Below, one piece after another: positions 1 through 64,000 of a DNA stretch of 64,000 nucleotides. Every line of letters begins with the position of its first letter. Positions within the stretch are counted from its first letter, which is position 1. The notes beneath the pieces were generated by a model. It did not search any database, was not told the DNA's origin, and saw only the letters and a program-made list of their open reading frames with translations. The DNA is from Patescibacteria group bacterium. GTDB taxonomy: Bacteria > Patescibacteriota > UBA1384 > XYA2-FULL-43-10. Made by a program: the position numbers and the translations under genes. The stretch is from positions 87,158 through 151,157 of the forward strand of contig JBAYVT010000002.1 of the NCBI GenBank assembly GCA_041674405.1. The letters are read 5' to 3'.

Positions 1-590
1 TGCCATCTTGAATCTCTATCCATCGCATAGTAGCGACCGATCAAAGTTGAGATTCGCCCAAGACCGATTGTTTTAAGCTTGGCTTCAATTTGTTGTGCAG
101 TTGCTAATGCGGCCTTTGGTGGTGTGTCCCTGCCATCTGAAATAAAATGGATACAAGCATCCTTCACCCCAATTTTTTTCGCAACATCTAAAGCGGCAAA
201 CAAGTGGTTCACATGAGAATGTACCCCTCCCGAACTGGTAATTCCGATAAGGTGCAATTTCCCCGATTTTGCCTTCTCCAGCGTTTTTGTCAGTTCTTCA
301 TTTTTCCCAAATTCGCCTGACTCGATAGCTTGGTCAATTCTGGGAAGGCTCTCCCATACAACCCTTCCTGTGCCTAAATTCAAGTGCCCTACTTCCGAAT
401 TTCCCATCTCTCCACGAGAAAGACCAACCTCTACTCCGGAGGCTGTAATCGAGATTTTTGGATAATTTCCATAAATGTGATCAAGGATTGGGGTTTTAGC
501 AAGATAGGTCGCATTGCCATCTGTCACTGGAGATAATCCCCATCCATCTAAAACCACGAGCATGGTTTTTCGTCTGGCCGATTCGGTCAT
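1..590 (-). CDS. gpmI: 2,3-bisphosphoglycerate-independent phosphoglycerate mutase, N-terminal part (gene continues beyond window start)
   Basis: Minus-strand translation gives ...MLVVLDGWG...GNSEVGHLNLGTGRVV...SSGGVHSH..., which are classic iPGM N-terminal motifs. It is absent from the ORF track because there is no stop codon inside the window. The start is either ATG at 590 or ATG at 563. Confidence 0.75.
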   Translation of the reverse strand, partial: MTESARRKTMLVVLDGWGLSPVTDGNATYLAKTPILDHIYGNYPKISITASGVEVGLSRGEMGNSEVGHLNLGTGRVVWESLPRIDQAIESGEFGKNEELTKTLEKAKSGKLHLIGITSSGGVHSHVNHLFAALDVAKKIGVKDACIHFISDGRDTPPKAALATAQQIEAKLKTIGLGRISTLIGRYYAMDRDSRW

Positions 591-646
591 TTCCCTCACT
601 TTGGCTAGTTTAATTACGCTATATATTATATCATGCGAGCTCTGCT

Positions 647-1192
647 CTATCCAGTTTGATCCGGAAAATCATATAAGCCTATTTGGGTCCATAAATTGTC
701 GGATTTATTTTTACAAAAAAGTCCTATGCTGCTGCAATTAAAATCGAATGCAAGATTAATCTCTTTCATTTCGGAGTACTTATCAAAAAGCGCATTTTCG
801 GGAATATCCCCTGATAATGTTATGTGGGGAATAAAATTATCGGGATAATAATCTAACTTTTCTACTGAATGTAAAACCGCATTTTTAATAATTTGGTGCA
901 GACGGACAATCTCATTAGAATTTTCAACGGATAGATATATGGTCCCAAATTTATTATCAAACTTCTTGATAGGCCCGGTACTAATTTGAAAAGCAGAGAG
1001 CGAAGGAATGGTTGCATTAATCTGGTTTTTCAAGGTTTCCACGCTAGCTCCATCGACTAGAGAGGAAGGGGGCATAATCGTGATATGTGGAGGAAGAGTA
1101 ATCTTCCAATTTGGATCCTTATATTGCTCTTGCAAAGAAGAAATTTTTTTTCGATAAGGGTCGGGTATAATAATAACTATAATGTAAAGCAT
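647..1192 (-). CDS. 2H phosphoesterase superfamily protein (LigT / 2'-5' RNA ligase-like)
   Basis: The 181-aa ORF has two H-x-T-x motifs (PHITI and PHITL) spaced as in LigT-type 2H enzymes. Confidence 0.5.
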   Translation of the reverse strand: MLYIIVIIIPDPYRKKISSLQEQYKDPNWKITLPPHITIMPPSSLVDGASVETLKNQINATIPSLSAFQISTGPIKKFDNKFGTIYLSVENSNEIVRLHQIIKNAVLHSVEKLDYYPDNFIPHITLSGDIPENALFDKYSEMKEINLAFDFNCSSIGLFCKNKSDNLWTQIGLYDFPDQTG

Positions 1193-1258
1193 GTGCTACT
1201 CCTTGTTTGAGATCATAATTTGGTAGTGAACAACAAAAATACATCGATGGTCTAAGTA

Positions 1259-4012
1259 TCAACGCCCGCAACATTTTTTGTATTTCTTGCCGCTTCCGCA
1301 CGGACACGGATCATTGCGCCCCACCTTTGAATTTGATTTTATCGTATGCTGTTTTCCTGCAGACGACATCATTCGATCGTGAACAGATGTCTCTTTCGGG
1401 CCACGGATGGTAGTCGTCACGCCGCCAGATGAAGATTGCTCGATTCTTTTTTCGGTGCGTTTTGCTTCTTCCTCAAGCATCGGCTCGTCTTTTTCAATGT
1501 CACCTATCGTATCAGGATCTGGTGATTTGTATTCTAATGGCCTACGCACGATTGGAGCAGTGGGCTGGACTTGAACTTCGACTTTATATATAACGCGGGC
1601 GACCGAGGATTCGATTGCCGCAATTAGACCCTCAAAAAGTCTGTAGGCTTCTGCTTTATATTCAACGAGCGGATCTCTCTGGCCATAACCTCGAAGGCCG
1701 ATGCCTTCACGAAGTTCATCCATCGTTGTCAAATGTTCGACCCACAAATTGTCAATTGTCCGAAGGTATATTGCGCGCTCGATTTGGCGCATAACTTCAT
1801 GACCATATCTATTCTCTCTTTCGTCATATATAGATTTTGCAAAATCCTTAAGATGTTCAGATGACAAATTTTCGATCTTGGCATTATTTCCAAAAATAAC
1901 CTTAAGTTCAGAAATTGTTTTTTCCTTGTCATCAATATTGCGATTGATAATTCCTTCAATTTGATTGTAAACTATACCGAGAATTTCGTCTTTAGGGCTG
2001 CCTTTTTCATTTTTTGCCAATTCGAGAATCCCACGCCTTTTTCGGTAAATTACTTCGCGGTGCTTATTCATCACATCGTCATAATCAACCAAATGTTTTC
2101 GAATGTCGAAGTTATATCCTTCCACTTTTCGCTGAGCGCTTTCAATCGATCGAGAAATCAGGCGATTTTCGATAGGCTGATCTTCTGGTAGTCCAAGCCG
2201 ATCCATCATAAGTTTGATACGATCGCCGCCAAAAATTCTCATCAGGTCATCTTCTAAAGAAACGTAGAATTGCGAAGATCCGGGATCGCCTTGACGTCCA
2301 GATCGACCTCGAAGCTGATTATCGATCCGTCTTGCTTCATGGCGCTCCGTACCAATAACATGTAAGCCGCCAAGTTCGCGTACGCCTTCGCCGAGCTTAA
2401 TATCCGTACCTCGTCCGGCCATATTGGTTGCAACCGTAATTGAGCCCTTTAATCCCGCCTTGGTGATAATTTTTGCTTCGCGTTCATGATTTTTCGCGTT
2501 TAATATTTCATGCTTAATACCGGCTTTTTTCAAAAGCTTTGAAATGAGTTCGTTTTTTTCAACCGAAACCGTGCCGATAAGAACCGGTTGTCCTTTTTCT
2601 TTACATTCTTTTACATCCCGTACTACAGCATCGTATTTTCCAGCCTCGGTCTTATAAATTTTATCTTCATGATCTTTGCGTACAATGGGCTTGTTCGTTG
2701 GAATTTCGACAACATCAAGCGTATAAATCTTAAAAAATTCTTCCGCTTCTGTCGCTGCTGTACCAGTCATGCCCGAAAGTTTTTTGTACATTCGAAACAG
2801 GTTCTGGAAAGAAATTGTTGCCAGGGTTTGTGATTCGCGTTTCACCTCGACACCTTCTTTTGCTTCGATTGCCTGGTGCAGGCCCTCGGAGTATCTGCGG
2901 CCGATCATAAGCCGTCCAGTAAACTCATCAACAATGATAATTTCACCTTCTCGAACCACGTAATCTCGATCACGCTTGAACAGGGCATGCGCCTTCAGTG
3001 CTTGCTCGAGATGATGGACCATGTTGCCACCGGAAACCTCATATATATTCTCAACACCTAGCATCTTTTCCATTTTACGAATGCCTTCGTCGGTAAGATA
3101 AACTGATTTCTCCTTTTCTTGAACCGTATAATCCTCGCTTTCGGATAAACGCGGCACGAGTGATGCAAATTGGGCGTACATGCTGCCAGATTCTTCGGCC
3201 GCTGCCGAAATAATAAGCGGAGTACGCGCTTCATCAATCAAAATCGAGTCCACCTCATCGACGATGGCAAAATAAAGTTCGCGTTGGACACAGGCTTCCA
3301 CGCTCGGTGCCATGTTATCACGCAAATAATCAAAACCGAATTCATTGTTCGTGCCATAGGTGACGTCGCAAGCATAGGCCTCCTTGCGGCTACAAGGAGT
3401 AAGGTTTGATCCATCACATTCGGAGTAGTGCTTGTAGGACTTAGTCTTTTCAAATCTGTAGGTCTCTTGATTACTTTGGATCACACCGACGGTCATCCCA
3501 AGAAAATTATAAACCTCTCCCATACCCTCACCGTTAAATTTTGAGAGATAATCGTTGACCGTAACCAAATGAACACCGCGCCCAGTGAGAGCATTTAGAT
3601 AGAGAGGTAGGGTTGCAACAATAGTTTTTCCCTCTCCGGTTTTCATCTCTGCGATATTGCCTTCGTGAAGTACCAACCCACCGATAATTTGAACGTCAAA
3701 TTGGCGCTCATTCCAGACGCGCTTGGTCGCTTCGCGGACAATAGCAAAAGCCTCGGGAGTGATTTCTTCGAGAATTTCCTTCTCTCTTTCTAAATCACCG
3801 CCTGCTTCCGCCAACCGTAATTTGAGTTCGGCAGTTTTGTCCCTCAGCTCCTTGTCAGTCAGTTTCTGAAACTCAGCTTCAAGATCGGAGATTCTATCAA
3901 CCTTCGCTCGGAGCTTCCGGATAACCTTTTGATATGAATTCCCAACCAATTTATCTAAAAACGACATAACTCTCCATCTTTTTATGTCTGGCTTTAACTC
4001 AAAGAATACCAC
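1259..4012 (-). CDS. secA: preprotein translocase ATPase SecA
   Basis: The 917-aa ORF has DEAD-like motor motifs, and its C-terminal zinc-binding tail is ...[15 protein letters not shown]. The stop codon is TGA. The true start may be the internal Met of MSFLDKL. Confidence 0.95.
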
Positions 4013-4054
4013 GATTCGAGCGTAAAAACAATCAATAGCACGATTAAATTTAAG

Positions 4055-4462
4055 CTACTTCTTCCTTCTTCTTGGGACCAATCTGCCTACAGAGCCGACG
4101 GCGTTGATAATGCCTTTGATTCTGTTTCCTTCTCGATCTTCTTTTTCCCTGCGGATTCGGCCATATCGGCGAAGACGGCGCTCAAACGATTTAAAGGCAA
4201 ACCCGAATGCGCGCATCAAGCGGTCGTCGATTTCTTTGATAAAAATTTCTTCTTTTGGGAGTGCTGCTTTGATAGATACAGATTGGTCAATCCCGCCTTT
4301 CTCCGGACCAGATTCGTCCGTAAGTGTCACGATCACATCTACCGGGCTGAATGCTTTGACATACTTTTTCAGCTGCAACACTTTTTTCTCAATGAGCGCT
4401 TTCTGCTTAGACGTTACAATCACCCCTTTGGTATGTACCGTTACGTTCATGGATTCTCCCAA
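4055..4462 (-). CDS. hpf: ribosome hibernation promoting factor (HPF/RaiA family)
   Basis: The protein begins MNVTVHTKGVIVTSKQKALIEKKVLQLKKY..., a typical HPF N-terminus. The likely true start is the Met at 4450. Confidence 0.8.
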   Translation of the reverse strand: MGESMNVTVHTKGVIVTSKQKALIEKKVLQLKKYVKAFSPVDVIVTLTDESGPEKGGIDQSVSIKAALPKEEIFIKEIDDRLMRAFGFAFKSFERRLRRYGRIRREKEDREGNRIKGIINAVGSVGRLVPRRRKK

Positions 4463-4548
4463 AAATTAGTTTTTAATTTTTAACTAATTCTATTATCTTA
4501 TAGTAAACTTAATTAATACTGAATTAACAATAGAGTAATCGCCGAAAT

Positions 4549-5808
4549 CTAGCGCTTAATTTCAGAAAAACCGCAGTATTTTTTAAGAACTTCCGGAACT
4601 TTGATCGAGCCATCTTTCTGTTGATAATTTTCCATGATAGCGATAAGAGCCCGCCCAATAGCAAGAGCGGTTCCATTAAGGGTGTGTAACACTTCTACTT
4701 TGCCGTCTTTATCGCGATAACGGATGTTTAACCTGCGGGCTTGGAAATCAGTGCAGTTTGAGCAAGAATGGGTCTCGCGGTAGTTGTTCTCTCCCGGCAT
4801 CCAGGATTCGACATCAAATTTTTTCGCCGCCGGCGCACCGAGATCACCTGCACAAATATTGGCAATCTGATAAGGAATTTTCAATCCTTGCATGATTTTT
4901 TCCTCAATGGAAACGAGGTATTCATGCTCCTTTTTCGAATCTTTTGGCAAAGCAAACGAAAACATTTCAATTTTGTCGAATTGGTGGACTCGTAAAATGC
5001 CGCGGACATCCTTCCCGTGACTCCCGGCCTCACGCCTAAAGCAGGTTGAGAAACCGACGTAGCGAATTGGCAAGTCTTTGGAATCGATAATTTCGTTGGC
5101 ATGATAGCCTGCAAGGGGCTGTTCAGCCGTACCAGCAAGATATGTATCATCCTGAGTTCGATAAATTTCATCTTCGCCGCCGGGAATATAACCGGCGCCT
5201 TCCATGATTGAACGATTTAGAAGAACCGGTGGTAACATCGGAGTGAACTTTTCTTTGGTCAAAATTTCCATCACATACTGAATCAAGGCAAATTCAAGCG
5301 CAACTAGTTCATTTTTCAAAAAATAAAATCGGGAACCGGAAATTTTTGCCGCTCTTTCTGTATCAATCAAATCTAATTTATCGCCAAGAGCAACATGGTC
5401 AAGTGGCTTAAAATCAAATTTGGTTGGCTCACCCCATTTGCGATTGACCGTATTGTCTTTGTCCGATTCGCCATCGATTACGTCATCTTCCGGAGGGTTT
5501 GGGACATCAAGCATAATTTTCTTAAATTCGGCCTCGGCTGCTTCGGCTTCCGGCTTGAGTTTTTTGACTTTATCAGAATAAATACTGGCGTCGTTTACCG
5601 CGTCAATCTTCTGTTGGCCATGAAGCTCAGAAATGTCCTTGGATCGGCGCTTGAGCTCAGATTGGGCTGATTCCAGCTCCGATAATACCCGGCGGCGGTT
5701 CCTGTCAATCATTATAAGCTCTTCGATGATTTTCGGATTCGCACCTTTGCGCGCAATTTTTTTCTTGATCTCTTCCGGATTCTCCCGGATCAGCTTAATG
5801 TCTAACAT
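4549..5808 (-). CDS. serS: seryl-tRNA synthetase
   Basis: 419 aa with an N-terminal coiled-coil arm and a class II core (…GYIPGGEDEIY…FRREAGSHGKDVRGILRVHQF…). Confidence 0.95.
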   Translation of the reverse strand: MLDIKLIRENPEEIKKKIARKGANPKIIEELIMIDRNRRRVLSELESAQSELKRRSKDISELHGQQKIDAVNDASIYSDKVKKLKPEAEAAEAEFKKIMLDVPNPPEDDVIDGESDKDNTVNRKWGEPTKFDFKPLDHVALGDKLDLIDTERAAKISGSRFYFLKNELVALEFALIQYVMEILTKEKFTPMLPPVLLNRSIMEGAGYIPGGEDEIYRTQDDTYLAGTAEQPLAGYHANEIIDSKDLPIRYVGFSTCFRREAGSHGKDVRGILRVHQFDKIEMFSFALPKDSKKEHEYLVSIEEKIMQGLKIPYQIANICAGDLGAPAAKKFDVESWMPGENNYRETHSCSNCTDFQARRLNIRYRDKDGKVEVLHTLNGTALAIGRALIAIMENYQQKDGSIKVPEVLKKYCGFSEIKR

Positions 5809-5817
5809 AATTTCTTC

Positions 5818-6057
5818 CTATTCTTGGCCTATTAAATTCTTTCGACTTATTTTGATTTCATTATCTTCAATTAGCAGTTTGCCATCATGCAATTTAATCA
5901 GTAAGGGAACCACCCCACATTGCCGACACTTTCCCCAACCGCACCCATCACCATTTTCGGCTGACAATTTCTGACAGAGACTGATTTCCCGATTGAAAAC
6001 TTCATCATTGATAATCCCCGCTTTAAGCCCCGTTTGACAAGTCAATTCATTTTTCAC
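5818..6057 (-). CDS. small Cys-rich protein (C-x..-CGWGKCRQC), possible metal-binding
   Basis: The 79-aa ORF fits exactly between the lysS stop and the serS start on the same strand. It contains the motif DGCGWGKCRQCG. Confidence 0.4.
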   Translation of the reverse strand: MKNELTCQTGLKAGIINDEVFNREISLCQKLSAENGDGCGWGKCRQCGVVPLLIKLHDGKLLIEDNEIKISRKNLIGQE

Positions 6058-6059
6058 AT

Positions 6060-7871
6060 TTATCCTATTAGCTTAAAGGCTTTGGAAATTTCTTCAACTT
6101 CTTTGCGCTCACCGAAAATTAGAACGCCCAAAAATTCAATTTCATTCTCATTTTTCGATGCGGTGATCTCGGAAATTTTTTTATCGTTGGTCGAATCCAG
6201 CATTTCGCGAGTAAAAACATATGATAATTGCTTTCTTGCTCTCGCGGTTTCCAAAAGGTCAACCAACTCTTCGCTATTGCCAGCACCCTTAATGACTATG
6301 GCGTGTTTAGGATTTAATGGAAGCGATTTTCCGTCTTTTGTCTCAATCGAATTTGTTGTAAAAATCTCTTTACCAACCCTCCCCGCAAATGAAGCTGATA
6401 AATGTGCAATCGTGTTCATTTCTTGCCACTCGTTCATGCCTGCATTTTTGTTCAAAACAACAATGGCTAGTTTATTTTCGGTGGATTTAACAAGCTCCGG
6501 TCGCATAAATGGGAAAAACAAAACTTCGCGCAATGTTTGAGATGAAGTTAATACGCGCACAAATCGATCGATTCCCATGCCCCAGCCAGCTGCTGGCGGC
6601 ATACCGTATTCAATAGCTTTCAAGAAATCTTCATCGAGCTCCTGTGCTTCCTCGTCACCTTTTTCCCGAAGTTTCATCTGATCCTCAAATCTTTTGCGCT
6701 GGTCAACCGGATCATTGAGCTCCGAAAACGCCTTCAGAAGTTCCAAACCGCCAATAACAAGCTGAAAAGAATCGACGACATCAGGATTTTCTTCATTTCT
6801 CTTGGCCAGAGGAATAAGATCGGTCGGGTGATTCGTCACAAATGTTGGCTCAATCAATTTCATCAACCCTTCCTTGAAAGCCTCGTCGGTATTTTTACCC
6901 CCTGTCAATTCTTTGAAAGTAATTTTCTTAAATGGTTTTGAAAAATCAATTTTATTGCCATAAATATCAAGCTCAAGCTTGCCATTGTTTATGGATTTTA
7001 TGACATGGCGGATCAATTCCTCGGTCAGATCCATCAATTTTTCATAATCCGAATAAGCCCAGTAAAATTCTAGGTTTGTAAATTCCGGATTATGCGTGGC
7101 ATCCACACCTTCGTTTCGAAAACAGCGTGCAAATTCAAATACTTTTTCGAATCCGCCTACCAACAGGCGTTTTAGATATAACTCCGGAGCAATTCGAAGA
7201 AAAACATCCCGATCGTACGCATTGTAATGCGTAACAAAAGGCTTCGCTGAAGCACCACCGGCAATCGGCTGAAGCGTTGGAGTATCAACTTCCAAAAAAC
7301 CCTTTTCAACCAAAAATTCACGAATCGAAGAAATTACTTTTGAACGAATATAAAACTTATCTTTGACATCCTGATTTATCGCAAGATCAAGATATCTCTC
7401 GCGGTATCGGGTTTCTGTATCTTTAAGCCCATAAAAACTTTCCGGAAAGGGACGTATTGCCTTGGTTAGAATTTTTGTCTTTTTGACTTCTACTGATAAT
7501 TCTCCCGCATTGGTTAGAAACAAACTTCCCGAAACTTCAACAATGTCACCAAGATCATACAAGGAAACAAGTTTGAACTCCTCGGAAGACAAATTGTCAG
7601 CCTTGAAAACTGCCTGAATTTTTCCGCTTTCATCTGAAATATCGGAAAAAATTAATTTGCCATGTCCGCGCAAGCCGGTAATTCTCCCTGCTACGGAAAT
7701 TTCTTGATGCGAGGAAAGAAGTTCCTCTTTAATTTCCCTAATTCGTGAATTGTAGTATGATTTTTTTGATTTTTCAGGATAGGCAAGAAAACCGAGATCT
7801 TCGATCTTTTTTATTTTTTTGATTCTTTCTGTAATAATTTCACGCTCGGTCGCCCCGATTTCTTTTGCCAT
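6060..7871 (-). CDS. lysS: lysyl-tRNA synthetase (class II)
   Basis: 603 aa with an N-terminal OB anticodon-binding domain and class II motifs (…FRNEGVDATHNPEFT…GGLELLKAFSELNDP…). Confidence 0.9.
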   Translation of the reverse strand: MAKEIGATEREIITERIKKIKKIEDLGFLAYPEKSKKSYYNSRIREIKEELLSSHQEISVAGRITGLRGHGKLIFSDISDESGKIQAVFKADNLSSEEFKLVSLYDLGDIVEVSGSLFLTNAGELSVEVKKTKILTKAIRPFPESFYGLKDTETRYRERYLDLAINQDVKDKFYIRSKVISSIREFLVEKGFLEVDTPTLQPIAGGASAKPFVTHYNAYDRDVFLRIAPELYLKRLLVGGFEKVFEFARCFRNEGVDATHNPEFTNLEFYWAYSDYEKLMDLTEELIRHVIKSINNGKLELDIYGNKIDFSKPFKKITFKELTGGKNTDEAFKEGLMKLIEPTFVTNHPTDLIPLAKRNEENPDVVDSFQLVIGGLELLKAFSELNDPVDQRKRFEDQMKLREKGDEEAQELDEDFLKAIEYGMPPAAGWGMGIDRFVRVLTSSQTLREVLFFPFMRPELVKSTENKLAIVVLNKNAGMNEWQEMNTIAHLSASFAGRVGKEIFTTNSIETKDGKSLPLNPKHAIVIKGAGNSEELVDLLETARARKQLSYVFTREMLDSTNDKKISEITASKNENEIEFLGVLIFGERKEVEEISKAFKLIG

Positions 7872-7958
7872 GATTGTTCCTGATATGGTTTTAATTTAAA
7901 AAATTGTTACTTTGAATCCCTCTTTTATTTTATACCACAATATTGAGTCTGATTAAAC

Positions 7959-7986
7959 AAAAATCTCTCGCAGTGAGAGATTTTTG
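7959..7986 (-). terminator. intrinsic terminator hairpin downstream of greA (AAATCTCTC-GCAGT-GAGAGATTT flanked by A/T runs)
   Basis: A perfect 9-bp stem with T-tracts on both sides. It lies between the greA stop and the lysS start. Confidence 0.6.
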
Positions 7987-8008
7987 TTTAATATATTTTT
8001 CAAAAAGC

Positions 8009-8470
8009 CTATTTAATTTCAACTACCTTATATGACCTCTCGCCGGCCGGGGTTTGGACTTTCACACTCTCTCCCACTTTACTACCGATAAGTGCCCGCC
8101 CAATGGGTGAATCCGATGAAATCTTTCCGTTTGAAGGATCAGATTCGTCGCTACCGACAATTTCAAAATTAATCTCATTACCATCAGAGGTCAGGGTTAC
8201 AGCACAACCAACAGCAACCACCCCGTTCTTGTAACATTTTTCGATTATTTTTGCGTGCTTAATTTTATATTTGAGCTCGGCTGCGCGCCCTGCTAAAAAT
8301 GACTGCTGTTCTTTCGCTTCATGATATTCGGCATTCTCCGATAAATCGCCAAGATCGCGCGCATCAGCAATTTTTTGCGCAATTTCTTTAAGCTTAATAT
8401 TTTCAATACCAGAAAGCTCAGATTTTAATTTTTCCAAGCCCCCTGGCGTAAGGTAAATTTCTTTTTCCAT
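8009..8470 (-). CDS. greA: transcription elongation factor GreA
   Basis: The protein is MEKEIYLTPGGLEKLKSEL...C-terminal FKBP-like domain. The ORF track extends 14 codons upstream, but the SD AGGGAG sits 6 nt before the ATG at 8470. Confidence 0.85.
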   Translation of the reverse strand: MEKEIYLTPGGLEKLKSELSGIENIKLKEIAQKIADARDLGDLSENAEYHEAKEQQSFLAGRAAELKYKIKHAKIIEKCYKNGVVAVGCAVTLTSDGNEINFEIVGSDESDPSNGKISSDSPIGRALIGSKVGESVKVQTPAGERSYKVVEIK

Positions 8471-8664
8471 CGGTTCTCCCTTGTTAACCTTTGTAATTTT
8501 ACCAGAATTCAATCACATTTTTAAGATAGTGATAAACAGAATCCCGCTGGTTAGGACGGGACAATATGAGCTATCTTTCTGTTTAGTTTTTTCATAATAT
8601 GCGAACTTTGATTGTATGTCAATAGATAGTAATGTTTCGCAAAAATAATTCTTATCTTAAAAGA

Positions 8665-10596
8665 TTATCTCGTAAAATAATAATTTAGAATATTCTTTGC
8701 GACCGGAGCGGATACCTCATTTCCACCTCCTCCACCTTCTATCAAAACTATCAGGGCAATCGAGGGATTATCATATGGGGCATAACACTCAAACCAAGCA
8801 TGAGTCTTCTGGTTTCCAAAAAATTGCGCTGTTCCAGTTTTTCCGGCAACAGCAACAGGAAAATTCGAACCAAATACGCTTGTTGCCGATCCTCCGGTGA
8901 TAGTCATTCGCATGCCTTCCTGAACCGCTTTAATTACACTTAGGGGTGCAACTTGAGGATTTTCCACACGTGGGCTAAATTCTTTAACAACATTACCTGA
9001 CGGATCAGTAATTTTTTGTACGAATTGCGGATGAAGTAATTTTCCACCATTCGCAATAGTGGCTGTGGCCCTGGCCATTTGAATCGGCGTTACCAATAAA
9101 TCGCCCTGCCCGATTGCTGCATGATATGTATCGCCAATATACCAATCTTCTCCTTTAGTTTTTTGCTTCCAGGCTTCATCCGGCAAAAGCCCGCTTGCTT
9201 CTGATGGCAAATCAATTCCCGTTTCTTCACCTAAGCCAAATTTCTGCCACCAAAATTTCATTGTATCAATCCCAAGGCCCTTAATTTTGTCGAAACCACC
9301 TCCGATAGCATAGAAAAATATATTGTTTGATTCTGCAATCGCGCGGATTATATTTGTTACCCCATGGTCTTTCCAGTCGGGAAAATTCCATTCTCCAATT
9401 GTAATTGCTGGTGGAGTGTCAAAAGATGTATTTACATTGATCGAGCCCTCCGCAAGGCCAGCCGATGCCATCACAATTTTAATAATCGAACCGGGGGGAT
9501 AAATGCCATTTACTGCGCGGTCCAAAAGTGGTTTTGCCGGATCGTTTAATAGATTTTGATAATCAGAATTAGATATGCCATTTACAAACAAATTATTATC
9601 GTAATATGGTACCGAAACATACGACAGGATTGCTCCATTTTGGGGATTCATTGCAATCACTACCCCGGAATCGATGTTTGTGTTTCCGGTATTTTGCTTG
9701 GCTTGCTCGATTCCTTGCATTAGAAATTCATAAGATTTCTGCTGAAGGCCAGAGTCCAGAAACAGCTGTACATTATCGCCAGAGACCGGTTCCCTGTTAT
9801 CACTATCAACCAGCACGCGGTTGATCCGGCCTGTCGAATCAACCTCGATTTGTTCCACACCATTTTTACCTTTCAAATACTCATCATATGTTTTTTCAAT
9901 TCCTGCTTTGCCTGTCCAGTCTGAATTCAAATATTCCGGATGATCCAAAAGATCATCAGAAGATACCTTTCCCGTATAACCTAAAATATGAGATAAACCT
10001 GGCAAATTAACATAATTTCGCGAAGCGCGCTGGGCAACAAAGGCTCCTTCAAGACCAGCCACTTTTTGTTCATCAATTAGCGCCTCCTCTCTCCCAAGAT
10101 TTTGTTTGATTACCACTTCATCCAAAGACAAAAGACCATTTCCCTCAGATGTTTTTTTGATCGAATCCTTGTCTACTCCGGAAATTTCTGCAAGTTTTGC
10201 ATATACCTTGTCCCGATCATCCTGTTTTTTCGGCAAGTCAGAAGGGTACACAGCCAAATCGAAAGTAGGCACGTTTTTTGCAAGTGGATTGCCGCTGGAA
10301 TCAGTTACAAGACCCCTTGTCGCGGAAATAACCCGAGGACGGATTCTGTTCCCCTCTGCTAAACCCATGAGCGATTTGCCTTGGACAATCTGAGATAAAA
10401 ATAACTTTGATGCGATTATTAAGAAAATTCCGATCGTGACTATTTTTAAAATTGTCAATCTTGGCCTGGTCGTTTCTAAGTTCAGCGACCCGATTTCATT
10501 TTCTTCTACCAAAGAAAATTCAGGCTCATCTTTGATCTCAACCCTACGAACATTCTTATCCCCTTTGAGATTTGAGGCATTACCAAATATGTCCAT
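8665..10596 (-). CDS. mrdA: penicillin-binding protein 2 (elongasome transpeptidase)
   Basis: 643 aa with an N-terminal TM anchor, a dimerisation domain and a transpeptidase domain with SxxK/SxN/KTG-type motifs (…KTGTAQ…). It lies directly downstream of mreBCD. Confidence 0.85.
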   Translation of the reverse strand: MDIFGNASNLKGDKNVRRVEIKDEPEFSLVEENEIGSLNLETTRPRLTILKIVTIGIFLIIASKLFLSQIVQGKSLMGLAEGNRIRPRVISATRGLVTDSSGNPLAKNVPTFDLAVYPSDLPKKQDDRDKVYAKLAEISGVDKDSIKKTSEGNGLLSLDEVVIKQNLGREEALIDEQKVAGLEGAFVAQRASRNYVNLPGLSHILGYTGKVSSDDLLDHPEYLNSDWTGKAGIEKTYDEYLKGKNGVEQIEVDSTGRINRVLVDSDNREPVSGDNVQLFLDSGLQQKSYEFLMQGIEQAKQNTGNTNIDSGVVIAMNPQNGAILSYVSVPYYDNNLFVNGISNSDYQNLLNDPAKPLLDRAVNGIYPPGSIIKIVMASAGLAEGSINVNTSFDTPPAITIGEWNFPDWKDHGVTNIIRAIAESNNIFFYAIGGGFDKIKGLGIDTMKFWWQKFGLGEETGIDLPSEASGLLPDEAWKQKTKGEDWYIGDTYHAAIGQGDLLVTPIQMARATATIANGGKLLHPQFVQKITDPSGNVVKEFSPRVENPQVAPLSVIKAVQEGMRMTITGGSATSVFGSNFPVAVAGKTGTAQFFGNQKTHAWFECYAPYDNPSIALIVLIEGGGGGNEVSAPVAKNILNYYFTR

Positions 10597-11084
10597 CAGT
10601 CTTTAACCAGTTTTAATTTTTGGGCTACTATTTTTGCTATTGAGAAAACAACAATGCCCGCAAGAGAATTCACTACTATAAAAGTAAGTGCAGATAGAAA
10701 TGATTGAATTGAAAAATTTAATTCCAGGATTATCAAAAGGATTTGAAAAACTGCACATGAGCCAACAATAATGAACAAGAATGAGAAATACGTCAAATCA
10801 AATCTGATTTTTTGCCTAAGATAAAAAATTAGAAGGGGAATAATTATAAATAAAATGAGGATGTATTGAATCGGAACAGAAGACAACCCGGCGTAAAACA
10901 AGACCGCAAATGACGCAAAGATAATTGAATAATATTTAAGATCCAACGCCGCAAGAATGAGTTGGATTATAAAGACAAGAAGAATTGACGAGCCAGCGAC
11001 AGAGAGAAAAGAAAAATACGAAATATCAAGAAGTGTTGCTATCAGTGCTGTGATACCCAAAAAAATGTAAGTAAGTATCGTCAT
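10596..11084 (-). CDS. mreD: rod shape-determining protein MreD (polytopic membrane protein)
   Basis: A 162-aa protein that is hydrophobic throughout. It sits between mreC and mrdA with 4-nt overlaps. Confidence 0.55.
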   Translation of the reverse strand: MTILTYIFLGITALIATLLDISYFSFLSVAGSSILLVFIIQLILAALDLKYYSIIFASFAVLFYAGLSSVPIQYILILFIIIPLLIFYLRQKIRFDLTYFSFLFIIVGSCAVFQILLIILELNFSIQSFLSALTFIVVNSLAGIVVFSIAKIVAQKLKLVKD

Positions 11085-11860
11085 TTGTATACAAACACTA
11101 TTTCTAATTTCGAAAAATCAACAATCGGTTGTACGCTCAATGTCTTGAAAATGTCTGCGCTGCCAGAGGTAGCTCCATAAACAGAGCCAATCATGAGCCC
11201 TTGTTCTAAATCCCCACCCAAACCGGATGTTATAACCATCTCACCCTTATTGGTCGCAATATCTTGGGGAATGTTGTCAAGAGAAAGTCCCGCCAAACCG
11301 CCCGTGAGGATCCCTACCTCGCGTGAATCTTGCAACATTGCCTGCACTATCGAATCCTTTGAGGTTATTAACATTACTTTTGAACTTTTAGCATTGACTT
11401 CGGATACTTTTCCAACCAGGGCACCATCAGTAATTATCGCGAGGCCCAAACCTACACCGTCATCGCTGCCTTTATCGATAACAATGTAATCCAGCGCAGA
11501 TATTGGATCCCTGCCGATAATTTTTGCCGGGATAAGCTCTCGATTTTGATGCGCTTCAACAAACCCAAGTTGTTTTTTTAACGTTTCGTTCTCAATCTTA
11601 AGTTCATTTAGTTCGTTTTTATCAATTTCTGCCTGAGAAAGTTTGTTGGTTAATTCTGCATTAATCTTTTTGAGATCAGAAATTTCACTTATTCCATGAA
11701 ACAAGCCTCGCGTTGCAAAAGAAGAATGCGAAATTGCTCCAATCATCGGGGAAAATACATACGAAAACGAAACACTGATCTTTTTTCGTGTAAATGGAAC
11801 AATGGCAAGAAGAATTACCAGCGCCGCAACAAACACTAAAATGTTTTTATTCCTCCTCAT
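11081..11860 (-). CDS. mreC: rod shape-determining protein MreC
   Basis: 259 aa with an N-terminal TM, a coiled-coil and a C-terminal beta domain. It lies immediately downstream of mreB. Confidence 0.8.
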   Translation of the reverse strand: MRRNKNILVFVAALVILLAIVPFTRKKISVSFSYVFSPMIGAISHSSFATRGLFHGISEISDLKKINAELTNKLSQAEIDKNELNELKIENETLKKQLGFVEAHQNRELIPAKIIGRDPISALDYIVIDKGSDDGVGLGLAIITDGALVGKVSEVNAKSSKVMLITSKDSIVQAMLQDSREVGILTGGLAGLSLDNIPQDIATNKGEMVITSGLGGDLEQGLMIGSVYGATSGSADIFKTLSVQPIVDFSKLEIVFVYK

Positions 11861-11867
11861 AAACCCT

Positions 11868-12923
11868 CTAACGCAATCTAAATTCCGCAGGCAACAAAAT
11901 GCCGGAAAGGACGTCTAGATCTTCTAAAACTATACCGGTTCCCCTTACAACCGCAGTAAGAGGATCATCTGCAATATGGACAATGGTATGTGTTTCCTCA
12001 GCAATCAGTGCATCGATTCCCTTAAGTAGCGCTCCACCACCAGCCAGGATAATACCTTTATCCATTATATCAGCCAAAAGTTCCGGTGGGGTTTCTTCCA
12101 TAGTTGATTTTATATTATCAATTATCATTCGAACGGATTTTTTCATTGCTTCCCGCATTTGATCAGCAGTTACAATAATCTCTTTTGGCAGACCAGAAAC
12201 CAAGTCGCGTCCCCTGAGGCGCGCTTCCAGTTTATCTTTAAGTGGCACGACTGAACCGATTTTTATTTTTATCTGTTCCGCTGTGCGTTCTCCGACCAAT
12301 AAATTAAACTGATCGCGGGCATATTGAATAATATCTTCGTTTAGTTCGTCTCCGGCTACGCGAAGAGAACGTGAAGCAACGATTCCGCCAAGCGAAATTA
12401 CTGCGACTTCAGTGGTTCCGCCACCGATATCTACAACCATTGTGCCGGATGCATCTTGTACCGGAAGCCTTGCCCCAATTGCTGCCGCTATCGGCTCTTC
12501 AATCAGATACACTTCACGCGCACCCGCATTTATAGCTCCTTCTTCAACAGCTCTTCGCTCAACTTCAGTCACCCCATATGGGATACCCACAACTACTCGT
12601 GGACGCGGTAGAAGAAAAAATTTATCGCGATGAACCTTATCAAGAAAATATTTTAACATTTGCTCCGTCACTTCGAAATCAGAAATAACACCATCAACCA
12701 GCGGACGAATCGCCACAATATGCGATGGAGTACGGCCAACCATCCTTTTCGCTTCTTCGCCGACTGCCAGTATTGCTTTAGTATTTTTATTGATCGCAAC
12801 TACCGAAGGTTCACGAATTACAATGCCAGCACCTTTCACATACACCAAAGTATTGGCAGTGCCAAGATCAATGCCAATATCATGAGAGAAGCGATTAAAA
12901 ATAATGTCTAATGGATTTTTCAT
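11868..12923 (-). CDS. mreB: rod shape-determining actin homologue MreB
   Basis: 351 aa with …IGIDLGTANTLVYVKG…DIGGGTTEVAVISLGG…, which are canonical MreB motifs. Confidence 0.95.
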   Translation of the reverse strand: MKNPLDIIFNRFSHDIGIDLGTANTLVYVKGAGIVIREPSVVAINKNTKAILAVGEEAKRMVGRTPSHIVAIRPLVDGVISDFEVTEQMLKYFLDKVHRDKFFLLPRPRVVVGIPYGVTEVERRAVEEGAINAGAREVYLIEEPIAAAIGARLPVQDASGTMVVDIGGGTTEVAVISLGGIVASRSLRVAGDELNEDIIQYARDQFNLLVGERTAEQIKIKIGSVVPLKDKLEARLRGRDLVSGLPKEIIVTADQMREAMKKSVRMIIDNIKSTMEETPPELLADIMDKGIILAGGGALLKGIDALIAEETHTIVHIADDPLTAVVRGTGIVLEDLDVLSGILLPAEFRLR

Positions 12924-13014
12924 AAAAAATATTCAAATCTCAAAATTAAGGGAATTTATTTCATTAATAGTTTTTGATTACCATTTTTATTTTTGATCTT
13001 TGAATTTCGAATTA

Positions 13015-13036
13015 TTTTTTGTGTATACACAAAAAA
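13015..13036. promoter_or_regulatory. 22-bp perfect palindrome TTTTTTGTGTATACACAAAAAA in the mltG-mreB intergenic region
   Basis: The palindrome is read directly from the sequence. It is about 90 nt upstream of the mreB start and about 105 nt downstream of the mltG stop. It could be an operator or a bidirectional terminator. Confidence 0.4.
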
Positions 13037-13142
13037 TTGACCCCCATCCAAAGTGTCTAAAATTAGAATAAATGAACATTGCCAAAAATGCAAATCAAAC
13101 CTCGCGAGGCACCCCACGAAGCAGAATTATGGAGTAATTGTA

Positions 13143-14117
13143 CTATCGGAGATATTTGTTCACATTCGCCTGGTGCTCGGCGGCGGTTGCAGCCGGATGA
13201 AGGGTACCATCGTCGTCAGTAATAAAATAATAGTAATTTGAATGAGTATAATTTATTACCGCTTCAATGCTTTTAAGCCCAGGATTGCAAATTGGCTCCG
13301 GCGGCAATCCGGCATATAGATAAGTATTAAAAGGAGAATTAATCGTGCTAAACGCCCTACCATCCGTTGAGTCCCAGAAATCGTACGCGCCGTTATTCGT
13401 ACCGACATTTTCTATTTGCATCGAATCAAACCCATATTGGACCGTGGGGTTAGACTCAAGCTTCATGTCAATATTCAATCGATTTTTGAATATTCCGGCA
13501 ATAATTGGCCTGTCGGCGTCTTTTTTTGCTTCACGCTCAACAATTGAAGCCAAAATTAAATCCGAATCAGTTAAATTTAAACTTTTCGTTCGTTCATTGT
13601 AATTATCATTCATTATTCTAACAATATCTGAAGCCGTTGACTTCACAGAGATATAATAGGTATCCGGAAATAGCTTGCCGTCATATCCGTAAGCTTGCGC
13701 CATAAAATCGGCATAGTTAACATATTTTTTTTCAGAAAGATATTGGGCAATCTGCTCTGCTCGCCAGCCTTCCGGAATTGTAATTTTTCTAATCGCAGTA
13801 TCACCAGATGAAATTTTCGTTGCAATATCTTTGATCGACATATCTTCCGACAGAAGATATGATCCGGCTCGCAATGTTTTGTGGGTTAGTTTGACATAAA
13901 TTACGAAAACCCAATCTGATTTGATCAATTTTTTGTCCAACAAATTGTCTGCCACGTCGATCGTGGCAGTTTTATCAGGAATCTCAAAAATCTGTTTGGT
14001 TGAGTCTAACCCCACAGGAGTTCTGATTATGTAGTTGAAATAAACAATACCCAAAAGCGCTAATATTAGTAACGCAAAAAAAATGTATAGAAGAATTGTT
14101 TTGAAATATTTGCTCAT
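13143..14117 (-). CDS. mltG: endolytic murein transglycosylase MltG/YceG family
   Basis: 324 aa with an N-terminal TM and a YceG-like domain (…TIPEGWRAEQIA…IVEREAKK…). Confidence 0.8.
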   Translation of the reverse strand: MSKYFKTILLYIFFALLILALLGIVYFNYIIRTPVGLDSTKQIFEIPDKTATIDVADNLLDKKLIKSDWVFVIYVKLTHKTLRAGSYLLSEDMSIKDIATKISSGDTAIRKITIPEGWRAEQIAQYLSEKKYVNYADFMAQAYGYDGKLFPDTYYISVKSTASDIVRIMNDNYNERTKSLNLTDSDLILASIVEREAKKDADRPIIAGIFKNRLNIDMKLESNPTVQYGFDSMQIENVGTNNGAYDFWDSTDGRAFSTINSPFNTYLYAGLPPEPICNPGLKSIEAVINYTHSNYYYFITDDDGTLHPAATAAEHQANVNKYLR

Positions 14118-14518
14118 TTATTGTGTTCTAAAAATTGTTCAAGAAGCAAGGCGGCTGCCATTTCGTCAACTTTTCCCTTGTCGTGGCGGAAATCAATCCC
14201 CTTTTCCGAAAGAATTCTTTCGGCTTCATGCGAAGTAAAATTCTCCGGCTCAAAAACCAAATCAAGTTCTGTTTTATTCGATAAGAGGTTTCCAAAACTC
14301 TTTATTTTGCCGACAATTTCGGGTTCTCCACCATCATCATATTCTGGTAAACCGATGATGATTTTTTCAATTTCTTCCGTAGCACAAATTTGAGCAATTT
14401 TGTCGGCGGCTTTTTCTAAATTACCGATATTTTCAACCGTACCAAAAGGTTTTGAAAACATTTCTCCGGTTGCCAGCCCTATTCTTTTTTCGCCATAATC
14501 GATTGCTAAAATTTTCAT
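14114..14518 (-). CDS. ruvX: Holliday junction resolvase-like RNase H-fold protein RuvX/YqgF
   Basis: 134 aa beginning MKILAIDYGEKRIGLATGE..., the YqgF signature. Confidence 0.85.
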   Translation of the reverse strand: MKILAIDYGEKRIGLATGEMFSKPFGTVENIGNLEKAADKIAQICATEEIEKIIIGLPEYDDGGEPEIVGKIKSFGNLLSNKTELDLVFEPENFTSHEAERILSEKGIDFRHDKGKVDEMAAALLLEQFLEHNK

Positions 14519-14630
14519 AAGGTAATTCTATCACAGAAAAGTCACGCAGATCTACACAATAAAACAAAAGAAACCATTCGACTTCATAAAAATTTAGACC
14601 ATGAATTCCTGCACAAATCTCTCTGATTGC

Positions 14631-16442
14631 CTATTCTTGATATCCAAAAGTAACCTTAATTCTGCTGGAAATAAATGGAATTCGCGCTAAGAAACTCGGC
14701 CAAACTTTAAGATCAACATCGTTTACGCCACTAATCCCAAGAATATAACTTCGTGCTGTGCCATATTTTTTATTTTTAATATTATTTTTGATATCGCCTG
14801 AATTTATTTTTTTGCCGATTTTTGTACTGTATTTTGCTGACATGCCAACAACCCCCTTGTCTTTGTCGTAGGAGCCAGCGCTGAAATCAATCTTGGTATT
14901 CTGATCATTTATAATCATTTGATCTGACCCAATTTCATTCACAACCTTATCGGATAGCATGCTCTTTAGGGCTGTCTCGGAAAAACTAATTCCGGAAACC
15001 TTTAGAGTGAGTTTCATATTAAATGATTCTGCTTCATCGCCTTCTTTCGCCGAAGCTTCTAGGGCAACTTGCTCCCCGGATGCGGTCGTACTTAGGAAAT
15101 TGGCATTATCTTTCGCTATTTCTGTTGAGATTTGATCTGAAAGTTGGGCTAAAAGGTCTTTTGTTAGAGAATCGGTGGCATTTTTAATATCGCCGGCTGA
15201 GACAATTTTAATTGTTTTGGTTGTCCCGCCGGACAAAGCAGCGGTTGTTTGGCCATAAATATTCATCCTTTTGTCGCCAGAAAATGACTCGATAGTAAAT
15301 TTCGACGGAGTCAAATTGTATTTATCACCCGACTCACGAGCAGTGACATGTCCTTTTACTTGCCCTGGAGTTACGACTACTTTTCCATTCACCAGGGCTG
15401 AAGTTGCTGCCGGTATTGTGACAGCCCCATTGGTGACAAACTGCAAACCTTGCGACGAGACAACTGATCCGTCTGCAATTGCTTGCGTATCGGTAGAAGA
15501 ATAAGCGTTATAAAAGACAATATCACCAGAAGATTTTGTTCCGGCATCTTTCGTCCCAGTGGTGTTGAAATCCTTCGAAAGATCACCCTGCGTATCTTGC
15601 ATGGTTCCGGGAATTAAGGAGTCGGCAGAATTAACATCTGTAATGGCTTTGTCGACTGAAAATGTGAAATCCTTCGCAAAGTCCGTGCTGGCCAGTTTGA
15701 TATCAATATTTGCGTATGGCAAAAAAACATACGAAAGCACTATTGCCAAAATGAGAAATGCTCCCGAAATAATCAAAAGTGGCTTTTTCCTTGATCCAAT
15801 TTTCTTGGGCTTTGAAATAGGCGTCTCTCCGTGCGAAATTTCCGGCCTTCTGCGCATTGAATTTGAAGTAATAATTGTTTCGGAACTTTTTTTAATTTCC
15901 TCATTTTTATCGGGCTTGATTGGTTCTGTGTCCTTTTTTTCGCGCTCTAACCCTTCTGGTTTGGGTTCAGTTGCCTTGGCGGGATCAGCCTTTGCTGCGG
16001 TTTTTTCTTCACCCAGGCTATCTTCCAGGTTTTTCTGCTCCTCCTGCTCATCACTGCCTTTGTCATATCTGTTTACCACAAACCCAGCCGCCGCTTCTTC
16101 GGATGATGCAGCTTCAATAACTCCCTCGTCCGAATCAGATTCTTCCGATGTTACCGGGACGGGCTTTTCTGGTTTCGCAGCACGCGCTTCGTTTACTGAA
16201 GAATAAATCGTTATGCCGACTTGCGAAGCTAAATTGCGTGATATTTTATCACCGGTAATAAGTGAGATAATCTTATTTTGCTTTTCAATTTCGCGCTTCA
16301 GAAGCTTCAAGTTCACGATACTTTGAGCAATTGTCCCTCCGCGCGGGACCATCAAAGAAACGCCATCGGCATCGATTTCCTTGATCCGGCCAATTACGCT
16401 TGCAATATCGTCGTCAGGTTCTAGATAAATGATTTCGTTCAT
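14631..16442 (-). CDS. hypothetical single-pass membrane protein in the position where ftsZ would be expected
   Basis: 603 aa. It has an N-terminal ~90-aa cytoplasmic globular domain, an acidic low-complexity linker, one TM helix (LLIISGAFLILAIVLSYVFL) and a ~370-aa S/T-rich beta-rich ectodomain. It follows ftsA on the same strand. Confidence 0.6.
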   Translation of the reverse strand: MNEIIYLEPDDDIASVIGRIKEIDADGVSLMVPRGGTIAQSIVNLKLLKREIEKQNKIISLITGDKISRNLASQVGITIYSSVNEARAAKPEKPVPVTSEESDSDEGVIEAASSEEAAAGFVVNRYDKGSDEQEEQKNLEDSLGEEKTAAKADPAKATEPKPEGLEREKKDTEPIKPDKNEEIKKSSETIITSNSMRRRPEISHGETPISKPKKIGSRKKPLLIISGAFLILAIVLSYVFLPYANIDIKLASTDFAKDFTFSVDKAITDVNSADSLIPGTMQDTQGDLSKDFNTTGTKDAGTKSSGDIVFYNAYSSTDTQAIADGSVVSSQGLQFVTNGAVTIPAATSALVNGKVVVTPGQVKGHVTARESGDKYNLTPSKFTIESFSGDKRMNIYGQTTAALSGGTTKTIKIVSAGDIKNATDSLTKDLLAQLSDQISTEIAKDNANFLSTTASGEQVALEASAKEGDEAESFNMKLTLKVSGISFSETALKSMLSDKVVNEIGSDQMIINDQNTKIDFSAGSYDKDKGVVGMSAKYSTKIGKKINSGDIKNNIKNKKYGTARSYILGISGVNDVDLKVWPSFLARIPFISSRIKVTFGYQE

Positions 16443-16512
16443 CGATGTGGAGTAAAATTAATTCTTCCTAAATAATATAACATGAAGCCTAATATATTCG
16501 TAGTTTCTGTTA

Positions 16513-16545
16513 ATTGTATCAAGTATTATGTATCAGGTATCAAGG
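16513..16545 (-). promoter_or_regulatory. tandem heptamer element (TTGATAC-CTGATAC-ATAATAC-TTGATAC-AAT, read on minus strand), copy 1
   Basis: About 33 of 38 nt are identical to a second copy at 38002..38033. Both copies are intergenic and sit in the same orientation just upstream of an exported-protein gene. Confidence 0.5.
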
Positions 16546-16580
16546 TTTGGAATACATGAAGCATGATACATTATTCTTAA

Positions 16581-17831
16581 TCACGATCGTATTCCTTCGA
16601 TCACTCTATCCAAAATCCCATCTACCAACTTTTCTTCGCCGACAAAATCAATTGCTAAATTCGCCATTGCCATTGGAGTAATGTCCTGCGCTCCGACTAA
16701 TTTTTCCGTCTCATCCTTAACGTTCAGAACTTGTCCCGGTTTAATAAAATCGACTTTCGGTTGGCGGGCAAATGGCAGGCGCTTCACCCATGCTTTTTTC
16801 TCAAGATATTCTTTTATTTCCGGAAGCATCGAACCGCCGCCGCATAAAAGAATTCTTGATGGTAGAAGATCGACATTAGAGAATTCTTCCAATGCCAATT
16901 CGACTCCGGCAAGCCAGACATCACAATCATTTTCGATCGCTTTTTTGATCTTTTCAGATTTTTCGCTTCCTTCTTTGATTTTTCCGCTCGAATATTGAAG
17001 CTTAATGCTTTCTGCTTGTTCAAAATCGGTTTGAAGCGCATCAGCAATAGATTTGGTAAATACCCGCCCTCCAATTGCAAACATCCTTGTGCCTTCCACT
17101 CCCCCTGCTCGAACTACGGCGATATCGGTAGTCCCACCGCCAATATCAATAAAAATAGAAGAAAAATCGGTAAGTTCTTCAAGCCCGACACAACGAGCTA
17201 CTGCATATGGCTCGGATGTTATTGCTAGTAGATCGAGGTCCAACCCTTCAGCAATGGTCTGCAATGCACCCAGATGAACGATTGGTGCGAAAGCATTGAA
17301 TATTCCTACCGAAACATCACGACCCTGAAAACCGATTGGGTTGGTAACTTTGTATTCATCAATCCGCACATCCACAACGGCTGAGTTAACCAATTTTACA
17401 TCAAGCTCAGAATGACCTGTTTCCCAAGCTAAAGTCGCACGGGCTTTTTCAAAAGTTTTGCGCTGTACTTGGTCAATAATTTCGCGGAGTTCGGAAAGGG
17501 TAATTTTTTCTTGTGGGTTCTCGCGACGGTAATGAACAGTGGTTGTTGTGCCTTTTACCAACTCGCCGGCAATGCCGATAATGCATTGGCGCGGTGCGAC
17601 ACCTGCTTCCTCAATAGCTTTATCTAGCGCCTTCTCGCAATTTTTAATTACGCCTGCAATATCTGTGACTCGCCCACCCTGCATATCGGAAAGCTTCTGG
17701 CGTTCCTTACCAACGCCTACAACATAGGCTCTATCATCCTCAACACGAAAAATCAGGACCTTGACAAATTCAGTCCCAATATCGAGCGAAACAGCATAAT
17801 TCTTCTTATTTTTGCGGTTAAATAGTCCCAA
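16581..17831 (-). CDS. ftsA: cell division actin-like ATPase FtsA
   Basis: 416 aa with …YAVSLDIGTEFVKVLIF…FIDIGGGTTDIAVV… actin-fold phosphate motifs. Its length and C-terminal tail fit FtsA rather than PilM. Confidence 0.75.
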   Translation of the reverse strand: MGLFNRKNKKNYAVSLDIGTEFVKVLIFRVEDDRAYVVGVGKERQKLSDMQGGRVTDIAGVIKNCEKALDKAIEEAGVAPRQCIIGIAGELVKGTTTTVHYRRENPQEKITLSELREIIDQVQRKTFEKARATLAWETGHSELDVKLVNSAVVDVRIDEYKVTNPIGFQGRDVSVGIFNAFAPIVHLGALQTIAEGLDLDLLAITSEPYAVARCVGLEELTDFSSIFIDIGGGTTDIAVVRAGGVEGTRMFAIGGRVFTKSIADALQTDFEQAESIKLQYSSGKIKEGSEKSEKIKKAIENDCDVWLAGVELALEEFSNVDLLPSRILLCGGGSMLPEIKEYLEKKAWVKRLPFARQPKVDFIKPGQVLNVKDETEKLVGAQDITPMAMANLAIDFVGEEKLVDGILDRVIEGIRS

Positions 17832-17897
17832 TTTGTTTGCCCCTCAACTTGATATGAAAACAACACAGTGATCCTGCTTAAGATTATTATATATTCT

Positions 17898-17926
17898 TTC
17901 ATAAGAATTGCCAAATAGCTCATAAA
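17898..17926 (+). promoter_or_regulatory. sigma70-like promoter TTGCCA-N17-TATATT
   Basis: A near-consensus -35/-10 with a 17-nt spacer, about 38 nt upstream of the small ORF at 17964. Confidence 0.5.
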
Positions 17927-17963
17927 TAGCTATATTGTCATCGAGTCTGATACCGCAATCGGG

Positions 17964-18195
17964 AAGGTTATGTATGCCGATGGATAACAGAAAAGGAGTC
18001 TGCCCCGCGATTCTGGTGATTGTCATCGTAGTGCTCATTGGCACACTGGTGGCGATCCACTTCCAACACGAGGCCAGAGCTGCCAGTCCCGAACTTCAGA
18101 TAGAGAGATCACTACCAGCGGGAAATCCGCCCGCCGGACACCCGGACGCTCACCTCACCAGCCTGCAGCCCACCCTTCCGAGGGCGGGCTGCTAA
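17964..18195 (+). CDS. small G+C-rich membrane protein (one TM helix)
   Basis: MPMDNRKGVCPAILVIVIVVLIGTLVAIHF... The ILV-rich TM helix is unlikely to be a chance GC-rich ORF. GGAAGG sits 7 nt upstream, and the gene has its own promoter and a downstream hairpin. Confidence 0.45.
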
Positions 18196-18203
18196 CGTTT
18201 GTA

Positions 18204-18226
18204 AAACAAAAAAAGGCTCATGAGCC
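18204..18226 (-). terminator. intrinsic terminator for alaS (GGCTCATGAGCC palindrome followed by T-run on minus strand)
   Basis: On the minus strand the sequence reads GGCTCATGAGCC followed by TTTTTTTGTTTT. Confidence 0.55.
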
Positions 18227-18249
18227 CAAGTATTTCATATGGAAAAATT

Positions 18250-20280
18250 TTAGCTTAGAATAGCCTTAATTCTACGCACCCCAGCGCTTGATGATTCTTC
18301 TTTCGTAATTTTGAAATGCCCGAGATCGCCGGTATTTGATGCGTGCGGTCCACCACAAATTTCACGCGAAACTATAGTTTCGCGTGATCCCGAGCGAGCA
18401 CCGCGAGCCGAGGGACTAATCGTATAGACTTTAACATTATCGCCATATTTAGCCTCAAATACCCCCATTGCCCCACAAGTTTTGGCATCTTCAAGGCTCA
18501 TTTCCTGCATGTCAACAGGAATATTTTTTGAAATTTGTTCGTTAACTAAATTTTCAACTTTGGAGATTTGCTCCGGCGTCATTTTTTCCGAGTGTGAAAA
18601 GTCAAATCGCAAACGTTCCGATGTAATATTCGAACCCTTTTGTACCACATGATCGCCAAGTACCTTGCGAAGCGCTGCCAACATCAAATGCGCTGCCGTG
18701 TGCAACTTCGCTGTTGCCTCCTTGTCATCCGCAAGCCCACCCTTAAACATCCCGGCCGACGCGGTACGGGATAGCTCCTGATGTTTTGCGAGCTCGGATC
18801 TAAATCCTTCTCTGTCAACAAAAAGATGCTCTTCCTGTGAAAGTTCAGTAATTAGCTCGAGTGGGAATCCGTAAGTTTGGTATAAGTCGAATGCTTCTTT
18901 TCCTGATAAATAGGCTGCGTGAATTTCTTTATTTGTGGCATTGATATTGTGTTTTTTGAAGATCTCGTTCACCATTTCGGAAGAATCGCCTGAATAGATA
19001 TCTCCCAAAATATCTCCTTTATCCGGAAGAACCATTATCTTTGCGTATTCTTCTTGCGAAATTGGTTTCTTTGATTCGAAAATCTTGCCCGCCCTTGCCA
19101 AACCGGACTGAATTGTCTTGGCGAATTTTTCCTCTTCCGCAGTGATATTTTTGATAATCTCGCCTCGGGTAATTTCAGGATATTCTGACGAATAAATCTC
19201 AATCACTTTTTCAATTAGAGAAATCAACGAAACTTTAATATTTAGAAGCCAGCCGTACCGAACAGCCCTTCGAATGATTCTGCGCAAAACATACCCCCGG
19301 TCAACATTGGACGGGATTATTCCTTCTGACGATATAAATACCGCCGCCCTTATATGATCGGCCAAAACACGAAAGCTTTTTCTTACGTCAACCCAGCATC
19401 GTTTGTCCTCTGCTATATATTCTTCATCCGATTTATCGCCATATTTTAGGTTCGATAGTTCTTCAATTTTTTCGATAATCGGTCGGAATAAGTCCGTTTG
19501 ATAGGCATCTGATTTGCCTTCCAAATACGCTGTCATACGTTCGAGACCCATGCCGGTATCGACATTTTTCTGATCAAGCGGTACGTATTCGAAATGCTCT
19601 TCCTCGATGAATTCGCCACCAGACGCCAATGCTTCTTTGCCTTTCTCTGTCAGAACTTTTCGAAATTCCATGAAAACATCATTCCAGACTTCGAGCCAAC
19701 CGGAATTTTCCGGATCAAATTCTTCCGGCGCATTGCCTCCACCCGTCCAGACAAACATCTCCGTATCTGGCCCGCATGGTCCCTCAATTCCGGGTGGCCC
19801 CCAAAAATTATCGCTTTTTCCCAGAAGCTTGATGCGAGACTCTGAAATTCCCAAACCCATCCAAATTTTTTTTGATTCCAAGTCAGCGTCCACACCTGGC
19901 ATTCCTTCAAAACAGGTGACGGCTAGATTTTTTGGGTCAATGTTGAGCTCCTTGGTCAGAAATTCATAGCTCCATTCAATTGCTTCTCTGCGTCCATAAT
20001 CACCCAGACTCCAATTACCAAGCATTTCAAAAAAAGTGAAATGAGACTCATCGCCTACGGACTCGATATCCCCAGTGCGTATACACTTCTGAACCGAAGC
20101 CAGCCGTTTGCCGCCCGGATGCTTCTCGCCCATAATATATGGAATTAACGGATGCATGCCGGCGGTGGTGAAAAGAACCGTCGGGTCGTTTTCCGGCACC
20201 AAAGAAGCAGAAGGAAGCACCTCGTGCCCCTTCTTTTTGAAAAATTCGAGATATTTTTTTCTTAGTTCTTTCGCAGTCAT
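18250..20280 (-). CDS. alaS: alanyl-tRNA synthetase, short form (catalytic + tRNA-binding + editing domains, no C-Ala domain)
   Basis: 676 aa beginning …FTTAGMHPLIPY…. The editing-domain HxxxH (HTAAHLMLAALRKVLGDH) is followed by …CGGPHASNTGDLG near the C-terminus. It is about 200 aa shorter than canonical AlaS. Confidence 0.9.
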   Translation of the reverse strand: MTAKELRKKYLEFFKKKGHEVLPSASLVPENDPTVLFTTAGMHPLIPYIMGEKHPGGKRLASVQKCIRTGDIESVGDESHFTFFEMLGNWSLGDYGRREAIEWSYEFLTKELNIDPKNLAVTCFEGMPGVDADLESKKIWMGLGISESRIKLLGKSDNFWGPPGIEGPCGPDTEMFVWTGGGNAPEEFDPENSGWLEVWNDVFMEFRKVLTEKGKEALASGGEFIEEEHFEYVPLDQKNVDTGMGLERMTAYLEGKSDAYQTDLFRPIIEKIEELSNLKYGDKSDEEYIAEDKRCWVDVRKSFRVLADHIRAAVFISSEGIIPSNVDRGYVLRRIIRRAVRYGWLLNIKVSLISLIEKVIEIYSSEYPEITRGEIIKNITAEEEKFAKTIQSGLARAGKIFESKKPISQEEYAKIMVLPDKGDILGDIYSGDSSEMVNEIFKKHNINATNKEIHAAYLSGKEAFDLYQTYGFPLELITELSQEEHLFVDREGFRSELAKHQELSRTASAGMFKGGLADDKEATAKLHTAAHLMLAALRKVLGDHVVQKGSNITSERLRFDFSHSEKMTPEQISKVENLVNEQISKNIPVDMQEMSLEDAKTCGAMGVFEAKYGDNVKVYTISPSARGARSGSRETIVSREICGGPHASNTGDLGHFKITKEESSSAGVRRIKAILS

Positions 20281-20287
20281 AAGTTAT

Positions 20288-20980
20288 TTAATTCGCCTGT
20301 GTTGATGCTTCTTCTCCGACCTTACCAAACAGATTCTTGAAAAACATCGTCCAGAAAGAGCTGGAAACATCCGTGGTTTTTTGTTCGACTTTCACAGCAT
20401 ATTTTGGATCATCGCGAAGCCCTAGTTGGTCTGCATACATTGTGGCATAAATTTGCTGATATTTTTTAACGTTGTAAACGTAATTTCTTGTCTCTTTAAA
20501 AGGAATATTACCGAGAATCCCTAAAGCAATCCATTTGTCAGCATTTCCAGTTCCCGCATTATATCCTGCCAAAGCCGCGTCGATATTACCGCTGTATTTT
20601 ACCAAAAGATCGCGAATATGGGCAGCGCCAAAATTGATCGAAGTTTCGGGATCAAAAATATCATAATTTGTCATACCCACTTCTTTTGCCATGGTATTCG
20701 CAGTGCCCGGCATAAACTGCATAAGCCCTTTTGCGCCCTTGCTTGATTGAGCAGTCGGGTTAAATCGTGACTCCTGCATAATTACTGCGGCTACAAGCGA
20801 CGGATCAACTCCATAAGCACGAGAATACTGAACAATCCAATTCTCGTATTTAAGCGGCACTATCGTGTCGGCCAACATCCCCGGCAAATAAAAGAATCCA
20901 GCTACAAGCATGACTAAAATCAAGCCAATAATTACAAGTAAATTTACTTTCGTCTTTTTTTTCATCGAACCCCTCTGCAA
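20288..20980 (-). CDS. lytic transglycosylase (SLT domain), membrane-anchored
   Basis: 230 aa with an N-terminal TM. The SLT motif is …ESRFNPTAQSSKGAKGLMQFMPGTA…. Confidence 0.8.
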   Translation of the reverse strand: MQRGSMKKKTKVNLLVIIGLILVMLVAGFFYLPGMLADTIVPLKYENWIVQYSRAYGVDPSLVAAVIMQESRFNPTAQSSKGAKGLMQFMPGTANTMAKEVGMTNYDIFDPETSINFGAAHIRDLLVKYSGNIDAALAGYNAGTGNADKWIALGILGNIPFKETRNYVYNVKKYQQIYATMYADQLGLRDDPKYAVKVEQKTTDVSSSFWTMFFKNLFGKVGEEASTQAN

Positions 20981-21102
20981 TAAGTCTCTTATCCATGCTT
21001 AGTAGTCTTAGCTATTGGTCCGCTGTAAACTACAAAATCCTAACTATCGACTAAAATATTACCACAGATAAGACCCAAAGAAAAGATAAGACTTAAATCA
21101 AA

Positions 21103-21131
21103 TATCACTTGGCGGCTCCCGAACTTTTCGG
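21103..21131 (-). terminator. intrinsic terminator (GGCGGCTCCCGAA-AAGT-TTCGGGAGCCGCC) downstream of small ORF 21161..21360
   Basis: A 13-bp GC-rich perfect stem followed by a T-rich tract on the minus strand. Confidence 0.65.
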
Positions 21132-21160
21132 GAGCCGCCCAGCCCTCCCCGTATGCTCGC

Positions 21161-21360
21161 CTAGGATTTGGTCGCTGCCCTCTTGCCGTCTCCGACGACA
21201 ACAAAGATCAGCGCAAGACCAATGGTGAGCATCACTACCGGACCCAGGAGATGATGTTCCAGCCACTGCCGCGACCCGTCACTCCAAATGCTGCCTACCA
21301 GGACGACAGCTGCGCCCGAAACAAACATCAGCCCTCCCATCAGGTGCAGGAACCTCATCA
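21161..21360 (-). CDS. small G+C-rich membrane protein (two TM helices)
   Basis: MMRFLHLMGGLMFVSGAAVVLVGSIW...VVMLTIGLALIFVVVG... GGAGGG sits 8 nt upstream of the ATG. The ORF track extends it 16 codons further upstream. Confidence 0.45.
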
Positions 21361-21442
21361 TAATATTCCCTCCATGTAGGAATCGGTGCTCAGCACAAGA
21401 ATAACACAAAAATCTGCACTTGTTTTAATTAATGCAGATTTC

Positions 21443-21531
21443 TGGTGCCCGGAGCCGGGGTCGAACCGGCACGATGTTTTACCATCATTGGATTTTAAGT
21501 CCAACGCGTCTACCAATTCCGCCATCCGGGC
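21443..21531 (-). tRNA. tRNA-Leu (anticodon TAA), long variable arm, CCA encoded
   Basis: The reverse complement folds as GCCCGGA/TCCGGGC acceptor, anticodon stem TTGGA/TCCAA with loop CTTAAAA, and T-loop GTTCGACC. Confidence 0.85.
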
Positions 21532-21566
21532 ACATCAATATTAATATTTTACTTTAAAGCACTAAT

Positions 21567-22535
21567 CTACTCAACTTTCCAACCTTCTTTTTTCTTCACG
21601 ATTTTCCCCTCAATCGAGAATCCTGATGCTCGCTTATGGCCTCCGCCACCAAATAATCCTGCGATCTGTGCCACATCGATATCATTGCGCTCCGTTCGAA
21701 GGCTGCCCTTTAATCTACCATCAGAGGTCTCATAAATCAACATTGCCATCTTGTTTCCATCTGTTGAGTTTATCAAATTTACAATTCCAGAAACCTCCTC
21801 GTCTGTCGCTCGCGCCTCTTCGATGTCGGTTCTAGTTAAAAAAGAATATACAATTCCCAAATTTTTCTTTGTAGTCATTCTCGACAAGGCGATTCCCCAA
21901 AGTTTTAAGGTCGAGATTGATCTTGATTGAGTTAAACTTTTTGCAATTTCTTTCAGTTTTGCCCCTTTGTGCATCAGTTCAGACGCAATTAGCAAAACCT
22001 TCTCTGTGGTGTTTTGGTGCTGAAATCCGCCCGTATCGTAATAAATTCCTGTTAAAAGCGAAGTTGCCATGTCGCGATCAATATCCACGCCCCAAAGTAT
22101 GAAAAGATCATACAAAAGCTCACAGGTTGAAGACGCATCAGGATTCGCGATGTTAATTTTTGCAATTTTCCAGATATCATTTTGAATGTGGTGGTCAATA
22201 TTAACCAGCGGTACATTATTTTTCTTCGCAGATAGAATTCTAGAGTAAAACCCGGTTCTCTTTAAATCACCATTATCCAAAAGAATGATCGCGTCATAAT
22301 CCCCAGACAAATAATCTGATCTAATCTCGCTAAAATTTTCAATAAAAGAAAATATTGGAGAGGGATCAGTAGCTACTACAATCCTAGAAGACTTCCCGAG
22401 CGCTTTCAAATAACTGGCAAAAGCAGATAAGGCACCGAGGGCATCTCCATCCGGATTTTCATGCCCGATCAACAGAAAATTAGATCCCTCGGCGATTAGC
22501 TTACCAAGTTTTTGAGCAAGTTCAACTTTAATCAT
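21567..22535 (-). CDS. nrnA: DHH-DHHA1 family phosphoesterase (NrnA-like oligoribonuclease / pAp phosphatase)
   Basis: 322 aa with …LLIGHENPDGDALGA…DHH…. Confidence 0.8.
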   Translation of the reverse strand: MIKVELAQKLGKLIAEGSNFLLIGHENPDGDALGALSAFASYLKALGKSSRIVVATDPSPIFSFIENFSEIRSDYLSGDYDAIILLDNGDLKRTGFYSRILSAKKNNVPLVNIDHHIQNDIWKIAKINIANPDASSTCELLYDLFILWGVDIDRDMATSLLTGIYYDTGGFQHQNTTEKVLLIASELMHKGAKLKEIAKSLTQSRSISTLKLWGIALSRMTTKKNLGIVYSFLTRTDIEEARATDEEVSGIVNLINSTDGNKMAMLIYETSDGRLKGSLRTERNDIDVAQIAGLFGGGGHKRASGFSIEGKIVKKKEGWKVE

Positions 22536-22540
22536 TTAAT

Positions 22541-23035
22541 TTATGGTTTGGGTCGTAAGATAAAAAACTTTCGCTCTTCGTCCGGCAAATCAAGTTTTTT
22601 AATTTTGAGCGTATCAATATCTTCTTCAACAATTCCCTCGGTTTTTTTGAACTCTGAAATATCAGAGTAAAGCATAGGAATAACAGTCCTTGGGTCAATC
22701 TTAGCAATCAATGCACTGGCATCTTTCATATCTAGAGTGCCATCTTCTCCTAAGGGGAGTATTAAAATATCAATATCCCCAATCTCCTTAATCGCTTCAT
22801 CAGAAATCATTGCCTTTAGTCTTCCGCCATAACAGATCGCCATCGCCTCGGCATGAAGTACAAAAACGCAACCATCTCCATTCGGCTTGATTGCCTGAAC
22901 AAATACACCTTTTCTTTCATATTCACCCGGACCTGAGATTTCAAATCCATCAATATTGATGTTATCAGACAATGCTATCACAGCATCTTTTGTCTTAATT
23001 TCAAATTTTTCCTTGCCCAAATATGTTATTTGCAT
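22541..23035 (-). CDS. hypothetical protein, possibly degenerate MBL-fold (no HxHxDH motif)
   Basis: A 164-aa ORF between rpsA and nrnA. It is weakly reminiscent of UPF0173-type metallo-hydrolases but lacks the metal ligands. Confidence 0.35.
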   Translation of the reverse strand: MQITYLGKEKFEIKTKDAVIALSDNINIDGFEISGPGEYERKGVFVQAIKPNGDGCVFVLHAEAMAICYGGRLKAMISDEAIKEIGDIDILILPLGEDGTLDMKDASALIAKIDPRTVIPMLYSDISEFKKTEGIVEEDIDTLKIKKLDLPDEERKFFILRPKP

Positions 23036-23072
23036 GGCTCCTCCACCTAGTTAGTCACTAGAAACTTAGGAA

Positions 23073-24320
23073 TTATTCTTCTTTGTTCTTCCCTTTTGTT
23101 TTTTTCTCGGTTTTTTTATCACCAGCTGGTTCGTTCTTTTCAGCTTTTTCCCCTGATTCTTCTTTCTTTTCAGATTTTTTTGATTTTAAATCTTTCAAGC
23201 TCAAGCCCAACCTATGGCTTTCTGGCTCGATAGAGATTATCTTGAATGTGTATTCTTTGCCAAGTTCAACCACTTCTCCTGGATCAACGATATGTTCGTC
23301 AGAAAGTTCAGAAACATGGACAAGACCATCGATATCATCTCCCAGAGAAACAAAGGCACCAAATGGTGTAATCTTTGTAATAGTGCCTTTGACCTCACTG
23401 CCCACTTTAAATTTGGAGGCGGCTTCTACCCATGGATCCGGAAGTAAACGTTTGATTGATAATGAAATTTTACCTTCATCTACCCCAATAATCATAATTT
23501 TAACTTCGTCGCCGACTTTGTAAAGTTTAGAAAGGTCGGAGACTCTGCTCCATGACACTTCGGAAATATGGACCAGTCCTTCAATTTGTGGATCCAAACT
23601 CACAAACAAGCCGAAGTCCACAATTCCTGTGATTTTTCCAGCAACTTTATCCCCAACTTTATATTTATCAATTTTAGTTTTAACTTCCTCGGCCCTTACT
23701 GCTTTTTCGGAGAAAATGAGTTTATTATTTTCTTTATCGCAATTGATAACCTTAACCATAAGTTCGGTACCAATAAATTGTCGCAATCGATTCAAAATTT
23801 CGTCTTTATCACCACCGGAAACTCGTGGATAATTGGCTGGTGAGAGTTGAGACACTGGTAAAAATCCCTGAATCCCGCCAATATCGGTCATGAGGCCGCC
23901 TTTATTCGCATCAACAATCTGAATTGCAACCGGTTCTCCAGATTCAAATTTCTGTTGCATTTCAAGCCAATATTTTTCCCGGTCAGCCCGCTTCATAGAG
24001 AGCACCACATTACCCTCTTCGTTGTCCATGGAGATAACTGAGGCATAAACGGCATCGCCCTTAGCAAGACCGGCTTTTGAGGTAATTTCTTTTTCGGGAA
24101 TAAAACCAAGTGATTGGCCCATCACATCAACCCAAATTCTGTTTCCTCCAACAGCAAGAACTTTGGCTTCAACCATATCTCCTTCAACAAATGGTAAAAT
24201 GTCGTCGCCCATCTCTTCCATGAGCGCTTTCATTGAATTTTCATCTGTTTTTTTGTTTTCTTTTTTCTCTTTTTTAACTTCTGCTTCTACCAATTCTTCA
24301 TCCGCTACAACTTTTTTCAT
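23073..24320 (-). CDS. rpsA: 30S ribosomal protein S1-like (four S1 domains, Lys-rich C-terminal tail)
   Basis: 415 aa with repeated S1 OB-fold signatures (…GDxVxGKVxxIxxFGxFVxL…). Confidence 0.75.
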   Translation of the reverse strand: MKKVVADEELVEAEVKKEKKENKKTDENSMKALMEEMGDDILPFVEGDMVEAKVLAVGGNRIWVDVMGQSLGFIPEKEITSKAGLAKGDAVYASVISMDNEEGNVVLSMKRADREKYWLEMQQKFESGEPVAIQIVDANKGGLMTDIGGIQGFLPVSQLSPANYPRVSGGDKDEILNRLRQFIGTELMVKVINCDKENNKLIFSEKAVRAEEVKTKIDKYKVGDKVAGKITGIVDFGLFVSLDPQIEGLVHISEVSWSRVSDLSKLYKVGDEVKIMIIGVDEGKISLSIKRLLPDPWVEAASKFKVGSEVKGTITKITPFGAFVSLGDDIDGLVHVSELSDEHIVDPGEVVELGKEYTFKIISIEPESHRLGLSLKDLKSKKSEKKEESGEKAEKNEPAGDKKTEKKTKGKNKEE

Positions 24321-24376
24321 CTACTCTCCCAACTAACACATTAATTATAAATAAAATGAACAAGATCGGCGTGTGT

Positions 24377-24769
24377 TTATTTCCTTTTTTTGCTCTTGGG
24401 TAAATATTTTTGATATTTTTCCTCGGCAAATTTTTTATTATTCATCTTTGGGATATACCTTGCCATCCAAATTGTTAAATAAGTCAACGAGGCAAGGAGA
24501 CCGGCAATGATCACAAGCAACACAATTCTGGCTGATAAATAAGGAAGGCCCTCATGCCGAGCAAAAACATAAATCAATCCCAATATCCCGCCCGTTAAAT
24601 ATATGTAGAATTGCCTGTTTTTTATTTTCCTATCTTGTTTCGAAAATTTAATTAGAATTGCGAATACAATAAGCGCAACAAATATTATCAAATAATACAA
24701 GTTCAAGCGACTCTCCGCTGGGGCAGATTTGAACAAATAATCGCTGTTAAAAATTTTCGAAAAATCCAT
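24377..24769 (-). CDS. hypothetical membrane protein (3 TM helices)
   Basis: A 130-aa hydrophobic ORF with no recognisable motif. Confidence 0.45.
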   Translation of the reverse strand: MDFSKIFNSDYLFKSAPAESRLNLYYLIIFVALIVFAILIKFSKQDRKIKNRQFYIYLTGGILGLIYVFARHEGLPYLSARIVLLVIIAGLLASLTYLTIWMARYIPKMNNKKFAEEKYQKYLPKSKKRK

Positions 24770-24843
24770 AAAAACCTTGGTTATTTAAGGCTCCTTGACA
24801 AGAACCAACGGGTACCCTTTGGTTCGAGTGAAACGAGTCTAAT

Positions 24844-24919
24844 GGTGGGCGCTAAGGGAGTCGAACCCCTGACCTACTCGGTGTAAACGAGTCGCTCTAA
24901 CCAACTGAGCTAAGCGCCC
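24844..24919 (-). tRNA. tRNA-Val (anticodon TAC)
   Basis: The reverse complement is GGGCGCTTAGCTCAGTTGGTTAGAGCGACTCGTTTACACCGAGTAGGTCAGGGGTTCGACTCCCTTAGCGCCCACCA. The anticodon loop TTTACAC gives TAC. Confidence 0.85.
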
Positions 24920-24928
24920 CTTTGAAAC

Positions 24929-25297
24929 TTATTTCACATCAACTCGCAGTTTCTCAAATTCTTCGTAATCACATATTATCTCTTGCCCTTCTTTAATATC
25001 TTCGATCGCGAAATACTCATTGCCCTGCATCTTGACGTTGGGATCTTTGGAATGATTACAGAAGCGAATGTTATCGAAGGATGAGTGCCATTTGCCAGTA
25101 TGCTTTGACAAGTAGCCAAAATGTCGAAATGATTCTTGCTCACCTGGTCTCAAATTTCCGAATTCTTCTTGAGTCAGAATCACATCAAGTTTTGGGCTGT
25201 AGTCAACTACTTTGGTTCCCTTTTTAATATCTTCGCCAGCGAAAAGACCAATCCCATCTATCGTGCTTTTATCTAAATAGGTTTTTACAAAAAGCAT
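24929..25297 (-). CDS. SET-domain protein (putative lysine methyltransferase)
   Basis: Motifs …DGIGLFAGEDIKKGTKV…RFCNHSKDPN…GQEIICDYEEF… are present. The start is assigned to the Met of MLFVKTYL (SD AAAGAGG 6 nt upstream). The 16-codon N-terminal extension in the ORF track is a translated tRNA-Leu 3' fragment. Confidence 0.7.
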   Translation of the reverse strand: MLFVKTYLDKSTIDGIGLFAGEDIKKGTKVVDYSPKLDVILTQEEFGNLRPGEQESFRHFGYLSKHTGKWHSSFDNIRFCNHSKDPNVKMQGNEYFAIEDIKEGQEIICDYEEFEKLRVDVK

Positions 25298-25315
25298 AGA
25301 GCCTCTTTGTATTAT

Positions 25316-25336
25316 TGGTGGGCGAAAGAGGACTTG
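25316..25336 (-). repeat. 21-nt duplicate of the 3' end of tRNA-Leu(GAG) (TGGTGGGCGAAAGAGGACTTG)
   Basis: An exact 21-nt match to positions 25463-25483 of the intact tRNA, 127 nt away, reading as an att-like remnant. Confidence 0.6.
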
Positions 25337-25462
25337 GTCACGCATTAAAATCTGCTAATTTTGTGCTCGACCCCGCCTCATTCCCGTCGGAATTCCGGCT
25401 TTCAAGTCCTTAAACTATCCAATACCCCACATAGCTCATTCTTCGAATGAACGATATGGGGT

Positions 25463-25548
25463 GGTGGGCGAAAGAGGACTTGAACCTCCACGGGATTGCT
25501 CCCACAGCCACCTCAAGGCTGCGTGTCTACCAATTCCACCATCCGCCC
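25463..25548 (-). tRNA. tRNA-Leu (anticodon GAG), long variable arm
   Basis: Anticodon stem-loop CAGCC-TTGAGGT-GGCTG. An imperfect 17-bp inverted repeat follows at 25423..25459 as a likely terminator. Confidence 0.85.
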
Positions 25549-25655
25549 ATAAAATGAAAATTCTCGGCCAGCCCGAGAATATCTAAATATCTATTCAAGC
25601 TAGCTTAATAATTTATAAGCAAAGTATATCAAAAATTATTACGGAAGTAAATACA

Positions 25656-26837
25656 CTATTCGGCTTTTCTCCTCAAGAAGTTGATTGCCAGCAAAATAAA
25701 CAAAACAAGAAAACCAATTAGTATTAATAAATTTGGCCAAACATCAAAAAACTCCATATTGAGCAAGTTAACTTCGCGCATCGCCCTGATTGAATATGTA
25801 AATGGCACAATCAACGAAATATTTTTGATATAAGGGTGTATGGTCTCAGATTGAAATAAAAACGGGGTTAGAATTAGGGTCAAATAGAACACTATTACCC
25901 CGACCTGAATCGATTCTTGCAGAGAATGAGTCACTGCCGAAATCAGAATCCCCAAGGCAATCGCCGTTTCAGCAGTAATAAACATAATTATCCCGACCAA
26001 CCAAATCGGACCAAGAGAAACTTCAAAAAATATTTTTAAAGTTGATATCACCAATACCGACAAAATGATCGCAACAAACGAGAAAGCGATAAACTTTCCG
26101 AAAATCATCTGCGATTTACGATAAGGAGTAACAAAAAAACGCTCAAATGTCCCCTCAGACCGCTCACTGGTGATTGAAATCGTTGATAAGTTTATCGCAT
26201 TGATTATCATCAAAAGAACCATCAGGGCAGAAAGAAAATAGTCAAAATATTTAAGGCTTTTTGTGGTATTTTTTTCTTCCGCTATCCTGATTGAATCTTC
26301 TTCAATGCTTATGCTGGTATGATTTTTTGTAACAAGTTTGAGTTGTTCAGGATCATGGATAATTGTTTCAATTTGCTTCTGTAAATTGCCTTCCGCCTGG
26401 ACTTTGACATTTTGCCCAGCAAAACCAGCGAGCGAGCCCTCCACAGCATCGACCACAAGCATTTTGACCCTACCGCTAAGATCAGGCACTGTTGAATTTT
26501 CAACAATCCGAATTTTCCCTTTAATCAGATTCTCTTCCTCTGCAATATCGACAATGACCGCTGAGCGAAATTTATCGTTTTTTACCCCCTCCAAAGCCTC
26601 CTTTTCACTGGATTCGGATGAAAAATTTATCCTCTCCTCATCTTCTAAATTCTGGACGATTTCTTCAGAATATTTATTCGAGTCGACATTAAATAATGAC
26701 ACCCTGATATCTTTTGGCTCCTGCCAAGTTACTAGCCCGAGAAAAATCACGACTATTATCGGCTGGGTAAGAAAAAGAAGAAACCACCGCCTGTCTCTTA
26801 CAAATTTTTTCAACTCATAAAGTGCAATTTTTAACAC
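25656..26837 (-). CDS. ABC-2 type exporter permease
   Basis: 393 aa with an N-terminal TM, a large extracytoplasmic loop and a C-terminal 5-6 TM bundle. It is adjacent to an ABC ATPase. Confidence 0.7.
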   Translation of the reverse strand: MLKIALYELKKFVRDRRWFLLFLTQPIIVVIFLGLVTWQEPKDIRVSLFNVDSNKYSEEIVQNLEDEERINFSSESSEKEALEGVKNDKFRSAVIVDIAEEENLIKGKIRIVENSTVPDLSGRVKMLVVDAVEGSLAGFAGQNVKVQAEGNLQKQIETIIHDPEQLKLVTKNHTSISIEEDSIRIAEEKNTTKSLKYFDYFLSALMVLLMIINAINLSTISITSERSEGTFERFFVTPYRKSQMIFGKFIAFSFVAIILSVLVISTLKIFFEVSLGPIWLVGIIMFITAETAIALGILISAVTHSLQESIQVGVIVFYLTLILTPFLFQSETIHPYIKNISLIVPFTYSIRAMREVNLLNMEFFDVWPNLLILIGFLVLFILLAINFLRRKAE

Positions 26838-26844
26838 AAAACTC

Positions 26845-27558
26845 CTAAATGTTTGCTAGTACTTCCTGTAGATTCTTCGCCCTGTGCCTTGCAATTATTT
26901 GTTCTGGACTTCCCTCAATAATTATTTTTCCTTCGCGCAGAATTATCAATTGATCACACAGAGTTTGGGCTTCATCCATATAATGTGTAGTGGTGATGAT
27001 TGTCGCTGTTTTTTTCAATTCAAAAGTCAGCTGCCAAATTTTCTCCCGGGCAACCGGATCGAGCCCCATCGTTGCCTCATCAAAAAAAAGTATCTGGGGT
27101 TTATGTACTATCGCACAAGCGATTGATAATCTTTTAGCCATTCCGCCAGATAAATTTTTTACAAGCTTAGCTTTAGAACCAAGAAGATCAACCATTTTCA
27201 GAGTTTCGGAGATTCTTTCATTTCTATTGCCGTCATATTTATAAGCACTAAAAAAGAAATCAACGTTTTCCCAAACCGACAAGTTCAAGTAAAGAGCATC
27301 TTTTTGCGGCACGTATCCAATATTTTGGCGAATCTCTTGAGCATTATTTATATAGTCTAGACCTTCAATTTCTATTGAGCCACTGGTGGGCGAAAGAATT
27401 GTCGCCAACATTCTAAGCGTGGTCGTTTTGCCCGAACCATTTGGGCCAAGAATGCCAAAAATTGTATTTTTTAAAACCTCAAAAGAAATGCCGGAAACAA
27501 CTTTTTTTGTTCCGAATATTTTTGTTAGCCCAGATGTTTTGATAACTGTATTGTTCAC
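26845..27558 (-). CDS. ABC transporter ATP-binding protein (ABC-2 exporter subfamily)
   Basis: 237 aa with Walker A GPNGSGKTT, signature LSGGMAKRL and Walker B ILFFDEAT. Confidence 0.9.
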   Translation of the reverse strand: MNNTVIKTSGLTKIFGTKKVVSGISFEVLKNTIFGILGPNGSGKTTTLRMLATILSPTSGSIEIEGLDYINNAQEIRQNIGYVPQKDALYLNLSVWENVDFFFSAYKYDGNRNERISETLKMVDLLGSKAKLVKNLSGGMAKRLSIACAIVHKPQILFFDEATMGLDPVAREKIWQLTFELKKTATIITTTHYMDEAQTLCDQLIILREGKIIIEGSPEQIIARHRAKNLQEVLANI

Positions 27559-27657
27559 TCTACAAATAATAACACGAATCTTAAATGATTATTAGCCGAG
27601 ACGAATCAAAAAGACAGGGTGCTGCCTGTCTCAATTATATTCGCTTAAAATTTTGGA

Positions 27658-27743
27658 TGGTGGGCGCGAGAGGACTTGAACCTCCACGAGATTGCTCTCA
27701 CAGCGTTCTGAACGCTGCGTGTCTGCCATTCCACCACGCGCCC
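27658..27743 (-). tRNA. tRNA-Leu (anticodon CAG), long variable arm
   Basis: Acceptor GGGCGCG/CGCGCCC and anticodon stem-loop CAGCG-TTCAGAA-CGCTG. Confidence 0.85.
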
Positions 27744-29246
27744 TTATTTTGACACACGCCTTTCGGTGATAAACCACTGCGTAATATTTGCAAACATGTC
27801 TTGTGGTTTATTTGCCCTGATGTTCCCTATTCCATGTATATTCGATTTTACTGAAAAATTGTACTTTGAATATGGAAAAAATACAATCAGATTCTGGTTT
27901 TTAACCGATTCAAAAAACTGATCATATTTAGCATTTCGGGCAACAGAATCCGAAATCATCCGCGCATCTTCCAAAAGAATATCCGAACTCTTATCTTTAT
28001 AACCCGCCAAATTCATCGCATCCGATTGGCTTCCATGCCAGAAAACATATGGATCCCTATCATAACCATAGTCAAATCCATACAATATTAGATCATAATT
28101 TCGTTCCAAAATTGCATTTGGATAATCCACCGACTTAACAAAATTTGCTTCAATTTCAATATTTGCCGCATTGGCTTTTTGGATTAACTCATCAGCTTTG
28201 TCTCTTTGGGCTTTAGCATCCAGCGCCAAGAGTCTCACCTTGATCTTATCTCCGGGCAAAAATTGCATTATGCGTGATCGAATATCGACATTCGCCATAT
28301 TTGGTTGGCGCAAGTTTGCAATTAAAGCAAGCTGCCTCTCTGTTTCAAAATCTTTATTTTGAAAATCGTCATTTGGATTTGGAAGTCCCGCAGTGGCTTG
28401 ATAATTATTGATTAATGAGGTCGCAAGTGAAATCTGGGCGTCCGGAAAGGCATCAAAAGAAATATCTTTTATATACGGCGAACCATTAAAATAATTTCGA
28501 TTGGCAGAAAGGGTTACTTTTTTTCCGCCTCCATTTTGGATACTCAGCGTCTTTATAAATTTATATGGGCCAGTCCCGTTGAAATTATCAACCAGGGATG
28601 AATTTACATCGTCCTGTGAAATTATCCCCTGAATACATTGGTAGATAAATGGGCCATATGGTCGAGGCAAAGTAAATGTAACAACACTCGGGTCGGGTGA
28701 TGTCACATCCACATCTTTCCACTCATCGAGGTAAGCACTTTTTATATTAGGATCTTGAATTAAATTAATGGTTGAAATTACATCTGCCGCACTAAAATTT
28801 TGTCCGTTATGAAAAGCAATCCCGTTTTGCAATTGAAAAGTATAAACAAGTCCATCGTTTGAAATCTCCCAACTTTTTGCCAAATCAGGTATTACATTTC
28901 CATCTTCGCCTATCTTCACTAAACCATCATAAATTAGTCCGGAAATTGATTTTTCTGCATCAGATTTAGCAAGCACAGGATTCAAATATTTAACGTCACC
29001 CAATACTTCTTCGTTATACGATCCGCCAAATGCAGGAATTGGTTCAGTATTTGAGATAAATAACTGATTGCCCTTGATTACAATGAGTATGATAGCCAAA
29101 ACTGAAAACACGATCGAAATAATTCTTTCGCTTGGAGACATCAAACTTGCACTTTTTGCAATCCTTTTAGAAAAGGCAGCAATTAAAGCGAATAAAGATT
29201 TCAAAACCCGCCCTCTCGATATCCCCTTTGATTGTGAGAAATTCAT
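27744..29246 (-). CDS. extracellular solute-binding protein, family 5 (Opp/Dpp-type), N-terminal TM anchor
   Basis: A 500-aa SBP_bac_5-like sequence with a hydrophobic N-terminal anchor and no lipobox. No cognate Opp permease lies nearby. Confidence 0.7.
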   Translation of the reverse strand: MNFSQSKGISRGRVLKSLFALIAAFSKRIAKSASLMSPSERIISIVFSVLAIILIVIKGNQLFISNTEPIPAFGGSYNEEVLGDVKYLNPVLAKSDAEKSISGLIYDGLVKIGEDGNVIPDLAKSWEISNDGLVYTFQLQNGIAFHNGQNFSAADVISTINLIQDPNIKSAYLDEWKDVDVTSPDPSVVTFTLPRPYGPFIYQCIQGIISQDDVNSSLVDNFNGTGPYKFIKTLSIQNGGGKKVTLSANRNYFNGSPYIKDISFDAFPDAQISLATSLINNYQATAGLPNPNDDFQNKDFETERQLALIANLRQPNMANVDIRSRIMQFLPGDKIKVRLLALDAKAQRDKADELIQKANAANIEIEANFVKSVDYPNAILERNYDLILYGFDYGYDRDPYVFWHGSQSDAMNLAGYKDKSSDILLEDARMISDSVARNAKYDQFFESVKNQNLIVFFPYSKYNFSVKSNIHGIGNIRANKPQDMFANITQWFITERRVSK

Positions 29247-29265
29247 GAGTTTCCTTATCTCTCAA

Positions 29266-29481
29266 TCATCCGAGAAATACCGTGAGAAGCGCCGAGACGC
29301 AAAATAAGACTGCAAGCACTATTGTGGCATAAAATAAAGTTTTTTCGATTCCCCTTCTGGATCGATATACATTGCCCTCACCGCCAAAGACCATACCAAG
29401 ACCAGAGCCCCGTTGCTGCAAAAGAATGGCGATCGTGAGCAAAACTGCGAAGATGATCTGTAAAATTTTAAGGGTAAAAAT
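29266..29481 (-). CDS. secG: preprotein translocase subunit SecG
   Basis: MIFTLKILQIIFAVLLTIAILLQQRGSGLG.... The longer ORF 29266..29784 in the track reads through three tRNA genes and is rejected. Confidence 0.7.
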   Translation of the reverse strand: MFTLKILQIIFAVLLTIAILLQQRGSGLGMVFGGEGNVYRSRRGIEKTLFYATIVLAVLFCVSALLTVFLG

Positions 29482-29570
29482 CATAATTTCCTCAGTAAAT
29501 AATGGTCTGCCACGCGTAATGATGTTTCGATTGCGAACCCGTAGGTTTCGAATCGAACCAGAATGAAGTG

Positions 29571-29645
<75 letters not shown>

Positions 29646-29646
29646 A

Positions 29647-29720
29647 TGGAGGCCTGGACCGGAATTGAACCGGTGTACGCGGTTTTGCAGACCGCTGCGT
29701 AACCACTCCGCCACCAGGCC
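29647..29720 (-). tRNA. tRNA-Cys (anticodon GCA)
   Basis: GGCCTGGTGGCGGAGTGGTTACGCAGCGGTCTGCAAAACCGCGTACACCGGTTCAATTCCGGTCCAGGCCTCCA. Confidence 0.85.
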
Positions 29721-29745
29721 GAGACAAAACGCGCGTATTATGGCT

Positions 29746-29820
29746 TGGAGCGGGTAGCGGGAGTCGAACCCGCATCTTATCCATGGCAAGGATACATAAT
29801 AGCCGCTATACGATACCCGC
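29746..29820 (-). tRNA. tRNA-Gly (anticodon GCC)
   Basis: GCGGGTATCGTATAGCGGCTATTATGTATCCTTGCCATGGATAAGATGCGGGTTCGACTCCCGCTACCCGCTCCA. Confidence 0.85.
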
Positions 29821-29965
29821 AAAACCACCAAAAAATAATGTTTGCCAAAATACTACAAGCAAAATAATAGCAAAGAATCAATCTTGTGTAAAGCTATATT
29901 ATGCGGTATAACTATTATAGTTTATATCTTTCAGTATTTAATTCGTTCGAAAGATTGATAAAATT

Positions 29966-30313
29966 ATGGGTAAAAAAAAGAATAAAAAACTGAAGAAAAA
30001 ACAACATGGAAATACTGCGCCACAAATCATCACGCATCCTTCTACTACCCCTCTTGCTCCTACAACAGAAATTGACGTAACCCCCGAAATAGAAGAAAAA
30101 GTTGAAAAAGAGGAAGTAAAAGAAGAGAAGAAAAATGACGGCTACGATGACCCTGCTTACAAAGATGAGAAAAAAATCGTAGTGAAAATTTTGCTCACAA
30201 TCCTTTTGATGGTTGTAATCCTCATTGTCGCATACTATGTAAACCAAAAAACCACAATCTTGAGTTCATTTGGTGATTGGGTTTATAAGCTTCTCAATAT
30301 TCAAACCCAATAG
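29966..30313 (+). CDS. hypothetical tail-anchored membrane protein (Lys/Glu-rich N-terminus, C-terminal TM)
   Basis: 115 aa. An AT-rich promoter-like region lies upstream and a terminator downstream. Confidence 0.5.
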   Translation: MGKKKNKKLKKKQHGNTAPQIITHPSTTPLAPTTEIDVTPEIEEKVEKEEVKEEKKNDGYDDPAYKDEKKIVVKILLTILLMVVILIVAYYVNQKTTILSSFGDWVYKLLNIQTQ

Positions 30314-30331
30314 ATAGATCGTTGCAAATTA

Positions 30332-30354
30332 AAAATCCGCTATAGCGGATTTTT
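30332..30354. terminator. bidirectional terminator hairpin AAATCCGCTA/TAGCGGATTT
   Basis: A perfect 10-bp palindrome flanked by A- and T-runs. It lies between a convergent gene pair. Confidence 0.65.
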
Positions 30355-30371
30355 AATTTGCCTGTCTTTAT

Positions 30372-30530
30372 TTAATCGGTCTGTTTTTGTAAACCAAATA
30401 AGATCAGGTAAAACGTAACCAATAGTGTCACAACAATTGCAGGAAAAATTGAAATCTTAGTCGTCAAGATGAAAAATGCTGCTGCAATCCAAGTGATTAC
30501 GATAATCAGAGTTACCCAAATACTTTTCAT
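30372..30530 (-). CDS. 52-aa two-TM membrane peptide (downstream of ubiB)
   Basis: MKSIWVTLIIVITWIAAAFFILTTKISIFPAIVVTLLVTFYLILFGLQKQTD. An excellent SD AAGGAG sits 5 nt upstream. It is too short for the ORF track. Confidence 0.5.
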   Translation of the reverse strand: MKSIWVTLIIVITWIAAAFFILTTKISIFPAIVVTLLVTFYLILFGLQKQTD

Positions 30531-30549
30531 ATATCTCCTTCTTAAATAT

Positions 30550-32085
30550 TTATAGCATCTGCCTAAATCTTAGCACAGAAGGCTTAATTTTTTTGTATAA
30601 AGACGGACGATTATCTATCAGATCTTCAAACCATTCGGAGATATATGCTTTAGCATTATATCTTGCATCCTCATTCCAAGGATCTGAGAGTTTTTCATTT
30701 TCAATCTCATAATGAGAGAGTCGCTCTTGCATTTCATTCACCACTTCCGGATATTCCCTAGCAAATTTTACTAGCGCATGTTTCATTTTAAAGGTGGGAG
30801 CAATCTGCATAGCCATCATATCCCCGATAACTAGAGTCCGAATAAACATAATTAAATCTCTTTGAAAATGGACGCAATATTGCTCGGCTAATTTCATCCC
30901 CTTTATAAAAGCAACCGCCGTGCTCCTATCGTAAATCGGAGTTGATGGGTCGCCTGTTGCATCGTCCCAGTTATCCATAACTGACTTGAGCGGATGTTCA
31001 AATGAAGTTGATAATTCGGAGATAATCTGTAAAAACTGATCTGGTACTTGAATTTTATCTTGCGATAAAAATCTCACCCTTTCTTCAATCGGGCGGCTGC
31101 CAAGACGAATGAAAGCTGCGGCGGCCTTCTCTGCGTCAACATCTAAAACAATGTGGCGAATAAAGTTCCAAAAAAGTGAACGGCTAAATTTTGTAACATG
31201 ACCAACTATGCCAAAATCTACTAGCGCAATTTTGCCATCATTGGTAATGATAATATTCCCTGGATGAGGATCACTATGATAGGTTCCAACCATAAAATAT
31301 TGCCTACCAAGCTCAGAAATTATATCATCAGCAATTCTATCAAGATCAAAATCGATATCTCTAAATTGTTCATTTGTTACATTGCTATTTTTGGCACGCA
31401 TGATATCCGTCAGTTTCGTGCCATGAATGAAATCCTGGGTCAAGATTTTGGCTGTTGTAAATTCTGAATAACACTCCGGCACAACAAAACGATTCGTTTT
31501 TGGCAAATTCTTCCGGATGATTTCCGCATTGTCTTTCTCGAGACGGAAATCCAATTCTCGCAGCGTCGACTCTTCAAGCTCAAACAGAATATCTCGAACG
31601 CTCAATGTTTTCATCCTGAACATCAAATTCAAGAAAGGAGAAATCGTTCTTAAAAACCTAAAATCTTTCTTTACTTTATATTCAAGATTCGGTCTCTGGA
31701 CCTTGACTGCAACTTCCTTACCATTTGGAAGTATCGCCCGATGAACTTGGGCAAAAGAGGCTGAAGCTATTGGTGCATCTTCAAAAATCGTAAACATTTC
31801 ATGCGGTGATTTTCCAAATTCTTTCGAAATAATCTCCTGAACTTCGGCATACCCCATCGGCGGCACATTATCGAAAAGCTCAGAGAGTTCCCAGCAATAC
31901 TCTGGTGGCAAAATCTCATATCTCAAAGCTAAAATCTGGCCCATTTTGATGAGCGCTCCGCCTGCTTCTTCCAGATACATTCGTGCAATCTTGGGATATG
32001 AATGCGGGTACAAACCAAGAGATCGGAAAAAGGAGAAAAATCCGTATTTAATTGTGAGACCAGTTAATTGAAGAGATCTAGGCAT
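30550..32085 (-). CDS. UbiB/ABC1 (aarF-domain) atypical protein kinase family
   Basis: 511 aa with the ABC1 motifs …ASASFAQVHRAILPNGKEVAVKVQRP… and …HSDPHPGNI…. Confidence 0.8.
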   Translation of the reverse strand: MPRSLQLTGLTIKYGFFSFFRSLGLYPHSYPKIARMYLEEAGGALIKMGQILALRYEILPPEYCWELSELFDNVPPMGYAEVQEIISKEFGKSPHEMFTIFEDAPIASASFAQVHRAILPNGKEVAVKVQRPNLEYKVKKDFRFLRTISPFLNLMFRMKTLSVRDILFELEESTLRELDFRLEKDNAEIIRKNLPKTNRFVVPECYSEFTTAKILTQDFIHGTKLTDIMRAKNSNVTNEQFRDIDFDLDRIADDIISELGRQYFMVGTYHSDPHPGNIIITNDGKIALVDFGIVGHVTKFSRSLFWNFIRHIVLDVDAEKAAAAFIRLGSRPIEERVRFLSQDKIQVPDQFLQIISELSTSFEHPLKSVMDNWDDATGDPSTPIYDRSTAVAFIKGMKLAEQYCVHFQRDLIMFIRTLVIGDMMAMQIAPTFKMKHALVKFAREYPEVVNEMQERLSHYEIENEKLSDPWNEDARYNAKAYISEWFEDLIDNRPSLYKKIKPSVLRFRQML

Positions 32086-32091
32086 AAGACC

Positions 32092-32250
32092 TTACTTTGT
32101 TCGCATCTGAAACCCGATATAAAAAATTATAACGGTAGAAACCATCGCCATATAAAAGAGCGATTGCGCAATTTCAAATGCATAATTAGCGATTATTACC
32201 ATGATAATCCACAACACTGCGATGATGATTGTAATTAACGGATAACGCAT
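32092..32250 (-). CDS. 52-aa two-TM membrane peptide (upstream of ubiB), paralogous in style to 30372..30530
   Basis: MRYPLITIIIAVLWIIMVIIANYAFEIAQSLFYMAMVSTVIIFYIGFQMRTK. SD GAGGTGG. Its length and hydrophobicity pattern resemble the downstream peptide. Confidence 0.45.
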   Translation of the reverse strand: MRYPLITIIIAVLWIIMVIIANYAFEIAQSLFYMAMVSTVIIFYIGFQMRTK

Positions 32251-32329
32251 AATTCCCACCTCTTGTAATTTATTTATTAAAACGTTTTATAATACTACTA
32301 AATAGATATTTTGTCAATATTTTTGCTGT

Positions 32330-33880
32330 TTAATAGGCCTTTTCTTTGGGTCTGTATTGAAGTGCTTCAGCAATGTGAGCAGAACTTATAATGTCGGATT
32401 CATTAAGATCAGCAATCGTACGGGCAATTTTTAAAATTCTATGATACGAGCGCGCAGATAGCTTCATTCCTTCAACTGCACTAGCAATTAATTTTTCAGC
32501 TTCTTTTTCCAATATACAATATTCTTTGATATCTTTCGAGGTCATTTCGGCATTCGATTTTAATTTACCATTGTCGCGAAATCGTCCATTTTGTTTCTCT
32601 CGTGCCTTGTTCACCCTCTTGCGAACCACAGATGATTCCTCCGCAACTTTATCCGTGGCAAGTTTTTCGTATTTCACCCGCGGGACTTCAATATGGATAT
32701 CGATGCGGTCAAGCAAAGGACCAGAAACCTTTTTCTGGTAGCGGATTATCTGGGTCGGCGTGCAAACACAGCGTTTATCTGGGTCGGAAAGATATCCGCA
32801 CGGACACGGATTCTGGGCGGCAACAAGTAAAAACTCTGCTGGGAAAGTCAATGATCCGGACGCACGAGATACTGTGACAATTCCATCTTCGAGCGGCTGG
32901 CGCAGGGCTTCAAGAACGTTTCTGGGAAATTCGGGGAATTCATCCAAAAACAAAACTCCGCGATGGGAAAGAGATATCTCACCTGGTTTTGGCCACTGAC
33001 CTCCACCAACCATAGCAACTCCTGATGTTGTATGGTGTGGCGCTCGAAACGGACGTTTTGTTATCAATGTTTTTGCTCCACTAGTCATGCCGGAAACTGA
33101 ATAGATTTTTGTTACTTCTAGCATCTCCTCGTTTGCCATATCTGGCAAAATACTCGGGAGCGATCTTGCAAGTAATGTTTTACCCGATCCGGGAGGACCG
33201 GATAAGAGAATATTGTGATTGCCCGAAGCGGCAATCTCCATCGCCCTTTTCGCTTGTTCTTGTCCGGCGATATAAGCAAAATCCAATTCATATTTGATAG
33301 TTTTTTCTTCAGTAGGCGCTGATCTTTGATATCTATTGATTATTTCTTCACTCCGAAGATGTTTAATCAATTTCGCTAAGCTTTCTACAGGAATAATCTC
33401 AATTCCTTGAACAAGGGCCGCTTCCTCCGCATTTACTTCGGGGACATAAATTCGATCAAATCCAGACTCTTTGGCATACATTGCTATCGGGAGAATCCCA
33501 TTTACATGCCGAAGCCTACCGTCTAGTGCTAACTCTCCGACAAACAGCGCTTGGTTGTATTCGGGAACGTGTTGCAGCTGCTCTGATGCCAAAAGAATCC
33601 CTACCGCCATTGGCAGGTCAAAGCTCGGACCCTCTTTTTTCATGTCGGCAGGCGCCAGATTTACCGTCAGACGATGTTGGGGGAAGGGTAAGTGGCAATT
33701 TTTGATCGCCGAGCGAATCCGCTCCTTGCTTTCATCGATGGCCTTATCCGGAAGTCCCACAATAGTAAAAGAGGGCAGTCCTGCTCCGATGTCGACTTCC
33801 ACCTCGATCGGATAGCATTCCAAACCCATCGTCGTTGCCGATAGAACACGCGCAACTTTATTCAAATCCCCTCCCTGCAT
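32330..33880 (-). CDS. comM: YifB/ComM family Mg-chelatase-like AAA+ ATPase
   Basis: 516 aa with an N-terminal Lon-like domain, an AAA+ core (…LLSGPPGSGKTLLA…) and a C-terminal ChlI-like domain. Confidence 0.85.
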   Translation of the reverse strand: MQGGDLNKVARVLSATTMGLECYPIEVEVDIGAGLPSFTIVGLPDKAIDESKERIRSAIKNCHLPFPQHRLTVNLAPADMKKEGPSFDLPMAVGILLASEQLQHVPEYNQALFVGELALDGRLRHVNGILPIAMYAKESGFDRIYVPEVNAEEAALVQGIEIIPVESLAKLIKHLRSEEIINRYQRSAPTEEKTIKYELDFAYIAGQEQAKRAMEIAASGNHNILLSGPPGSGKTLLARSLPSILPDMANEEMLEVTKIYSVSGMTSGAKTLITKRPFRAPHHTTSGVAMVGGGQWPKPGEISLSHRGVLFLDEFPEFPRNVLEALRQPLEDGIVTVSRASGSLTFPAEFLLVAAQNPCPCGYLSDPDKRCVCTPTQIIRYQKKVSGPLLDRIDIHIEVPRVKYEKLATDKVAEESSVVRKRVNKAREKQNGRFRDNGKLKSNAEMTSKDIKEYCILEKEAEKLIASAVEGMKLSARSYHRILKIARTIADLNESDIISSAHIAEALQYRPKEKAY

Positions 33881-33968
33881 TTCAGTTCTTAGCCTCTTAG
33901 TCCCAAAAGGCCCCTTTGAGTTATTAGTTTTAACTAACTTAATTGTAGAGTAAAATATCGTCTTTTAA

Positions 33969-33996
33969 AACCACTTGACCCGCCCCGAGCTTCGGG
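33969..33996 (-). terminator. GC-rich intrinsic terminator GACCCGCCCCG-AGCTT-CGGGGCGGGTC
   Basis: An 11-bp perfect stem just downstream of the small Zn-ribbon gene at 34023..34157. Confidence 0.65.
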
Positions 33997-34022
33997 GCGG
34001 GTCTCCAGATCTTCTTCCGACC

Positions 34023-34157
34023 GCTAGATGCGGCTCTCTGCCGTGTCGCAAGCGTCGCGGTACTCCTGGCAGGTGTACCCCGGATGACGCTCGCCGCACT
34101 CGCCGCAGACCTGTCCCTCTTCGGCTGCTTCTCTCTCTTTCTCCGCAAGTTCGCTCA
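34023..34157 (-). CDS. 44-aa acidic Zn-ribbon-like protein (C-x2-C ... C-x6-C) in G+C-rich islet
   Basis: MSELAEKEREAAEEGQVCGECGERHPGYTCQEYRDACDTAESRI. SD AGGAGG sits 6 nt upstream. It is followed by the terminator at 33969. Confidence 0.5.
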
Positions 34158-34187
34158 TCTTGACCTCCTGTGTAATGGCTGCAGGAT

Positions 34188-34415
34188 TCATCCGTGTGCG
34201 ACTACCGGCTCAAAGGCCAGCATTACTTGAGAAAACGGCGACCTGGGTTGTTTGGTCGCCTTGTTGGAATCGAGGGCCCTGCGACTGCGTTTGCAGAGCC
34301 AGCATCGGTCAGAAAACCCATGATCACTCATGAATCCTCCCCGACCATCGCAAACCGGGCACATATAGCAATCACCAGCCCTTTCACATCGGGGATAATA
34401 CCAAAATTTAAGCAT
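34188..34415 (-). CDS. small Cys-rich protein (three C-x2-C pairs), G+C-rich, directly upstream of 34023..34157
   Basis: …CYMCPVCDGRGGFMSDHGFSDRCWLCKRS…. Its stop is adjacent to the SD of the next gene. The start is uncertain because there is no clear SD at the first ATG. Confidence 0.35.
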   Translation of the reverse strand: MLKFWYYPRCERAGDCYMCPVCDGRGGFMSDHGFSDRCWLCKRSRRALDSNKATKQPRSPFSQVMLAFEPVVAHG

Positions 34416-34423
34416 TTAGACAA

Positions 34424-34444
34424 TTGAAAAAGGCCCTCTTAAGG
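34424..34444 (-). terminator. terminator hairpin TGAAAAAGGCC-CTCTTAA-GGCCTTTTTCA downstream of 34472..35167
   Basis: An 11-bp stem including A/T tracts. Confidence 0.6.
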
Positions 34445-34471
34445 CCTTTTTCAATTTATTAGACTTACTAT

Positions 34472-35167
34472 TTAGTTCGTGAACTGGAATGAACTTACCA
34501 TATTATCGATGGCAGTATCATGAACACCATGGGAATCATCATTTTTCCAAACTATTTGATATCCCCGGCCACCATGATTCAAATATATAGATGTAGAATA
34601 TGTCCCGTCCAGAAGAGAAGGTTCGTTCTCTGTAACCTTCCAGCCTGTTGCCCCAGCTAGAGTTATGTCGGATACCGTCTGTTCCTGGCCAGCAGATGTT
34701 ATTTGGCTTAAGCCAAATTCCTCATCAACCACAGATATCATAAAATAAGGGATAGGCATCTCAGAATTCGCCCTATATGTGTTATCTGCCACCCTGTCCT
34801 TATTTACAATCACATAAATATCTTTTTTGACTTGCTGCCCAGATTGGGAATCATACAGATAATCGATAAGCTGAAAAGCACTTTGGTATTTGAAGCTGTA
34901 TCCATAAGTCTTGTTTGTATAGGTCGTAAGATTATTCGAGGAAGATGAGGAACTTGAACTAGATACTGAAGTACTGGACGAGCTAGTAGAACTTTCACTA
35001 TCTGCATCAACCTTTTTCTGCAAATCAGAGATCTGGCTTTTGAGATTATTTTTATCTTTCGTCCATTTGGAATTCAAATAATAATACCCACCAGCGCCAA
35101 GGCCTGCCATGATGAGAACGGTAATAAGTATGATCCAAATTGCTGCCAAACCATTAGATCGTCGCAT
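34472..35167 (-). CDS. hypothetical membrane-anchored protein with poly-Ser linker
   Basis: 231 aa with an N-terminal TM, a coiled-coil, a Ser-rich tract and then a globular ectodomain. Confidence 0.5.
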   Translation of the reverse strand: MRRSNGLAAIWIILITVLIMAGLGAGGYYYLNSKWTKDKNNLKSQISDLQKKVDADSESSTSSSSTSVSSSSSSSSSNNLTTYTNKTYGYSFKYQSAFQLIDYLYDSQSGQQVKKDIYVIVNKDRVADNTYRANSEMPIPYFMISVVDEEFGLSQITSAGQEQTVSDITLAGATGWKVTENEPSLLDGTYSTSIYLNHGGRGYQIVWKNDDSHGVHDTAIDNMVSSFQFTN

Positions 35168-35242
35168 GCTCCTCCTTTTTTAGTAAGTAGAAAGTAGTCC
35201 GTAGTCCTTAGATAAATCCTGACTTAAATATTATAGAACAAA

Positions 35243-36178
35243 TTATTCTTTAAGAAAATCGTCGATAACTCCAAACACATCATTTTTATTTTTTGCCCAA
35301 ATAATTTCCGAAAACCTTCGGAACCAAGTGAGCTGCCTTCTGGCGTATTGATGAATTTTCCATTTCATATTCTGTTTTATGACTTCAAAATCTTTTTGAT
35401 CTTTATCAATATAATTGGCTAATATCTTGTATTCCAACCCGATCTTTTCGAACCATGAGAGAGAAACTCCCTTTTCCATTAGATTTGAGACTTCCTCATA
35501 AAAGCCCTCCGCAAACCATTCGTCGACCCGCTTATCTATTCTCGAATACAATTCCTCCCGCGGGTAATCGATAGCAATTTGTAGGACAACAAAATCCGGT
35601 TTGATTTTTGTCGGTGCTGTGCCTTCTTGCGCCTTCTCGATCGCCCTAATTAACCTTCGAGGATTCTGAACGTCAAGCCCATGGTCATTAGTCCGTAGCC
35701 CGTAGTAAATTTTCTGCAATTCTTCGAGCGACATCGAATTTAATTGTTCCCGGGAAATTTTCGCTTGATTCTTGATTCTTGATTCTTCCGACCTCGGCTC
35801 GAGCCTCGGCCGAGACGGGTGATCCTTGATTTCAAATCCCTCAATTAAAGCTTGAACGTAAAGCCCCGTTCCTCCGACAATTACCGGCAGTTTGCCGCGG
35901 GCAAAAATGCCTTCGATAACTTCGCGGGCACGTGATAGCCAATCAAACATTGAAAATTCTTCACCAGGATCGCAAATATCGATGAGGTGATATTTGATAT
36001 TGCCATATTCGGAGAGATCTTTACCGGTCCCAATATCGAGTCCGCGAAAAACTTGTCTCGAATCTGCCGAGACTATTTCGCCGTCATATTTTTTGGCAAT
36101 TGCAACTCCTAGGCCTGTTTTTCCAGTAGCTGTCGGCCCGACAATTGCCACAATTTTCTGCACATTTTCCATTTGCAT
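35243..36178 (-). CDS. miaA: tRNA dimethylallyltransferase (IPP transferase)
   Basis: MQMENVQKIVAIVGPTATGKTGLGVAIAKK...DSRQVFRGLDIGTGK. The ORF track extends it to 36400, but that extension is GC-rich, out of character, and overlaps a separate small gene. Confidence 0.85.
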   Translation of the reverse strand: MQMENVQKIVAIVGPTATGKTGLGVAIAKKYDGEIVSADSRQVFRGLDIGTGKDLSEYGNIKYHLIDICDPGEEFSMFDWLSRAREVIEGIFARGKLPVIVGGTGLYVQALIEGFEIKDHPSRPRLEPRSEESRIKNQAKISREQLNSMSLEELQKIYYGLRTNDHGLDVQNPRRLIRAIEKAQEGTAPTKIKPDFVVLQIAIDYPREELYSRIDKRVDEWFAEGFYEEVSNLMEKGVSLSWFEKIGLEYKILANYIDKDQKDFEVIKQNMKWKIHQYARRQLTWFRRFSEIIWAKNKNDVFGVIDDFLKE

Positions 36179-36254
36179 GGTCCTTAGCAATAATTTGGGC
36201 GCGCACGTCACATGACGCACGCGCCGGCTGTCTCGCCCAGTTCTCACCCTCCCA

Positions 36255-36407
36255 CTAGCTCTCGCTGCCTTCAACATCAGTCCCCCTGTACCTTGACCTT
36301 CCACACTGAAGGCAATTACCATCCGGATCCGGAGGTCGAGTGTCCCCGCAGTGAGGGCACTTGAACTCCTGCACTTCCGCGGTACCAACTTCCAGATCAA
36401 CAGCCAT
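36255..36407 (-). CDS. 50-aa Zn-ribbon protein (CPHCG ... CLQCG) in G+C-rich islet upstream of miaA
   Basis: MAVDLEVGTAEVQEFKCPHCGDTRPPDPDGNCLQCGRSRYRGTDVEGSES. A perfect SD AAGGAGGT sits 8 nt upstream with an AT-rich -10-like TATATA. An imperfect 13-bp hairpin lies between it and miaA. Confidence 0.55.
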   Translation of the reverse strand: MAVDLEVGTAEVQEFKCPHCGDTRPPDPDGNCLQCGRSRYRGTDVEGSES

Positions 36408-36503
36408 TTATGGCACCTCCTTCGCCTATCTTATATACCACAAATTAGCCTCGCCTTCCAATGTGTTGCACAATGCCTTAATTTCAAATTACAATACATA
36501 AGC

Positions 36504-37226
36504 ATGATTAAGATATCGCATGTCACAAAAAAGTACGGCAAAGAGATTATCGTCGACGATCTTTCTCTCTCGATAAAAGAGGGGACGATTTTCGGTTTTT
36601 TGGGCCCGAACGGAGCAGGGAAGACGACTACGCTCAAAATTATACTCAGTCTCATCAAGGACTATGACGGCATTATTACGATCGGCGGCGAGATGACCAT
36701 GGACGCAAAAACAAAAGAAAAAATTGGTTTTATGCCAGAAGACCCCTACTTCTATGACCATCTGACCGGTTTGGAATTCCTGAAATTCTGTGGTGAACTT
36801 TTCAATTATTCGAGAGAGAAAAATAACGGATATTATCTGAATATTCTAGACCAAGTCGGGCTGTACGATGCAAGAAGCATGATGGTGAGAAATTATTCCA
36901 AGGGCATGAAGCAGCGTCTCGGCCTCGCGCAAGCCCTCGTAAATGATCCAGATTATATTTTTCTCGATGAACCGCTCGACGGGCTTGACCCAATCGGCCG
37001 CGCCGATATCAAAAATATCATCAAAGGTTTGAAAAAACGAAAAAAAACAGTCTTTTTTTCCTCACACATCCTCTCGGATATCGAAGAGTTATGCGATGAA
37101 ATCGGCATAATTAATAAAGGAAAATTATTATATTCCGGCTCGGTGAAAAAATTCTGCCGTGGTAGCGCATTTGAAGAAAAATTTGTCGAGGTTATAAAAA
37201 ATGAAAAACGTACTGGCAATCGCTAA
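36504..37226 (+). CDS. ABC transporter ATP-binding protein (ABC-2 exporter subfamily)
   Basis: MIKISHVTKKYG... with Walker A GPNGAGKTT, signature YSKGMKQRL and Walker B IFLDEPL. The track's upstream extension is rejected. Confidence 0.9.
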   Translation: MIKISHVTKKYGKEIIVDDLSLSIKEGTIFGFLGPNGAGKTTTLKIILSLIKDYDGIITIGGEMTMDAKTKEKIGFMPEDPYFYDHLTGLEFLKFCGELFNYSREKNNGYYLNILDQVGLYDARSMMVRNYSKGMKQRLGLAQALVNDPDYIFLDEPLDGLDPIGRADIKNIIKGLKKRKKTVFFSSHILSDIEELCDEIGIINKGKLLYSGSVKKFCRGSAFEEKFVEVIKNEKRTGNR

Positions 37227-37962
37227 AAATACATTCCGCGAGACCATCCGTGATCGGATTCTTTATTCGATTTTGATATTCGGCATGCTTTTCATCATCT
37301 CAACTATTTTTTTAGGTTCAATTTCACTCGGCGAAGATCTAAAAATAATTCGCGATCTGGGACTTGCCGGAATTTATATCTTCGGTTTGATTATCACGAT
37401 TTTTCTCGGAACATCACTCATCTATAAGGAGATTGAAGGAAGAACGCTTTATATCGTTTTTTCGAAGCCGGTTGGAGCAGCCCAATATATCTTGGGCAAA
37501 TTTCTCGGACTTTTCACATCCGTGGTTCTAACTATTTTGATCATGTCGGTGCTTTATCTTGCAATTGTCGCGGCAAAAGGCGGAGGATTTGATTATTTCG
37601 GTCTCGCCGCGATTGGCATGCAGATTTTAGAACTTGCAGTTTTTATTGCGCTTTCGATCCTATTTTCAACCTTTTCGACTCCACTAGCCTCAACTCTCTA
37701 CGCGATTTTGCTTCTTTTCATTGGCCATTCACTACCGATGATATTAAAATATGCTTTAAAATCGAGCGTGCTTTTCAAATATTTCGCATATGCGATTTAC
37801 TACATTCTGCCCAACCTCGAGAAGTTCAATCTTAGAAACATTGCCGTGCACGGAATTTTGCCGAACGGTTTGGCTGTCTTTTCTGCTGTAGCTTATGGTG
37901 TAGTTTATACGATAATAATTCTCGCAATCGCAAATTATTCCCTGTCCAAACAGGAGGTTTAA
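37201..37962 (+). CDS. ABC-2 type exporter permease (6 TM)
   Basis: 253 aa that are hydrophobic throughout. It overlaps the ATPase stop. Confidence 0.7.
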   Translation: MKNVLAIAKNTFRETIRDRILYSILIFGMLFIISTIFLGSISLGEDLKIIRDLGLAGIYIFGLIITIFLGTSLIYKEIEGRTLYIVFSKPVGAAQYILGKFLGLFTSVVLTILIMSVLYLAIVAAKGGGFDYFGLAAIGMQILELAVFIALSILFSTFSTPLASTLYAILLLFIGHSLPMILKYALKSSVLFKYFAYAIYYILPNLEKFNLRNIAVHGILPNGLAVFSAVAYGVVYTIIILAIANYSLSKQEV

Positions 37963-38001
37963 CCAGAATCAAGAATCAGGTATTAAGAATTAAGCTCACT
38001 G

Positions 38002-38033
38002 CTTGATACTTGATACATGATACTTAATACAAT
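38002..38033 (+). promoter_or_regulatory. tandem heptamer element (TTGATAC-TTGATAC-ATGATAC-TTAATAC-AAT), copy 2
   Basis: A near-identical copy of the element at 16513..16545. It sits between the ABC permease stop and the start of a secreted-protein gene. Confidence 0.5.
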
Positions 38034-38835
38034 AAAAAATAAATCCTTTTTAAAGATGATTATTTTCATCCTTTTATCCGTCTTGGTTATTGCGACCCAG
38101 ATTTTTTCCGATGGAGCAAAGGCGGAAACGAAAAAGCCCTCCCCTCTTGTCATGCCGGCAAAAGTTATCGAATTTGTTGATTTAGGATTAAAAAATGCCG
38201 CCGCAGATTTAAATTGGCTAGCTTCCATACAATATTTTGGCGATTGGCAAGATGATGATTATGCGAAACTCACCGCTTATATAAAAGCGACAAACGAACT
38301 AGATCCGAAATTCTCCTACCCCTATGCTTTTGGCGCCATAATTTTACCCGGACTGGGCAAAACTAACGATGCTATCGCGATCGCCAAAGACGGGATAGCT
38401 AACTCCGACCCGGACTACCGCATCCCCTATTATCTTGCCGTTACTTATTTCTTGAACAAGCAAGACTATGCAAACGCAGCATATTATTTCGATGTTGCCG
38501 CAAGGACAGCCGGCGCACCGGATAACGTAAAAGCAATATCTGCAAGTTTCAATTCCCGGCCGGATCTTAGAGCACAATCAATCGCTATTTGGACTTCGAT
38601 TTTTGAAAATTCGAACGATGAAGTTATTCAAGAACGCGCGAAAGCTTACATCATACATTATGAAATTCTAAACATTCTCGAAGTTGCTGCGGAAGAGTAC
38701 AAAAATAAGACCGGAAATTATCCGGCAAATATCGAAGACTTAGTGACTGCAAAAATTCTTACAGCAGTGCCAAAAGATCCTTTTGGGTTTACATACCTTA
38801 TAGACAACGACGGCAGAGCTAGAATAAATCAATAA
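38017..38835 (+). CDS. hypothetical secreted/anchored protein (TPR-like helical)
   Basis: 272 aa with an N-terminal hydrophobic segment. The annotated start lies inside the heptamer element, so the true start may be the Met at 38056 (MIIFILLSV). Confidence 0.5.
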   Translation: MILNTIKNKSFLKMIIFILLSVLVIATQIFSDGAKAETKKPSPLVMPAKVIEFVDLGLKNAAADLNWLASIQYFGDWQDDDYAKLTAYIKATNELDPKFSYPYAFGAIILPGLGKTNDAIAIAKDGIANSDPDYRIPYYLAVTYFLNKQDYANAAYYFDVAARTAGAPDNVKAISASFNSRPDLRAQSIAIWTSIFENSNDEVIQERAKAYIIHYEILNILEVAAEEYKNKTGNYPANIEDLVTAKILTAVPKDPFGFTYLIDNDGRARINQ

Positions 38836-39018
38836 TTACTCTTCTTTCTTGTCGTCCTTGTGCTCCTCTTCCCGCTTTCTCTGCACTCTTTGGATTTCGA
38901 AAACCGATTTTCCCGAAACTGGCATATCTTCCTCGCGCTCTTTCTCCGCTTCTTCGAAGAGCTCATCCTCTAAATTTTCGAGATCCTCATCGGTGTAATT
39001 TGTAAGATTTCCGCTCAT
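38836..39018 (-). CDS. small highly acidic protein
   Basis: 60 aa that are D/E-rich. Coding status is uncertain. Confidence 0.3.
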   Translation of the reverse strand: MSGNLTNYTDEDLENLEDELFEEAEKEREEDMPVSGKSVFEIQRVQRKREEEHKDDKKEE

Positions 39019-39087
39019 GGTTCAATTATATCGAATGTTTCGTAAAATTTTAATGTGGCCGCCTGCTCGCCATCGGGCAGGCGCGGC

Positions 39088-39315
39088 TCACTGGTTTCCG
39101 GCTAGCACTTTCGCACCCAAATCTCGAAGCTCAATAAACAACTCCTCAGCTTCGCTCGAGAGCATAGCAGTAAGATCCGCAAGATCAATCTTGTCGAGAA
39201 GTTCAGAGGCCTTGAGGGAAAACTGCCTTTTTTGACCCTCGTGTACCCCTGCGTCTTCCGCATTTAGATTGAAATTGCTCACGTACCGCATTACGTCATC
39301 AGTCGTCGACGGCAT
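39088..39315 (-). CDS. hypothetical small protein
   Basis: A 75-aa ORF with a GC-rich hairpin at its 3' end (39057..39087). Confidence 0.3.
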   Translation of the reverse strand: MPSTTDDVMRYVSNFNLNAEDAGVHEGQKRQFSLKASELLDKIDLADLTAMLSSEAEELFIELRDLGAKVLAGNQ

Positions 39316-39390
39316 GGCCTTGCCCCCTTCCTAGAAGTCAGTACTCAATTCGTAGCACAAGAATTATGAAAATTCTATGAATTTCTACAC

Positions 39391-39423
39391 AAAAAAAATC
39401 AGGCAATGCCTGACTTGTTTTTT
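39391..39423. terminator. terminator hairpin TCAGGCA-A-TGCCTGA flanked by A8 and T-tract, downstream of HD-domain gene
   Basis: Read directly from the sequence. It is symmetric and so potentially bidirectional. Confidence 0.6.
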
Positions 39424-39433
39424 GAATCAATAA

Positions 39434-40027
39434 TTAGAGCTCTATGTTGCTTGCGATTTGTTTCATTGAATCGAGGCAAATCTCGATGAATTTATCTACG
39501 GGAATGTTGAGACCATCCGCTTTCTCGCACATTGAGACTTCATCTCGTCTCGTACCAGCTGCAAATCTTGGTTCTTTGTGAAACCTTTTTGTGACAGATT
39601 TTAGCTTCACTTCATCCAACTTTTTTGATGGATAAACGAGAGCGACCGCGGTAATCAAGCCCGTTAGGCTGTCGGCACAGAAAATCGCCCACTCTGCTTT
39701 ACTCTCCGGATAGATTTTAGTTAACTCCGGACCGTGCGCTTTCACAATCCGGTCGACTTTATCCGAAATCTCAAGCTTATATTTTGCAAGGACCTCGCGC
39801 GTTTTATGCGGATGATCAGCTTTATTTTCTTCAGAGTAATCAATGTCGTGGATTAGCCCAGCAAGAGCCCACTCATCGCGATCATCATCCGCTCCTAGTT
39901 TGTTTTGCTCTTTTAAATAATCAAAAATCCCGCCCATGCAGGCTTCAAGCGCCAGAGAATGATAAAAAATATTGGTTTCAAGCTCCGCCCTTATCGCCTC
40001 CAAATATTTTTGCCTATCATAGGTCAT
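39434..40027 (-). CDS. HD-domain phosphohydrolase
   Basis: 197 aa with …HSLALEAC… and …GLIHDIDY… His/Asp metal ligands. Confidence 0.7.
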   Translation of the reverse strand: MTYDRQKYLEAIRAELETNIFYHSLALEACMGGIFDYLKEQNKLGADDDRDEWALAGLIHDIDYSEENKADHPHKTREVLAKYKLEISDKVDRIVKAHGPELTKIYPESKAEWAIFCADSLTGLITAVALVYPSKKLDEVKLKSVTKRFHKEPRFAAGTRRDEVSMCEKADGLNIPVDKFIEICLDSMKQIASNIEL

Positions 40028-40032
40028 TTCTT

Positions 40033-40944
40033 TTACTTTCCCAAAACTTGAAAATAATAGGAAAAAATTTTGTTTTTTATCGCAGCCGAAAGAAACATTC
40101 CAGCAGCAAAACTCATTAAAATATCTTGTGAAAAAATTGGACCAAATAATTTACCCTTCCACGTAGTTCTCCCCAATATATGCAATGATCTTTCTCGCAG
40201 CATATCTGCAGTCGGAATTACCAGGTTAGAGATAACATCATTTTTTTCAATAATCATTTTTGCTTTTTCAACATCTTTTTTGAATTTTTCAATTGATTCG
40301 AATTCATCTACCGCCATTCCTTTCGCCACCAACGATTTTATCAATAGCTCATTTTCCGAGAGACCAGATTCATCTCTCACAGAATACATGTCGAAACAGA
40401 TGAAGACCCCTCCCGGTTTTAGAACTCTCTTAATCTCTTCGAGAACTTTGGTTTTATTGCTAGTATGACAAATCGTCTCAATTGCAAAAACAATCTCAAA
40501 AGAATCTTCCTCATACAAACTTAGATCGTGATAATCGCCAACAACCTGAGAAAAATTCTTATTTTTTCGATATCTCGCAAGTGGTTTAAGAGAATAGTCT
40601 AGCGCAAAAAAACTGATTGATGGATATTTTGAGGCAAGTAACCCGCTATTAGCGCCATTTCCAGCTCCTAGCTCTAAAATTTTTTTTGCTTTTAGGCTCT
40701 CAATATATTTCTCAATAATTTTGATTGGCCCCAGATAGTCTAACTTTTTGAATTTTCCGTCATACGACAAACCGGAGTGCATCATGCCACTACGATCGTA
40801 AAAAATGATATACGGCAGTCTATTGATCCTGTAGTACTTTTTAACCCCCTTGCCCTGATATTCATTTTTGAGCACAGCATCAATGTCTATCCGTTTCCGC
40901 ACAATGTTTAAATCTTGATTGATTTTTTGGTCAATGATATTCAT
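40033..40944 (-). CDS. class I SAM-dependent methyltransferase
   Basis: 303 aa with motif I ILELGAGNGANSGLLA. Confidence 0.7.
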   Translation of the reverse strand: MNIIDQKINQDLNIVRKRIDIDAVLKNEYQGKGVKKYYRINRLPYIIFYDRSGMMHSGLSYDGKFKKLDYLGPIKIIEKYIESLKAKKILELGAGNGANSGLLASKYPSISFFALDYSLKPLARYRKNKNFSQVVGDYHDLSLYEEDSFEIVFAIETICHTSNKTKVLEEIKRVLKPGGVFICFDMYSVRDESGLSENELLIKSLVAKGMAVDEFESIEKFKKDVEKAKMIIEKNDVISNLVIPTADMLRERSLHILGRTTWKGKLFGPIFSQDILMSFAAGMFLSAAIKNKIFSYYFQVLGK

Positions 40945-40955
40945 GTTTACCTTAT

Positions 40956-41042
40956 TGGTGCTCGGGAGAGGACTTGAACCTCCATGGATGTTACTCCGCT
41001 AGCTCCTAAGGCTAGTGCGTCTACCATTTCGCCACCCGAGCA
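40956..41042 (-). tRNA. tRNA-Leu (anticodon TAG), long variable arm
   Basis: Anticodon stem-loop CTAGC-CTTAGGA-GCTAG and acceptor GCTCGGG/CCCGAGC. Confidence 0.85.
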
Positions 41043-41074
41043 TTATTGAACATACGAATTATAGCAAAAAAAGA

Positions 41075-41731
41075 TTATATTGTCACGAGGTCGGCAAGCT
41101 TTTCGAAGGTCTTGTCGCCAATTCCTTTTACATTTTTGAGCTCTTCTATCGATTTAAATCCGCCATGTTGAGTTCGATAGTCAATGATTCGAGTCGCATA
41201 TGCCGTGCCGATGCCTGGTAACGTGTCTAGCTGTGCCGCCGTAGCGGTATTAAGATTAATCTTTCCAACAGGTTTGTTTGCCGATGACGCCGACACCGAA
41301 GTCGAAGCGCCGGCTATCTGTCCAGTTTCAGCAGGCGCAGTTGCCGTAACAGCCGCAGAGCTTGACACAGGCGCATTTTGTTTCGACAAATCGCCTATCT
41401 CTGCTTCCAATTTTTCTATTCTTGCATCCTGATCAGTGATTCTCTTCTCAAGCACCGGCTTGAAATAATTTTCGCGATAGAGCAAAAAACCGCCCGAAAG
41501 GAGTATTAGAACAAGCAAGATTCCCCCAATAGCAACCCGATGTCGCTCGACAAATTCCGCGGAAAATATGCTTTCCTCCGGCAAATCGGGTAAAACATTT
41601 TTTATTTTCGGGTCTTCGGGTTTTTTCCTAATATGAATTGAAATCAAAAATCTTCCCCACCCCTCCTTAACAGAGTCCAACTTTCGCCGCCGCCACTCTT
41701 TAAATTTGATCTTTGGCTTTTGCTTCCACAT
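41075..41731 (-). CDS. comEA: ComEA-like DNA-binding protein (TM anchor + tandem helix-hairpin-helix)
   Basis: The C-terminus is …INLNTATAAQLDTLPGIGTAYATRIIDYRTQHGGFKSIEELKNVKGIGDKTFEKL…. Confidence 0.7.
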   Translation of the reverse strand: MWKQKPKIKFKEWRRRKLDSVKEGWGRFLISIHIRKKPEDPKIKNVLPDLPEESIFSAEFVERHRVAIGGILLVLILLSGGFLLYRENYFKPVLEKRITDQDARIEKLEAEIGDLSKQNAPVSSSAAVTATAPAETGQIAGASTSVSASSANKPVGKINLNTATAAQLDTLPGIGTAYATRIIDYRTQHGGFKSIEELKNVKGIGDKTFEKLADLVTI

Positions 41732-41770
41732 TTTGGTTACTAGTTTTAAGTTTTAAATTGAAATTTTGAG

Positions 41771-43897
41771 TTATTCTAAGTGTTTATGCGTTAAAAATTC
41801 ATCAATTTTCTCCATAACTGCCGGATATTTTTCAATATTATTCGTAACGATCTTTGCCCCTTCCGCCGCTTCATCGATGAGCTCGATGTCGGAATACGAT
41901 GCCATCCTGAGCTCATTATACCCCGACTGTATGGTTCCAAACATATCACCAGCCCCGCGGTTCTTAAGATCTTGCTCTGCCAGCTTGAACCCATCAAGAA
42001 TGTTTTCAAAAGATTTCAGTCGCTCTATCGCCCGCGGGTTCTGGGTACTTGAAAATACAAAGCAGAAGGACTGATGCTCGCCACGGCCAACTCTGCCACG
42101 GAATTGATGCAATTGTGCCAGCCCAAACCGCTCAGCATCTTCGATCATCATGATCGTTGCATTCGGAATATCCACCCCTACCTCGACCACCGATGTAGAT
42201 ACCAATATATCAAGTTTACAAGCTTTAAATTCAGCCATTATTTCGTCTTTTGATTTTCCGCCTTTGGCGAGACCTCGCCTGCCCCGTCGGGGCGAGGCGG
42301 GCATTCGACCGTGGAGCATTCCAATCTTTAGATCAGGAAAGATCTGTTTGCTCAATCGATTGTATTCCGCCATTACCGATTTTCTATCTTCGTCGAATAG
42401 TGTTTCTCTCGTTTGCGCTTCCGATTCTTCAATCAGCGGGCAAATCACAAAGGCTTGGCGGCCAGATTGAATCTGCCGGCGAATGAAGTCATATGCTTTT
42501 AGCCTATTTGTCTCCTCAACAAATCTGGTTTTGATCGGTTTTCGGCCTTTCGGCATGGATTTGATAATCGACAAGTCAAGATCGCCGAAGAGCGCGAGAT
42601 GCAATGATCTTGGAATTGGCGTCGCTGTCATCGATAGAAAGTGCGGCCTTAACCCTTCTCTGCTCTTCGTGAGTTCCGCCCGTTGATTTACACCGAATCT
42701 ATGTTGTTCGTCCACGATCACGAGCCCCAAGTTCTTGATTTCAACTTTGCCCTGAACCAAAGAATGCGTCCCCACTATCACCTGCCTCTCGAGCTCGCCC
42801 GCAACATTTGCCTTTCTCGTAGAGGAAGTCAAAAGCCCGACTGAAACATCTGATTTTTCTAAAAGCTTATTAAGTGTTTCAAAATGCTGTTTGGCAAGGA
42901 TCTCTGTCGGCGCCATAAGTGCCGTTCGGAAGCCGGCTTTCGCAGCAATGTAGGCAGCGAATGCAGCAACCGCAGTTTTTCCGCTCCCGACATCCCCGTT
43001 AAGTAGCCTATTCATTGGTTTTTTTAATGCTAGATCTTTAGCGATTTGCCAAACAGCCTTTTTCTGATCGGTGGTAAGCTCGAATGGCAGAGCATCTGCA
43101 AATTTCTTAAGTTCGGGATCTGCGGTCTCAATTTTTGGGGCTGATTCTGTTGCGATCTCTTCCTTGATTAATTGCGAACGGATGGCAATCAGAAATAATT
43201 CGTCGAATGCTATTCTCCGCCTCGCTTTCGATAAGGCTTGCGAATCCTCCGGCTCGTGGATATTTTTCAGAGCCGACCGGATTCCTAAGAGATCATATTT
43301 ATCTAAAATGGGTTGTGGTAAATATTCCTCAAGTTTTGAGATTTGTCCGCCAGCCGGCGGATTAATATTTGAGATCAATCGAGCTATGAAGTAGCTCGAC
43401 ACACCCGCCGTCTCAGGATAAACTGGAACAATTTTTGGCCGGTTCGCTCGGTTTGGCGACTCCATCACAAGCGAATGAGAAAAAGAATCGTAGGAAACTT
43501 TGCCGTTTAATATAACTTCGGATCCAGCTTTCAGCATTTTTGCCAAGTATGGTTGATTAAACCAAACAACTTTGAGCGATCCGGAGTTGTCTTCAACTAC
43601 TGCTTCTGTCACGGTAAACCCCCTGCGTCTCGTTCTTTTATTGGCAATGCCCACTACTCGAGCTCGGATCGTGAAGTTATTAGTTTTTAGTTCTAAGTTA
43701 TTAGTTAAGTTACTAATTTTAGTGACTTGGGTATAGTCTTTATATCTTCGTGGATAATGATAAATCAAATCTTGGGCTGTATAAATTCCCAGCTTATTGA
43801 GCTTCGGTGCAACCTTTGGCCCGACACCCTTCAAATATTTAATTTCGGTATTTAAATTTATTTCCATTTCACCAACATTATACTTTATACTTTTCAC
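41771..43897 (-). CDS. recG: ATP-dependent DNA helicase RecG
   Basis: 708 aa with an N-terminal wedge domain (…YHYPRRYKDY…) and helicase motifs (…GDVGSGKT…DEQHRFG…). Confidence 0.9.
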   Translation of the reverse strand: MKSIKYNVGEMEINLNTEIKYLKGVGPKVAPKLNKLGIYTAQDLIYHYPRRYKDYTQVTKISNLTNNLELKTNNFTIRARVVGIANKRTRRRGFTVTEAVVEDNSGSLKVVWFNQPYLAKMLKAGSEVILNGKVSYDSFSHSLVMESPNRANRPKIVPVYPETAGVSSYFIARLISNINPPAGGQISKLEEYLPQPILDKYDLLGIRSALKNIHEPEDSQALSKARRRIAFDELFLIAIRSQLIKEEIATESAPKIETADPELKKFADALPFELTTDQKKAVWQIAKDLALKKPMNRLLNGDVGSGKTAVAAFAAYIAAKAGFRTALMAPTEILAKQHFETLNKLLEKSDVSVGLLTSSTRKANVAGELERQVIVGTHSLVQGKVEIKNLGLVIVDEQHRFGVNQRAELTKSREGLRPHFLSMTATPIPRSLHLALFGDLDLSIIKSMPKGRKPIKTRFVEETNRLKAYDFIRRQIQSGRQAFVICPLIEESEAQTRETLFDEDRKSVMAEYNRLSKQIFPDLKIGMLHGRMPASPRRGRRGLAKGGKSKDEIMAEFKACKLDILVSTSVVEVGVDIPNATIMMIEDAERFGLAQLHQFRGRVGRGEHQSFCFVFSSTQNPRAIERLKSFENILDGFKLAEQDLKNRGAGDMFGTIQSGYNELRMASYSDIELIDEAAEGAKIVTNNIEKYPAVMEKIDEFLTHKHLE

Positions 43898-44508
43898 TTT
43901 GCACTATCACAGGTATTGACATTTATTGACCAGCGTGATATAAGTGATCTTGTCGTACCGCGAAGCTTAGGCTCGCGGATCTTCGTCAGGGAGGTAGTGC
44001 CAATGCTCGATCGTCTCGGTCACCGTCTCGCGAAGTCGCCGATATCGTACCCGGTTCTCGGGAAGACCATCGCCGCGATGTCGCGAGTGACCCGCTGGGT
44101 CCAGCGGGTGCACGAGATGCCTGGCTAGCGGTTCCACCCTGCGGACGTCCGGATAGGTGGCTGTTGAACTGGCCGTAAGATCCGGACAGCGGAAGGTGGG
44201 AGCCGGCGGTTGCGTCGTAGGTCGCAAGGACCAACGCGCCGCCGGCTCCCGCCGGCAAGCCTCATCCATCCTTTCTTCTCGGAGGTGCTATCATTATCCT
44301 CCCCACTTCCGAGATTGGTGGAGAAGGAGTTCCCTGGCGGACGCTCCCTCTCCACCACCGCCCCCCAAGACAGGGCACATCGTCGGTTCCCAAACCGGTG
44401 CTCTGTCTGAGTGTAATGCGCCGACCTCCTCGAGGCCGGCGCTTTTGCGTCTAATGAGGGTATTCTAACTTCTGTGATCTTCAGTGAAACAATTCTGTGA
44501 TCGTATAT

Positions 44509-44537
44509 TTGACTTAATGCAGAGCTTCGTATATATT
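44509..44537 (+). promoter_or_regulatory. sigma70-like promoter TTGACT-N17-TATATT inside the GC-rich island
   Basis: A near-consensus -35/-10. About 360 nt downstream there is a stem-loop plus T-run (AGAGCG…CGCTCTCGCTCTTTTTATTT, about 44873..44912), which would delimit a structured transcript. Confidence 0.45.
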
Positions 44538-44986
44538 ATTTCCGTCGCACTCATCAACTGCCCACGGGAGGGACAACCACTTGCTCACCATGCTGTTTCT
44601 GATGTTGACGTTGATGGCGATCTTGCCACGGCCAGCCCTCCTGTTGGGGCTGATCAGCTTTTTCGGTCGGCGGAGCTCGCCCCCCTGCGATCCCGCTCCG
44701 GTCCTGGAGAGACCGGTCTCTGGCGCCGAGCCATCGGGCCAGGGAAAGTATCAGATGAATGTGTGGGGGTCTGAAGGACCCACCGTTGCCCCGGCCTTGC
44801 AAGCCCAAGTTTTTTCACGAGTGTCTTCAGGACACTCCTATCGCCTTACAAGCGACTTACTGACAGAGCGGCCCCTGGTATGGGTCGCTCTCGCTCTTTT
44901 TATTTAAGCTTATCAATATTATGATATAATGCTCTTGCAGAACGCCAACAGATTTTCCACGTCGGATAACGAAGGAGGGTTGTGCT

Positions 44987-45049
44987 ATGAGGGTTCTGTT
45001 CTCTGCCTTGGCATTGCTGGTGCTGGTGGCGCTGGTGGTCGTGGCCTAG
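44987..45049 (+). CDS. 20-aa hydrophobic peptide MRVLFSALALLVLVALVVVA
   Basis: SD AAGGAGGG sits 7 nt upstream of the ATG. A stem-loop (AACGACGGC…GCCGTCGTT, about 45128..45153) and a T-rich tract follow. It resembles a type I toxin or leader peptide. Confidence 0.35.
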   Translation: MRVLFSALALLVLVALVVVA

Positions 45050-45209
45050 GTCCTAGCAAGAGGACCGCGGTGGCTGGATCAACAGCAAGAATCGGATCAT
45101 CCGCCCTGGGCGGATGGCGAGATTAAAACGACGGCTGTCCCTAGCCGTCGTTTCTCGTCGTATGAGATAGTTGCCCAATAGTTTTTAGTTTTAACATTTG
45201 AGTTTTGAG

Positions 45210-46319
45210 TTATTTAATGTATCCCCCTCCCAAAACTTCATCACCCAAGTAGAACACTGCGGATTGACCGGGAGTAATCGCTCTTTGCGGCTCATCAAAT
45301 TCAACTACAATGTTTTTGATCTTTGATATTTGACCTTTGATCTCGCATGGCACCGCTGCATGCCGATATCTTATTTTGACCTTAAGGCTCATAAGTTCTT
45401 CAGCCCTTAAGTTTTGAGGTTCGATCAACCAATTCAAATCTGTCACCGTCATCTCTTTGCTATATATATCCTCATCGTCACCCACGATCAGTTGGTTTTT
45501 CGAAACATTAAATCCAACCACATAAAGTGGTTTTTTTTGAGTTTTTAGCTGACAGCTTGCAGATTGCAGTTGATCTATTCCTTTGCGTTGTCCGATTGTA
45601 TAATTGACCAATCCTTCGTGAGTCCCGAGTACATTCCCCTCTTTATCGGCAATTTCGCCGGGTTTAAAATATTTCTGATCCAAATATCTTTTCAAAAAAA
45701 AGCGATAATCACGATCACCAAAAAAGCAAATTTCCTGGCTTTCCGGCTTTTCCTTGACCGGCAGATCCCACTTTTTTGCCAGTTCCCGCACATCTTTCTT
45801 CTTCATTTCTCCGAGCGGAAACAGAGTTTTTGATAGCTGATTCTGATTCAATCGATAGAGCATGTAGCTTTGATCCTTGGTGCCGTCGATACCAGCTAAA
45901 AGCTGATAACTGGCTACTGGCAGCTTCTGGATTCGCGCATAATGTCCTGTCGCAAGATAATCACAGCCGATAGAAAGCGCTTTTTTAAGTAGAAGATCAA
46001 ATTTGATTTTTTCATTACAGACAATGCACGGGTTTGGGGTTTTTAATTTTTTGTATTCATCGATGAAATAGTCAACAACATCTTTTTTGAATTCATCCAC
46101 AGCGTTTATAACATAGAACGGGATACCAAGGCCGTGCGCCACCTTTCGCGCGTCTTCGAGCGCCTCATAGTTGCAACATCGATTTTCCTTTACCACATTA
46201 CACATAGGGTCAGACCATAATTTCAAAAAAAGCCCGACTAATTCGTGGCCCTCATCTTTTAACATTTTTGCCACGACGGAAGAATCAACTCCACCGGACA
46301 TTGCGACCGCAATTTTCAT
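45210..46319 (-). CDS. mnmA: tRNA-specific 2-thiouridylase
   Basis: MKIAVAMSGGVDSSVVA... PP-loop with downstream catalytic cysteines. Confidence 0.9.
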   Translation of the reverse strand: MKIAVAMSGGVDSSVVAKMLKDEGHELVGLFLKLWSDPMCNVVKENRCCNYEALEDARKVAHGLGIPFYVINAVDEFKKDVVDYFIDEYKKLKTPNPCIVCNEKIKFDLLLKKALSIGCDYLATGHYARIQKLPVASYQLLAGIDGTKDQSYMLYRLNQNQLSKTLFPLGEMKKKDVRELAKKWDLPVKEKPESQEICFFGDRDYRFFLKRYLDQKYFKPGEIADKEGNVLGTHEGLVNYTIGQRKGIDQLQSASCQLKTQKKPLYVVGFNVSKNQLIVGDDEDIYSKEMTVTDLNWLIEPQNLRAEELMSLKVKIRYRHAAVPCEIKGQISKIKNIVVEFDEPQRAITPGQSAVFYLGDEVLGGGYIK

Positions 46320-47137
46320 TATGCTTGTCTCGTTTCCGCTGATTTAACTAAGTTCGCAAATAGCATCGCTACTGTCATTGGCCCGATTCCACCCGGCACA
46401 GGAGTATAAAAGGACGCCTTGCGATAGCAATTTATATCTATATCACCGCGCAATTCCCCGCCAACCTCGGTGGTCCCCGCATCGATCAAAACCACCCCGT
46501 TTTTGACCATATCCGGCTTGATCAGATTTGCCGTTCCGGTTGCCGAAATGACAATATCGGCATCGGAAGTTATCGTTGCTAGGTATGGCGTCTCTTCATC
46601 AGCAATTCGAATATCGGCATTCTCCGATTCCAGCATACGAGCAAGAGGTGAACCTACTAAAAAGCCTTTGCCAATTATCGCAATTTTTGATTCCTTATAA
46701 TTAATACCGGATCGCTTGATCGCTTCCATTATCGAGATCGTGACTGGCGGCCGGAAATTACAGATTCCACCCCTGCAAAAGTTTAAGCCATCGACATCTT
46801 TTGCCGGATCAATTTGTTTGATTAGGTCATTTAGATTCAAATATTCTGGAATCGGAATCTGGATCATAATTCCATCAACCGATTGATTTTGATTGAGTTC
46901 TAGAATTTTTTTCTCAACTTCTTCTTGAGTTACCTCTGTCGGATATTTGAACAAGTCAAAATGCACACCGATTTTCTCCGCTGCTCGTTCTTTTGACTCA
47001 ATATAACGCGCCGTCGCAAAATCTTCACCGATCCAAATCACCGCAAGAACAGGCTTTTGTTGAAAGCTTGCAACTCGAATTTTCAAATCATCGAGTATTT
47101 CGTTTCTGATTTTTCTGCCATCAAACATGTTCATCAT
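46319..47137 (-). CDS. folD: bifunctional methylene-THF dehydrogenase / methenyl-THF cyclohydrolase
   Basis: 272 aa with …GKGFLVGSPLARML… and a …PVPGGIGPMTVAML… C-terminus. Confidence 0.9.
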   Translation of the reverse strand: MMNMFDGRKIRNEILDDLKIRVASFQQKPVLAVIWIGEDFATARYIESKERAAEKIGVHFDLFKYPTEVTQEEVEKKILELNQNQSVDGIMIQIPIPEYLNLNDLIKQIDPAKDVDGLNFCRGGICNFRPPVTISIMEAIKRSGINYKESKIAIIGKGFLVGSPLARMLESENADIRIADEETPYLATITSDADIVISATGTANLIKPDMVKNGVVLIDAGTTEVGGELRGDIDINCYRKASFYTPVPGGIGPMTVAMLFANLVKSAETRQA

Positions 47138-47198
47138 ATTAACTAATATCTAATAACTAATAACTTAAAACCATTTGAATCAAAACATCTAAAGCTTT

Positions 47199-47597
47199 TC
47201 AATTTTTGAGTTGTATTTTTGATTTGTTTTTGTAATCCTCTATCGCCTTATGAATTCCTTCTGCTGATAGGATCGAACAATGATACTTCTGAGCCGGTAA
47301 TTTGCCCAAGGAGTCATTGATATCATCGCGAGTAATTTCAAGCGCTTCATCCAAAGTTTTGCCCTTAGAAAGATCCGTCATCATCGAGCTTGCGGCGATT
47401 GCTGCGGCACAACCAAGTGTTAAAAATTTAACATCCTCGATATATTCTTTGCCGTCCTTTTTTCCAACTTTGATAGTAATTTTCATCATATCGCCGCATT
47501 TCGGATTGCCGACCTCGCCAATTCCATCGGCATTTTCAATTTCCCCCACATTGTGAGGGCTTGAAAAATGTTTCATTACTTCATCACTATATTGCAT
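47199..47597 (-). CDS. iscU: Fe-S cluster assembly scaffold (IscU/NifU-like)
   Basis: 132 aa with …GNPKCGDMM…LGCAAAIASS…YHCSILS… conserved Cys ligands. Confidence 0.8.
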   Translation of the reverse strand: MQYSDEVMKHFSSPHNVGEIENADGIGEVGNPKCGDMMKITIKVGKKDGKEYIEDVKFLTLGCAAAIAASSMMTDLSKGKTLDEALEITRDDINDSLGKLPAQKYHCSILSAEGIHKAIEDYKNKSKIQLKN

Positions 47598-47721
47598 ATG
47601 CTCCTTATGTAAAAACTTAAATGTAATAACTAATTGAATTACTCCATTGGTTCTTAGATTTAAGTTATTAGTTTTTAGTTAATTGTCCTATGGTTTTTCG
47701 TTTTTCGATATTAGTTTTTAG

Positions 47722-48984
47722 CTATCCAATTGGGCTTATCTTTCTTAATTTCTCAATTATTCCCGGCAATACTTCCATAAGGCGATCTATTTCTTCTTCG
47801 GTGGTGTATCTCCCAATTGTGAATCGAATTGAGCTATGTGCTCTTTCTTCGGGGTATCCAAGCGCCATTATCACATGTGAGGGTTCAAGGGAACCCGATG
47901 TACAAGCCGAACCTGTAGAGGCCGCGATCCCTAGCATATCCAAATTGAGCAGAATCGACTCGCCTTCGATGCCGGCAAATGAAATATTTACATTATTCGG
48001 GCTTCTGCAAATATCCGTGCCATTCAATTTGGCATTTGCAATATTATCGACAATACCCCTGATTAATTTTTCTCTCAATTTCAATGATTTTTCCGTTGCA
48101 TTAGTCATTTTAAGAGATGGAAAATCCTCTGACACAATCGCCCCATCGGTGTCAGCGGCATCGCGGATTACTAGTTCGGCCGCCTTGGCAAAACCGACTA
48201 TGCCCGCGACATTCTCCGTGCCCGCTCGCTTCTTGTATTCTTGTCCACCACCGGTGATTTCCGGCTTAAGCGGGGTGCCTTTTTTGGCGAATAAAAGGCC
48301 GACTCCCTTCGGCCCATAAATTTTATGAGCCGTCATTGTAAGAAGATCGACATGCAAATATTTAGTTCCCATTTCGAAATACTCTGCTGCTTGCACTGCA
48401 TCGGTATGGAAATAAATTTTTTGGGCATTGGGGTTTTTTTCAAGCCGACCCAGGTTTTCCTTCTCAATCATCTTGCCAATTTCGCGGATCGGCTGTGCTG
48501 TGCCAATTTCATTATTTACATACATTACAGAAACCAGGGCAGTGTTTTTACGGATTGCTTTTACTACTTGCTGGCTATTGATTACGCCATCTTGCTCCGG
48601 GCTTATGTAGGTAGCTTCGATTTTCCCCTGTTTCTCTAGATCTTTTACGGTATCCAAAACTGCATGATGTTCAAATGTTGAAGTTACAACATGAGGTTTT
48701 TTATTCATGCCTTTATAGTCTGGCAACATCGATTCGATCACGCCGCGGATAGCCAGATTATCCGATTCCGACCCGCCAGATGTAAATAGAATTTCGCTTG
48801 GAGCGCAATCAAGAAAAAATGCCAAAAATTCTCTGGCTTTGTCGACTGCCGCTCTCGCCTCCTGCCCAAACCCGTGAACCGACGAAGGATTGCCGAAACT
48901 CACGCCAAAATATGGCGTCATTGCTTCAATAACTTCCGGCGCAACTGGCGTGGTCGCAGCATTATCTAGATATATTCTCTTCAC
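47722..48984 (-). CDS. iscS: cysteine desulfurase (NifS/IscS class V aminotransferase)
   Basis: 420 aa with a PLP-lysine region …LLTMTAHKIYGPKGVG… and the active-site loop …STGSACTSGSLEPSHV…. Confidence 0.9.
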   Translation of the reverse strand: MKRIYLDNAATTPVAPEVIEAMTPYFGVSFGNPSSVHGFGQEARAAVDKAREFLAFFLDCAPSEILFTSGGSESDNLAIRGVIESMLPDYKGMNKKPHVVTSTFEHHAVLDTVKDLEKQGKIEATYISPEQDGVINSQQVVKAIRKNTALVSVMYVNNEIGTAQPIREIGKMIEKENLGRLEKNPNAQKIYFHTDAVQAAEYFEMGTKYLHVDLLTMTAHKIYGPKGVGLLFAKKGTPLKPEITGGGQEYKKRAGTENVAGIVGFAKAAELVIRDAADTDGAIVSEDFPSLKMTNATEKSLKLREKLIRGIVDNIANAKLNGTDICRSPNNVNISFAGIEGESILLNLDMLGIAASTGSACTSGSLEPSHVIMALGYPEERAHSSIRFTIGRYTTEEEIDRLMEVLPGIIEKLRKISPIG

Positions 48985-49205
48985 TTATCTTCCTTTGATT
49001 TCTCAACGATCGATACTACTTTTCTTAAATCAGAAACGCACTTCTTGCAATTTTCCTGTTTGGACAAATTATCAAAATCAGATTTAGATATTAAATAAGC
49101 CACCGGCTTGGAATACCTGACAACCTCAAACACATCTCCGTCCTCAACTTCTTTAAGAACCTTAGAAATGTTATTTTGCAATTCGTTTACGTTGATATTT
49201 TTCAT
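48981..49205 (-). CDS. Phd/YefM-family antitoxin-like small protein (no cognate toxin adjacent)
   Basis: 74 aa. …ISKVLKEVEDGDVFEVVRYSKPVAYLISKSDFDNL… matches the Phd/YefM fold pattern. It overlaps the iscS start by 4 nt. Confidence 0.5.
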   Translation of the reverse strand: MKNINVNELQNNISKVLKEVEDGDVFEVVRYSKPVAYLISKSDFDNLSKQENCKKCVSDLRKVVSIVEKSKEDK

Positions 49206-49294
49206 TGGCTTTCGGCACTAAAATTATACTCATCTAAGGTAACATCTTAGGTAGATTTAGTCAATAGATACAAATATAAATAATATTTAGAATC

Positions 49295-52200
49295 TTAAGA
49301 TTTAGAATTTCTCTTTTCCATCTCAATCTTTTTATTTACGGCAGAAATTTCTTCATCCGTATCAAACCTTACCGGTTTTGGCAGAGTGTAACCTTCCTTG
49401 GTAGCTAAAATTGTGTACCTACCCCGTTTCAAAATCGCCGAAAACTTACCTTTGTCATCAGTTACCGCAGTCTTTACAAGCCTTGTGTTATCTCCGGTCA
49501 TTATCCTAACCAACGTTAGGCCGATAGGCTCGCCCTTATGTCGGTCTACCACCATGCTCCATGGCGACTTTCTTATGACCAGTGAGAAATTGATAACCCA
49601 AAGCAGAATATAGCCGGCAAGGATCAGATAATTTAACAAATTTGGGTCATGAATTAAATTGTTCAAGACCAATATGGTACCGGCCGTAAGTACAACAATC
49701 GAAGCATAATTGAAGAATCTTTCCATTTTTCTAAGCCAACCCAAGATTGCATGAATACCAGAAAGGCTTTTGCCATTTATACTCATTATGATCGTCGGCA
49801 CCAAAAATCCTTTGGTATAGCTATCAATCTCATATATTTTCCCTGTGTCAAAATCATAATATTGATCCGGTTTTGGTGCGAGCTGGTACTTGTCTTTCTT
49901 CGCGATGATTTTGTATTTGCCCGGAGGTTCGGCGAATCCGTACACGCCTGATTTATCGGTGGTTGTTGTCTCAATAACCCTTTCTGTGCCATCTTCGCCT
50001 ACTTTAATCAAGCTAACCATCGCTCCAGAAAGCGGCAAACCGGTTCCATCCTCGAGCACTTGGCCCCATTTTTTGCGTTTCTTTTTAACCGTACCGAAAG
50101 ATAGAATGGAATAAACAATTATATGAATGACTTCCTTGAGTGAGAATAAAGTTATTAAGTTTGTTGCGGGTGCCAATCCGGCGACAACTACTGCCATGCC
50201 CAGAGCTGCTGCGGCAGTCACTGGCGGAGCAGCCTCTTTTGAGATACCAACAGCTGCATAAACTTTTTCTATTCCCCCTGCAACAATATCGATTGAAACC
50301 GCCACATCTTCGACGCCGCCGACAATGCCACCAATAATAACTTCACCGATTGTTTCTTTTCGTACATTTACTGACGCAGCAGCCTTCACATCACCGAATG
50401 AAGCTTGAACGGTGTTTTCAAATGAGCCAACTTCCTTACCTGCGGTGAATAATCCGGTTTGGTCAATCTCCCCGCCACCATTCATAACCGACCACACGAT
50501 AATTGCTGTTGGAATTTCTGAATCATCTGAGGCAAAAGCTTTTGCACTAAACTGCACGGAGTCTTCAACTTTTATTTTCGCACTTGTCGGTGAAATGATA
50601 ATGTATGATGCAGTTTTTTCCGGATTTCCCAGAGTTGTCACCTCAGACGCAGTAGAAAAATCAGTTTCAACGTTGCTATTATTTCTTGCCTTAAGCCTAT
50701 AAGCATAATTCGTAGAAGCTGCAAGGCCTGTGTTTATAAATCCGTCGCTTCCACCCCAGTCGGCATACAATTGCCAATCGGGACTATCGGAAAATGCCCC
50801 ATCGGAATGCCTGACATACTTACCTGCGGTGTCATTGTAAATCGCATATCGTGTGTTAGCTGGGTTGCCGTTTTGGTTAATCGCAATTTTTACTGATGAC
50901 TCGGAAACTACTGAAAGAATTGGGGCATCTGGTGTGTTCGCAAGAGTATAAGATGTAGCAAAATTTGACTTTTCCGTTCCTTTCCTATTGGTCACGGTAA
51001 CTTGGCGAGTATATGCCGTATTCGGAGCAAGAGATTGTTCTAGCCAGGACGAGGCAGAAGCTGCAAGTGTTCCCGAGAGCGGATTGCCAGCGGCATCTAA
51101 CACTGCCCAACTGGTGTGATCATCGTCGGTATTTGACCAAACCCAATTAATCTGGCTGGTAACAATGTCTGTTCCCCTGAAATCTGTAGAGGGTGTAGGC
51201 CCAAGGCAATTCGCCGTTGTGAAATTTATGATTGCAGAATAATTCCCCGCGCCATTCTGGTTTGACGTTGCGGACACCTTGGCGTAATACTTTGTTTTTC
51301 TTGCAAGGCCCGATAAAGAAGTGGCTGTTGTGCTGATATCCGAAATTGTGCCTTTATTTGAAGCTCCGGAATCCGTTCCGTACGAAAGAGTATATTTATC
51401 CGCGCCCTCTGGCGCAATCCATGTCAGGTTCGCCGAAGTTCTGCAAACGGCATTTGCTTCTAGGCTCGCTGGAGCAGCTGGCGGAGTGACTTTTGCCGAA
51501 GATGGAGAATAAGTTGTGTCGGTATTGTCCCCATTTCTTGCTTTGGCCTTGATCCAATACTGGGTATTTGGATCAAGATTAGCCAATGTATATGATGTAC
51601 TTGTCTGCCAGGACATGCCGGCGGGATCGGTAAAATCCGTGCCATTTATTGAATATTGGATCCAATAGTTTGTTCCTGATGGATTCAAACTTGGGCTAAT
51701 TGTTCCTGTTACGAAATATGCCCCCGCCACCGTTGAAACCGTCGGCATATTGGCAAGCGTGTACTTTGGAGATGAATAGGCGCTTGTTGAGTTGCCGGCG
51801 TCATTAAACGCAACAACTTTAGCACAATATTGTGTATTTATATCCTTACCATCAACGTCTTGCGAGGTTTCCCCGGCACCAGTCGTATAGTCGGGAGAAT
51901 CTGGATAAGAAGCCTGTGAACAATCAGAATTCGGAGTGGTAGAAATATAAACCTTGAATCCGGTTTCATCAGATGAGTTGTCGTCCCAAGTCACTTGGAA
52001 AGAATCGTTTTGGATGGTGCCTATTGCTGCATTAGTTGGCGCACTCGGCGCTGTAACACAAGAGCCGGTGGGAGAAATATTCCAATCGGTATTACTTCCC
52101 CCATCCGTAGAATAAGTAGCACAGAAAGAGGCACCCGAATTGGTAGAATTTGAGATGGTGGCGTACGAAATAGTTGCGGTGGCCGGGTTAATATTCCAGC

Positions 52201-55200
52201 CACCAGAACCACCAGACCTCTTAAGAACTACATGGCTTCCCGAAGTTCCGGTTACCGTCCATGTGCCAGATATCGTTTGGGTCGAGCCCGCAGAAAAGGA
52301 TAAGGTTTTGCCTGCAGTAGCGGCAGTGAGGTTATTAAAAGTCGTATCTCCCTCTATCAAGGAGTCACCAGTTAGCGTAACTGTACCGCTCCCAGGAGTG
52401 AAGATACCGCCTGCATGGTTCCAACCGCCAGATACACTCATGGTGGATGGAGCACTGAAGCTAGCATTACCGTTTAAGATGAAATTACCAATGTTCATCG
52501 AAGGGTTATTTGTGATTCCATCAACATCGGTCTGGTTGGTTCCATCACCAATTGTAAGATTGTTAGTAACACCAAAGCTACCGGAAGATAGAGTCAAAGT
52601 TTTGTTTCCAACAAAGCTCTGCCAGATAAAACCGGTCATATCGCCAAAAGAGTGATAAGGACCTGAACCAACATTATAGGTACCAATGACGGCACCAGTC
52701 GAGCCGTTAAGCTTTGTTATGGTGTTGCCGCCAATGCTCGTTACCCATACATTGCCGTCGCCATCAATTCCCGGATGGTCGCCATTGCCGATCGAATAAG
52801 TTCCGATTACTGCACCAGTCGAGCCGTTAACTTTGTAGACCGTTCCGCTATTAACAACCCAGACATTGCCGCTGCCATCAACTGCCAGATTAGCACCAGG
52901 AACCGAGTAGATATCAATGACAGCGCCGGTCGAACCGTTAAGCTTGGTAATGCCAATATCGCCGTCGCTAGCCGTCCAGACATTCCCATCACCGTCGACT
53001 GCTATGCTAAAAGGAGCGCCGTTAACCGAATAAGTGCCGATCAGTGCACCAGTTGAGCTGTCAAGTTTAGTAACGTTACCACTTCCGTGATTGCAAATCC
53101 AAACATTGCCACTACGATCAGCCGCCACTCCCGAAGGACTAGTACCCGTTGAATATGTGCCCATGACTGCACCAGTCGAGCCATTAACCTTATTAATATG
53201 GCTGCTATCGTAGGGGACCCAGACATTGCCAGCATTATCAACGCCCGGGTTACCACCACCGACCGCATAAGTGCCGATCAGTGCGCCGGTCGAACCATTG
53301 AGTTTAGTAACGTTGCCGCTGTAAGGATTGCCGACCCAGACATTGCCACTGCCATCAACTGCCACACCATAAGGACCAGTACCCACCGCGTAAGTTCCAA
53401 TGACGGCACCAGTTGAACTGTTAAGTTTGGTTATATTGTTGCTACCGCTATTAGTCACCCAAACATACGGTGTTACCGCTGGATCCAGCAATTCTAGGTT
53501 ATAATAATTTGCCGCCGTAATGTTTGTGTTAGAAGAAGCACGATATATAAAGGTAGAAGTCGAAGCAGTAAATGTACCCGTTTTAACAAACGGCGTGCCC
53601 GAACCGGTCAAAGTTATTGTCCGATTTGAAGCATCGAAGGTACCAGCATTGATCGTCAGTATGTTTGTAGTTGTGATATCCCCGGCTGCAGTGAAAGTCG
53701 TTCCCGCATGATCAAGGTAAAGATTGTAGTAAGTGGTCGCCGTAATATTAGTTGCCAATGCTCCGGTATACTTGAGGGTTGATGTGCCCTCTTGGAAAGT
53801 TCCGGTTACTACCAATGGCGTTCCTGGCGCGGCCAAAGTAATCGTTCTGGAGGATGCAGCAAATGTGCCGGCATTGATGGTAAGGACTCCATTGATTGTG
53901 ATATTTCCGGCAGCAGTAAAGGTTGTGCCGGTATGGTCTGCAGCGTAGAGGTTGCAATAGGTAATAGCATTAATGTTTGTTGCGCTTGTTCCTTGGAATT
54001 TGACTGTCGATGTACTTTCGGTAAATGTGCCGCTGATGGATAGTGGATCACCTGATTCTGTCAAAACTAAGGTAGTATTATCCAGATTGACAACAGCAGT
54101 TGCCGGGATTTTAAGATTTGGGATAGTGGAGGTGGGAGCAGATGATGAATTAGGTCTCCAGGTATCAGTGCCTATGACATAGAGTATCTGGGAGGTTAGA
54201 GTTGCTTGATTGTAGGGCATAGCTAGGTCATTGGTTGCATTACCAATATCAAAGAGGATATCAGCATCAGACGAAACTGAACCATCGTATTGTGATAAAT
54301 CGGTATTGGATAGTGTTTGGGCAGTACCATTACCGACGACCAAATGCTGCTCAAAGAGAGTAACTCCAGTAATATCTCCCGATGTGTACTTGGTAACAGC
54401 ATTGGCTCGATGGGATTCAGTCGCGCCATCGATGAATACCGTAATTACATCACCGGCAGAGGGTTCGGTAACGCCAGAAATCGTCCAGGAACCAGAAGCA
54501 GTGGTGCCTGTAGCTGCATCCAAGGTGCCATTGATCGCTACCTTGACCGTCTCACCATCAGCACAAGCGGTTGATTCATCATACTGCTTACAAGTGCCGG
54601 AGATAGAGAAGGATGAACAGCCACTTGTTACAGTTGGAGCAGGAAGGGTACCATTGAACGAGGTCCAAGTCCCAGTCGTTGGCAAGACAGTGGGAGCACC
54701 GGCACTACCCCAGTCCACATAAGCCGACTGATCAGCAGGCGCAAGAAGTTTGCTGGTGTCCGACAACAGGTACCAACTACTGTCCCATGGATCTACTGCC
54801 AAAACCCTATTACTTGTATTGGTGTAATAAGGATTACTCCTAGCATCTACACTCGCATAAGTATACGACCCATTATAGCTTGAATCGCCCGCTCCAGAAA
54901 AAGTATACGACGAACATGCGGAGCATGATCCGGTTAAACTAATATTCCAGCCGGTATTTCCCCCGCCGTCAACTGAGTAAGTCGCACAGAAACTACCTGT
55001 ATTACTAGACTTAGAAACATTGGCGTAGGATATTGCAACATTATTACTTGCAGATAAATTCCAGTTGGCACCGCCCGATGGAGCTAAAGTAATTAAGTTA
55101 CCGGAAGTCCCAGCAATATTAATTGCATAATTGAAATTATAGTTTGAACCCGAGTTGAAAGTTAGGGTTGAGGGCGCAGTTGTGTTGGTAAATGTACGCG

Positions 55201-58200
55201 TGACCGACGTTGCCCCAGTGAAGGTGAAATTTGTATTAGCATGCTCAGCCGTAAGGTTGTAATAAGTTACTGGTGTAATATTTGTTGCGGAAGAACCTGT
55301 ATATTTTATCGTTGAAGTCGAGTAAGTAAATGTACCTGTGGCTACGAAAGGTGTACCTGATCCAGACAAAGTGATGGTTTTATTTGATGCATTAAATGTG
55401 CCGGCATTTATTGTCAAAACATTGTTTGCGGTGATGTCGCCCGCCGCAGTGTAGGTTTGGCCAGCTTTATCGATGTAAAGATTGTAATAGGTCGCAGAAG
55501 TTACATTAACCGGACCTGTACCTGTGTATTTTACAGTTGAAGTAGAAGCGGTGAATGTTCCGGTTTTAACAAACGGCATGCTAGTTCCAGATAAAGTAAT
55601 TGTCTTATTTGATGCATCAAAGGTTCCGGCATTGATGGTAAAAACACCAGTTCCGTTTGAACCAGTTGAGATATCACCGGCTGCTGTAAAAGTTGTTCCT
55701 GCGTGATCTAAATAAAGATTATTATAGGTAGTTGATGCAATATTAGTCGCAGAAGCGCCTGTGTATTTGACTGTGCCAGTCATACACTGAAATGTACCGT
55801 TGATCACAAACGGCGTACCAGAACCGGAAAGGGTGATGGTACCTGTCGGCGAATCATTAAATGTACCAGCATTAACGGTGAAAACATTTGTTGATGTAAT
55901 ATCCCCTGCTGCGCTAAAGATGGTCCCTGCACGATCTAAATAAAGATTGTAATAGGTAGTCGCTGTAATATTCGTTGCCAACGAGCCAGTATATTTAACT
56001 GTGGATGTAGAAGGTGTAAAAACGACATTATTTACAAAAGGAGTACCTGATCCAGACAAGGTAATAGTTTTATTGGACGCATCGAAAATCGAGTCATTGG
56101 TCAAAACATTAGTGACATTTATATCGCCCATGGCTGTAGATACTGCTGTGGTTACTAAGTGGAGGTTGTAATAGGTGGTAGAGGCAATGTTTGTTGCCGC
56201 TGCGCCGTAATATTCTACGGTTGAAGTTGATGCCGTAAAAGTACCAGTAACAACAAATGGCGTTCCCGTTGACATGAATGTAATAGTCTTATTAGAGGCA
56301 TCAAAGGTGCCAGCATTGATGGTAAAAATATTTTCCACCTTGATATTTCCAGCCGCAGTAAATGTAGTACCTGCATGGTCCAGATACAGATTATAATAAC
56401 CAGGAACCATTCCCGAACCCATTGCAGTTACGTTTGTCGCCGAAGCACCGGTATATTTGATCGTTGAAGTTGAAGATTGAAACGTTCCGTTATTAACAAA
56501 TGGCGTGCCCGAACCAGATAATGTGATTGTTTTATTGGATGCATTAAATTCACCAGTGGTAATGCTTAAGACACCAGATACATCAATATCGTTATTTGCT
56601 GTCCAAATCCCCGAGCCATCATTGAAGGTCAAATTATTAAAGGCCGATCCTCCCGTCATATTTCCGGAAAGAGTTTTATCAGCTCCACCCGTCTGAAAAG
56701 TAACGGTTCCGGAATTGTTGTCAAATGTTCCGCTTGAATGATTCCAATTTCCATTAACAATAAAATTATTAGATGATGCGGGCGCACTTAATGACCCGCC
56801 CGAAATTGTGACATTACCAGCACTAATATCATGTGCCCCAGCGGTTAAGGTACCGGATGAAACAAGGAGATTGTTTGTAACATCAATATTGCTGGAAAGA
56901 GACCAGGCTGAAGATGGGATCGAATAATAAATCGTGCCTCTTACATAATTTATAATTGCATTTGAAACAGATGGAGTTATTTTCTTAATTGTCATCGCAA
57001 CGCCAAAGCTTGAATCGTTAACATCATTTGGCGTCCAAGTTAATCCCCACAGATTTCCATCCCCACCAAACGGAACATAATCCTCTGTCCCCGACCATAA
57101 TGCATCCGCAGATTGATTGGTGCCCCCAATGGTACCAGACTTAATGATTTCAATAATATCATCGGAAACAGGAGGCGAACTACCCATCCTTTTTGCTTCC
57201 ATTTTAATACCTGTAACCGTTGCATTGGTTGGAATATTAAAACCAAAATTTGTCGCTTTTAGATAATTAGAGCGTTTTCCTTGGGGAATACCAACAATTC
57301 TCGCATAATTTCCATCATCAGCAGTGATATCTTCGGGAGTTGACCAAGGACCATCTCCATAGCTTGCATCATTGGTTCCTGTTCCACATCCCAATGTGGA
57401 ACTAGTACTTCCCCCGCCGTTCTCACCTGCGATTGTAAGATTATAAAATTTCTGCCCAGAACCCAATATGATTGAGAAGTCTCCGCTTGTCCCATTAAAA
57501 TTTATTGTAGAATTTCCTTCATTGAAAGTAACATTTGAAGAATCCCAATCACCTGCAATATTAATTATGTGGCTTCCAGGGCTAAAGCTACCTGACGTCA
57601 TAGTAAAACCATCCGCAATCGTAATATCTCCAGCTGCAATAAAGTCTGTATTCGCATGGTTGATGACTAAATTATTATACGTCACGGAAGCCAAATTTGT
57701 ATCTGATGATCCTTCGTAGGAAATTGTTGAAGTTGACGGAGTAAAGGTACCGGTCACAACAAACGGGGTTCCACTCCCTGATAAAGTAATGGTTTTATTG
57801 GAAGCATCAAATGTGCCTGCATTGATAGTAAGGACTCCAGAAACGGTAATGTTCCCTGCTGCAGCAAAGGTAGTACCAGTCTTGTCTGCCGCGTAGAGAT
57901 TGTAATAAGAAAGAGCATTAACATTCGTAGCGCCTGATCCCTGGAATTTAATGGTGGAAGTGCCAATTGTGAAGGTGCCGGTGATAGAAAGTGGTGTGCC
58001 GGAGGCGGTTAATGCTAGTGTTGTGCCGGTAAGGTTGACGATGGCTGATGTCGGAATTACAAGGTTAGAAATGGTGGATGTTGGAGCATCAGTAGCAGCC
58101 GGTTGCCAAGTGTTGGAAGCCAAAACATAAAGCTTCTGGTCGGTATCTGTTTGGGTGCCTGACTCGGGCAGTGTTAAGTCTTTGGTTGTGGCATTAACTT

Positions 58201-61200
58201 CAAAGAAGATATCTTCATCAGACGAGACAGAGTTATCGTATTTCTCCATATCAGCATTTGAAAGAGTTTGGTTATCAGCTGAACCGATGGATAAATGTTT
58301 TTCATAAAGTGCTATGCCGGATACATTACCGGAGACATACTTTGTCACTGCATTTGCTTCATTGGCATCAGCAACACCATCGACAAAGATGGTGATAGTG
58401 TCGCCAGCCGATGGGGCTGTTACTCCGGTGATAGACCAGGACCCGCTTGAAGTTGTACCGGTAGCCGCATCGAGGCTCCCATTGATTGCTACTTTGATCG
58501 TTTCGCTGTCAGCACAATTCGAGGATTCGTCATATTGTTTGCAGGTACCGGAGATGGAGATGCTGGCCGGCGGAAATGCCCAATGATGGTTATTTCCACC
58601 GTCATATCCGCCAGTCGTGGCATTTACCAAGCTTCCTCCAGTTGCATCGGAATCGGTGACATTAACATAAGAAGCAGGTGGGCTATCCTGGACAACATTA
58701 AAATTCCAATGGTTGGTAGGTGTAGATGAAACCATAAATATTCTAGTACCTACTGCTCCGCCATTGATATCAAGGCCCATGATTGAATAAGTTGATCCAG
58801 CATGGAATGTAAGTTTAGAGGAAGGGGTAGTATCAGTAAAGACCCCATTGATAGTTGCCGAATCTGCAAAATAAACACCATTTGCCGACGCATTAGTAAT
58901 AGTAATGCTGTTAAAATCATGATTTCCATTTGTTCCACCAGCAGTGATGGTCTGTAAATCACTACCATCCAAGGTTAGTGTTCCGGTACCAGAAGTAAAG
59001 ATGCCAGTGGCCGAATTCGTATAATCGCCTGCAAGATAAAATGCAGCCGTACTTGAAGCCGTGAGAGTATTACCAGCGTCAATAATAACATCTCCATCAA
59101 CGTTAACTATGGGATCGTTTGTTTCGAATGACAATACGGCAGTTAATGCGCCTCCTCCAACATGCAAATTATTTGAAACATTTAAAGTGCCTGCCTGAAC
59201 ATTATGGGTACCTGAAAAATTTTCACGCGCTATCTGAAGGTTATAATATGTAGTCGCGGTTACATTTACAGCGGCGCCGACTGGGTCCGGGCAATCATAA
59301 AATAATGTTGAATTGTTGGCAGTGAAAGTGCCGTTGATCACAAAAGGAGTGTTAGTTCCTAATAGTGTAATTGTTTTATTTGAAGCGTCGAATTCACCTG
59401 CATTAATTGTTAAAAGATTTGAAACAGTCATATCCCCAGCCGCGGTAAAAGTCGACCCAGTTCGATCAAGATAAAGATTGTAGAATGTCGTCGCCGTCAC
59501 ATTTGTCGCAGATGAACCCTTATACTGAACGGTAGATGTGCCCTCCTGAAAAGTAGCGTTTATATTCACAAAAGGCGTGCCTGAGCCATTCAAAACAATT
59601 GTTTTATCGGAGGCATTAAAGGTTCCTACATCTAGCGTCAAAACGCTGCCAACGGTAATATTTCCAGCTGCGGTAAAGGTGGTACCAGTATGAACCAAAT
59701 ATAGATTATAATACGTCGCACTAGTTACATTGGTAGCGCTCGATCCGGCATACTTTATGGTTGAAGTAGCTTCTTGAAAAGTACCATTTACAACAAAAGG
59801 TGTACCAGAACCATATAGATAAACTGTCTTATCCGATCCGTTATATATCGTCCCGGTCTGAATAGTGAAAACTCCGTAGACCGAGAACGAGCCGGAAGAA
59901 AGCGGAGTAAATGTCGTGCCCGAATGGTCGAGGATTAGATTGTGGAACCCGAGTAACGCAACGTCAGTTGCTGACGCACTCTGATATGTGACGGTTGAAG
60001 TGTCGTAATTGAAGGTACTGCCCGTCTCCATTCTAAGAGGCCTCGACGAACTTTGTCCTGAGCCAGTAATTACTAAAGAATTATTATCCAATGTCATCGT
60101 AGACGATGCTTCGGCATATGATTTCGGCACAGTTGATGTGGTTCCACCACCGGATGCAGGCCGCCATGTATTATTTGCCTTAATTATAATCTTTTGGTCT
60201 GCATCAGTTTGGGTTCCGACTGCCGGCAGGGTTAGATTGTTTGATCCGTCAATTTCGAAAAAGATATCTTCATCGGAGGAGACGGAATTATCGTATTTAG
60301 AGATATCGTTGTTCGATAATGTTTGATTATCGTCAGAACCTAGATACAAATGCTTTTCGTAAAGGCTAATTCCTGTAATATTGCCCGAACCATCGTATTT
60401 GGTAACAGCATTCGCTTCGTTACCGTCAGCCACTCCATCGATAAATACGGTAATTGTGTCCCCAGAAGCAGGTGCTGTAACACCGCTTATGCTCCACGAA
60501 CCTCCGGATGTGGTTCCGGTTTGGGCTTGAATAGTACCATTTACCGCAACTTTTACAGTCTCTGAATCAGCGGCATTTGTCGATTCGTCATATTGCTTAG
60601 CAGTCCCTGAGATTAAAATTGTGGCAGGCCCACCTCCGCCTTCAGAAATAATAACCCCCGGCTCGACTTCTCCTGAAGCATCCCAGTCGTAAGGAGTCGG
60701 GTCACTAACTGGATCAGCATTAAACCAAGTATACCCAGGGTAAAAACTACCCAAAGTTGATGAAACAGCCCAAGATCCTCCCATATTTCCACTAAACCAA
60801 AGATAAGAGTTATTTTCATTTTTATAGACAGGGTACGGCGACGAACCGATATCTCCAAAGTATTGATCGTTATATGCAAACGTACCATTTGCATTCGTAT
60901 TACCAGCATTTGTGCCTGTATATGTATGGCCCGGATCTCCTCCCGGCGTTACGCCGCTTGGCGCCGGAGCGGTTCCCAGATTGGCCGTCCAGCTATTGCT
61001 TCCGGGAAGCGCGCCCTCCATAAGATAATAGTGTACATCCATCATCGCATCATTAAGAACGTCGCTAAGCATATATGCTCCGCCCCCGTCCCAGTACAAG
61101 TACATATTATTAGCGTTTTTCCAATAGTCACTTCCATAGGCATCCGTTCCGCCGTAAGAGTATTCGCCGTTATAATTGGCATCTCCTGCTCCCGCAACAG

Positions 61201-61471
61201 TCCATGTGGTTGTATTAGCAGCTAGAGCTTTAGGAGGCTTTTCAAAATTGATTGATGGGTTGACCATAACAAACCCAAGAACCGAAATCGCCACAATATA
61301 TAAGGTCAAGAACATCCAATGAAAGGGTGACGAAGATCCCGAAAGATGCCACTTGTAATACCAACCGAATTTCATGCGAAGAGCATTGTGCCATGGAGAA
61401 AATCGGGAGAATGTGGTTCTCGTGCTTTTTTGTACTTTCATTATTTCCCTGTCAAGCTCCACAGTTGTCAT
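49295..61471 (-). CDS. giant (4058-aa) envelope protein: N-terminal signal anchor, ~50-aa beta-solenoid-like repeats, NHL/YVTN-like beta-propeller, FN3-like and Big_2-like domains, C-terminal multi-TM anchor with two CarbopepD_reg/transthyretin-like domains
   Basis: It is a single uninterrupted ORF. There is an N-terminal TM (WMFLTLYIVAISVLGFVMV). More than 20 repeats of …TITLSGSGTPFV..GTF..STSTIKYTG..ATN.T..TYYNLYLDHAGTTFTAAGDIT… are present. About 9 propeller blades of …KLNGSTGAVIGTY.VG.GP.G.AVDGSGNVWV… span roughly nt 52630-53450. FN3-like units occupy about 50370-52080. The C-terminal ~330 aa hold three hydrophobic helices flanking …DKSGVYGF…GKYKIIAKKDKY… and …DDKGKFSAILKRGRYTILATKEGY…. 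Confidence 0.85.
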   Translation of the reverse strand: MTTVELDREIMKVQKSTRTTFSRFSPWHNALRMKFGWYYKWHLSGSSSPFHWMFLTLYIVAISVLGFVMVNPSINFEKPPKALAANTTTWTVAGAGDANYNGEYSYGGTDAYGSDYWKNANNMYLYWDGGGAYMLSDVLNDAMMDVHYYLMEGALPGSNSWTANLGTAPAPSGVTPGGDPGHTYTGTNAGNTNANGTFAYNDQYFGDIGSSPYPVYKNENNSYLWFSGNMGGSWAVSSTLGSFYPGYTWFNADPVSDPTPYDWDASGEVEPGVIISEGGGGPATILISGTAKQYDESTNAADSETVKVAVNGTIQAQTGTTSGGSWSISGVTAPASGDTITVFIDGVADGNEANAVTKYDGSGNITGISLYEKHLYLGSDDNQTLSNNDISKYDNSVSSDEDIFFEIDGSNNLTLPAVGTQTDADQKIIIKANNTWRPASGGGTTSTVPKSYAEASSTMTLDNNSLVITGSGQSSSRPLRMETGSTFNYDTSTVTYQSASATDVALLGFHNLILDHSGTTFTPLSSGSFSVYGVFTIQTGTIYNGSDKTVYLYGSGTPFVVNGTFQEATSTIKYAGSSATNVTSATYYNLYLVHTGTTFTAAGNITVGSVLTLDVGTFNASDKTIVLNGSGTPFVNINATFQEGTSTVQYKGSSATNVTATTFYNLYLDRTGSTFTAAGDMTVSNLLTINAGEFDASNKTITLLGTNTPFVINGTFTANNSTLFYDCPDPVGAAVNVTATTYYNLQIARENFSGTHNVQAGTLNVSNNLHVGGGALTAVLSFETNDPIVNVDGDVIIDAGNTLTASSTAAFYLAGDYTNSATGIFTSGTGTLTLDGSDLQTITAGGTNGNHDFNSITITNASANGVYFADSATINGVFTDTTPSSKLTFHAGSTYSIMGLDINGGAVGTRIFMVSSTPTNHWNFNVVQDSPPASYVNVTDSDATGGSLVNATTGGYDGGNNHHWAFPPASISISGTCKQYDESSNCADSETIKVAINGSLDAATGTTSSGSWSITGVTAPSAGDTITIFVDGVADANEANAVTKYVSGNVSGIALYEKHLSIGSADNQTLSNADMEKYDNSVSSDEDIFFEVNATTKDLTLPESGTQTDTDQKLYVLASNTWQPAATDAPTSTISNLVIPTSAIVNLTGTTLALTASGTPLSITGTFTIGTSTIKFQGSGATNVNALSYYNLYAADKTGTTFAAAGNITVSGVLTINAGTFDASNKTITLSGSGTPFVVTGTFTPSTSTISYEGSSDTNLASVTYNNLVINHANTDFIAAGDITIADGFTMTSGSFSPGSHIINIAGDWDSSNVTFNEGNSTINFNGTSGDFSIILGSGQKFYNLTIAGENGGGSTSSTLGCGTGTNDASYGDGPWSTPEDITADDGNYARIVGIPQGKRSNYLKATNFGFNIPTNATVTGIKMEAKRMGSSPPVSDDIIEIIKSGTIGGTNQSADALWSGTEDYVPFGGDGNLWGLTWTPNDVNDSSFGVAMTIKKITPSVSNAIINYVRGTIYYSIPSSAWSLSSNIDVTNNLLVSSGTLTAGAHDISAGNVTISGGSLSAPASSNNFIVNGNWNHSSGTFDNNSGTVTFQTGGADKTLSGNMTGGSAFNNLTFNDGSGIWTANNDIDVSGVLSITTGEFNASNKTITLSGSGTPFVNNGTFQSSTSTIKYTGASATNVTAMGSGMVPGYYNLYLDHAGTTFTAAGNIKVENIFTINAGTFDASNKTITFMSTGTPFVVTGTFTASTSTVEYYGAAATNIASTTYYNLHLVTTAVSTAMGDINVTNVLTNDSIFDASNKTITLSGSGTPFVNNVVFTPSTSTVKYTGSLATNITATTYYNLYLDRAGTIFSAAGDITSTNVFTVNAGTFNDSPTGTITLSGSGTPFVINGTFQCMTGTVKYTGASATNIASTTYNNLYLDHAGTTFTAAGDISTGSNGTGVFTINAGTFDASNKTITLSGTSMPFVKTGTFTASTSTVKYTGTGPVNVTSATYYNLYIDKAGQTYTAAGDITANNVLTINAGTFNASNKTITLSGSGTPFVATGTFTYSTSTIKYTGSSATNITPVTYYNLTAEHANTNFTFTGATSVTRTFTNTTAPSTLTFNSGSNYNFNYAINIAGTSGNLITLAPSGGANWNLSASNNVAISYANVSKSSNTGSFCATYSVDGGGNTGWNISLTGSCSACSSYTFSGAGDSSYNGSYTYASVDARSNPYYTNTSNRVLAVDPWDSSWYLLSDTSKLLAPADQSAYVDWGSAGAPTVLPTTGTWTSFNGTLPAPTVTSGCSSFSISGTCKQYDESTACADGETVKVAINGTLDAATGTTASGSWTISGVTEPSAGDVITVFIDGATESHRANAVTKYTSGDITGVTLFEQHLVVGNGTAQTLSNTDLSQYDGSVSSDADILFDIGNATNDLAMPYNQATLTSQILYVIGTDTWRPNSSSAPTSTIPNLKIPATAVVNLDNTTLVLTESGDPLSISGTFTESTSTVKFQGTSATNINAITYCNLYAADHTGTTFTAAGNITINGVLTINAGTFAASSRTITLAAPGTPLVVTGTFQEGTSTLKYTGALATNITATTYYNLYLDHAGTTFTAAGDITTTNILTINAGTFDASNRTITLTGSGTPFVKTGTFTASTSTFIYRASSNTNITAANYYNLELLDPAVTPYVWVTNSGSNNITKLNSSTGAVIGTYAVGTGPYGVAVDGSGNVWVGNPYSGNVTKLNGSTGALIGTYAVGGGNPGVDNAGNVWVPYDSSHINKVNGSTGAVMGTYSTGTSPSGVAADRSGNVWICNHGSGNVTKLDSSTGALIGTYSVNGAPFSIAVDGDGNVWTASDGDIGITKLNGSTGAVIDIYSVPGANLAVDGSGNVWVVNSGTVYKVNGSTGAVIGTYSIGNGDHPGIDGDGNVWVTSIGGNTITKLNGSTGAVIGTYNVGSGPYHSFGDMTGFIWQSFVGNKTLTLSSGSFGVTNNLTIGDGTNQTDVDGITNNPSMNIGNFILNGNASFSAPSTMSVSGGWNHAGGIFTPGSGTVTLTGDSLIEGDTTFNNLTAATAGKTLSFSAGSTQTISGTWTVTGTSGSHVVLKRSGGSGGWNINPATATISYATISNSTNSGASFCATYSTDGGSNTDWNISPTGSCVTAPSAPTNAAIGTIQNDSFQVTWDDNSSDETGFKVYISTTPNSDCSQASYPDSPDYTTGAGETSQDVDGKDINTQYCAKVVAFNDAGNSTSAYSSPKYTLANMPTVSTVAGAYFVTGTISPSLNPSGTNYWIQYSINGTDFTDPAGMSWQTSTSYTLANLDPNTQYWIKAKARNGDNTDTTYSPSSAKVTPPAAPASLEANAVCRTSANLTWIAPEGADKYTLSYGTDSGASNKGTISDISTTATSLSGLARKTKYYAKVSATSNQNGAGNYSAIINFTTANCLGPTPSTDFRGTDIVTSQINWVWSNTDDDHTSWAVLDAAGNPLSGTLAASASSWLEQSLAPNTAYTRQVTVTNRKGTEKSNFATSYTLANTPDAPILSVVSESSVKIAINQNGNPANTRYAIYNDTAGKYVRHSDGAFSDSPDWQLYADWGGSDGFINTGLAASTNYAYRLKARNNSNVETDFSTASEVTTLGNPEKTASYIIISPTSAKIKVEDSVQFSAKAFASDDSEIPTAIIVWSVMNGGGEIDQTGLFTAGKEVGSFENTVQASFGDVKAAASVNVRKETIGEVIIGGIVGGVEDVAVSIDIVAGGIEKVYAAVGISKEAAPPVTAAAALGMAVVVAGLAPATNLITLFSLKEVIHIIVYSILSFGTVKKKRKKWGQVLEDGTGLPLSGAMVSLIKVGEDGTERVIETTTTDKSGVYGFAEPPGKYKIIAKKDKYQLAPKPDQYYDFDTGKIYEIDSYTKGFLVPTIIMSINGKSLSGIHAILGWLRKMERFFNYASIVVLTAGTILVLNNLIHDPNLLNYLILAGYILLWVINFSLVIRKSPWSMVVDRHKGEPIGLTLVRIMTGDNTRLVKTAVTDDKGKFSAILKRGRYTILATKEGYTLPKPVRFDTDEEISAVNKKIEMEKRNSKS
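52630..53450 (-). repeat. coding repeats for ~9-bladed NHL/YVTN-like beta-propeller within the giant gene (approximate bounds)
   Basis: About 40-aa blade periodicity is visible in the protein and in the plus-strand shadow ORFs (52775..53056 and 53198..53416). Confidence 0.6.
54140..54720 (-). repeat. ~180-aa module, copy 3 of 3 (…ISGTCKQYDES…VTKY…EKHL…QTLSN…DNSVSSDEDIFF…), approximate bounds
   Basis: Nucleotide-level similarity to the copies near 58090 and 60170. The antisense shadow ORFs share ISKRISASDETEPSY/ISKKISSSEETELSY. Confidence 0.55.
55200..56700 (-). repeat. main tandem array of ~150-nt (~50-aa) coding repeats within the giant gene (approximate bounds; smaller arrays near 53480-54050, 57480-58020, 59180-59900)
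   Basis: Recurrent nucleotide strings appear (e.g. GGTGTACCTGATCCAGACAAAGTGATGGTTTTATTTGATGC at about 55365 versus GGAGTACCTGATCCAGACAAGGTAATAGTTTTATTGGACGC at about 56040). Repeated antisense shadow ORFs read …VPVLTNGVP..KVIV…SKVPALMV…SPAAVKVVPA. Confidence 0.6.
58090..58640 (-). repeat. ~180-aa module, copy 2 of 3 (approximate bounds)
   Basis: The shadow ORF 58314..58586 parallels 54231..54722. Confidence 0.5.
60170..60650 (-). repeat. ~180-aa module, copy 1 of 3 (approximate bounds)
   Basis: The shadow ORF 60009..60326 ends …ISKKISSSEETELSY…, as in the other copies. Confidence 0.5.
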
Positions 61472-61486
61472 TCCGTTTTATATTTA

Positions 61487-64000
61487 TTAGGTAATTGATT
61501 TTTTCTTTAGTTCCAACTTTTTACGAAGTGCAGCCATATTATCTTGATTGGCAAATTCCACCGGATGATCAAGCTCATATCCCTCCTTCGCTGCAAAAAT
61601 GTTATATTTGCCTTTCCTTAACATAGCAGAGAATTTTCCCTTTTGGTCCGAAACAGTAGTTCTGACTAGTTTGTGGCTGTCTGAATTCATCACCCGAATC
61701 AAGGTTAGAGGGACCGGCTCTCCGGTATTCGATTCAGCCACAATACTCCATGGCGAATTTCTAATGATGAAAGATGCGTTGATAATCCAAAGCAAAAAGT
61801 ATCCAACAACAATAACGTAATTTAAAAGAGTGTGCTCGTGTATGACGTTATTGGCCGCTAATATTGACCCGAGTGCAAGTAATACGAATGAAAAATATAC
61901 AAAATATCTTTCTAATTTCCTAAACGATGCGACTAATTTTGCGATATTACCGAGCTTCTTTCCGTTGACGTTCATAATAATTGTGGGAACAATCAAACCT
62001 TCTTCGTAGCTCAAAACATTAAATATCTTTTTGGGGTCAAAGTTATAAAATTGGTCTTCAATAGATGCAACCGTGTGTTTTTCTTTGCTCGCAATGACAC
62101 GATATTTGCCAGGTCCAGCAGCAAAACCATATACCCCGTCTTTATCAGTAAATGACGATTCTATGACTTTCTCAGTATCAGCATCGTCCACCTTAACCAG
62201 GCTTACCTGAGCCAGATATAAGGGCATTCCTGTTCCATTTTCAATTACTCTTCCCCATTTTTTCTTCTTTCGTTTTAAAGTTCCAGCCGAAAGAATCGAG
62301 TAAGACAAAACATGATATATTTCATTCAGAGAAAACAGCGATGATGCTGTGGCCATCGGAGTCATTGCAGCTGCCATTCCAGCAGCACCCAGCGCTGCAG
62401 CTGAGGTTATTGGGGTCGCTGCTTGTTTAGATATCCCGACCGCTTGGTATATTTTTTCAATTTGTCCTGCAGTGGTATTAATGACACCAGAAATTAACGT
62501 CGCACTCTTAACAATTCCATCGACTAAATTATTAATGATTGTATCGTTTTTTATAATAACGGTGGCGAAAGATTGGCTCTCACCCACAGAGGCTTCAATT
62601 GTATTATTATATGTTCCAGTATCTGGTCCCGCAGTGAAAAATCCATTTTTATCGATTGCTCCGCCTCCATTTACCACTGACCAAACAATATTGACGTTGG
62701 ATATTTCTTTGTTATCTAAAGTGAATGCTCGGGCTTTGAACTGAAGGGTTTCATTTGGCCCGATTGTGGCGGTTACCGGATCAATGGCGATTGAAGCAAT
62801 ATTTGAAACAGGGCTATCTCCACCTTTTGGACTATCTGGAAGTGTTAAATTCTCTCCGGGCGATGAGAAAGAAGTTTCTATGCTATCTCCATTTTTTGCC
62901 TTAACCAGATAATCATATTGCGTGCCGACCAAAAGATTGTAATTAATAATGCCCGAACTTCCCCCCCACACGTTTCGCGTTTGCCAAACGGCGCTATTGC
63001 CCAGGGATCCATCAGCTTGCACATACTTTCCGGAAGTTTGATTATAGATAGCGTATTGGGTCGAAGGCGGATTGTTATTTGAGTTGATGATGATCTTTAA
63101 AGAATTACTAGATAATGCATTGACCATCGGTGCATTTGGTTGATTAGCCAGCGTGTAGAAAGGAGCAGTATATGATCCAGGCGAGTCATTACCAGAATTG
63201 GTTGCCGTAATTCTGGCGCAATATTGAGTATTAACACTTTTTCCTGAGATAAATTGCGAGGTCGTATTTGCACCCAAAGCATAATCCGGGTAATCCGGAT
63301 ATGAGGCAAACTCGCAATTATCACTTGTGGCAGTTGAAATAAAGATATTAAAGCCAGTTTCGCTTGAAGAGTTATCGATCCAATTCAGAGTGAAGAAAGT
63401 TGTGTCCACCCCTACAACCGAAGCCCCTGTGGGGGCAGCAGGGGTCGCTTCGCAGATCGTAGATGAACCAATCTGCCAGCCAATATTACCCCCCACATCA
63501 ATAGAATAGTTTGCACAGAATTGGATTCCTGAATTAGTTGATTGAGAAATTGAAGCGTGAGAAACTACGGCTTTCGCCGGATTTATTATCCAATTTCCTG
63601 AACTGCCAGACCCTCGTAGATTAATATTGTGGCCACTAGACCCAGAAATACTCCATGTGCCGGTAATTGTTTGGGTTGAGCCGGCTGAAAAAGATATGGT
63701 CTTTCCACCCGTAACGGCCGTGAGATTGTTGAAAGTGGTATTTCCCTGAATCAGAGAATCGCCATTCAAAGTTACTGTCCCGTTGCCGGGAGTGAACGTG
63801 CCACCATTATTGTTCCAGCCGCCCGAAAGATTAATGTTTGAGGGAGCGTTAAAGTTCGCATTACTCTTTAATGTAAAATTTCCGCCTATGTTAATTGTTG
63901 GATTATTTGCCAATCCGTCAACAGTGGTTTGATTAGCGCCATCACCAATCTGAAAATCGTTAGCGATATTAAACGTACCATTTGATAAAGTTAAAACTTT
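61487..64000 (-). CDS. second giant envelope protein, paralogue of 49295..61471 (C-terminal >830 aa; gene runs off the window end)
   Basis: The reading frame is open to the window edge; the track's 63913 boundary is an internal TTG. It aligns with the first protein (…NNPTINIGGNF…TFNNLTAVTGGKTISFSAGSTQTITGTW… versus …NNPSMNIGNF…TFNNLTAATAGKTLSFSAGSTQTISGTW…). It has the same FN3-like, Big_2-like and C-terminal multi-TM plus CarbopepD_reg-like anchor. It stops 15 nt before the start of the downstream giant gene. Confidence 0.85.
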   Translation of the reverse strand, partial: KVLTLSNGTFNIANDFQIGDGANQTTVDGLANNPTINIGGNFTLKSNANFNAPSNINLSGGWNNNGGTFTPGNGTVTLNGDSLIQGNTTFNNLTAVTGGKTISFSAGSTQTITGTWSISGSSGHNINLRGSGSSGNWIINPAKAVVSHASISQSTNSGIQFCANYSIDVGGNIGWQIGSSTICEATPAAPTGASVVGVDTTFFTLNWIDNSSSETGFNIFISTATSDNCEFASYPDYPDYALGANTTSQFISGKSVNTQYCARITATNSGNDSPGSYTAPFYTLANQPNAPMVNALSSNSLKIIINSNNNPPSTQYAIYNQTSGKYVQADGSLGNSAVWQTRNVWGGSSGIINYNLLVGTQYDYLVKAKNGDSIETSFSSPGENLTLPDSPKGGDSPVSNIASIAIDPVTATIGPNETLQFKARAFTLDNKEISNVNIVWSVVNGGGAIDKNGFFTAGPDTGTYNNTIEASVGESQSFATVIIKNDTIINNLVDGIVKSATLISGVINTTAGQIEKIYQAVGISKQAATPITSAAALGAAGMAAAMTPMATASSLFSLNEIYHVLSYSILSAGTLKRKKKKWGRVIENGTGMPLYLAQVSLVKVDDADTEKVIESSFTDKDGVYGFAAGPGKYRVIASKEKHTVASIEDQFYNFDPKKIFNVLSYEEGLIVPTIIMNVNGKKLGNIAKLVASFRKLERYFVYFSFVLLALGSILAANNVIHEHTLLNYVIVVGYFLLWIINASFIIRNSPWSIVAESNTGEPVPLTLIRVMNSDSHKLVRTTVSDQKGKFSAMLRKGKYNIFAAKEGYELDHPVEFANQDNMAALRKKLELKKKSIT

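Follow-up and report, generated by a model that had tools for sequence, protein, structure and literature searches.

The 1.3-kb G+C-rich island at positions 43898-45209 of the analysed window, a stretch of 64,000 nucleotides from a Patescibacteria genome, is best explained as a hypervariable accessory slot between recG and mnmA that holds three orphan mini-genes on the plus strand, a reading to which we assign a probability of roughly 55%. The small-protein genes of this slot are probably foreign in origin. Three putative transcription units, here called A, B and C, can be recognized in the sequence and run antiparallel to both flanking genes, i.e., recG (41771-43897, minus strand; Pfam domains RecG_wedge, DEAD, and Helicase_C) and mnmA (45210-46319, minus strand; Pfam tRNA_Me_trans, E = 4.5e-76). 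According to Pfam, the surrounding genes are recG, a gene with the ComEA-type helix-hairpin-helix domain HHH_3, mnmA, folD, nifU, and iscS. The sharp rise in G+C content between recG and mnmA that had been described in a sequence-only reading of this DNA was confirmed, with 57.6% in the island versus 41.9% in the rest of the window and with 200-nt windows reaching 0.64 within the island and 0.315 just outside. The abrupt switch in composition is thus real, but the island is not G+C-rich throughout: A+T-rich spacers, in which the promoters and terminators sit, divide it into three G+C-rich blocks (about 43945-44447, 44540-44895, and 44940-45155). No paralogue of the island was found elsewhere in the window by blastn and tblastx, and further G+C-rich islets with small ORFs are present in the same genome at about 17.9-18.2, 21.1-21.4, and 33.9-34.4 kb of the window.

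In each unit, a sigma-70-type promoter is predicted to be followed by a leader of 36-52 nt, by a short ORF with its Shine-Dalgarno site, and by an intrinsic terminator. The leaders are unstructured (z = -0.7, -0.2, and +0.2), and the distance from the Shine-Dalgarno site to the start codon is 7-8 nt in all three cases. The ORFs are 41 (A), 108 (B, coding-like in the first 33 codons only), and 20 (C) amino acids long, and their third-codon-position G+C of 0.80, 0.85 (first 33 codons), and 0.85, respectively, lies about 10 standard deviations above the genome norm, the 28 long genes of the window having a value of 0.39 +/- 0.04 and a maximum of 0.46; second-position G+C ranges from 0.30 to 0.49. 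In dinucleotide-preserving shuffles, for which qualifying ORFs had to have a Shine-Dalgarno site upstream, two ORFs passed a whole-ORF criterion in 0/2000 cases and one in 3/2000 (A and C pass in the island), while two passed a first-20-codon criterion in 1/2000 (B and C pass in the island), both criteria having been picked after the data had been seen. The minus strand of the island contains zero qualifying ORFs under these criteria. The earlier view that the region has no credible protein gene therefore holds for long ORFs, but not for these three short, Shine-Dalgarno-preceded ORFs with their strong codon-position bias. Canonical spacing of the ribosome-binding site, an open frame, and codon-position bias point to protein-coding ORFs A, B, and C, whereas conservation in other genomes was not found for any of them. 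Since the collections searched held no homologues of ORFs A, B, and C, purifying selection is without evolutionary support, and Pfam, PHROGs, NCBIfam, and PADLOC also returned no matches to them. All three ORFs were missed by the gene callers whose calls were visible; an ORF inside the island is annotated in an NCBI metagenome-assembled genome, and one NCBI annotation has a 65-aa ORF instead, placed in the wrong frame.

Promoter A (TTGACA, a 17-nt spacer, and TATAAG; 43916-43944, plus strand) was recognized both by reading the sequence and by our own scan. It carries a TG extended -10 motif at 43936-43937, is oriented divergently to the promoter region of recG, and was skipped by an automated promoter scan that requires T as the last base of the -10 hexamer. 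The Shine-Dalgarno site AGGGAGG (43988-43994, plus strand; 8-nt spacer) precedes ORF A (44003-44128, plus strand), whose 41 codons with position-specific G+C of 0.66/0.49/0.80 encode a predicted basic peptide, MLDRLGHRLAKSPISYPVLGKTIAAMSRVTRWVQRVHEMPG, with 0 matches among 1.84 billion representative proteins.

For unit B, the near-consensus promoter proposed before was found exactly where it had been placed (TTGACT-17-TATATT, 44509-44537, plus strand; 10/12 consensus matches). Immediately upstream of its -35 hexamer lie three TTCWGTG direct repeats at 44470, 44480, and 44493 (span 44470-44499, plus strand; spacing 10 and 13 nt) in the layout TTCTGTGATC-TTCAGTGAAA-N3-TTCTGTGATC. Such a triple cluster occurs once in the window, i.e., in the island, versus 0.04 expected by chance. 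Arrays with the same motif and spacing are located upstream of cassette promoters in the related locus L007, and further ones occupy intergenic regions elsewhere in L005, L006, and L007; the repeats are probably a transcription-factor binding array. A Shine-Dalgarno site, GGGAGGG (44566-44572, plus strand; 8-nt spacer), is followed by ORF B, which starts with TTG at 44581 and is open to 44907 on the plus strand (108 aa). Coding periodicity is confined to codons 1-33 (44581-44679), which encode a hydrophobic helix, and a C6 tract (44680-44685, plus strand) comes directly after codon 33; the codon-position G+C is 0.45/0.42/0.85 up to this point and 0.67/0.53/0.57 in the remainder. The sole informative strain variant of the island, L096, has changes at 44646, 44653, and 44655 that are synonymous or Ile-to-Leu in the frame of ORF B, and has lost one nucleotide of the C tract, which results in an altered tail and a product of about 57 aa. 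Database matches of ORF B were limited to this variant of the same organism. The annotated 129-aa protein P0001 was rejected as a gene-caller artefact of the 1-nt deletion, its start codon lying inside promoter B. Unit B ends with an intrinsic terminator (44865-44901, plus strand; 10-bp stem and T-run, -18.1 kcal/mol, z = -3.2), whose stem-loop at 44865-44891 and subsequent T-run correspond to those noticed before near 44873..44912; the minus strand lacks a T-run.

The putative promoter of unit C consists of an extended -10 element, TGATATAAT (44922-44930, plus strand), with a weak -35 hexamer, located 57 nt upstream of the start codon; the motif has five exact matches in the window and is not enriched by itself. 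The Shine-Dalgarno site AAGGAGGG (44972-44979, plus strand; 7-nt spacer) precedes the 20 codons of ORF C (44987-45049, plus strand), which have a G+C of 0.70/0.30/0.85, passed both shuffle tests, and encode the hydrophobic product MRVLFSALALLVLVALVVVA, a peptide that resembles the signal peptides of G+C-rich secreted proteins in the cassettes of relatives. The idea that unit C conceals its ribosome-binding site in a 5' hairpin was dropped, its leader folding no better than shuffled sequence. A perfect 11-bp hairpin at 45126-45153 is predicted to terminate transcription in both directions. In the plus-strand orientation, in which it would close unit C, its folding energy is -19.1 kcal/mol (z = -5.4); in the minus-strand orientation, in which it would close mnmA and is followed by TTTTAAT, the energy is -22.0 kcal/mol (z = -5.0).

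The same slot is occupied in at least 10 Patescibacteria genomes with MnmA proteins of 55-70% identity, the closest relatives in our MnmA scans of genomes and metagenomes showing about 70%. In the interval from mnmA to recG, they carry G+C-rich cassettes that run antiparallel to these two genes and are equipped with near-consensus TTGACA-17-TATAxT promoters, Shine-Dalgarno sites, and terminators; their ORFs encode 41-417 aa with a third-position G+C of 0.66-0.86. The cassettes show no similarity to the island at the sequence level and none among each other at the BLAST level, with the exception of duplicate contigs of one genome. One of them encodes an Lnt-like CN-hydrolase whose nearest named homologues are from Verrucomicrobia (34-37% identity), which fits a foreign origin. 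An IS200-like Y1 transposase is present in the slot of L007, and the slot of the genome investigated here contains no mobility genes. In L005, an element of roughly 80 nt is located upstream of each of the two cassettes. With its atypical composition, its conserved flanks, and the unrelated content of the slot in relatives, the island has the properties of a genomic islet or hypervariable locus. Comparison of units A-C (blastn, nhmmer) and the small ORFs (tblastn) with 95 related loci (~0.7 Mb) returned nothing, phage and plasmid collections gave no blastn match to the island, and no alignable homologue was found in the 95 loci, phages, plasmids, and viral contigs. Protein scans of a viral collection with ORF B and three cassette proteins of relatives were equally negative, and no donor lineage emerged from these searches. 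A match of the stem pattern to one viral contig with 72% G+C showed no extended similarity and was discarded as a chance hit. Islands and gene transfer in Patescibacteria have been reported in general terms (PMC12455944), and a description of such cassettes was not found in our literature search.

An unlikely, though still defensible, alternative is that units B, C, and perhaps A are decayed remnants, namely, truncated 5' ends of longer genes for G+C-rich secreted or membrane proteins that have kept promoter, ribosome-binding site, and signal peptide and are in the course of being lost. In relatives, the slot indeed contains G+C-rich ORFs in full length (150-260 aa), which have the same orientation and a signal peptide at the N terminus, the product of unit C is apparently a bare signal peptide, and ORF B both loses its codon periodicity after codon 33 and has a tail that is frame-shifted between two strains at the C tract. 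Against this alternative, each short ORF region is directly followed by a well-placed terminator, promoter and Shine-Dalgarno site are intact, and unit B is preceded by a conserved regulatory repeat array. Moreover, a tblastn search of the window with the cassette proteins of relatives revealed no residual similarity, and residual periodicity after the stop codons is absent in all frames. From the former proposal of a horizontally acquired or decayed element, we therefore retain the first part, on account of the foreign composition (third-position G+C of 0.80-0.85 versus 0.39) and the differing slot content, but not decay, given the intact promoters, ribosome-binding sites, and terminators.

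Downstream of ORF A, the picture is different. A hairpin-rich 3' domain of about 320 nt (44129-44447, plus strand) has a minimum free energy of -167 kcal/mol (z = -7.1; 0/100 shuffles fold as well) and no codon periodicity in any frame, and its stems are located at about 44147-44187, 44195-44253, 44277-44314, 44317-44356, and 44366-44408 on the plus strand. The long stem reported for 44197..44249 was verified with perfect 12-nt arms GGGAGCCGGCGG / CCGCCGGCTCCC (44198-44209 and 44239-44250, 29 nt apart, i.e., shifted by 1 nt), which reach 15 nt with extension. The stem ACCCGCTGG-GT-CCAGCGGGT is also present in the island, but at 44090-44109 rather than at 44086-44105. A terminator-like GC hairpin with TTTT was likewise recovered (44418-44442 and 44443-44446; -20.7 kcal/mol, z = -4.4); reading the sequence, the T-run after this last hairpin of unit A exists on the plus strand only. 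Altogether, non-coding, hyper-structured sequence makes up about 60% of unit A, an unusual makeup for a simple mRNA. Two special readings of the long hairpin were discarded, namely, domain V of a group II intron (no Rfam intron match) and an integron attC site (every unit has its own promoter).

These hairpins are among the arguments for a more doubtful explanation, according to which the island encodes three small or medium-sized non-coding regulatory RNAs, with unit A as a structured RNA of about 500 nt and the ORFs as incidental features. The fold of the entire unit A (z = -7.3; 0/100 shuffles fold as well) is in line with this proposal, as is that of unit C (z = -3.3), which is strand-specific, the plus strand giving -99.1 kcal/mol with 16 G-U pairs and the minus strand -75.6 kcal/mol with 3. 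Furthermore, CCUCCC, a motif complementary to Shine-Dalgarno sites, lies exposed in the loop of hairpin 44277-44314, and some relatives harbour units in which a structured, G+C-rich body is located between a consensus promoter and a terminator and which lack a convincing ORF (L007 at 2256, L038 at 366, and L078 at 764 and 1066). Against three RNA genes speak the canonical spacing of Shine-Dalgarno sites and starts and the strong third-position G+C bias, a bias that is not predicted by RNA structure. The fold of unit B does not exceed that of shuffles (z = -1.1), the ORF-bearing 5' parts are unstructured (z = -1.8 for the ORF A segment), and the hairpin energy of the unit A 3' domain is nearly equal on both strands. 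Alignable homologues, and hence covariation, were not found; the other copies of the island are identical or without informative changes in the stems, and cluster look-ups added no variants.

There is also no match to an Rfam family. Rfam 15 at gathering thresholds detected only 8 tRNAs in the window, in agreement with the previous failure to recognize RNase P, tmRNA, SRP, or 6S RNA by eye, and ARAGORN found no tmRNA. A permissive scan of 43700-45400 yielded only sub-threshold noise, the best hit being ar14 (44329-44447; 24.8 bits versus a gathering threshold of 58.8, E = 0.039 on this 1.7-kb search), and six related loci contained nothing but tRNAs at gathering and permissive thresholds. With the alphaproteobacterial ar14-type small RNAs, which have CCUCC hairpins, the island shares tandem hairpins, some of them exposing C-rich anti-Shine-Dalgarno-like motifs, and a subsequent terminator, but in view of its score and the different phylum it is not a member. 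The structured-RNA interpretation thus survives only for the 3' domain of unit A, either as a 3' UTR or as a separate RNA domain, whereas the rest reads better as small protein-coding units. Evidence of a new housekeeping RNA is not provided by the island.

It is very improbable that unit B and/or unit C represent a system resembling type I toxin-antitoxin modules, i.e., small hydrophobic membrane toxins curbed by RNA. The product of unit C and the first 33 residues of ORF B are small and hydrophobic, peptides of 20 and about 33 aa presumably being similar in size and composition to Ibs-, Fst-, or TisB-type toxins, and the units appear free-standing and strongly promoted, with structured RNA nearby. 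A convincing antisense promoter was not found in the island, however: promoter matches on the minus strand reach just 9/12, within chance expectation, and complementarity between the units amounts to just 10-15 nt and is imperfect. In addition, the Shine-Dalgarno sites remain unsequestered in the leaders (z about 0), and no toxin family of NCBIfam or Pfam was matched. Finally, an assembly chimera or a contamination from a high-G+C organism, for which only the sharp compositional shift speaks, is effectively refuted by junctions that are identical in the independent ENA and Logan assemblies and near-identical in the JGI assembly (N runs and contig-end errors being the sole differences of its island copy), by a near-identical short contig from a second ENA sample, by the host composition of the A+T-rich spacers within the island, by the last hairpin of the island doubling as the mnmA terminator, and by the same phenomenon at the same site in relatives.

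The preferred reading of the island as an accessory slot with mini-genes can be compared with several known systems. Phage morons are self-contained units of promoter, ORF, and terminator with a deviant composition that are inserted between conserved genes. The island shares with them the autonomous promoters and terminators around ORFs of deviant composition, the conserved flanks, and a content that varies between relatives; it differs in its flanks, which are the chromosomal housekeeping genes recG and mnmA and not prophage genes, and in its far smaller ORFs (20-108 aa), and a location within a prophage or phage was not indicated by phage DNA or PHROGs matches. Hypervariable loci, such as O-antigen and capsule loci or genomic islets, likewise occupy a fixed position between conserved genes, have an atypical G+C content, and contain non-homologous alleles in different genomes, many of them for secreted or membrane proteins. 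Unlike these, the island is tiny (1.3 kb, three mini-genes), lacks biosynthetic genes, and has a G+C content above and not below that of the genome. An integron array consists of promoterless cassettes, each with an attC site at its end, beside an intI integrase. The units of the island, in contrast, come with promoters and terminators of their own, and no integrase was detected among the neighbouring genes characterized by Pfam, which represent a part of the ORFs of the window.

On the preferred reading, unit A would provide a basic 41-aa peptide, unit B a membrane-anchored protein with a 33-aa hydrophobic N terminus and a strain-variable tail, and unit C a hydrophobic 20-aa peptide; our guess is that these products have their site of action in the membrane or on the cell surface. 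The excess of third-position G+C over the genome value may reflect a recent acquisition from a high-G+C source or unusual selection. The A+T-rich, host-like promoters and spacers speak against this reading in that they are not accounted for by a simple recent transfer, and so does the shortness of the 20-aa and 41-aa ORFs. Since the cassettes of relatives are alike in design but unrelated, the slot would be subject to rapid turnover. The array of hairpins that follows ORF A over 320 nt would most likely serve as a 3' stabilizer and terminator region of the mRNA, and a role as a separate regulatory RNA is possible. Unit B appears to be tied into host regulation via its TTCWGTG repeat array.

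A wider and decidedly speculative picture, which we hold to be improbable, is that a Berkelbacteria-like CPR clade keeps the mnmA-recG region as an exchange slot in which G+C-rich cassettes, fed by DNA uptake and regulated via a clade-specific regulator that binds TTCWGTG, are swapped and yield fast-changing secreted or membrane micro-proteins for interactions with hosts or phages. The hairpin array of unit A and the ORF-less units of relatives could then constitute a new class of structured RNAs. With respect to uptake, the gene with ComEA-type helix-hairpin-helix domains is situated two genes from the slot.

If the ORFs are expressed, the island would clearly exemplify micro-protein genes that have escaped annotation in a CPR genome. 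The wider pattern of deviant third-position G+C, near-consensus promoters, a fixed slot, and unrelated content in every relative examined may outweigh the single island in importance. It suggests a regular route for the gain and loss of small secreted or membrane proteins in reduced, host-dependent bacteria, and would thus bear on the question of how cell surfaces diversify despite tiny genomes.

The G+C-rich island at 43898-45209 sits between two minus-strand genes, recG (41771-43897) and mnmA (45210-46319; both assigned by Pfam), and its other neighbors are folD, nifU, iscS, and a ComEA-type (HHH_3) gene. Its mean G+C content is 57.6%, versus 41.9% in the remaining window, and in 200-nt windows the value climbs from 0.315 to 0.64 over a distance of 200 nt. 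An assembly artifact is ruled out by the junctions, which the ENA and Logan assemblies share and a JGI assembly has in nearly identical form, and by a near-identical short contig from a sister ENA sample. With a probability of roughly 0.55, we regard the island as a hypervariable slot for accessory genes, occupied here by three orphan mini-genes that look foreign in composition and of which one has a long hairpin-rich 3' region. Some 3 kb past mnmA, on the far side of folD, nifU, iscS, and a PhdYeFM antitoxin-like gene (phd) adjoining iscS, lies a single ORF of 4058 aa (49295-61471, minus strand) that has weak fn3 matches on record.

The island is made up of three G+C-rich blocks with A+T-rich spacers between them. 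Every block can be read as a transcription unit on the plus strand, in the orientation opposite to recG and mnmA. Unit A has the promoter TTGACA-17-TATAAG with a TG extension (43916-43944), a Shine-Dalgarno site (AGGGAGG) 8 nt upstream of the ATG at 44003, an ORF of 41 codons, about 320 nt with six hairpins, and a terminator (44418-44442 plus UUUU). In unit B, the promoter TTGACT-17-TATATT (44509-44537) and the Shine-Dalgarno site GGGAGGG, 8 nt upstream of the TTG at 44581, are followed by 108 open codons that reach into the terminator (44865-44891 plus a T-run). Unit C comprises an extended -10 element (TGATATAAT; 44922-44930), the Shine-Dalgarno site AAGGAGGG 7 nt upstream of the ATG at 44987, an ORF of 20 codons (MRVLFSALALLVLVALVVVA), about 100 nt of structured RNA, and a perfect terminator hairpin (45126-45153). 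Terminators A and B end in a T-run only when read on the plus strand. On the minus strand, UUUUAAU comes after the unit C hairpin, which would therefore also terminate mnmA. Read from the sequence, recG apparently has its own promoter element, a minus-strand TATAAT near its start. All stems, terminators, and the promoter described in the sequence-only reading are present, with coordinates shifted by 1-4 nt. In an NCBI Patescibacteria metagenome-assembled genome, and by one gene caller, a 65-aa hypothetical protein (MFA7244062.1; 44929-45126, plus strand) is placed inside the island. With a start inside the promoter C -10 element and a codon-position G+C of 0.58/0.64/0.48, unlike that of coding sequence, this ORF fits less well than the 20-aa ORF of unit C in another frame.

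The earlier view that the island contains no credible protein gene holds for the 3' domain of unit A (44129-44447), where codon periodicity is absent in every frame, but not for the three short, Shine-Dalgarno-preceded ORFs with their third-position bias. Third-position G+C is 0.80 in ORF A, 0.85 in the first 33 codons of ORF B, and 0.85 in ORF C, versus 0.39 +/- 0.04 (maximum, 0.46) in the 28 long genes of the window, and second-position G+C in the same ORF stretches is only 0.30-0.49, which is the pattern of true coding sequence under G+C pressure. Under criteria that were limited to Shine-Dalgarno-preceded ORFs and set post hoc with the data already seen, so that the figures are strong support and not formal P-values, A and C qualified over the whole ORF (two such ORFs in 0 and one in 3 of 2000 island shuffles), B and C qualified over the first 20 codons (two in 1 of 2000 shuffles), and no ORF on the minus strand of the island qualified. 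In ORF B, periodicity is lost past codon 33 (codon-position G+C, 0.67/0.53/0.57), and a C6 tract (44680-44685) comes next after this codon. In the variant contig from the sister sample, three substitutions relative to the window fall into a 10-nt stretch; read in the B frame they give one synonymous and one Ile-to-Leu change, versus three radical changes in the alternative frame. The fourth difference, a 1-nt deletion (C6 to C5), alters the ORF B tail and cuts the product to about 57 aa. The loss of periodicity and these changes indicate that the hydrophobic N-terminus is the protein-like part of B. The C6/C5 difference itself may reflect either slipped-strand variation or a discrepancy between assemblies. 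The sole match of ORF B among 5.8 billion proteins was the variant of the same organism, ORF A had none among 1.84 billion representative proteins, and the island showed no similarity to phage DNA, plasmid DNA, viral contigs, or the rest of the window.

The nearest MnmA relatives of this Patescibacteria bacterium (55-70% identity) are labeled Berkelbacteria, Saccharibacteria, or "Patescibacteria group," and recG comes after mnmA, as in the window, in most near relatives with a sufficiently long contig. At least 10 distinct relatives have one or more G+C-rich blocks (cassettes) in the gap after mnmA. None can be aligned with the island, and BLAST-level similarity among them is confined to duplicate contigs of one genome. 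Their design matches that of the island: they are antiparallel to the flanking genes and have near-perfect TTGACA-17-TATAxT promoters (TG-extended in many), leaders of 25-65 nt before a Shine-Dalgarno site, ORFs of 41-417 aa (third-position G+C, 0.66-0.86), and an intrinsic terminator. Some units have no convincing ORF (locus L007 at 2256, L038 at 366, L078 at 764 and 1066), and the L005 unit at 1167, where 298 structured nt come after a 43-aa ORF, mirrors the layout of unit A, not its sequence. A cassette in one relative codes for an Lnt-like CN-hydrolase whose nearest named homologues are from Verrucomicrobia (34-37% identity), which would fit a foreign origin. In the Berkelbacteria genome of L007, a gene for an IS200-like Y1 transposase (8512-9057, minus strand; Pfam Y1_Tnp, E = 1e-8) of normal A+T-rich composition, surrounded by repeats, lies between two G+C-rich cassettes of the mnmA-recG slot. 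Islands and gene transfer are generally reported to be frequent in Patescibacteria (PMC12455944). Each of the two G+C-rich L005 cassettes is preceded by an element of ~80 nt (8850-8780 and 7885-7810, minus-strand reading) containing the hairpin CCCCTCC...GGAGGGG and then TTAGGGGTGGTT; it may mark cassette boundaries, and the window showed no counterpart. The ComEA-type gene (41075-41731, minus strand), whose helix-hairpin-helix domains match HHH_3 with E = 3.4e-25, is directly downstream of recG and two genes from the variable slot, and a tie to the uptake of cassettes is speculation. About half of the relatives' cassette products begin with a signal peptide resembling the entire 20-aa product of unit C. 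This likeness favors a reading of the units as remnants of longer secreted-protein genes, which we consider unlikely overall.

Three TTCWGTG direct repeats (44470-44499; spacing, 10 and 13 nt) lie upstream of promoter B and form the only such triple cluster in the window (0.04 expected by chance). Relatives have arrays in which the motif recurs 3-6 times at intervals of 10-14 nt (L007 10255-10320, 8328-8394, 3669-3734, and 5374-5403; L005 3765-3794; L006 4168-4204), and by a rough estimate ~0.002 triple clusters are expected by chance over all loci searched. In L007, such arrays directly precede both cassette promoters; others occupy ordinary intergenic regions of L007, L005, and L006, e.g., upstream of the phd-iscS-nifU-folD-mnmA gene cluster of L007. 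A distance of about one helical turn between direct repeats is typical of the sites of winged-helix response regulators. The array probably serves as an operator for a transcription factor specific to the clade and suggests native control of unit B, which would argue against this unit as inert junk.

Somewhat less probable than the remnant reading are genuinely noncoding structured RNAs. The structured RNA proposed from the sequence alone is borne out only for the unit A 3' domain, with -167 kcal/mol versus -127 +/- 5.7 in shuffles (z = -7.1). Unit C is moderately structured (z = -3.3; strand-specific, with 16 G-U pairs on the plus versus 3 on the minus strand). The leader and initiation regions of the three units do not exceed shuffles (z = -0.7, -0.2, and +0.2), and z is -1.8 for the ORF-carrying 5' third of unit A and -1.1 for the whole of unit B. 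Since the unit A 3' domain folds with equal energy on either strand, its orientation is taken from the promoter and the one-sided T-run. The Rfam check for a housekeeping RNA gave no family match to the island at any sensible threshold; the island is no missed housekeeping RNA. Pfam, PHROGs, NCBIfam, and PADLOC gave no matches either. Type I toxin-like modules are, in our view, a highly improbable reading.

Three further intergenic G+C-rich islets in the window contain small G+C-rich ORFs with terminators. The islet at 17908-18215 (plus strand; promoter TTGCCA-17-TATATT) encodes a single-pass membrane protein of ~71-73 aa, the one at 21090-21370 (minus strand) a 66-aa product with two hydrophobic segments, and the one at 33975-34400 (minus strand) two Cys-rich products, 44 and 58 aa long, of which one contains a DnaJ-like CxxCxGxG motif. 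Shine-Dalgarno-like sites are evident at at least three of these four ORFs, and the products had no match in Pfam, PHROGs, or NCBIfam. From their hydrophobicity and the secreted cassette proteins of relatives, our guess is that the products of the mini-genes in units A, B, and C may act at the membrane or surface. The main interest lies in the clade-wide cassette pattern, above the single locus.

Follow-up and report, generated by a model that had tools for sequence, protein, structure and literature searches.

To our knowledge, the way in which ultra-small CPR cells recognize and hold a host is little understood past type IV pili, and the giant CPR surface proteins that are often invoked have never been sorted into families. 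One described case is Vampirococcus lugosii, a CPR predator of the Absconditabacteria, whose giant membrane proteins (1392-4163 aa) are thought to serve host recognition and attachment (PMC8080830). Protein families that show enrichment among CPR bacteria are, for the most part, membrane or extracellular proteins lacking an annotation (PMC6744442). Giant proteins of the Omnitrophota exceed 30,000 aa; they have many TM regions and in most cases also SecA DEAD-like domains of a divergent type (bioRxiv 10.1101/2023.11.21.568195).

Two giant proteins, A and B, encoded in a window of 64,000 nucleotides (the whole stretch of DNA that was analyzed) from an uncultured Patescibacteria bacterium, were compared with these systems. 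They resemble the Vampirococcus giants, which come from the same superphylum, in size and predicted membrane location, and the latter carry domains for interaction and adhesion, of propeller, PKD, fibronectin and integrin-like type (PMC8080830); in either case the function has been inferred. Neither a TM/β-sandwich module nor a WYYxWH leader such as those of A is described in the Vampirococcus paper. With the Omnitrophota proteins A shares a giant gene in an ultra-small host-dependent bacterium, TM and adhesion-type domains and mostly unannotated sequence. It differs from them in its length of 4058 aa, in hydrophobic segments that are confined to its two termini and in the lack of a SecA_DEAD match in Pfam.

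A second group of comparable systems comprises the LPXTG-type MSCRAMMs and pilins of Gram-positive bacteria, surface display proteins of monoderm type, which likewise combine an export signal, distal binding domains, an Ig-like/CnaB stalk and a hydrophobic stretch with a basic tail; in A, the fold of both C-terminal domains matches that of CnaB2 and SdrD B. In contrast to LPXTG proteins, A lacks a C-terminal LPXTG motif and a sortase context, and its β-sandwiches lie past the first helix and the basic cluster, are split by a TM hairpin and are possibly cytoplasmic, an arrangement that argues for anchoring by membrane insertion rather than wall linkage. The only LPxTG sequence of A, LPTTG, is internal (aa 2263) and lies some 1800 aa ahead of the C-terminus, and B has none, in agreement with the initial annotation. 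The long arrays, presumably rod-like and with a high content of Thr, Ser, Asn and Gly, recall Ag43, pertactin, FHA, HMW1 and EtpA, which are nominally the nearest structures, at non-significant scores. Such β-helical adhesins of the autotransporter or TPS type need an outer membrane and a β-barrel or TpsB partner, and CPR bacteria have neither the membrane nor such partners (PMC6744442). No autotransporter or TPS domain was detected in A with Pfam or NCBIfam, and its C-terminus is predicted to be made of α-helical TM segments and β-sandwiches. The families CarboxypepD_reg (PF13620), CarbopepD_reg_2 (PF13715) and NOMO1-like (PF22902) each describe a single domain of ~80 aa only, and none of them covers the order TM, basic cluster, domain, TM hairpin, domain. 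In searches of Pfam, NCBIfam and PDB sequences, none of the named adhesin, S-layer or autotransporter families fitted, and Pfam revealed no SLH, choline-binding or autotransporter domain (E<=0.01 for SLH and choline-binding), as had been claimed at the outset.

The features of the locus are compiled in Table 1. Two tandem minus-strand ORFs 15 nt apart had been annotated, the downstream one intact over 12.2 kb, and both statements hold, the spacer measuring 15 nt and gene A containing no internal stop codon. Co-transcription of A and B is likely, because the minus strand carries no terminator-like site in the spacer (61472-61486). Gene B is stop-free as far as the window edge, where it is indeed open; its length, first given as more than 830 aa, rises to at least 2437 aa on an identical ENA contig (L010, 2..7315), the end of which cuts B there too.

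Table 1. Features of genes A and B in the window (residues refer to protein A).
Feature	Residues	Window position	Strand	Remarks
Gene A		49295..61471	-	intact ORF, 4058 aa; 4055 aa with GTG start at 61462
B-A spacer		61472..61486	-	15 nt, B stop codon to A ATG
Gene B, 3' 2.5 kb		61487..64000	-	837 codons visible, open at window edge
Leader and predicted signal-anchor	5-78	61238..61459	-	leader HMM, A at E = 1.5e-30
N-terminal globular region	88-205	60857..61210	-	duplicated at aa 2187-2284 (54620-54913)
Triplicated module, copy 1	288-453	60113..60610	-	motif ISGTxKQYDE...NTWRP, self-blast
75-aa array 1	454-767	59171..60112	-	4 copies, HMM
Triplicated module, copy 2	973-1136	58064-58555	-	self-blast, motif
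75-aa array 2	1137-1354	57410..58063	-	3 copies, last weak, HMM
Unique region	1355-1634	56570..57409	-	no detectable family (self-blast, Pfam)
75-aa array 3	1635-2116	55124..56569	-	6 copies; HMM, autocorrelation, DNA spacing
Triplicated module, copy 3	2290-2452	54116-54604	-	self-blast, motif
75-aa array 4	2453-2679	53435..54115	-	3 copies, HMM
NHL/YVTN-type β-propeller	2670-2965	52577..53464	-	seven blades, phmmer vs PDB
Cap segment	2966-3140	52052..52576	-	end motif FCATYS..GG.NT.WNI; self-blast, motif
FN3-like stalk	3141-3620	50612..52051	-	five units by motif, Pfam fn3
Putative Ig-like unit	3626-3706	50354..50596	-	sub-threshold Big_2
C-terminal module of A	3735-4054	49310..50269	-	
Module part: GISKE..P motif	within 3735-4054			
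Module part: Ala-rich weak TM	3750-3775			
Module part: short amphipathic helix	3778-3794			
Module part: KKKRKK basic cluster	3795-3802			
Module part: β-sandwich 1 (modeled)	3803-3898			
Module part: TM hairpin	3919-3940 and 3945-3966			
Module part: β-sandwich 2 (modeled)	3972-4053			
C-terminal module of B		61490..62449	-	50% identity to that of A, HMM 737 bits

The exact 4055-aa product of A, read from the GTG at codon 4, is present in ENA assembly ERZ27247358 (contig k141_1736407). Window positions 39295-64000, which include all of A, are 100% identical to the ENA contig, and a Logan contig agrees at 100% identity along 15.3 kb; these assemblies possibly stem from the same sequencing data and so confirm the assembly, not an independent population. 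Exact window proteins are deposited at NCBI as MFA7244020-MFA7244065, from a contig of 155.9 kb (MAG, Patescibacteria group bacterium). No exact database record was found for A as a 4058-aa (ATG start) or 4048-aa (Met11 start) protein, and Met11 was ruled out as the start codon, since the leader is already conserved from residue 5. With a 12.2-kb frame matched residue for residue in another public assembly, the ORF of gene A is far beyond chance. The highly repetitive nature of gene A, the break of the Logan contig near A aa 1055 and the end of the ENA contig inside B could still be taken to mean that the giant ORFs are artefacts of repeat mis-assembly, chimeras or decaying pseudogenes. This explanation is extremely unlikely in view of the stop-free 12.2 kb, of the sequence across the whole of A, which other assemblers give with 100% identity, and of the conserved termini that match large families and are retained by both paralogues. 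Moreover, the DNA-level repeats of gene A are only 60-85% identical among copies, so that short reads can place them. As the repeats do not exceed 85% identity and the other assemblies agree completely, a collapse or pseudogene status, which the initial annotation had considered, is unlikely and was not borne out.

Two blastp alignments of A with B, one of 594 aa at 47.5% identity and one of 391 aa at 49.1%, together cover all of the visible B. The last 368 aa are 50% identical in both proteins, with the same architecture and without large gaps, and the gap at A 3334-3469 is explained by FN3-like units, of which B has two and A five. A and B are hence classified by their sequences as tandem paralogues, and the clear paralogy with identical C-terminal architecture noted initially is confirmed. 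Among the family loci examined, the tandem arrangement was present at the A/B locus only; tandem duplication as a family trait was rejected, since the other loci lack it.

A and B are probably Sec-exported, membrane-tethered giant surface binding proteins of a Patescibacteria (CPR) bacterium. Export via Sec would be directed by a lineage-specific extended leader and signal-anchor (WYYxWH). The ectodomain would be built from rod-like 75-aa arrays, probably β-solenoids, interspersed with the triplicated module, and beyond the arrays a seven-bladed NHL/YVTN propeller and then an FN3/Ig-like stalk would follow. A conserved module of ~320 aa may hold each protein in the cytoplasmic membrane; in its predicted order, a weakly hydrophobic stop-transfer helix and a poly-basic cluster precede a β-sandwich, which a tight TM hairpin separates from a second one. 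Leader and module would represent a conserved frame into which Patescibacteria may have inserted unrelated binding ectodomains many times. The presumed role is binding of another cell or a surface polymer, which would suit an episymbiotic way of life, and the diverged pair could provide two specificities. The domain types found in A (NHL/YVTN propeller, FN3, Ig-like, probable β-helix) are typical of extracellular binding proteins, and the earlier picture of giant tandem paralogues from a small-genome CPR bacterium with such domain types stands. We infer export, surface display, membrane topology and an adhesion function for A and B; cell-cell attachment in particular is suggested by domain content and by the literature on other CPR bacteria.

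Structure models and hydrophobicity profiles indicate that the C-terminal ~320 aa of A are a polytopic unit with two folded β-sandwiches. Of the C-terminal anchor annotated initially, the membrane part is thus retained, and the notion of a simple anchor is replaced. Both domains are modeled as transthyretin/CnaB-like, that is, as seven-stranded β-sandwiches which superimpose on carboxypeptidase D, CnaB or transthyretin domains, as expected for the Transthyretin-like/CarboxypepD_reg class. Their structural relatives include CnaB pilins, SdrD B domains, a carboxypeptidase D domain, the SusC NTE, NOMO and SlaB. No Pfam or NCBIfam model covers the C-terminal module of A. With a median ΔG sum of +3.3, the hydrophobicity of the module's first TM is only marginal, and the polarity of the second short helix (best 19-mer ΔG sum, median +8.0) is too high for a membrane span. 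Averaged across the family, the stretch behind the first helix pair has a net charge of +4.4 and the one ahead of TM2 of +2.3; the hairpin loop of 5 aa is close to neutral (~0), and a mean of +1.6 follows TM3. On topogenic rules, the balance tips toward a cytoplasmic location of both β-sandwiches, in which case anchoring would not be the module's only task. Every structural relative of the two domains, however, is extracytoplasmic, which argues against the placement derived from the charge rule.

The module defines a family whose members end in an Ala-rich helix and a short helix, then a basic cluster with WG as its last residues, β-sandwich 1, the TM hairpin, SPW[GS] and β-sandwich 2. A search of cluster representatives retrieved 3527 matches at E<=1e-3, 1783 at E<=1e-10 and 51 at E<=1e-30. 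The whole module, defined as a match from profile position 75 or lower through 335 or higher, was present in at least 112 of the 150 best matches, nearly always at the end of the protein, in host proteins of 326-5960 aa. It stands nearly alone in proteins of 326-450 aa, and in members of 326-366 aa only 22-57 residues precede it; the shorter members have classical cleavable signal peptides. Elsewhere the module is joined to unrelated ectodomains with Calx-beta, InlB B-repeats, NHL, a Rax2 propeller, fn3, PKD or GLUG. Source names include Patescibacteria group, Berkelbacteria, Kerfeldbacteria and Saccharibacteria, and all source-named full-module relatives are Patescibacteria, except one distant 2.5-kb contig. 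Genome contigs searched with a four-sequence module alignment yielded five loci; a 'Gammaproteobacteria' locus (L005) was discounted as a member, as only one β-sandwich matches. The low-complexity pattern K[KR]K[RK]KKWG led to no confirmed locus in genome contigs. Accessory genes conserved beside module members were not found, the neighbors being unrelated housekeeping genes, and a conserved neighborhood was rejected, with LysM/CHAP and MacB/FtsX neighbors recurring twice each only.

A and B are accordingly placed, by profile similarity, in an unnamed Patescibacteria C-terminal module family, and no description of the module or of the WYYxWH leader was found in the literature. The initial annotation had seen a domain mosaic that matches no named adhesin family and the most plausible candidate for an undescribed system; instead, the C-terminal part sits in a large recurrent family, and the ectodomain recurs in CPR bacteria. 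What appears to be new is that the A/B pair, on sequence grounds, forms part of a large, recurrent and unnamed architecture of leader, swappable ectodomain and polytopic module. Leader and module profiles offer two handles for cataloguing the surface proteins of any Patescibacteria genome, and the frame lets ectodomain turnover be compared with host range. If the module merely anchors, this would be a useful annotation gain and no new mechanism.

A different role for the module, or for its first helix and basic cluster, would be that of a sorting signal, with cleavage near G-I-x-x-E-x-x-P and an ectodomain that is freed or attached to the wall. A conserved [IL]G[IV]xxExxP indeed lies 8-10 residues ahead of the Ala-rich helix and is followed by a hydrophobic stretch and a strong basic cluster, a tripartite layout that formally resembles LPXTG, PEP-CTERM and PGF-CTERM signals. 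Nevertheless, some 260 conserved residues with two well-folded domains and a TM hairpin extend past the basic cluster, and we know of no sorting signal with ~260 folded residues at this place. The shortest family members imply an independent role for the module, a C-terminal LPXTG is missing and beside the members neither a sortase nor an exosortase or rhomboid gene is conserved, all of which makes the sorting signal decidedly improbable. The short members also suggest the module as a functional core. A bolder, rather doubtful extension of the membrane-tethered reading is that leader and module constitute a Patescibacteria-specific display-and-coupling device, in which a single extracellular loop has grown into interchangeable giant ectodomains and cytoplasmic β-sandwiches pass outside binding to an inside partner. 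If this were true, the module would be the functional core and not a passive anchor, and the coupling route could be signaling, force coupling or localization at the host contact site.

At the other end, A starts with a leader (LDxEIxxIQKSTRT...HNxLRxKFxWYYxWH...H) that belongs to a second family of ~75 aa, defined by LDxEIxxIQKST[RK]T, then HNxLRxKFxWYYxWH, then H and a TM. The hydrophobic segment at aa 50-75 (Kyte-Doolittle 2.33) is preceded by a basic region, consistent with the N-terminal signal anchor proposed initially. A leader HMM gave 27 matches among 231 collected proteins plus A. The leader was present in 12 of the 22 module-family representatives of at least 1500 aa and also in CPR proteins without that C-terminal module, and it has no match in Pfam or NCBIfam. 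By these similarities A is assigned to an unnamed Patescibacteria N-terminal leader family. An uncleaved N-terminal anchor would tether A at both ends, which is odd for an outward-reaching adhesin.

Between the termini, the main repeat of A has a period of 75-76 aa, with autocorrelation peaks at lags 75/76 and ~154 and none at 50, a spacing of 225 nt at the DNA level, and 16 HMM copies in four arrays. This revises the ~50-aa repeat with more than 20 copies that had been reported. The AlphaFold model of array 4 (pLDDT 60-80) contains short periodic strands of 3-4 residues with solenoid-like spacing. The nominal top Foldseek matches of the array model were mostly right-handed β-helix adhesins and tailspikes, none of them significant (E>=0.54), and a sub-period near 22 aa within the 75-aa repeat was weak (z = 4.7 in one array). 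On these models a β-solenoid with about three coils per repeat is plausible. The nominal Foldseek matches also include polygalacturonases, phage tailspikes and a fucoidan lyase, and giant proteins of ultra-small predatory bacteria have been linked to cell-wall degradation (bioRxiv 10.1101/2023.11.21.568195), so that the arrays might be imagined as polysaccharide lyases, hydrolases or tailspike-like depolymerases that digest a host or prey envelope, a role already suggested for the Omnitrophota giants. Such a catalytic function is very unlikely, given that these matches are non-significant (E>0.5) and come from a modest model, that searches of Pfam, NCBIfam and PDB sequences returned no catalytic family, and that neither the SecA-like domains nor the numerous TM regions of the Omnitrophota proteins are present in A.

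The propeller was recognized by phmmer against PDB through the PknD-derived Pizza6 designs (E = 8e-25), the PknD sensor 1RWI (E = 4e-18) and the Methanosarcina surface-layer YVTN protein 1L0Q (E = 1e-16). Its tandem blades of ~40 aa fall within the six to eight that, together with sequence similarity, characterize NHL/YVTN propellers; the NCBIfam YVTN repeat model stayed under its cut-off (21.4 vs 27.85). The propeller itself had been annotated correctly, with ~9 blades in place of the seven counted from S-T-G-A-[VL] motifs and from seven DNA copies 111-123 nt apart. Several FN3-like units had likewise been foreseen, and Pfam fn3 (PF00041) matched three stretches with a score of 60.4 bits, above its cut-off of 25. 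The presumed Big_2-like domain did not reach significance (PF02368, 14.4 bits vs 22.8, E = 0.037), and an Ig-like fold for aa 3626-3706 is plausible.

A set of 52 ectodomain relatives was collected, and the repeat/module ectodomain recurs in proteins of Doudnabacteria, Berkelbacteria, Nomurabacteria and further CPR members. Instead of specific adhesins, A and B might be structural envelope or S-layer-like parts of a regular or fibrous coat. This is improbable, as the ectodomains are wholly different between members and genomes, which is typical of variable binding proteins and unlike lattice-formers. Several different members can also coexist in one genome (L001 and L003 of one MAG), A with its 430 kDa and polytopic anchor is unlike known S-layer proteins, and no SLH or other S-layer family was matched.

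The triplicated module, initially put at ~180 aa, is present in three copies of ~165 aa that are 47-60% identical to one another, and relatives were detected at 15 metagenome loci. AlphaFold models of this module and of the N-terminal region had a pLDDT below 50. The module, aa 88-205 and aa 1355-1634 gave no Pfam match even at E<=1. In self-blast, aa 88-205 are 38% identical to aa 2187-2284 (E = 3e-13), and the cap segment appears again at ~aa 2085-2186 and, more faintly, at 819-925.

Proteins A and B, encoded in tandem on the minus strand, are best read as adhesin-like giant surface proteins that are exported by Sec, tethered to the membrane and built on a frame shared across Patescibacteria. 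All of the visible part of B can be aligned to A by BLASTP (47.5% identity over 594 aa and 49.1% over 391 aa), and the last 368 residues of the two proteins align end to end at 50% identity, which bears out the initial annotation of a pair of giant paralogues with a common C-terminal architecture. The single gap in the BLASTP alignment (A 3334-3469) arises because A has five FN3 units and B two. An ENA contig, which also stops within B, extends B to at least 2437 aa with the frame unfinished, and B is therefore likewise a giant protein. Like A, it combines repeat arrays and a single ISG..YDE module with a seven-bladed propeller, a cap segment and the FN3 units, and an Ig-like unit precedes its C-terminal module. 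The minus strand has no terminator-like site in the spacer between the genes or close to it, so that A and B are likely co-transcribed. Since the leader is conserved from residue 5 onward, the start codon of A is either the ATG at 61471 or the GTG at 61462, and not Met11.

Coordinates of the tandem genes and of the elements of protein A
Feature	Position	Strand	Description
Gene A	49295-61471	minus	single uninterrupted ORF, 4058 codons
A/B spacer	61472-61486		15 nt
Gene B	stop codon 15 nt upstream of A	minus	837 codons without a stop, up to the window edge
Leader of A	aa 5-78; 61238-61459	minus	ahead of the signal-anchor; WYYxWH motif
N-terminal globular region of A	aa 88-205		duplicated at aa 2187-2284
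75-aa repeat arrays of A	aa 454-767, 1137-1354, 1635-2116, 2453-2679		located by HMM
Triplicated module of A	copies start at aa 287, 973, 2290		motif ISGTxKQYDE; each copy runs up to the next array

The giant tandem pair is real. In DNA the repeats are well diverged (identity of at most 77% over at least 100 nt and at most 85% over 41 nt), which makes a short-read collapse unlikely. An exact-product look-up located the MnmA protein of the window also on the ENA contig (137.9 kb), a Logan contig (17.3 kb) and a JGI contig. The ENA contig matches window 39295-64000 at 100% identity and encodes A, taken from the GTG at codon 4 (4055 aa), residue for residue; the Logan contig matches 15.3 kb at the same identity and breaks within A near aa 1055. 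These public assemblies may go back to the same raw data as the window; they validate the assembly, not an independent population.

The C-terminal part of A and B (~320 aa with a weak TM segment, a basic cluster and two β-sandwiches separated by a TM hairpin) is a recurrent module and more than a simple anchor. An exhaustive search of 1.84 billion cluster representatives with a HMMER profile of the last 368 aa of A and B yielded 3527 matches at E<=1e-3, 1783 at E<=1e-10 and 51 at E<=1e-30, the weaker ones including some multi-copy CarboxypepD_reg proteins. The module is complete in 112 of the 150 best matches and nearly always ends at, or a few residues before, the protein C-terminus. Proteins bearing it range from 326 to 5960 aa, and their ectodomains resemble neither that of A nor one another (Calx-beta, InlB B-repeats, NHL, Rax2-type propeller, fn3, PKD, GLUG). 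Where full-module relatives have source names, all but one are CPR (Patescibacteria group, Berkelbacteria, Kerfeldbacteria, Saccharibacteria); the remaining one, a distant member from protein cluster P0060, lies on a 2.5-kb contig labelled Promethearchaeota. A locus in a 'Gammaproteobacteria' MAG was rejected as a full-module relative, as it matches one β-sandwich only. In Pfam and NCBIfam the module has no model, and its bearers are named after a recognised ectodomain, or as 'carboxypeptidase-like regulatory domain-containing' or 'hypothetical'.

Minimal members of 326-366 aa have just 22-57 residues ahead of the module, so the module serves a function in itself, beyond being an appendage of adhesins. 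Averaged over 114 module sequences, the net charge is +4.4 in the 8-residue cluster after the first helix pair, +2.3 before TM2, ~0 in the 5-residue hairpin loop and +1.6 after TM3. A simple Hessa-type hydrophobicity sum, which is approximate, rates the Ala-rich first helix as marginal (median +3.3), the short second helix as not membrane-spanning (+8.0) and TM2 and TM3 as acceptable (+1.5 and +2.0). Most shorter members with at least 96 upstream residues start with a hydrophobic signal segment, in several of them with an AxA-type cleavage site, suggesting that the region ahead of the module is exported. By the positive-inside rule, the ectodomain would lie outside, with the first helix acting as a stop-transfer segment; both β-sandwiches would then be cytoplasmic and the hairpin loop outside. 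A cytoplasmic location of the sandwiches is only moderately favoured, because every one of their structural relatives is extracytoplasmic. Cytoplasmic β-sandwich domains would pose a new, testable question.

At the opposite end, A aa 5-78 (ELDREIMKVQKSTRTTFSRFSPWHNALRMKFGWYYKWHLSGSSSPFHWMFLTLYIVAIS) conform to a ~75-aa leader pattern, LDxEIxxIQKST[RK]T ... HNxLRxKFxWYYxWH ... H, followed by a TM segment. Of the 22 module-bearing representatives with 1500 aa or more, 12 begin with the leader, as do CPR proteins without the C-terminal module, and no Pfam or NCBIfam model exists for it. In position it may be comparable to the extended signal regions (ESPR, YSIRK, KxYKxGKxW) that other giant surface proteins carry. 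If it stays uncleaved, A would be tethered at both ends. No literature description of either the module or the leader was found, and these two unnamed, widely recurrent terminal elements represent a modest but concrete novelty.

The annotated feature thus stands and its general interpretation was reasonable, but its anatomy was partly mis-described. Instead of more than 20 copies of a ~50-aa repeat, BLOSUM autocorrelation of the arrays revealed lags of 75-76 and ~154 and no signal at 50 aa, the DNA copies are spaced by 225 nt, and an HMM built from 12 clear copies detected 16 copies in four arrays of A and 13 in the available part of B. The triplicated module was recovered in three copies of ~165 aa, for which the estimate of ~180 aa was fair. 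Against PDB sequences, phmmer matched the propeller to the Pizza6 proteins, designed from the PknD NHL propeller (E = 8e-25), to PknD (E = 4e-18) and to the YVTN propeller of a Methanosarcina surface-layer protein (E = 1e-16). NHL/YVTN is a solid assignment; the blades number seven and not ~9, as judged from seven STGA[VL] motifs and seven DNA copies 111-123 nt apart. The several FN3-like units are upheld by Pfam fn3 (60.4 bits vs a threshold of 25) and by five motif-defined units, whereas the proposed Big_2-like domain remains below threshold (14.4 vs 22.8 bits). As annotated, A has no C-terminal LPXTG anchor, its sole LPxTG being internal (aa 2263). Pfam at E<=1 gave no match for the N-terminal globular region, the triplicated module, the unique region aa 1355-1634 or the 75-aa repeat. 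An AlphaFold run on A 2200-2700, with only three internal repeat copies, produced an array model of pLDDT 60-80 with short strands at regular spacing and no usable model of the triplicated module. The top Foldseek matches of the array, all at E>=0.54, were mostly right-handed β-helix proteins (Ag43, EtpA, pertactin, HMW1, tailspikes, polygalacturonases), and a solenoid is a best guess rather than an established fold.

A metagenome scan with the triplicated module identified 15 loci (32-57% identity), whose large ORFs of 1456 to >5000 aa contain 75-aa repeats and lack the C-terminal module. A protein search with the N-terminal 1000 aa of B found 52 relatives, with Doudnabacteria, Berkelbacteria, Nomurabacteria and Patescibacteria group among the named sources and no Pfam domain covering their repeats. 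Module-less repeat proteins, leaders without the module and unrelated ectodomains on the module point to independent shuffling of leader, ectodomain cassettes and C-terminal module within the phylum. A unique 'undescribed system' was an overstatement, as C-terminal module and ectodomain recur across Patescibacteria. At one 75-aa-repeat locus, two adjacent large ORFs (L016 1516-11256 and 11219-13993) may be one gene split by a frameshift; at another (L028, 2342-12211), three large ORFs with TM segments at the N-terminus lie in tandem.

The nearest described analogues are the giant membrane proteins of Vampirococcus, for which a role in host attachment has been proposed (PMC8080830); by design logic, Gram-positive CnaB-stalk surface proteins come closest. 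A and B did not classify as LPXTG, autotransporter/TPS, SLH or Omnitrophota-type giant proteins. CPR-enriched protein families are mostly unannotated membrane or extracellular proteins (PMC6744442). Ten window proteins have exact NCBI records (MFA7244020-MFA7244065, on a 155.9-kb contig) from a Patescibacteria group bacterium MAG, which confirms the taxon; the small-genome episymbiotic lifestyle is presumed from knowledge of the phylum.

The neighbourhoods of four other family members contained no conserved partner genes, and one member lies between the ribosomal protein genes L1 and L10. Tandem duplication of a family member was observed at the A/B locus alone. A heliorhodopsin gene (L011 7130-7888) adjoins one member and a LysM+CHAP cell-wall hydrolase gene lies near two (L011 8741-9796, L013 11810-12892), numbers too small for an association. 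The surroundings of A and B are compact and housekeeping (secA, serS, PBP2, mreBC, ftsA, alaS, recG, mnmA, folD, nifU, iscS). Alone between A and iscS lies a 74-aa Phd/YefM-type antitoxin gene (48981-49205, minus; Pfam E = 7e-11), whose end overlaps the iscS start and which has no adjoining toxin partner. The miaA gene (35243-36400), one 385-aa ORF in the window, is split into two gene calls (175 + 163 aa) in the ENA assembly, and a single 7-nt indel within 35203-39295 separates the two sequences; either a frameshift variant or an error in one of the assemblies may account for it. Between recG (41771..43897) and mnmA (45210..46319), 1.3 kb (43900-45200) are devoid of ORFs above 108 aa and have a G+C of ~0.50 vs ~0.42 nearby. 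Rfam gave no family there except a weak ar14 match (E = 0.035). The minus strand of 44000-44950 folds far more stably than its shuffles (-402.7 vs -346.8 +/- 7.4 kcal/mol, z = -7.6), and the region is a candidate for a large structured non-coding RNA.

Follow-up and report, generated by a model that had tools for sequence, protein, structure and literature searches.

Two tandem paralogous genes close with the same module

Two paralogous genes, A and B, lie in tandem on the minus strand of the window, the whole 64-kb stretch of DNA that was analysed (Table 1). Gene A, deposited at NCBI as MFA7244068.1 and labelled 'hypothetical protein' from a Patescibacteria MAG, encodes in order an N-terminal leader/anchor, an ectodomain of ~3600 aa rich in S/T/N/G and a C-terminal cassette. 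Its N-terminus is predicted to serve in export, as a signal or a signal anchor, and so to place the passenger outside. The stop codon of gene B and the start of gene A are 15 nt apart, Tandem Repeats Finder detected no repeats at the DNA level in either gene, and a SecA gene is present within the window.

The interval 49295–50290 corresponds to residues 3728–4058 of gene A, and a first-pass annotation had described there a pattern that recurs in the partial paralogue. All the sequence strings that it quoted were located on the minus strand and the common pattern was borne out: the same ~340-aa module closes both proteins (in gene B, residues 502–837, about 61490–62497), the two copies being 52% identical, far more than chance would give. 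From its N-terminal end, the module consists of an amphipathic helix, predicted to be on the outer side, TM1, H2, RKKRKK-WG, domain 1, a basic helix/TM3, a turn, TM4, K-x-S-P-W-G and domain 2.

Table 1. Features of genes A and B (window positions; residues of the gene A protein).
Feature	Position	Strand	Residues	Description
Gene A	49295..61471	-	4058 aa	complete ORF; surface protein; fn3 matches
Leader and signal anchor	61256..61471	-	1-72	basic QKST...H..LR.KF.WYY.WH, then hydrophobic helix aa 49-72 (predicted)
Big_2-like beta-sandwich	50363..50620	-	3618-3703	AF2 pLDDT about 90; Foldseek; final, presumed extracellular domain ahead of cassette
Amphipathic linker helices	50249..50350	-	3708-3741	outer side (predicted); profile match begins; model H91-100 + H105-124, low pLDDT
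TM1	50144..50218	-	3752-3776	Ala-rich; predicted stop-transfer helix
H2	50087..50143	-	3777-3795	short amphipathic helix, predicted at cytoplasmic interface, non-spanning
Polybasic clamp KKKRKK	50069..50086	-	3796-3801	family consensus R-K-K-R-K-K, then nearly invariant W-G
Domain 1	49775..50068	-	3802-3899	CarboxypepD_reg / transthyretin-like beta-sandwich; Pfam, AF2 pLDDT >90; predicted cytoplasmic
Basic amphipathic helix	49718..49774	-	3900-3918	continuous with TM3 (model H283-324); net +2.6
TM3, turn DPNLLN, TM4	49574..49717	-	3919-3941, 3942-3947, 3948-3966	tight hairpin, pLDDT >90
Second basic junction RKSPW	49559..49573	-	3967-3971	family consensus K-x-S-P-W-G; net +2.3
Domain 2	49310..49558	-	3972-4054	CarboxypepD_reg / transthyretin-like; 20.5% K+R; predicted cytoplasmic
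Gene B	61487..64000	-		tandem paralogue upstream of A; partial, runs off window edge
Gene B cassette overall	61502..62404	-		sequence, Pfam, profile match
Gene B TM1	62333-62404	-		
Gene B H2	62276-62332	-		
Gene B KRKKKK	62258-62275	-		
Gene B domain 1	61967-62257	-		
Gene B pre-TM3 helix	61907-61966	-		
Gene B TM3	61838-61906	-		
Gene B loop	61820-61837	-		
Gene B TM4	61763-61819	-		
Gene B RNSPW	61748-61762	-		
Gene B domain 2	61502-61747	-		

Two transthyretin-like domains alternate with hydrophobic helices

The earlier assignment of two CarbopepD_reg-like domains is upheld by Pfam, where PF13620 CarboxypepD_reg matched two stretches in each protein well above its gathering threshold of 32.3 bits (59.5 bits in A, 59.9 bits in B; E about 4e-16), and by Foldseek, which retrieved 5aq0, the carboxypeptidase D transthyretin-like domain, at a target TM-score of 0.84 (rmsd 2.4 Å), as well as 9hfj (target TM-score 0.72). 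The domain ahead of the cassette had been called Big_2-like. The name stands as a description of the fold, with Foldseek matches to LigA, LigB and Big_2-CBM56 (probability 1.0, target TM-scores 0.4–0.66), but not by Pfam, which gave no Big_2 match there at E ≤ 0.1. Searches of the PDB with both models returned single-domain matches only, with whole-query TM-scores ≤ 0.26, and a PDB sequence search found only a weak match to a NOMO2 domain (E = 2.9e-5).

By hydropathy, the TM3/TM4 hairpin stands out in both A and B; so does the first hydrophobic region in A, but it is less pronounced in B. We used AF2 models of the gene A C-terminus and of P0054, a complete 328-aa gene that comprises just the module and lacks a signal peptide. 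In both, the hydrophobic stretches are helical and not buried beta-strands; pLDDT exceeds 90 for TM3/TM4 and for both domains and is low (44–68) for TM1 and H2. The proposed two-helix hairpin is thus confirmed by hydropathy and modelling alike. The first hydrophobic stretch does contain a TM helix, but what had been taken for a single block is TM1 plus the short amphipathic H2. When the domain 1 unit was compared with the domain 2 unit, hhalign aligned them with a probability of 99.9% (E = 2.8e-32) and paired H2 with the end of TM4. The module goes back to the internal duplication of a unit made of a helix, a basic junction, W-G and a transthyretin-like beta-sandwich.

The module defines a family of C-terminal anchors

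Word-index homology searches were nearly empty (one match for the module, three for a 46-sequence alignment and two fragments for an alignment of the N-leader), and the family became visible because an exhaustive profile search was used. With the module as query, this search returned 3874 matches at E ≤ 1e-3 and 53 at E ≤ 1e-30. The whole module was found as one stretch in 106 of the best 150 database cluster representatives (E 1e-77 to 1e-22), and it is recognised as a single unit down to about 21% identity; these 106 representatives and the two window genes are the 108 sequences analysed below. In 96/106 database members no more than 40 aa lie between the end of the module and the C-terminus, and the profile covers residues 3721–4057 of 4058 in A (HMM 1–337) and 502–837 of 837 in B (HMM 2–337). 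The first-pass annotation had raised the question whether the module alone defines a family of anchors for giant proteins. It does define a C-terminal anchor family, but not one particular to giant proteins: members of all sizes occur, from 326 to 5960 aa, and their passengers, of about 40 to about 5600 residues, differ in content (fn3, Calx-beta, PKD, GLUG). Past domain 2, extensions are disordered P/S/E/K-rich tails in which no cytoplasmic domains were recognisable.

Conservation is concentrated in the helices and junctions. About 25 alignment columns of TM1 are nearly devoid of charged residues in the 108 members, the six polybasic columns are 34–91% K/R (four of them 78–91%), and the hairpin carries a conserved Gly in TM3 and a conserved Tyr and Trp in TM4. 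Tandem CarboxypepD_reg arrays also exist (P0044, P0047-49 and others), without the module's helices.

All named members among the best-150 full-length set are Patescibacteria or Berkelbacteria. A profile scan of genome contigs gave, among the matches listed, generic CarboxypepD_reg only, in unrelated phyla. Neither the module nor the N-leader is covered by an NCBIfam model, and we found no entry or paper for the whole module in Pfam, NCBIfam, the PDB or the literature; current labels of such CPR genes are 'hypothetical' or 'carboxypeptidase regulatory-like domain-containing'. The CPR Pam pilus, described in a preprint, is unrelated. The module, its family, its place in the protein, its fold and its internal duplication are established.

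Predicted topology of the module

On which side of the membrane do the two domains lie? We consider it probable that the passenger is outside, that the chain spans the membrane three times and that both beta-sandwich domains are cytoplasmic. The earlier note had placed the domains and the ectodomain in the same way, and several features of the family support this as a prediction: (i) across the 108 modules, net charge is −0.25 ahead of TM1, +4.8 in the nine columns that follow the first hydrophobic region, +2.6 ahead of TM3, close to 0 in the TM3–TM4 loop and +2.3 past TM4; (ii) 62 members have a signal-peptide or anchor-like N-terminus and 12 more a conserved leader, so that a signal peptide or signal anchor opens most of the complete members and the passenger would therefore be exported; (iii) H2 is predicted to lack the length and the hydrophobicity for a membrane span, being a helix of 16 residues in the AF2 model of gene A and 14 in that of P0054, with the highest hydrophobic moment and a crude Hessa-scale insertion cost of +7.3 kcal/mol (median; +1.4 to +2.8 kcal/mol for the medians of TM1, TM3 and TM4); (iv) TM1 and H2 together measure just 34–36 aa in 11 members and are therefore too short for two spans; and (v) K+R content of domains 1 and 2 is 13.5%, compared with 14.2% in cytoplasmic proteins of the window, 5.0% in passengers and 3.4% in the same fold from presumed extracellular arrays. 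The membrane-proximal Big_2-like domain, which presumably lies outside, is itself fairly charged (21.6%), which weakens the argument from composition.

Alternatively, TM3/TM4 could be the only anchor, possibly with TM1/H2 re-entrant or peripheral, and with both domains outside, as a membrane-proximal stalk or wall spacer. Such an arrangement, which we regard as unlikely, draws on the fold itself: domains of the CarboxypepD_reg, CnaB and SdrD-B type are typically extracytoplasmic, and Foldseek matched SdrD B, SpaA, CnaB2, the SusC NTE domain, NOMO and SlaB. TM1, moreover, is modelled at low pLDDT and is only marginally hydrophobic (median +2.8 kcal/mol, and +5.0 kcal/mol in gene B, as a crude Hessa-scale sum), and the alignment of H2 with the end of TM4 could be read as the trace of an ancestral hairpin in unit 1, with the domains on the passenger side. 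The basic junctions would then bind anionic lipids or wall polymers at the outer face. Against this arrangement, about 10 net positive charges would lie outside and none in the sole cytoplasmic loop in 108/108 members. The composition of the domains, cytoplasm-like and different from extracellular copies of the fold, also argues against an outer location, as do the nearly charge-free TM1 columns kept family-wide and the stand-alone P0054, which lacks a signal peptide by which its domains could be exported.

Could the first helix and the polybasic cluster instead form a sortase- or exosortase-type sorting signal? The passenger would then be cut off just upstream and released or attached to the wall, leaving the rest as a remnant or processing platform. 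Sorting signals of the LPXTG, PEP-CTERM and PGF-CTERM kind do consist of a hydrophobic helix and a Lys/Arg cluster, and a semi-conserved G-[IVL]-x-x-E-x-x-P precedes TM1. However, these signals stand at the protein end, whereas KKKRKK of gene A is succeeded by 257 well-conserved and well-folded residues that make up two domains and a TM hairpin; LPxTG occurs in 0/108 members within the 60 aa that lead up to TM1, a loose pattern in 9/108, which is chance level, and no sortase-like gene adjoins any of six family loci. We therefore judge this reading very improbable. That there is no anchor at all, the hydrophobic stretches being buried strands or linkers among tandem CarboxypepD_reg repeats and the A–B likeness recent paralogy only, is extremely improbable, although such long arrays do occur. 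It is at odds with the helices of both AF2 models and their confident TM3/TM4, with hydrophobic columns that are nearly charge-free in 108 diverged members, and with a C-terminal match as one unit at such low identity, while the tandem arrays lack the helices. Overall, we find it fairly likely that the element is a self-contained C-terminal membrane-anchor cassette with three spans and cytoplasmic domains, so far confined to Patescibacteria (CPR) among named members.

A proposed model for a three-span anchor

How might such an anchor be assembled? In the model that we propose, Sec would export the variable passenger, by way of an N-terminal signal peptide or the long conserved leader, until transfer is stopped by the Ala-rich TM1. 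Together, the RKKRKK clamp and the amphipathic H2 would keep the chain at the cytoplasmic face, where domain 1 could fold; TM3 and TM4 would then insert as a tight hairpin with its uncharged turn outside, and domain 2 would likewise fold in the cytoplasm. The resulting anchor would cross the cytoplasmic membrane three times, carry two folded, basic 'stopper' domains beneath it and hold adhesin-like ectodomains of any length there with no need of a sortase motif. Putative roles of the anchor, speculative but conceivable, are to keep a passenger under load from being pulled out and to serve as a platform for lateral or cytoplasmic contacts.

The first-pass annotation had further raised the possibility that the anchor couples the ectodomain to an intracellular partner. 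This found no support: the six family loci have no conserved gene neighbour, and the idea of an operon-encoded partner was therefore dropped. It seems decidedly unlikely that the cassette is a transmembrane coupling device, in which the conserved, basic cytoplasmic domains and the strongly conserved hairpin would bind a partner or self-assemble under the membrane and the giant adhesins of episymbiotic Patescibacteria would transmit force or contact signals inward. Such a device would resemble integrins and the Mycoplasma gliding legs, the architecture itself being without earlier description. A separate proposal, that the N-leader is coupled to the C-terminal cassette with both ends docking in the cytoplasm, was rejected: the cassette is present in 1/5 complete leader-bearing metagenome ORFs.

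Much of bacterial diversity belongs to the Patescibacteria. To our knowledge, all cultivated representatives live attached to other microbes, and we are aware of little work on how very large surface proteins are retained on their cells. The cassette looks like a common sortase-independent anchoring route for Patescibacteria surface proteins, and the module profile could be used to flag surface proteins in CPR genomes. If the domains are truly cytoplasmic, they would offer a handle on the question whether contact with a host is sensed, or coupled mechanically, across the membrane, and they would represent an unusual use of a classically extracellular fold inside the cell.

Comparison with known systems

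The cassette is a surface-protein membrane anchor and thus a known kind of element; the whole module is so far unannotated. In layout, it recalls the Mycoplasma mobile gliding proteins Gli521 and Gli349, surface proteins of 3000–4700 aa in a wall-less or minimal bacterium that are held by terminal TM segments. The TM part of Gli521 is C-terminal, and Gli521 transmits force in the gliding machinery, which inside the cell also has an F1-like ATPase complex (PMC7052211). The likeness does not go beyond layout: no similarity to Gli521 or Gli349 was found in sequence or in domains, and there is no sign here of an internal motor or partner.

The fold points to other relatives. PF13620/PF13715 domains such as the SusC N-terminal extension and those of carboxypeptidase D share the fold and Pfam family of the cassette domains, but they are soluble, extracytoplasmic accessories, none of them described as a pair flanking a C-terminal TM hairpin. 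NOMO (BOS complex) and archaeal SlaB, like the cassette, join transthyretin- or Ig-like beta-sandwiches to a C-terminal membrane anchor. In NOMO and SlaB, the chain closes with one TM and the beta-sandwiches lie in the lumen or outside the cell, whereas the cassette domains alternate with three or four helices and are predicted to be cytoplasmic. The similarity, seen in the NOMO2 match and in weak Foldseek matches to 9c7u_B and 8qox_B, is confined to single domains and does not extend to a NOMO/BOS-type architecture.

Gram-positive LPXTG sorting signals and stop-transfer anchors differ from the cassette in their motif (LPXTG in 0/108 here, and no other known motif), in a basic cluster that forms the protein end and in sortase, which adjoins none of the six loci. 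Nevertheless, both are C-terminal elements of Sec-exported surface proteins in which a hydrophobic helix is followed directly by a Lys/Arg cluster, and in both the basic residues are expected to lie in the cytoplasm.

Two giant proteins with a common C-terminal cassette

Gene A encodes a complete giant protein (NCBI MFA7244068.1, labelled 'hypothetical protein'), and the stop codon of its partial paralogue, gene B, lies 15 nt upstream of the gene A start. All the peptide strings quoted in the first-pass annotation were recovered in these two ORFs, on the minus strand. Pfam identified two CarboxypepD_reg domains per protein, both in the C-terminal ~480 aa (59.5 bits in A and 59.9 bits in B; cut-off 32.3). 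A Kyte-Doolittle scan detected a strong hydrophobic helix pair near both C-termini, preceded by an Ala-rich hydrophobic region that was above threshold in A and below it in B, as well as an N-terminal hydrophobic helix at aa 49–72 of gene A. The C-terminal cassettes of A and B are 52% identical.

This part of a Patescibacteria MAG is a housekeeping region: the window encodes SecA, several aminoacyl-tRNA synthetases, PBP2, FtsA, RecG, MnmA, FolD, NifS/NifU and the tRNAs listed in the table. The gene A ectodomain contains three large repeats, each opening with ISGTxKQYDES (aa 287, 973 and 2290), numerous diverged repeats with DASNKTITL-type and TYYNLY-type motifs, at least three fn3 domains and, at aa 2684–2960, seven NGSTGA...GNVWV blades with a propeller-like look and a weak Mala_s_1-like match. 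Tandem Repeats Finder found no DNA-level repeats in genes A and B, the ectodomain repeats being too diverged.

Features of the window, the cassette and related loci (window nucleotides unless stated; module position = gene A residue − 3709, from a 108-sequence alignment)
Feature	Position	Strand	Remarks
Gene A ORF	49295–61471	minus	4058-aa protein
Gene B ORF	61487–>64000	minus	paralogue of gene A, cut by window edge
Gene A leader, aa 1–72	61256–61471	minus	also at loci L011–L029
PhdYeFM-type antitoxin-like ORF	48981–49205	minus	74 aa; between gene A and cysteine desulfurase gene, whose start it overlaps by 4 nt; adjoining toxin gene not obvious
Class II aminoacyl-tRNA synthetase (Asp/Lys/Asn type)	6060–7871	minus	DUF2000 domain fused C-terminally
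Eight tRNA genes	21443–41041	minus	four tRNA-Leu, anticodons differ
Phe-Cys-Gly tRNA cluster	29571–29820	minus	tight
Outer amphipathic helix	module 13–32
TM1	module 43–67		Ala-rich; ~25 columns nearly without K/R/D/E
H2, short amphipathic helix	module 68–86		conserved Glu in about half of members, Arg in about a third
R-K-K-R-K-K	module 87–92		K/R 78–91% at 4/6 positions
W-G	module 93–94		W 95/108, G 108/108
Domain 1, CarboxypepD_reg	module 96–190
Basic helix	module 196–213		net +2.6; runs on into TM3
TM3	module 210–232		Gly222 conserved
TM3–TM4 turn	module 233–238		net charge ~0; Pro234, Asn238
TM4	module 239–257		Tyr245, Trp249 conserved
K-x-S-P-W-G	module 258–263		net +2.3
Domain 2, CarboxypepD_reg	module 263–345		Arg280 in 104/108
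P0010 gene	L010, 4996–16968		3164 aa, with cassette
P0054 gene	L030, 370–1356		complete, 328 aa

The cassette is an internal duplication

When the two cassette halves were aligned with hhalign, they matched over 100 columns (probability 99.9%, E = 2.8e-32), from ~10 residues within the helix ahead of the basic junction. Thus, the cassette is an internal duplication of a helix, basic junction, W-G and beta-sandwich unit. AlphaFold2 models of gene A aa 3618–4058 (mean pLDDT 84.0) and of the stand-alone protein P0054 (85.2) both showed the two domains and the TM3–TM4 hairpin with pLDDT > 90, TM3 forming the end of a 36–42-residue helix and TM4 spanning 21 residues; TM1 (19–24 residues) and H2 (14–16 residues) were modelled as helices with low confidence (pLDDT 44–79). 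None of the hydrophobic stretches was a strand in either model, which speaks against the buried beta-strands considered earlier.

In Foldseek searches of the PDB, every match was confined to a single domain. The sandwiches matched the transthyretin-like domain of carboxypeptidase D (target TM-score 0.84), the SusC NTE domain, CnaB2, SdrD B and SpaA, and the domain before the cassette matched Big_2 domains. Whole-query TM-scores did not exceed 0.26, a PDB sequence search returned only a weak NOMO2 domain match, and no model in Pfam or NCBIfam spans the cassette. Its parts (transthyretin-like domains, TM helices, basic stop-transfer junctions) are known; their arrangement, predicted cytoplasmic placement and wide reuse as a Patescibacteria C-terminal cassette are not described, and no description of the architecture was found in the literature searched. 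A preprint on the CPR Pam pilus proved unrelated.

Both sandwich domains are probably cytoplasmic

The first-pass annotation had placed both sandwiches in the cytoplasm and the ectodomain outside. We judged topology from indirect tests (charge, N-termini, H2 properties, TM1+H2 length and composition), and the five combined favour this arrangement: in all probability the passenger (the variable part ahead of the cassette) lies outside, TM1 is the sole first span, both domains are cytoplasmic and the TM3–TM4 turn is outside. In keeping with the positive-inside rule, and averaged over 108 members, the junctions that border domains 1 and 2 together carry a net charge of ~+10 (+4.8 in the nine columns at module positions 87–95), and the TM3–TM4 turn and pre-TM1 segment are neutral. 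An N-terminal signal-peptide or anchor-like hydrophobic segment occurs in 62 of the 108 sequences and a conserved basic leader plus helix in 12 more, gene A included; the remainder are mostly fragments or carry a hydrophobic segment deeper in. The passenger thus appears from sequence to be exported which, with the basic junctions inside, calls for an odd number of spans between passenger and domain 1.

Could H2 provide a second span? Its hydrophobic moment is the highest (1.06 vs 0.54–0.64), and its best 19-residue window has a median insertion cost, as a crude sum on the Hessa biological scale, of +7.3 kcal/mol (TM1, +2.8; TM3, +1.4; TM4, +1.6). With only 14–16 residues in the models, H2 would be a poor membrane span. 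Moreover, TM1 and H2 jointly measure only 34–36 aa in 11 members, too short for two spans. Composition points the same way. K+R, charged and S+T+N+G residues make up 3.4%, 10.7% and 46% of the gene A ectodomain, 11.6%, 26.3% and 26.3% of domain 1, 20.5%, 34.9% and 24.1% of domain 2, and 14.2%, 27.4% and 21% of seven pooled cytoplasmic proteins of the window. K+R content is higher in the two domains than in the passenger in 73/73 family proteins (13.5% vs 5.0%); the same fold has 3.4% K+R in long, presumably extracellular arrays, and mostly 2–10% in extra copies within family passengers. Against cytoplasmic domains count the marginal hydrophobicity of TM1 (+5.0 kcal/mol in B), the classically extracytoplasmic fold, the correspondence of H2 to TM4 within the internal duplication, and the 21.6% charged residues of the presumably external Big_2-like domain itself.

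A cassette family in Patescibacteria

We searched the module profile against 1.84 billion cluster representatives and obtained 3874 matches with E ≤ 1e-3, of which 53 reached E ≤ 1e-30. The best 150 of the 3874 were re-scored with genes A and B, a whole module being a single stretch with HMM start ≤ 45 and end ≥ 300; 108 sequences contained one (106 database representatives, A and B). Since the 150th match is still a full module (E = 1.4e-22), this sample does not exhaust the family. The module ends ≤ 40 aa from the C-terminus in 96/106 database members, and all members with an organism name are Patescibacteria or Berkelbacteria. Annotations name the passenger or a generic domain (Calx-beta, fibronectin type III, PKD, GLUG, carboxypeptidase-like regulatory domain). 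The first-pass annotation had asked whether the module defines a family of giant-protein anchors. It does define a family, but not one specific to giant proteins: bearers range from 326 to 5960 aa, and the module is a general C-terminal cassette. P0054 is essentially cassette alone, without passenger, its charged 27-aa N-tail lacking a signal peptide, so the cassette can exist as an independent membrane protein. About 10 members (e.g., P0084, P0104, P0106) carry disordered P/S/E/K-rich tails of 50–150 aa beyond domain 2, some finishing in lysine runs; these would be cytoplasmic if the predicted topology holds.

The gene A leader reads LD.EI.RIQKST...H..LR.KF.WYY.WH; a hydrophobic helix comes next, often with an A-x-A-like site after it. 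The leader has nine invariant positions in 12 aligned sequences and no model in Pfam or NCBIfam. It is present on 13 cassette-bearing proteins and at 19 metagenome loci. Because just 1/5 complete leader-bearing ORFs has the cassette, the leader is a signal for export or anchoring in its own right, and it recalls extended signal-peptide regions.

What could the cassette do?

Across six family loci, cassette genes lie among ribosomal-protein, translation-factor and cell-envelope genes with no conserved neighbour, suggesting that the cassette is autonomous. At one locus, the P0010 gene sits between the genes for ribosomal proteins L1 and L10-L7/L12, interrupting a normally conserved cluster. TM1 and the basic cluster share the layout of a sortase-type signal, but ~260 conserved residues beyond the cluster and LPxTG in 0/108 members make such a signal unlikely. 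The favoured mechanism is Sec stop-transfer first and hairpin insertion after. It would yield an anchor of three spans, a 'rivet', with folded basic domains beneath the membrane that could resist the pulling-out of long adhesin-like passengers. Contacts, lateral or cytoplasmic, may also form through these domains. In layout, the nearest parallel is Gli521 of Mycoplasma mobile, which shows no homology: this surface protein of 4727 aa has its TM part at the C-terminus and transmits force within a gliding machinery, to which an internal complex also belongs (PMC7052211).
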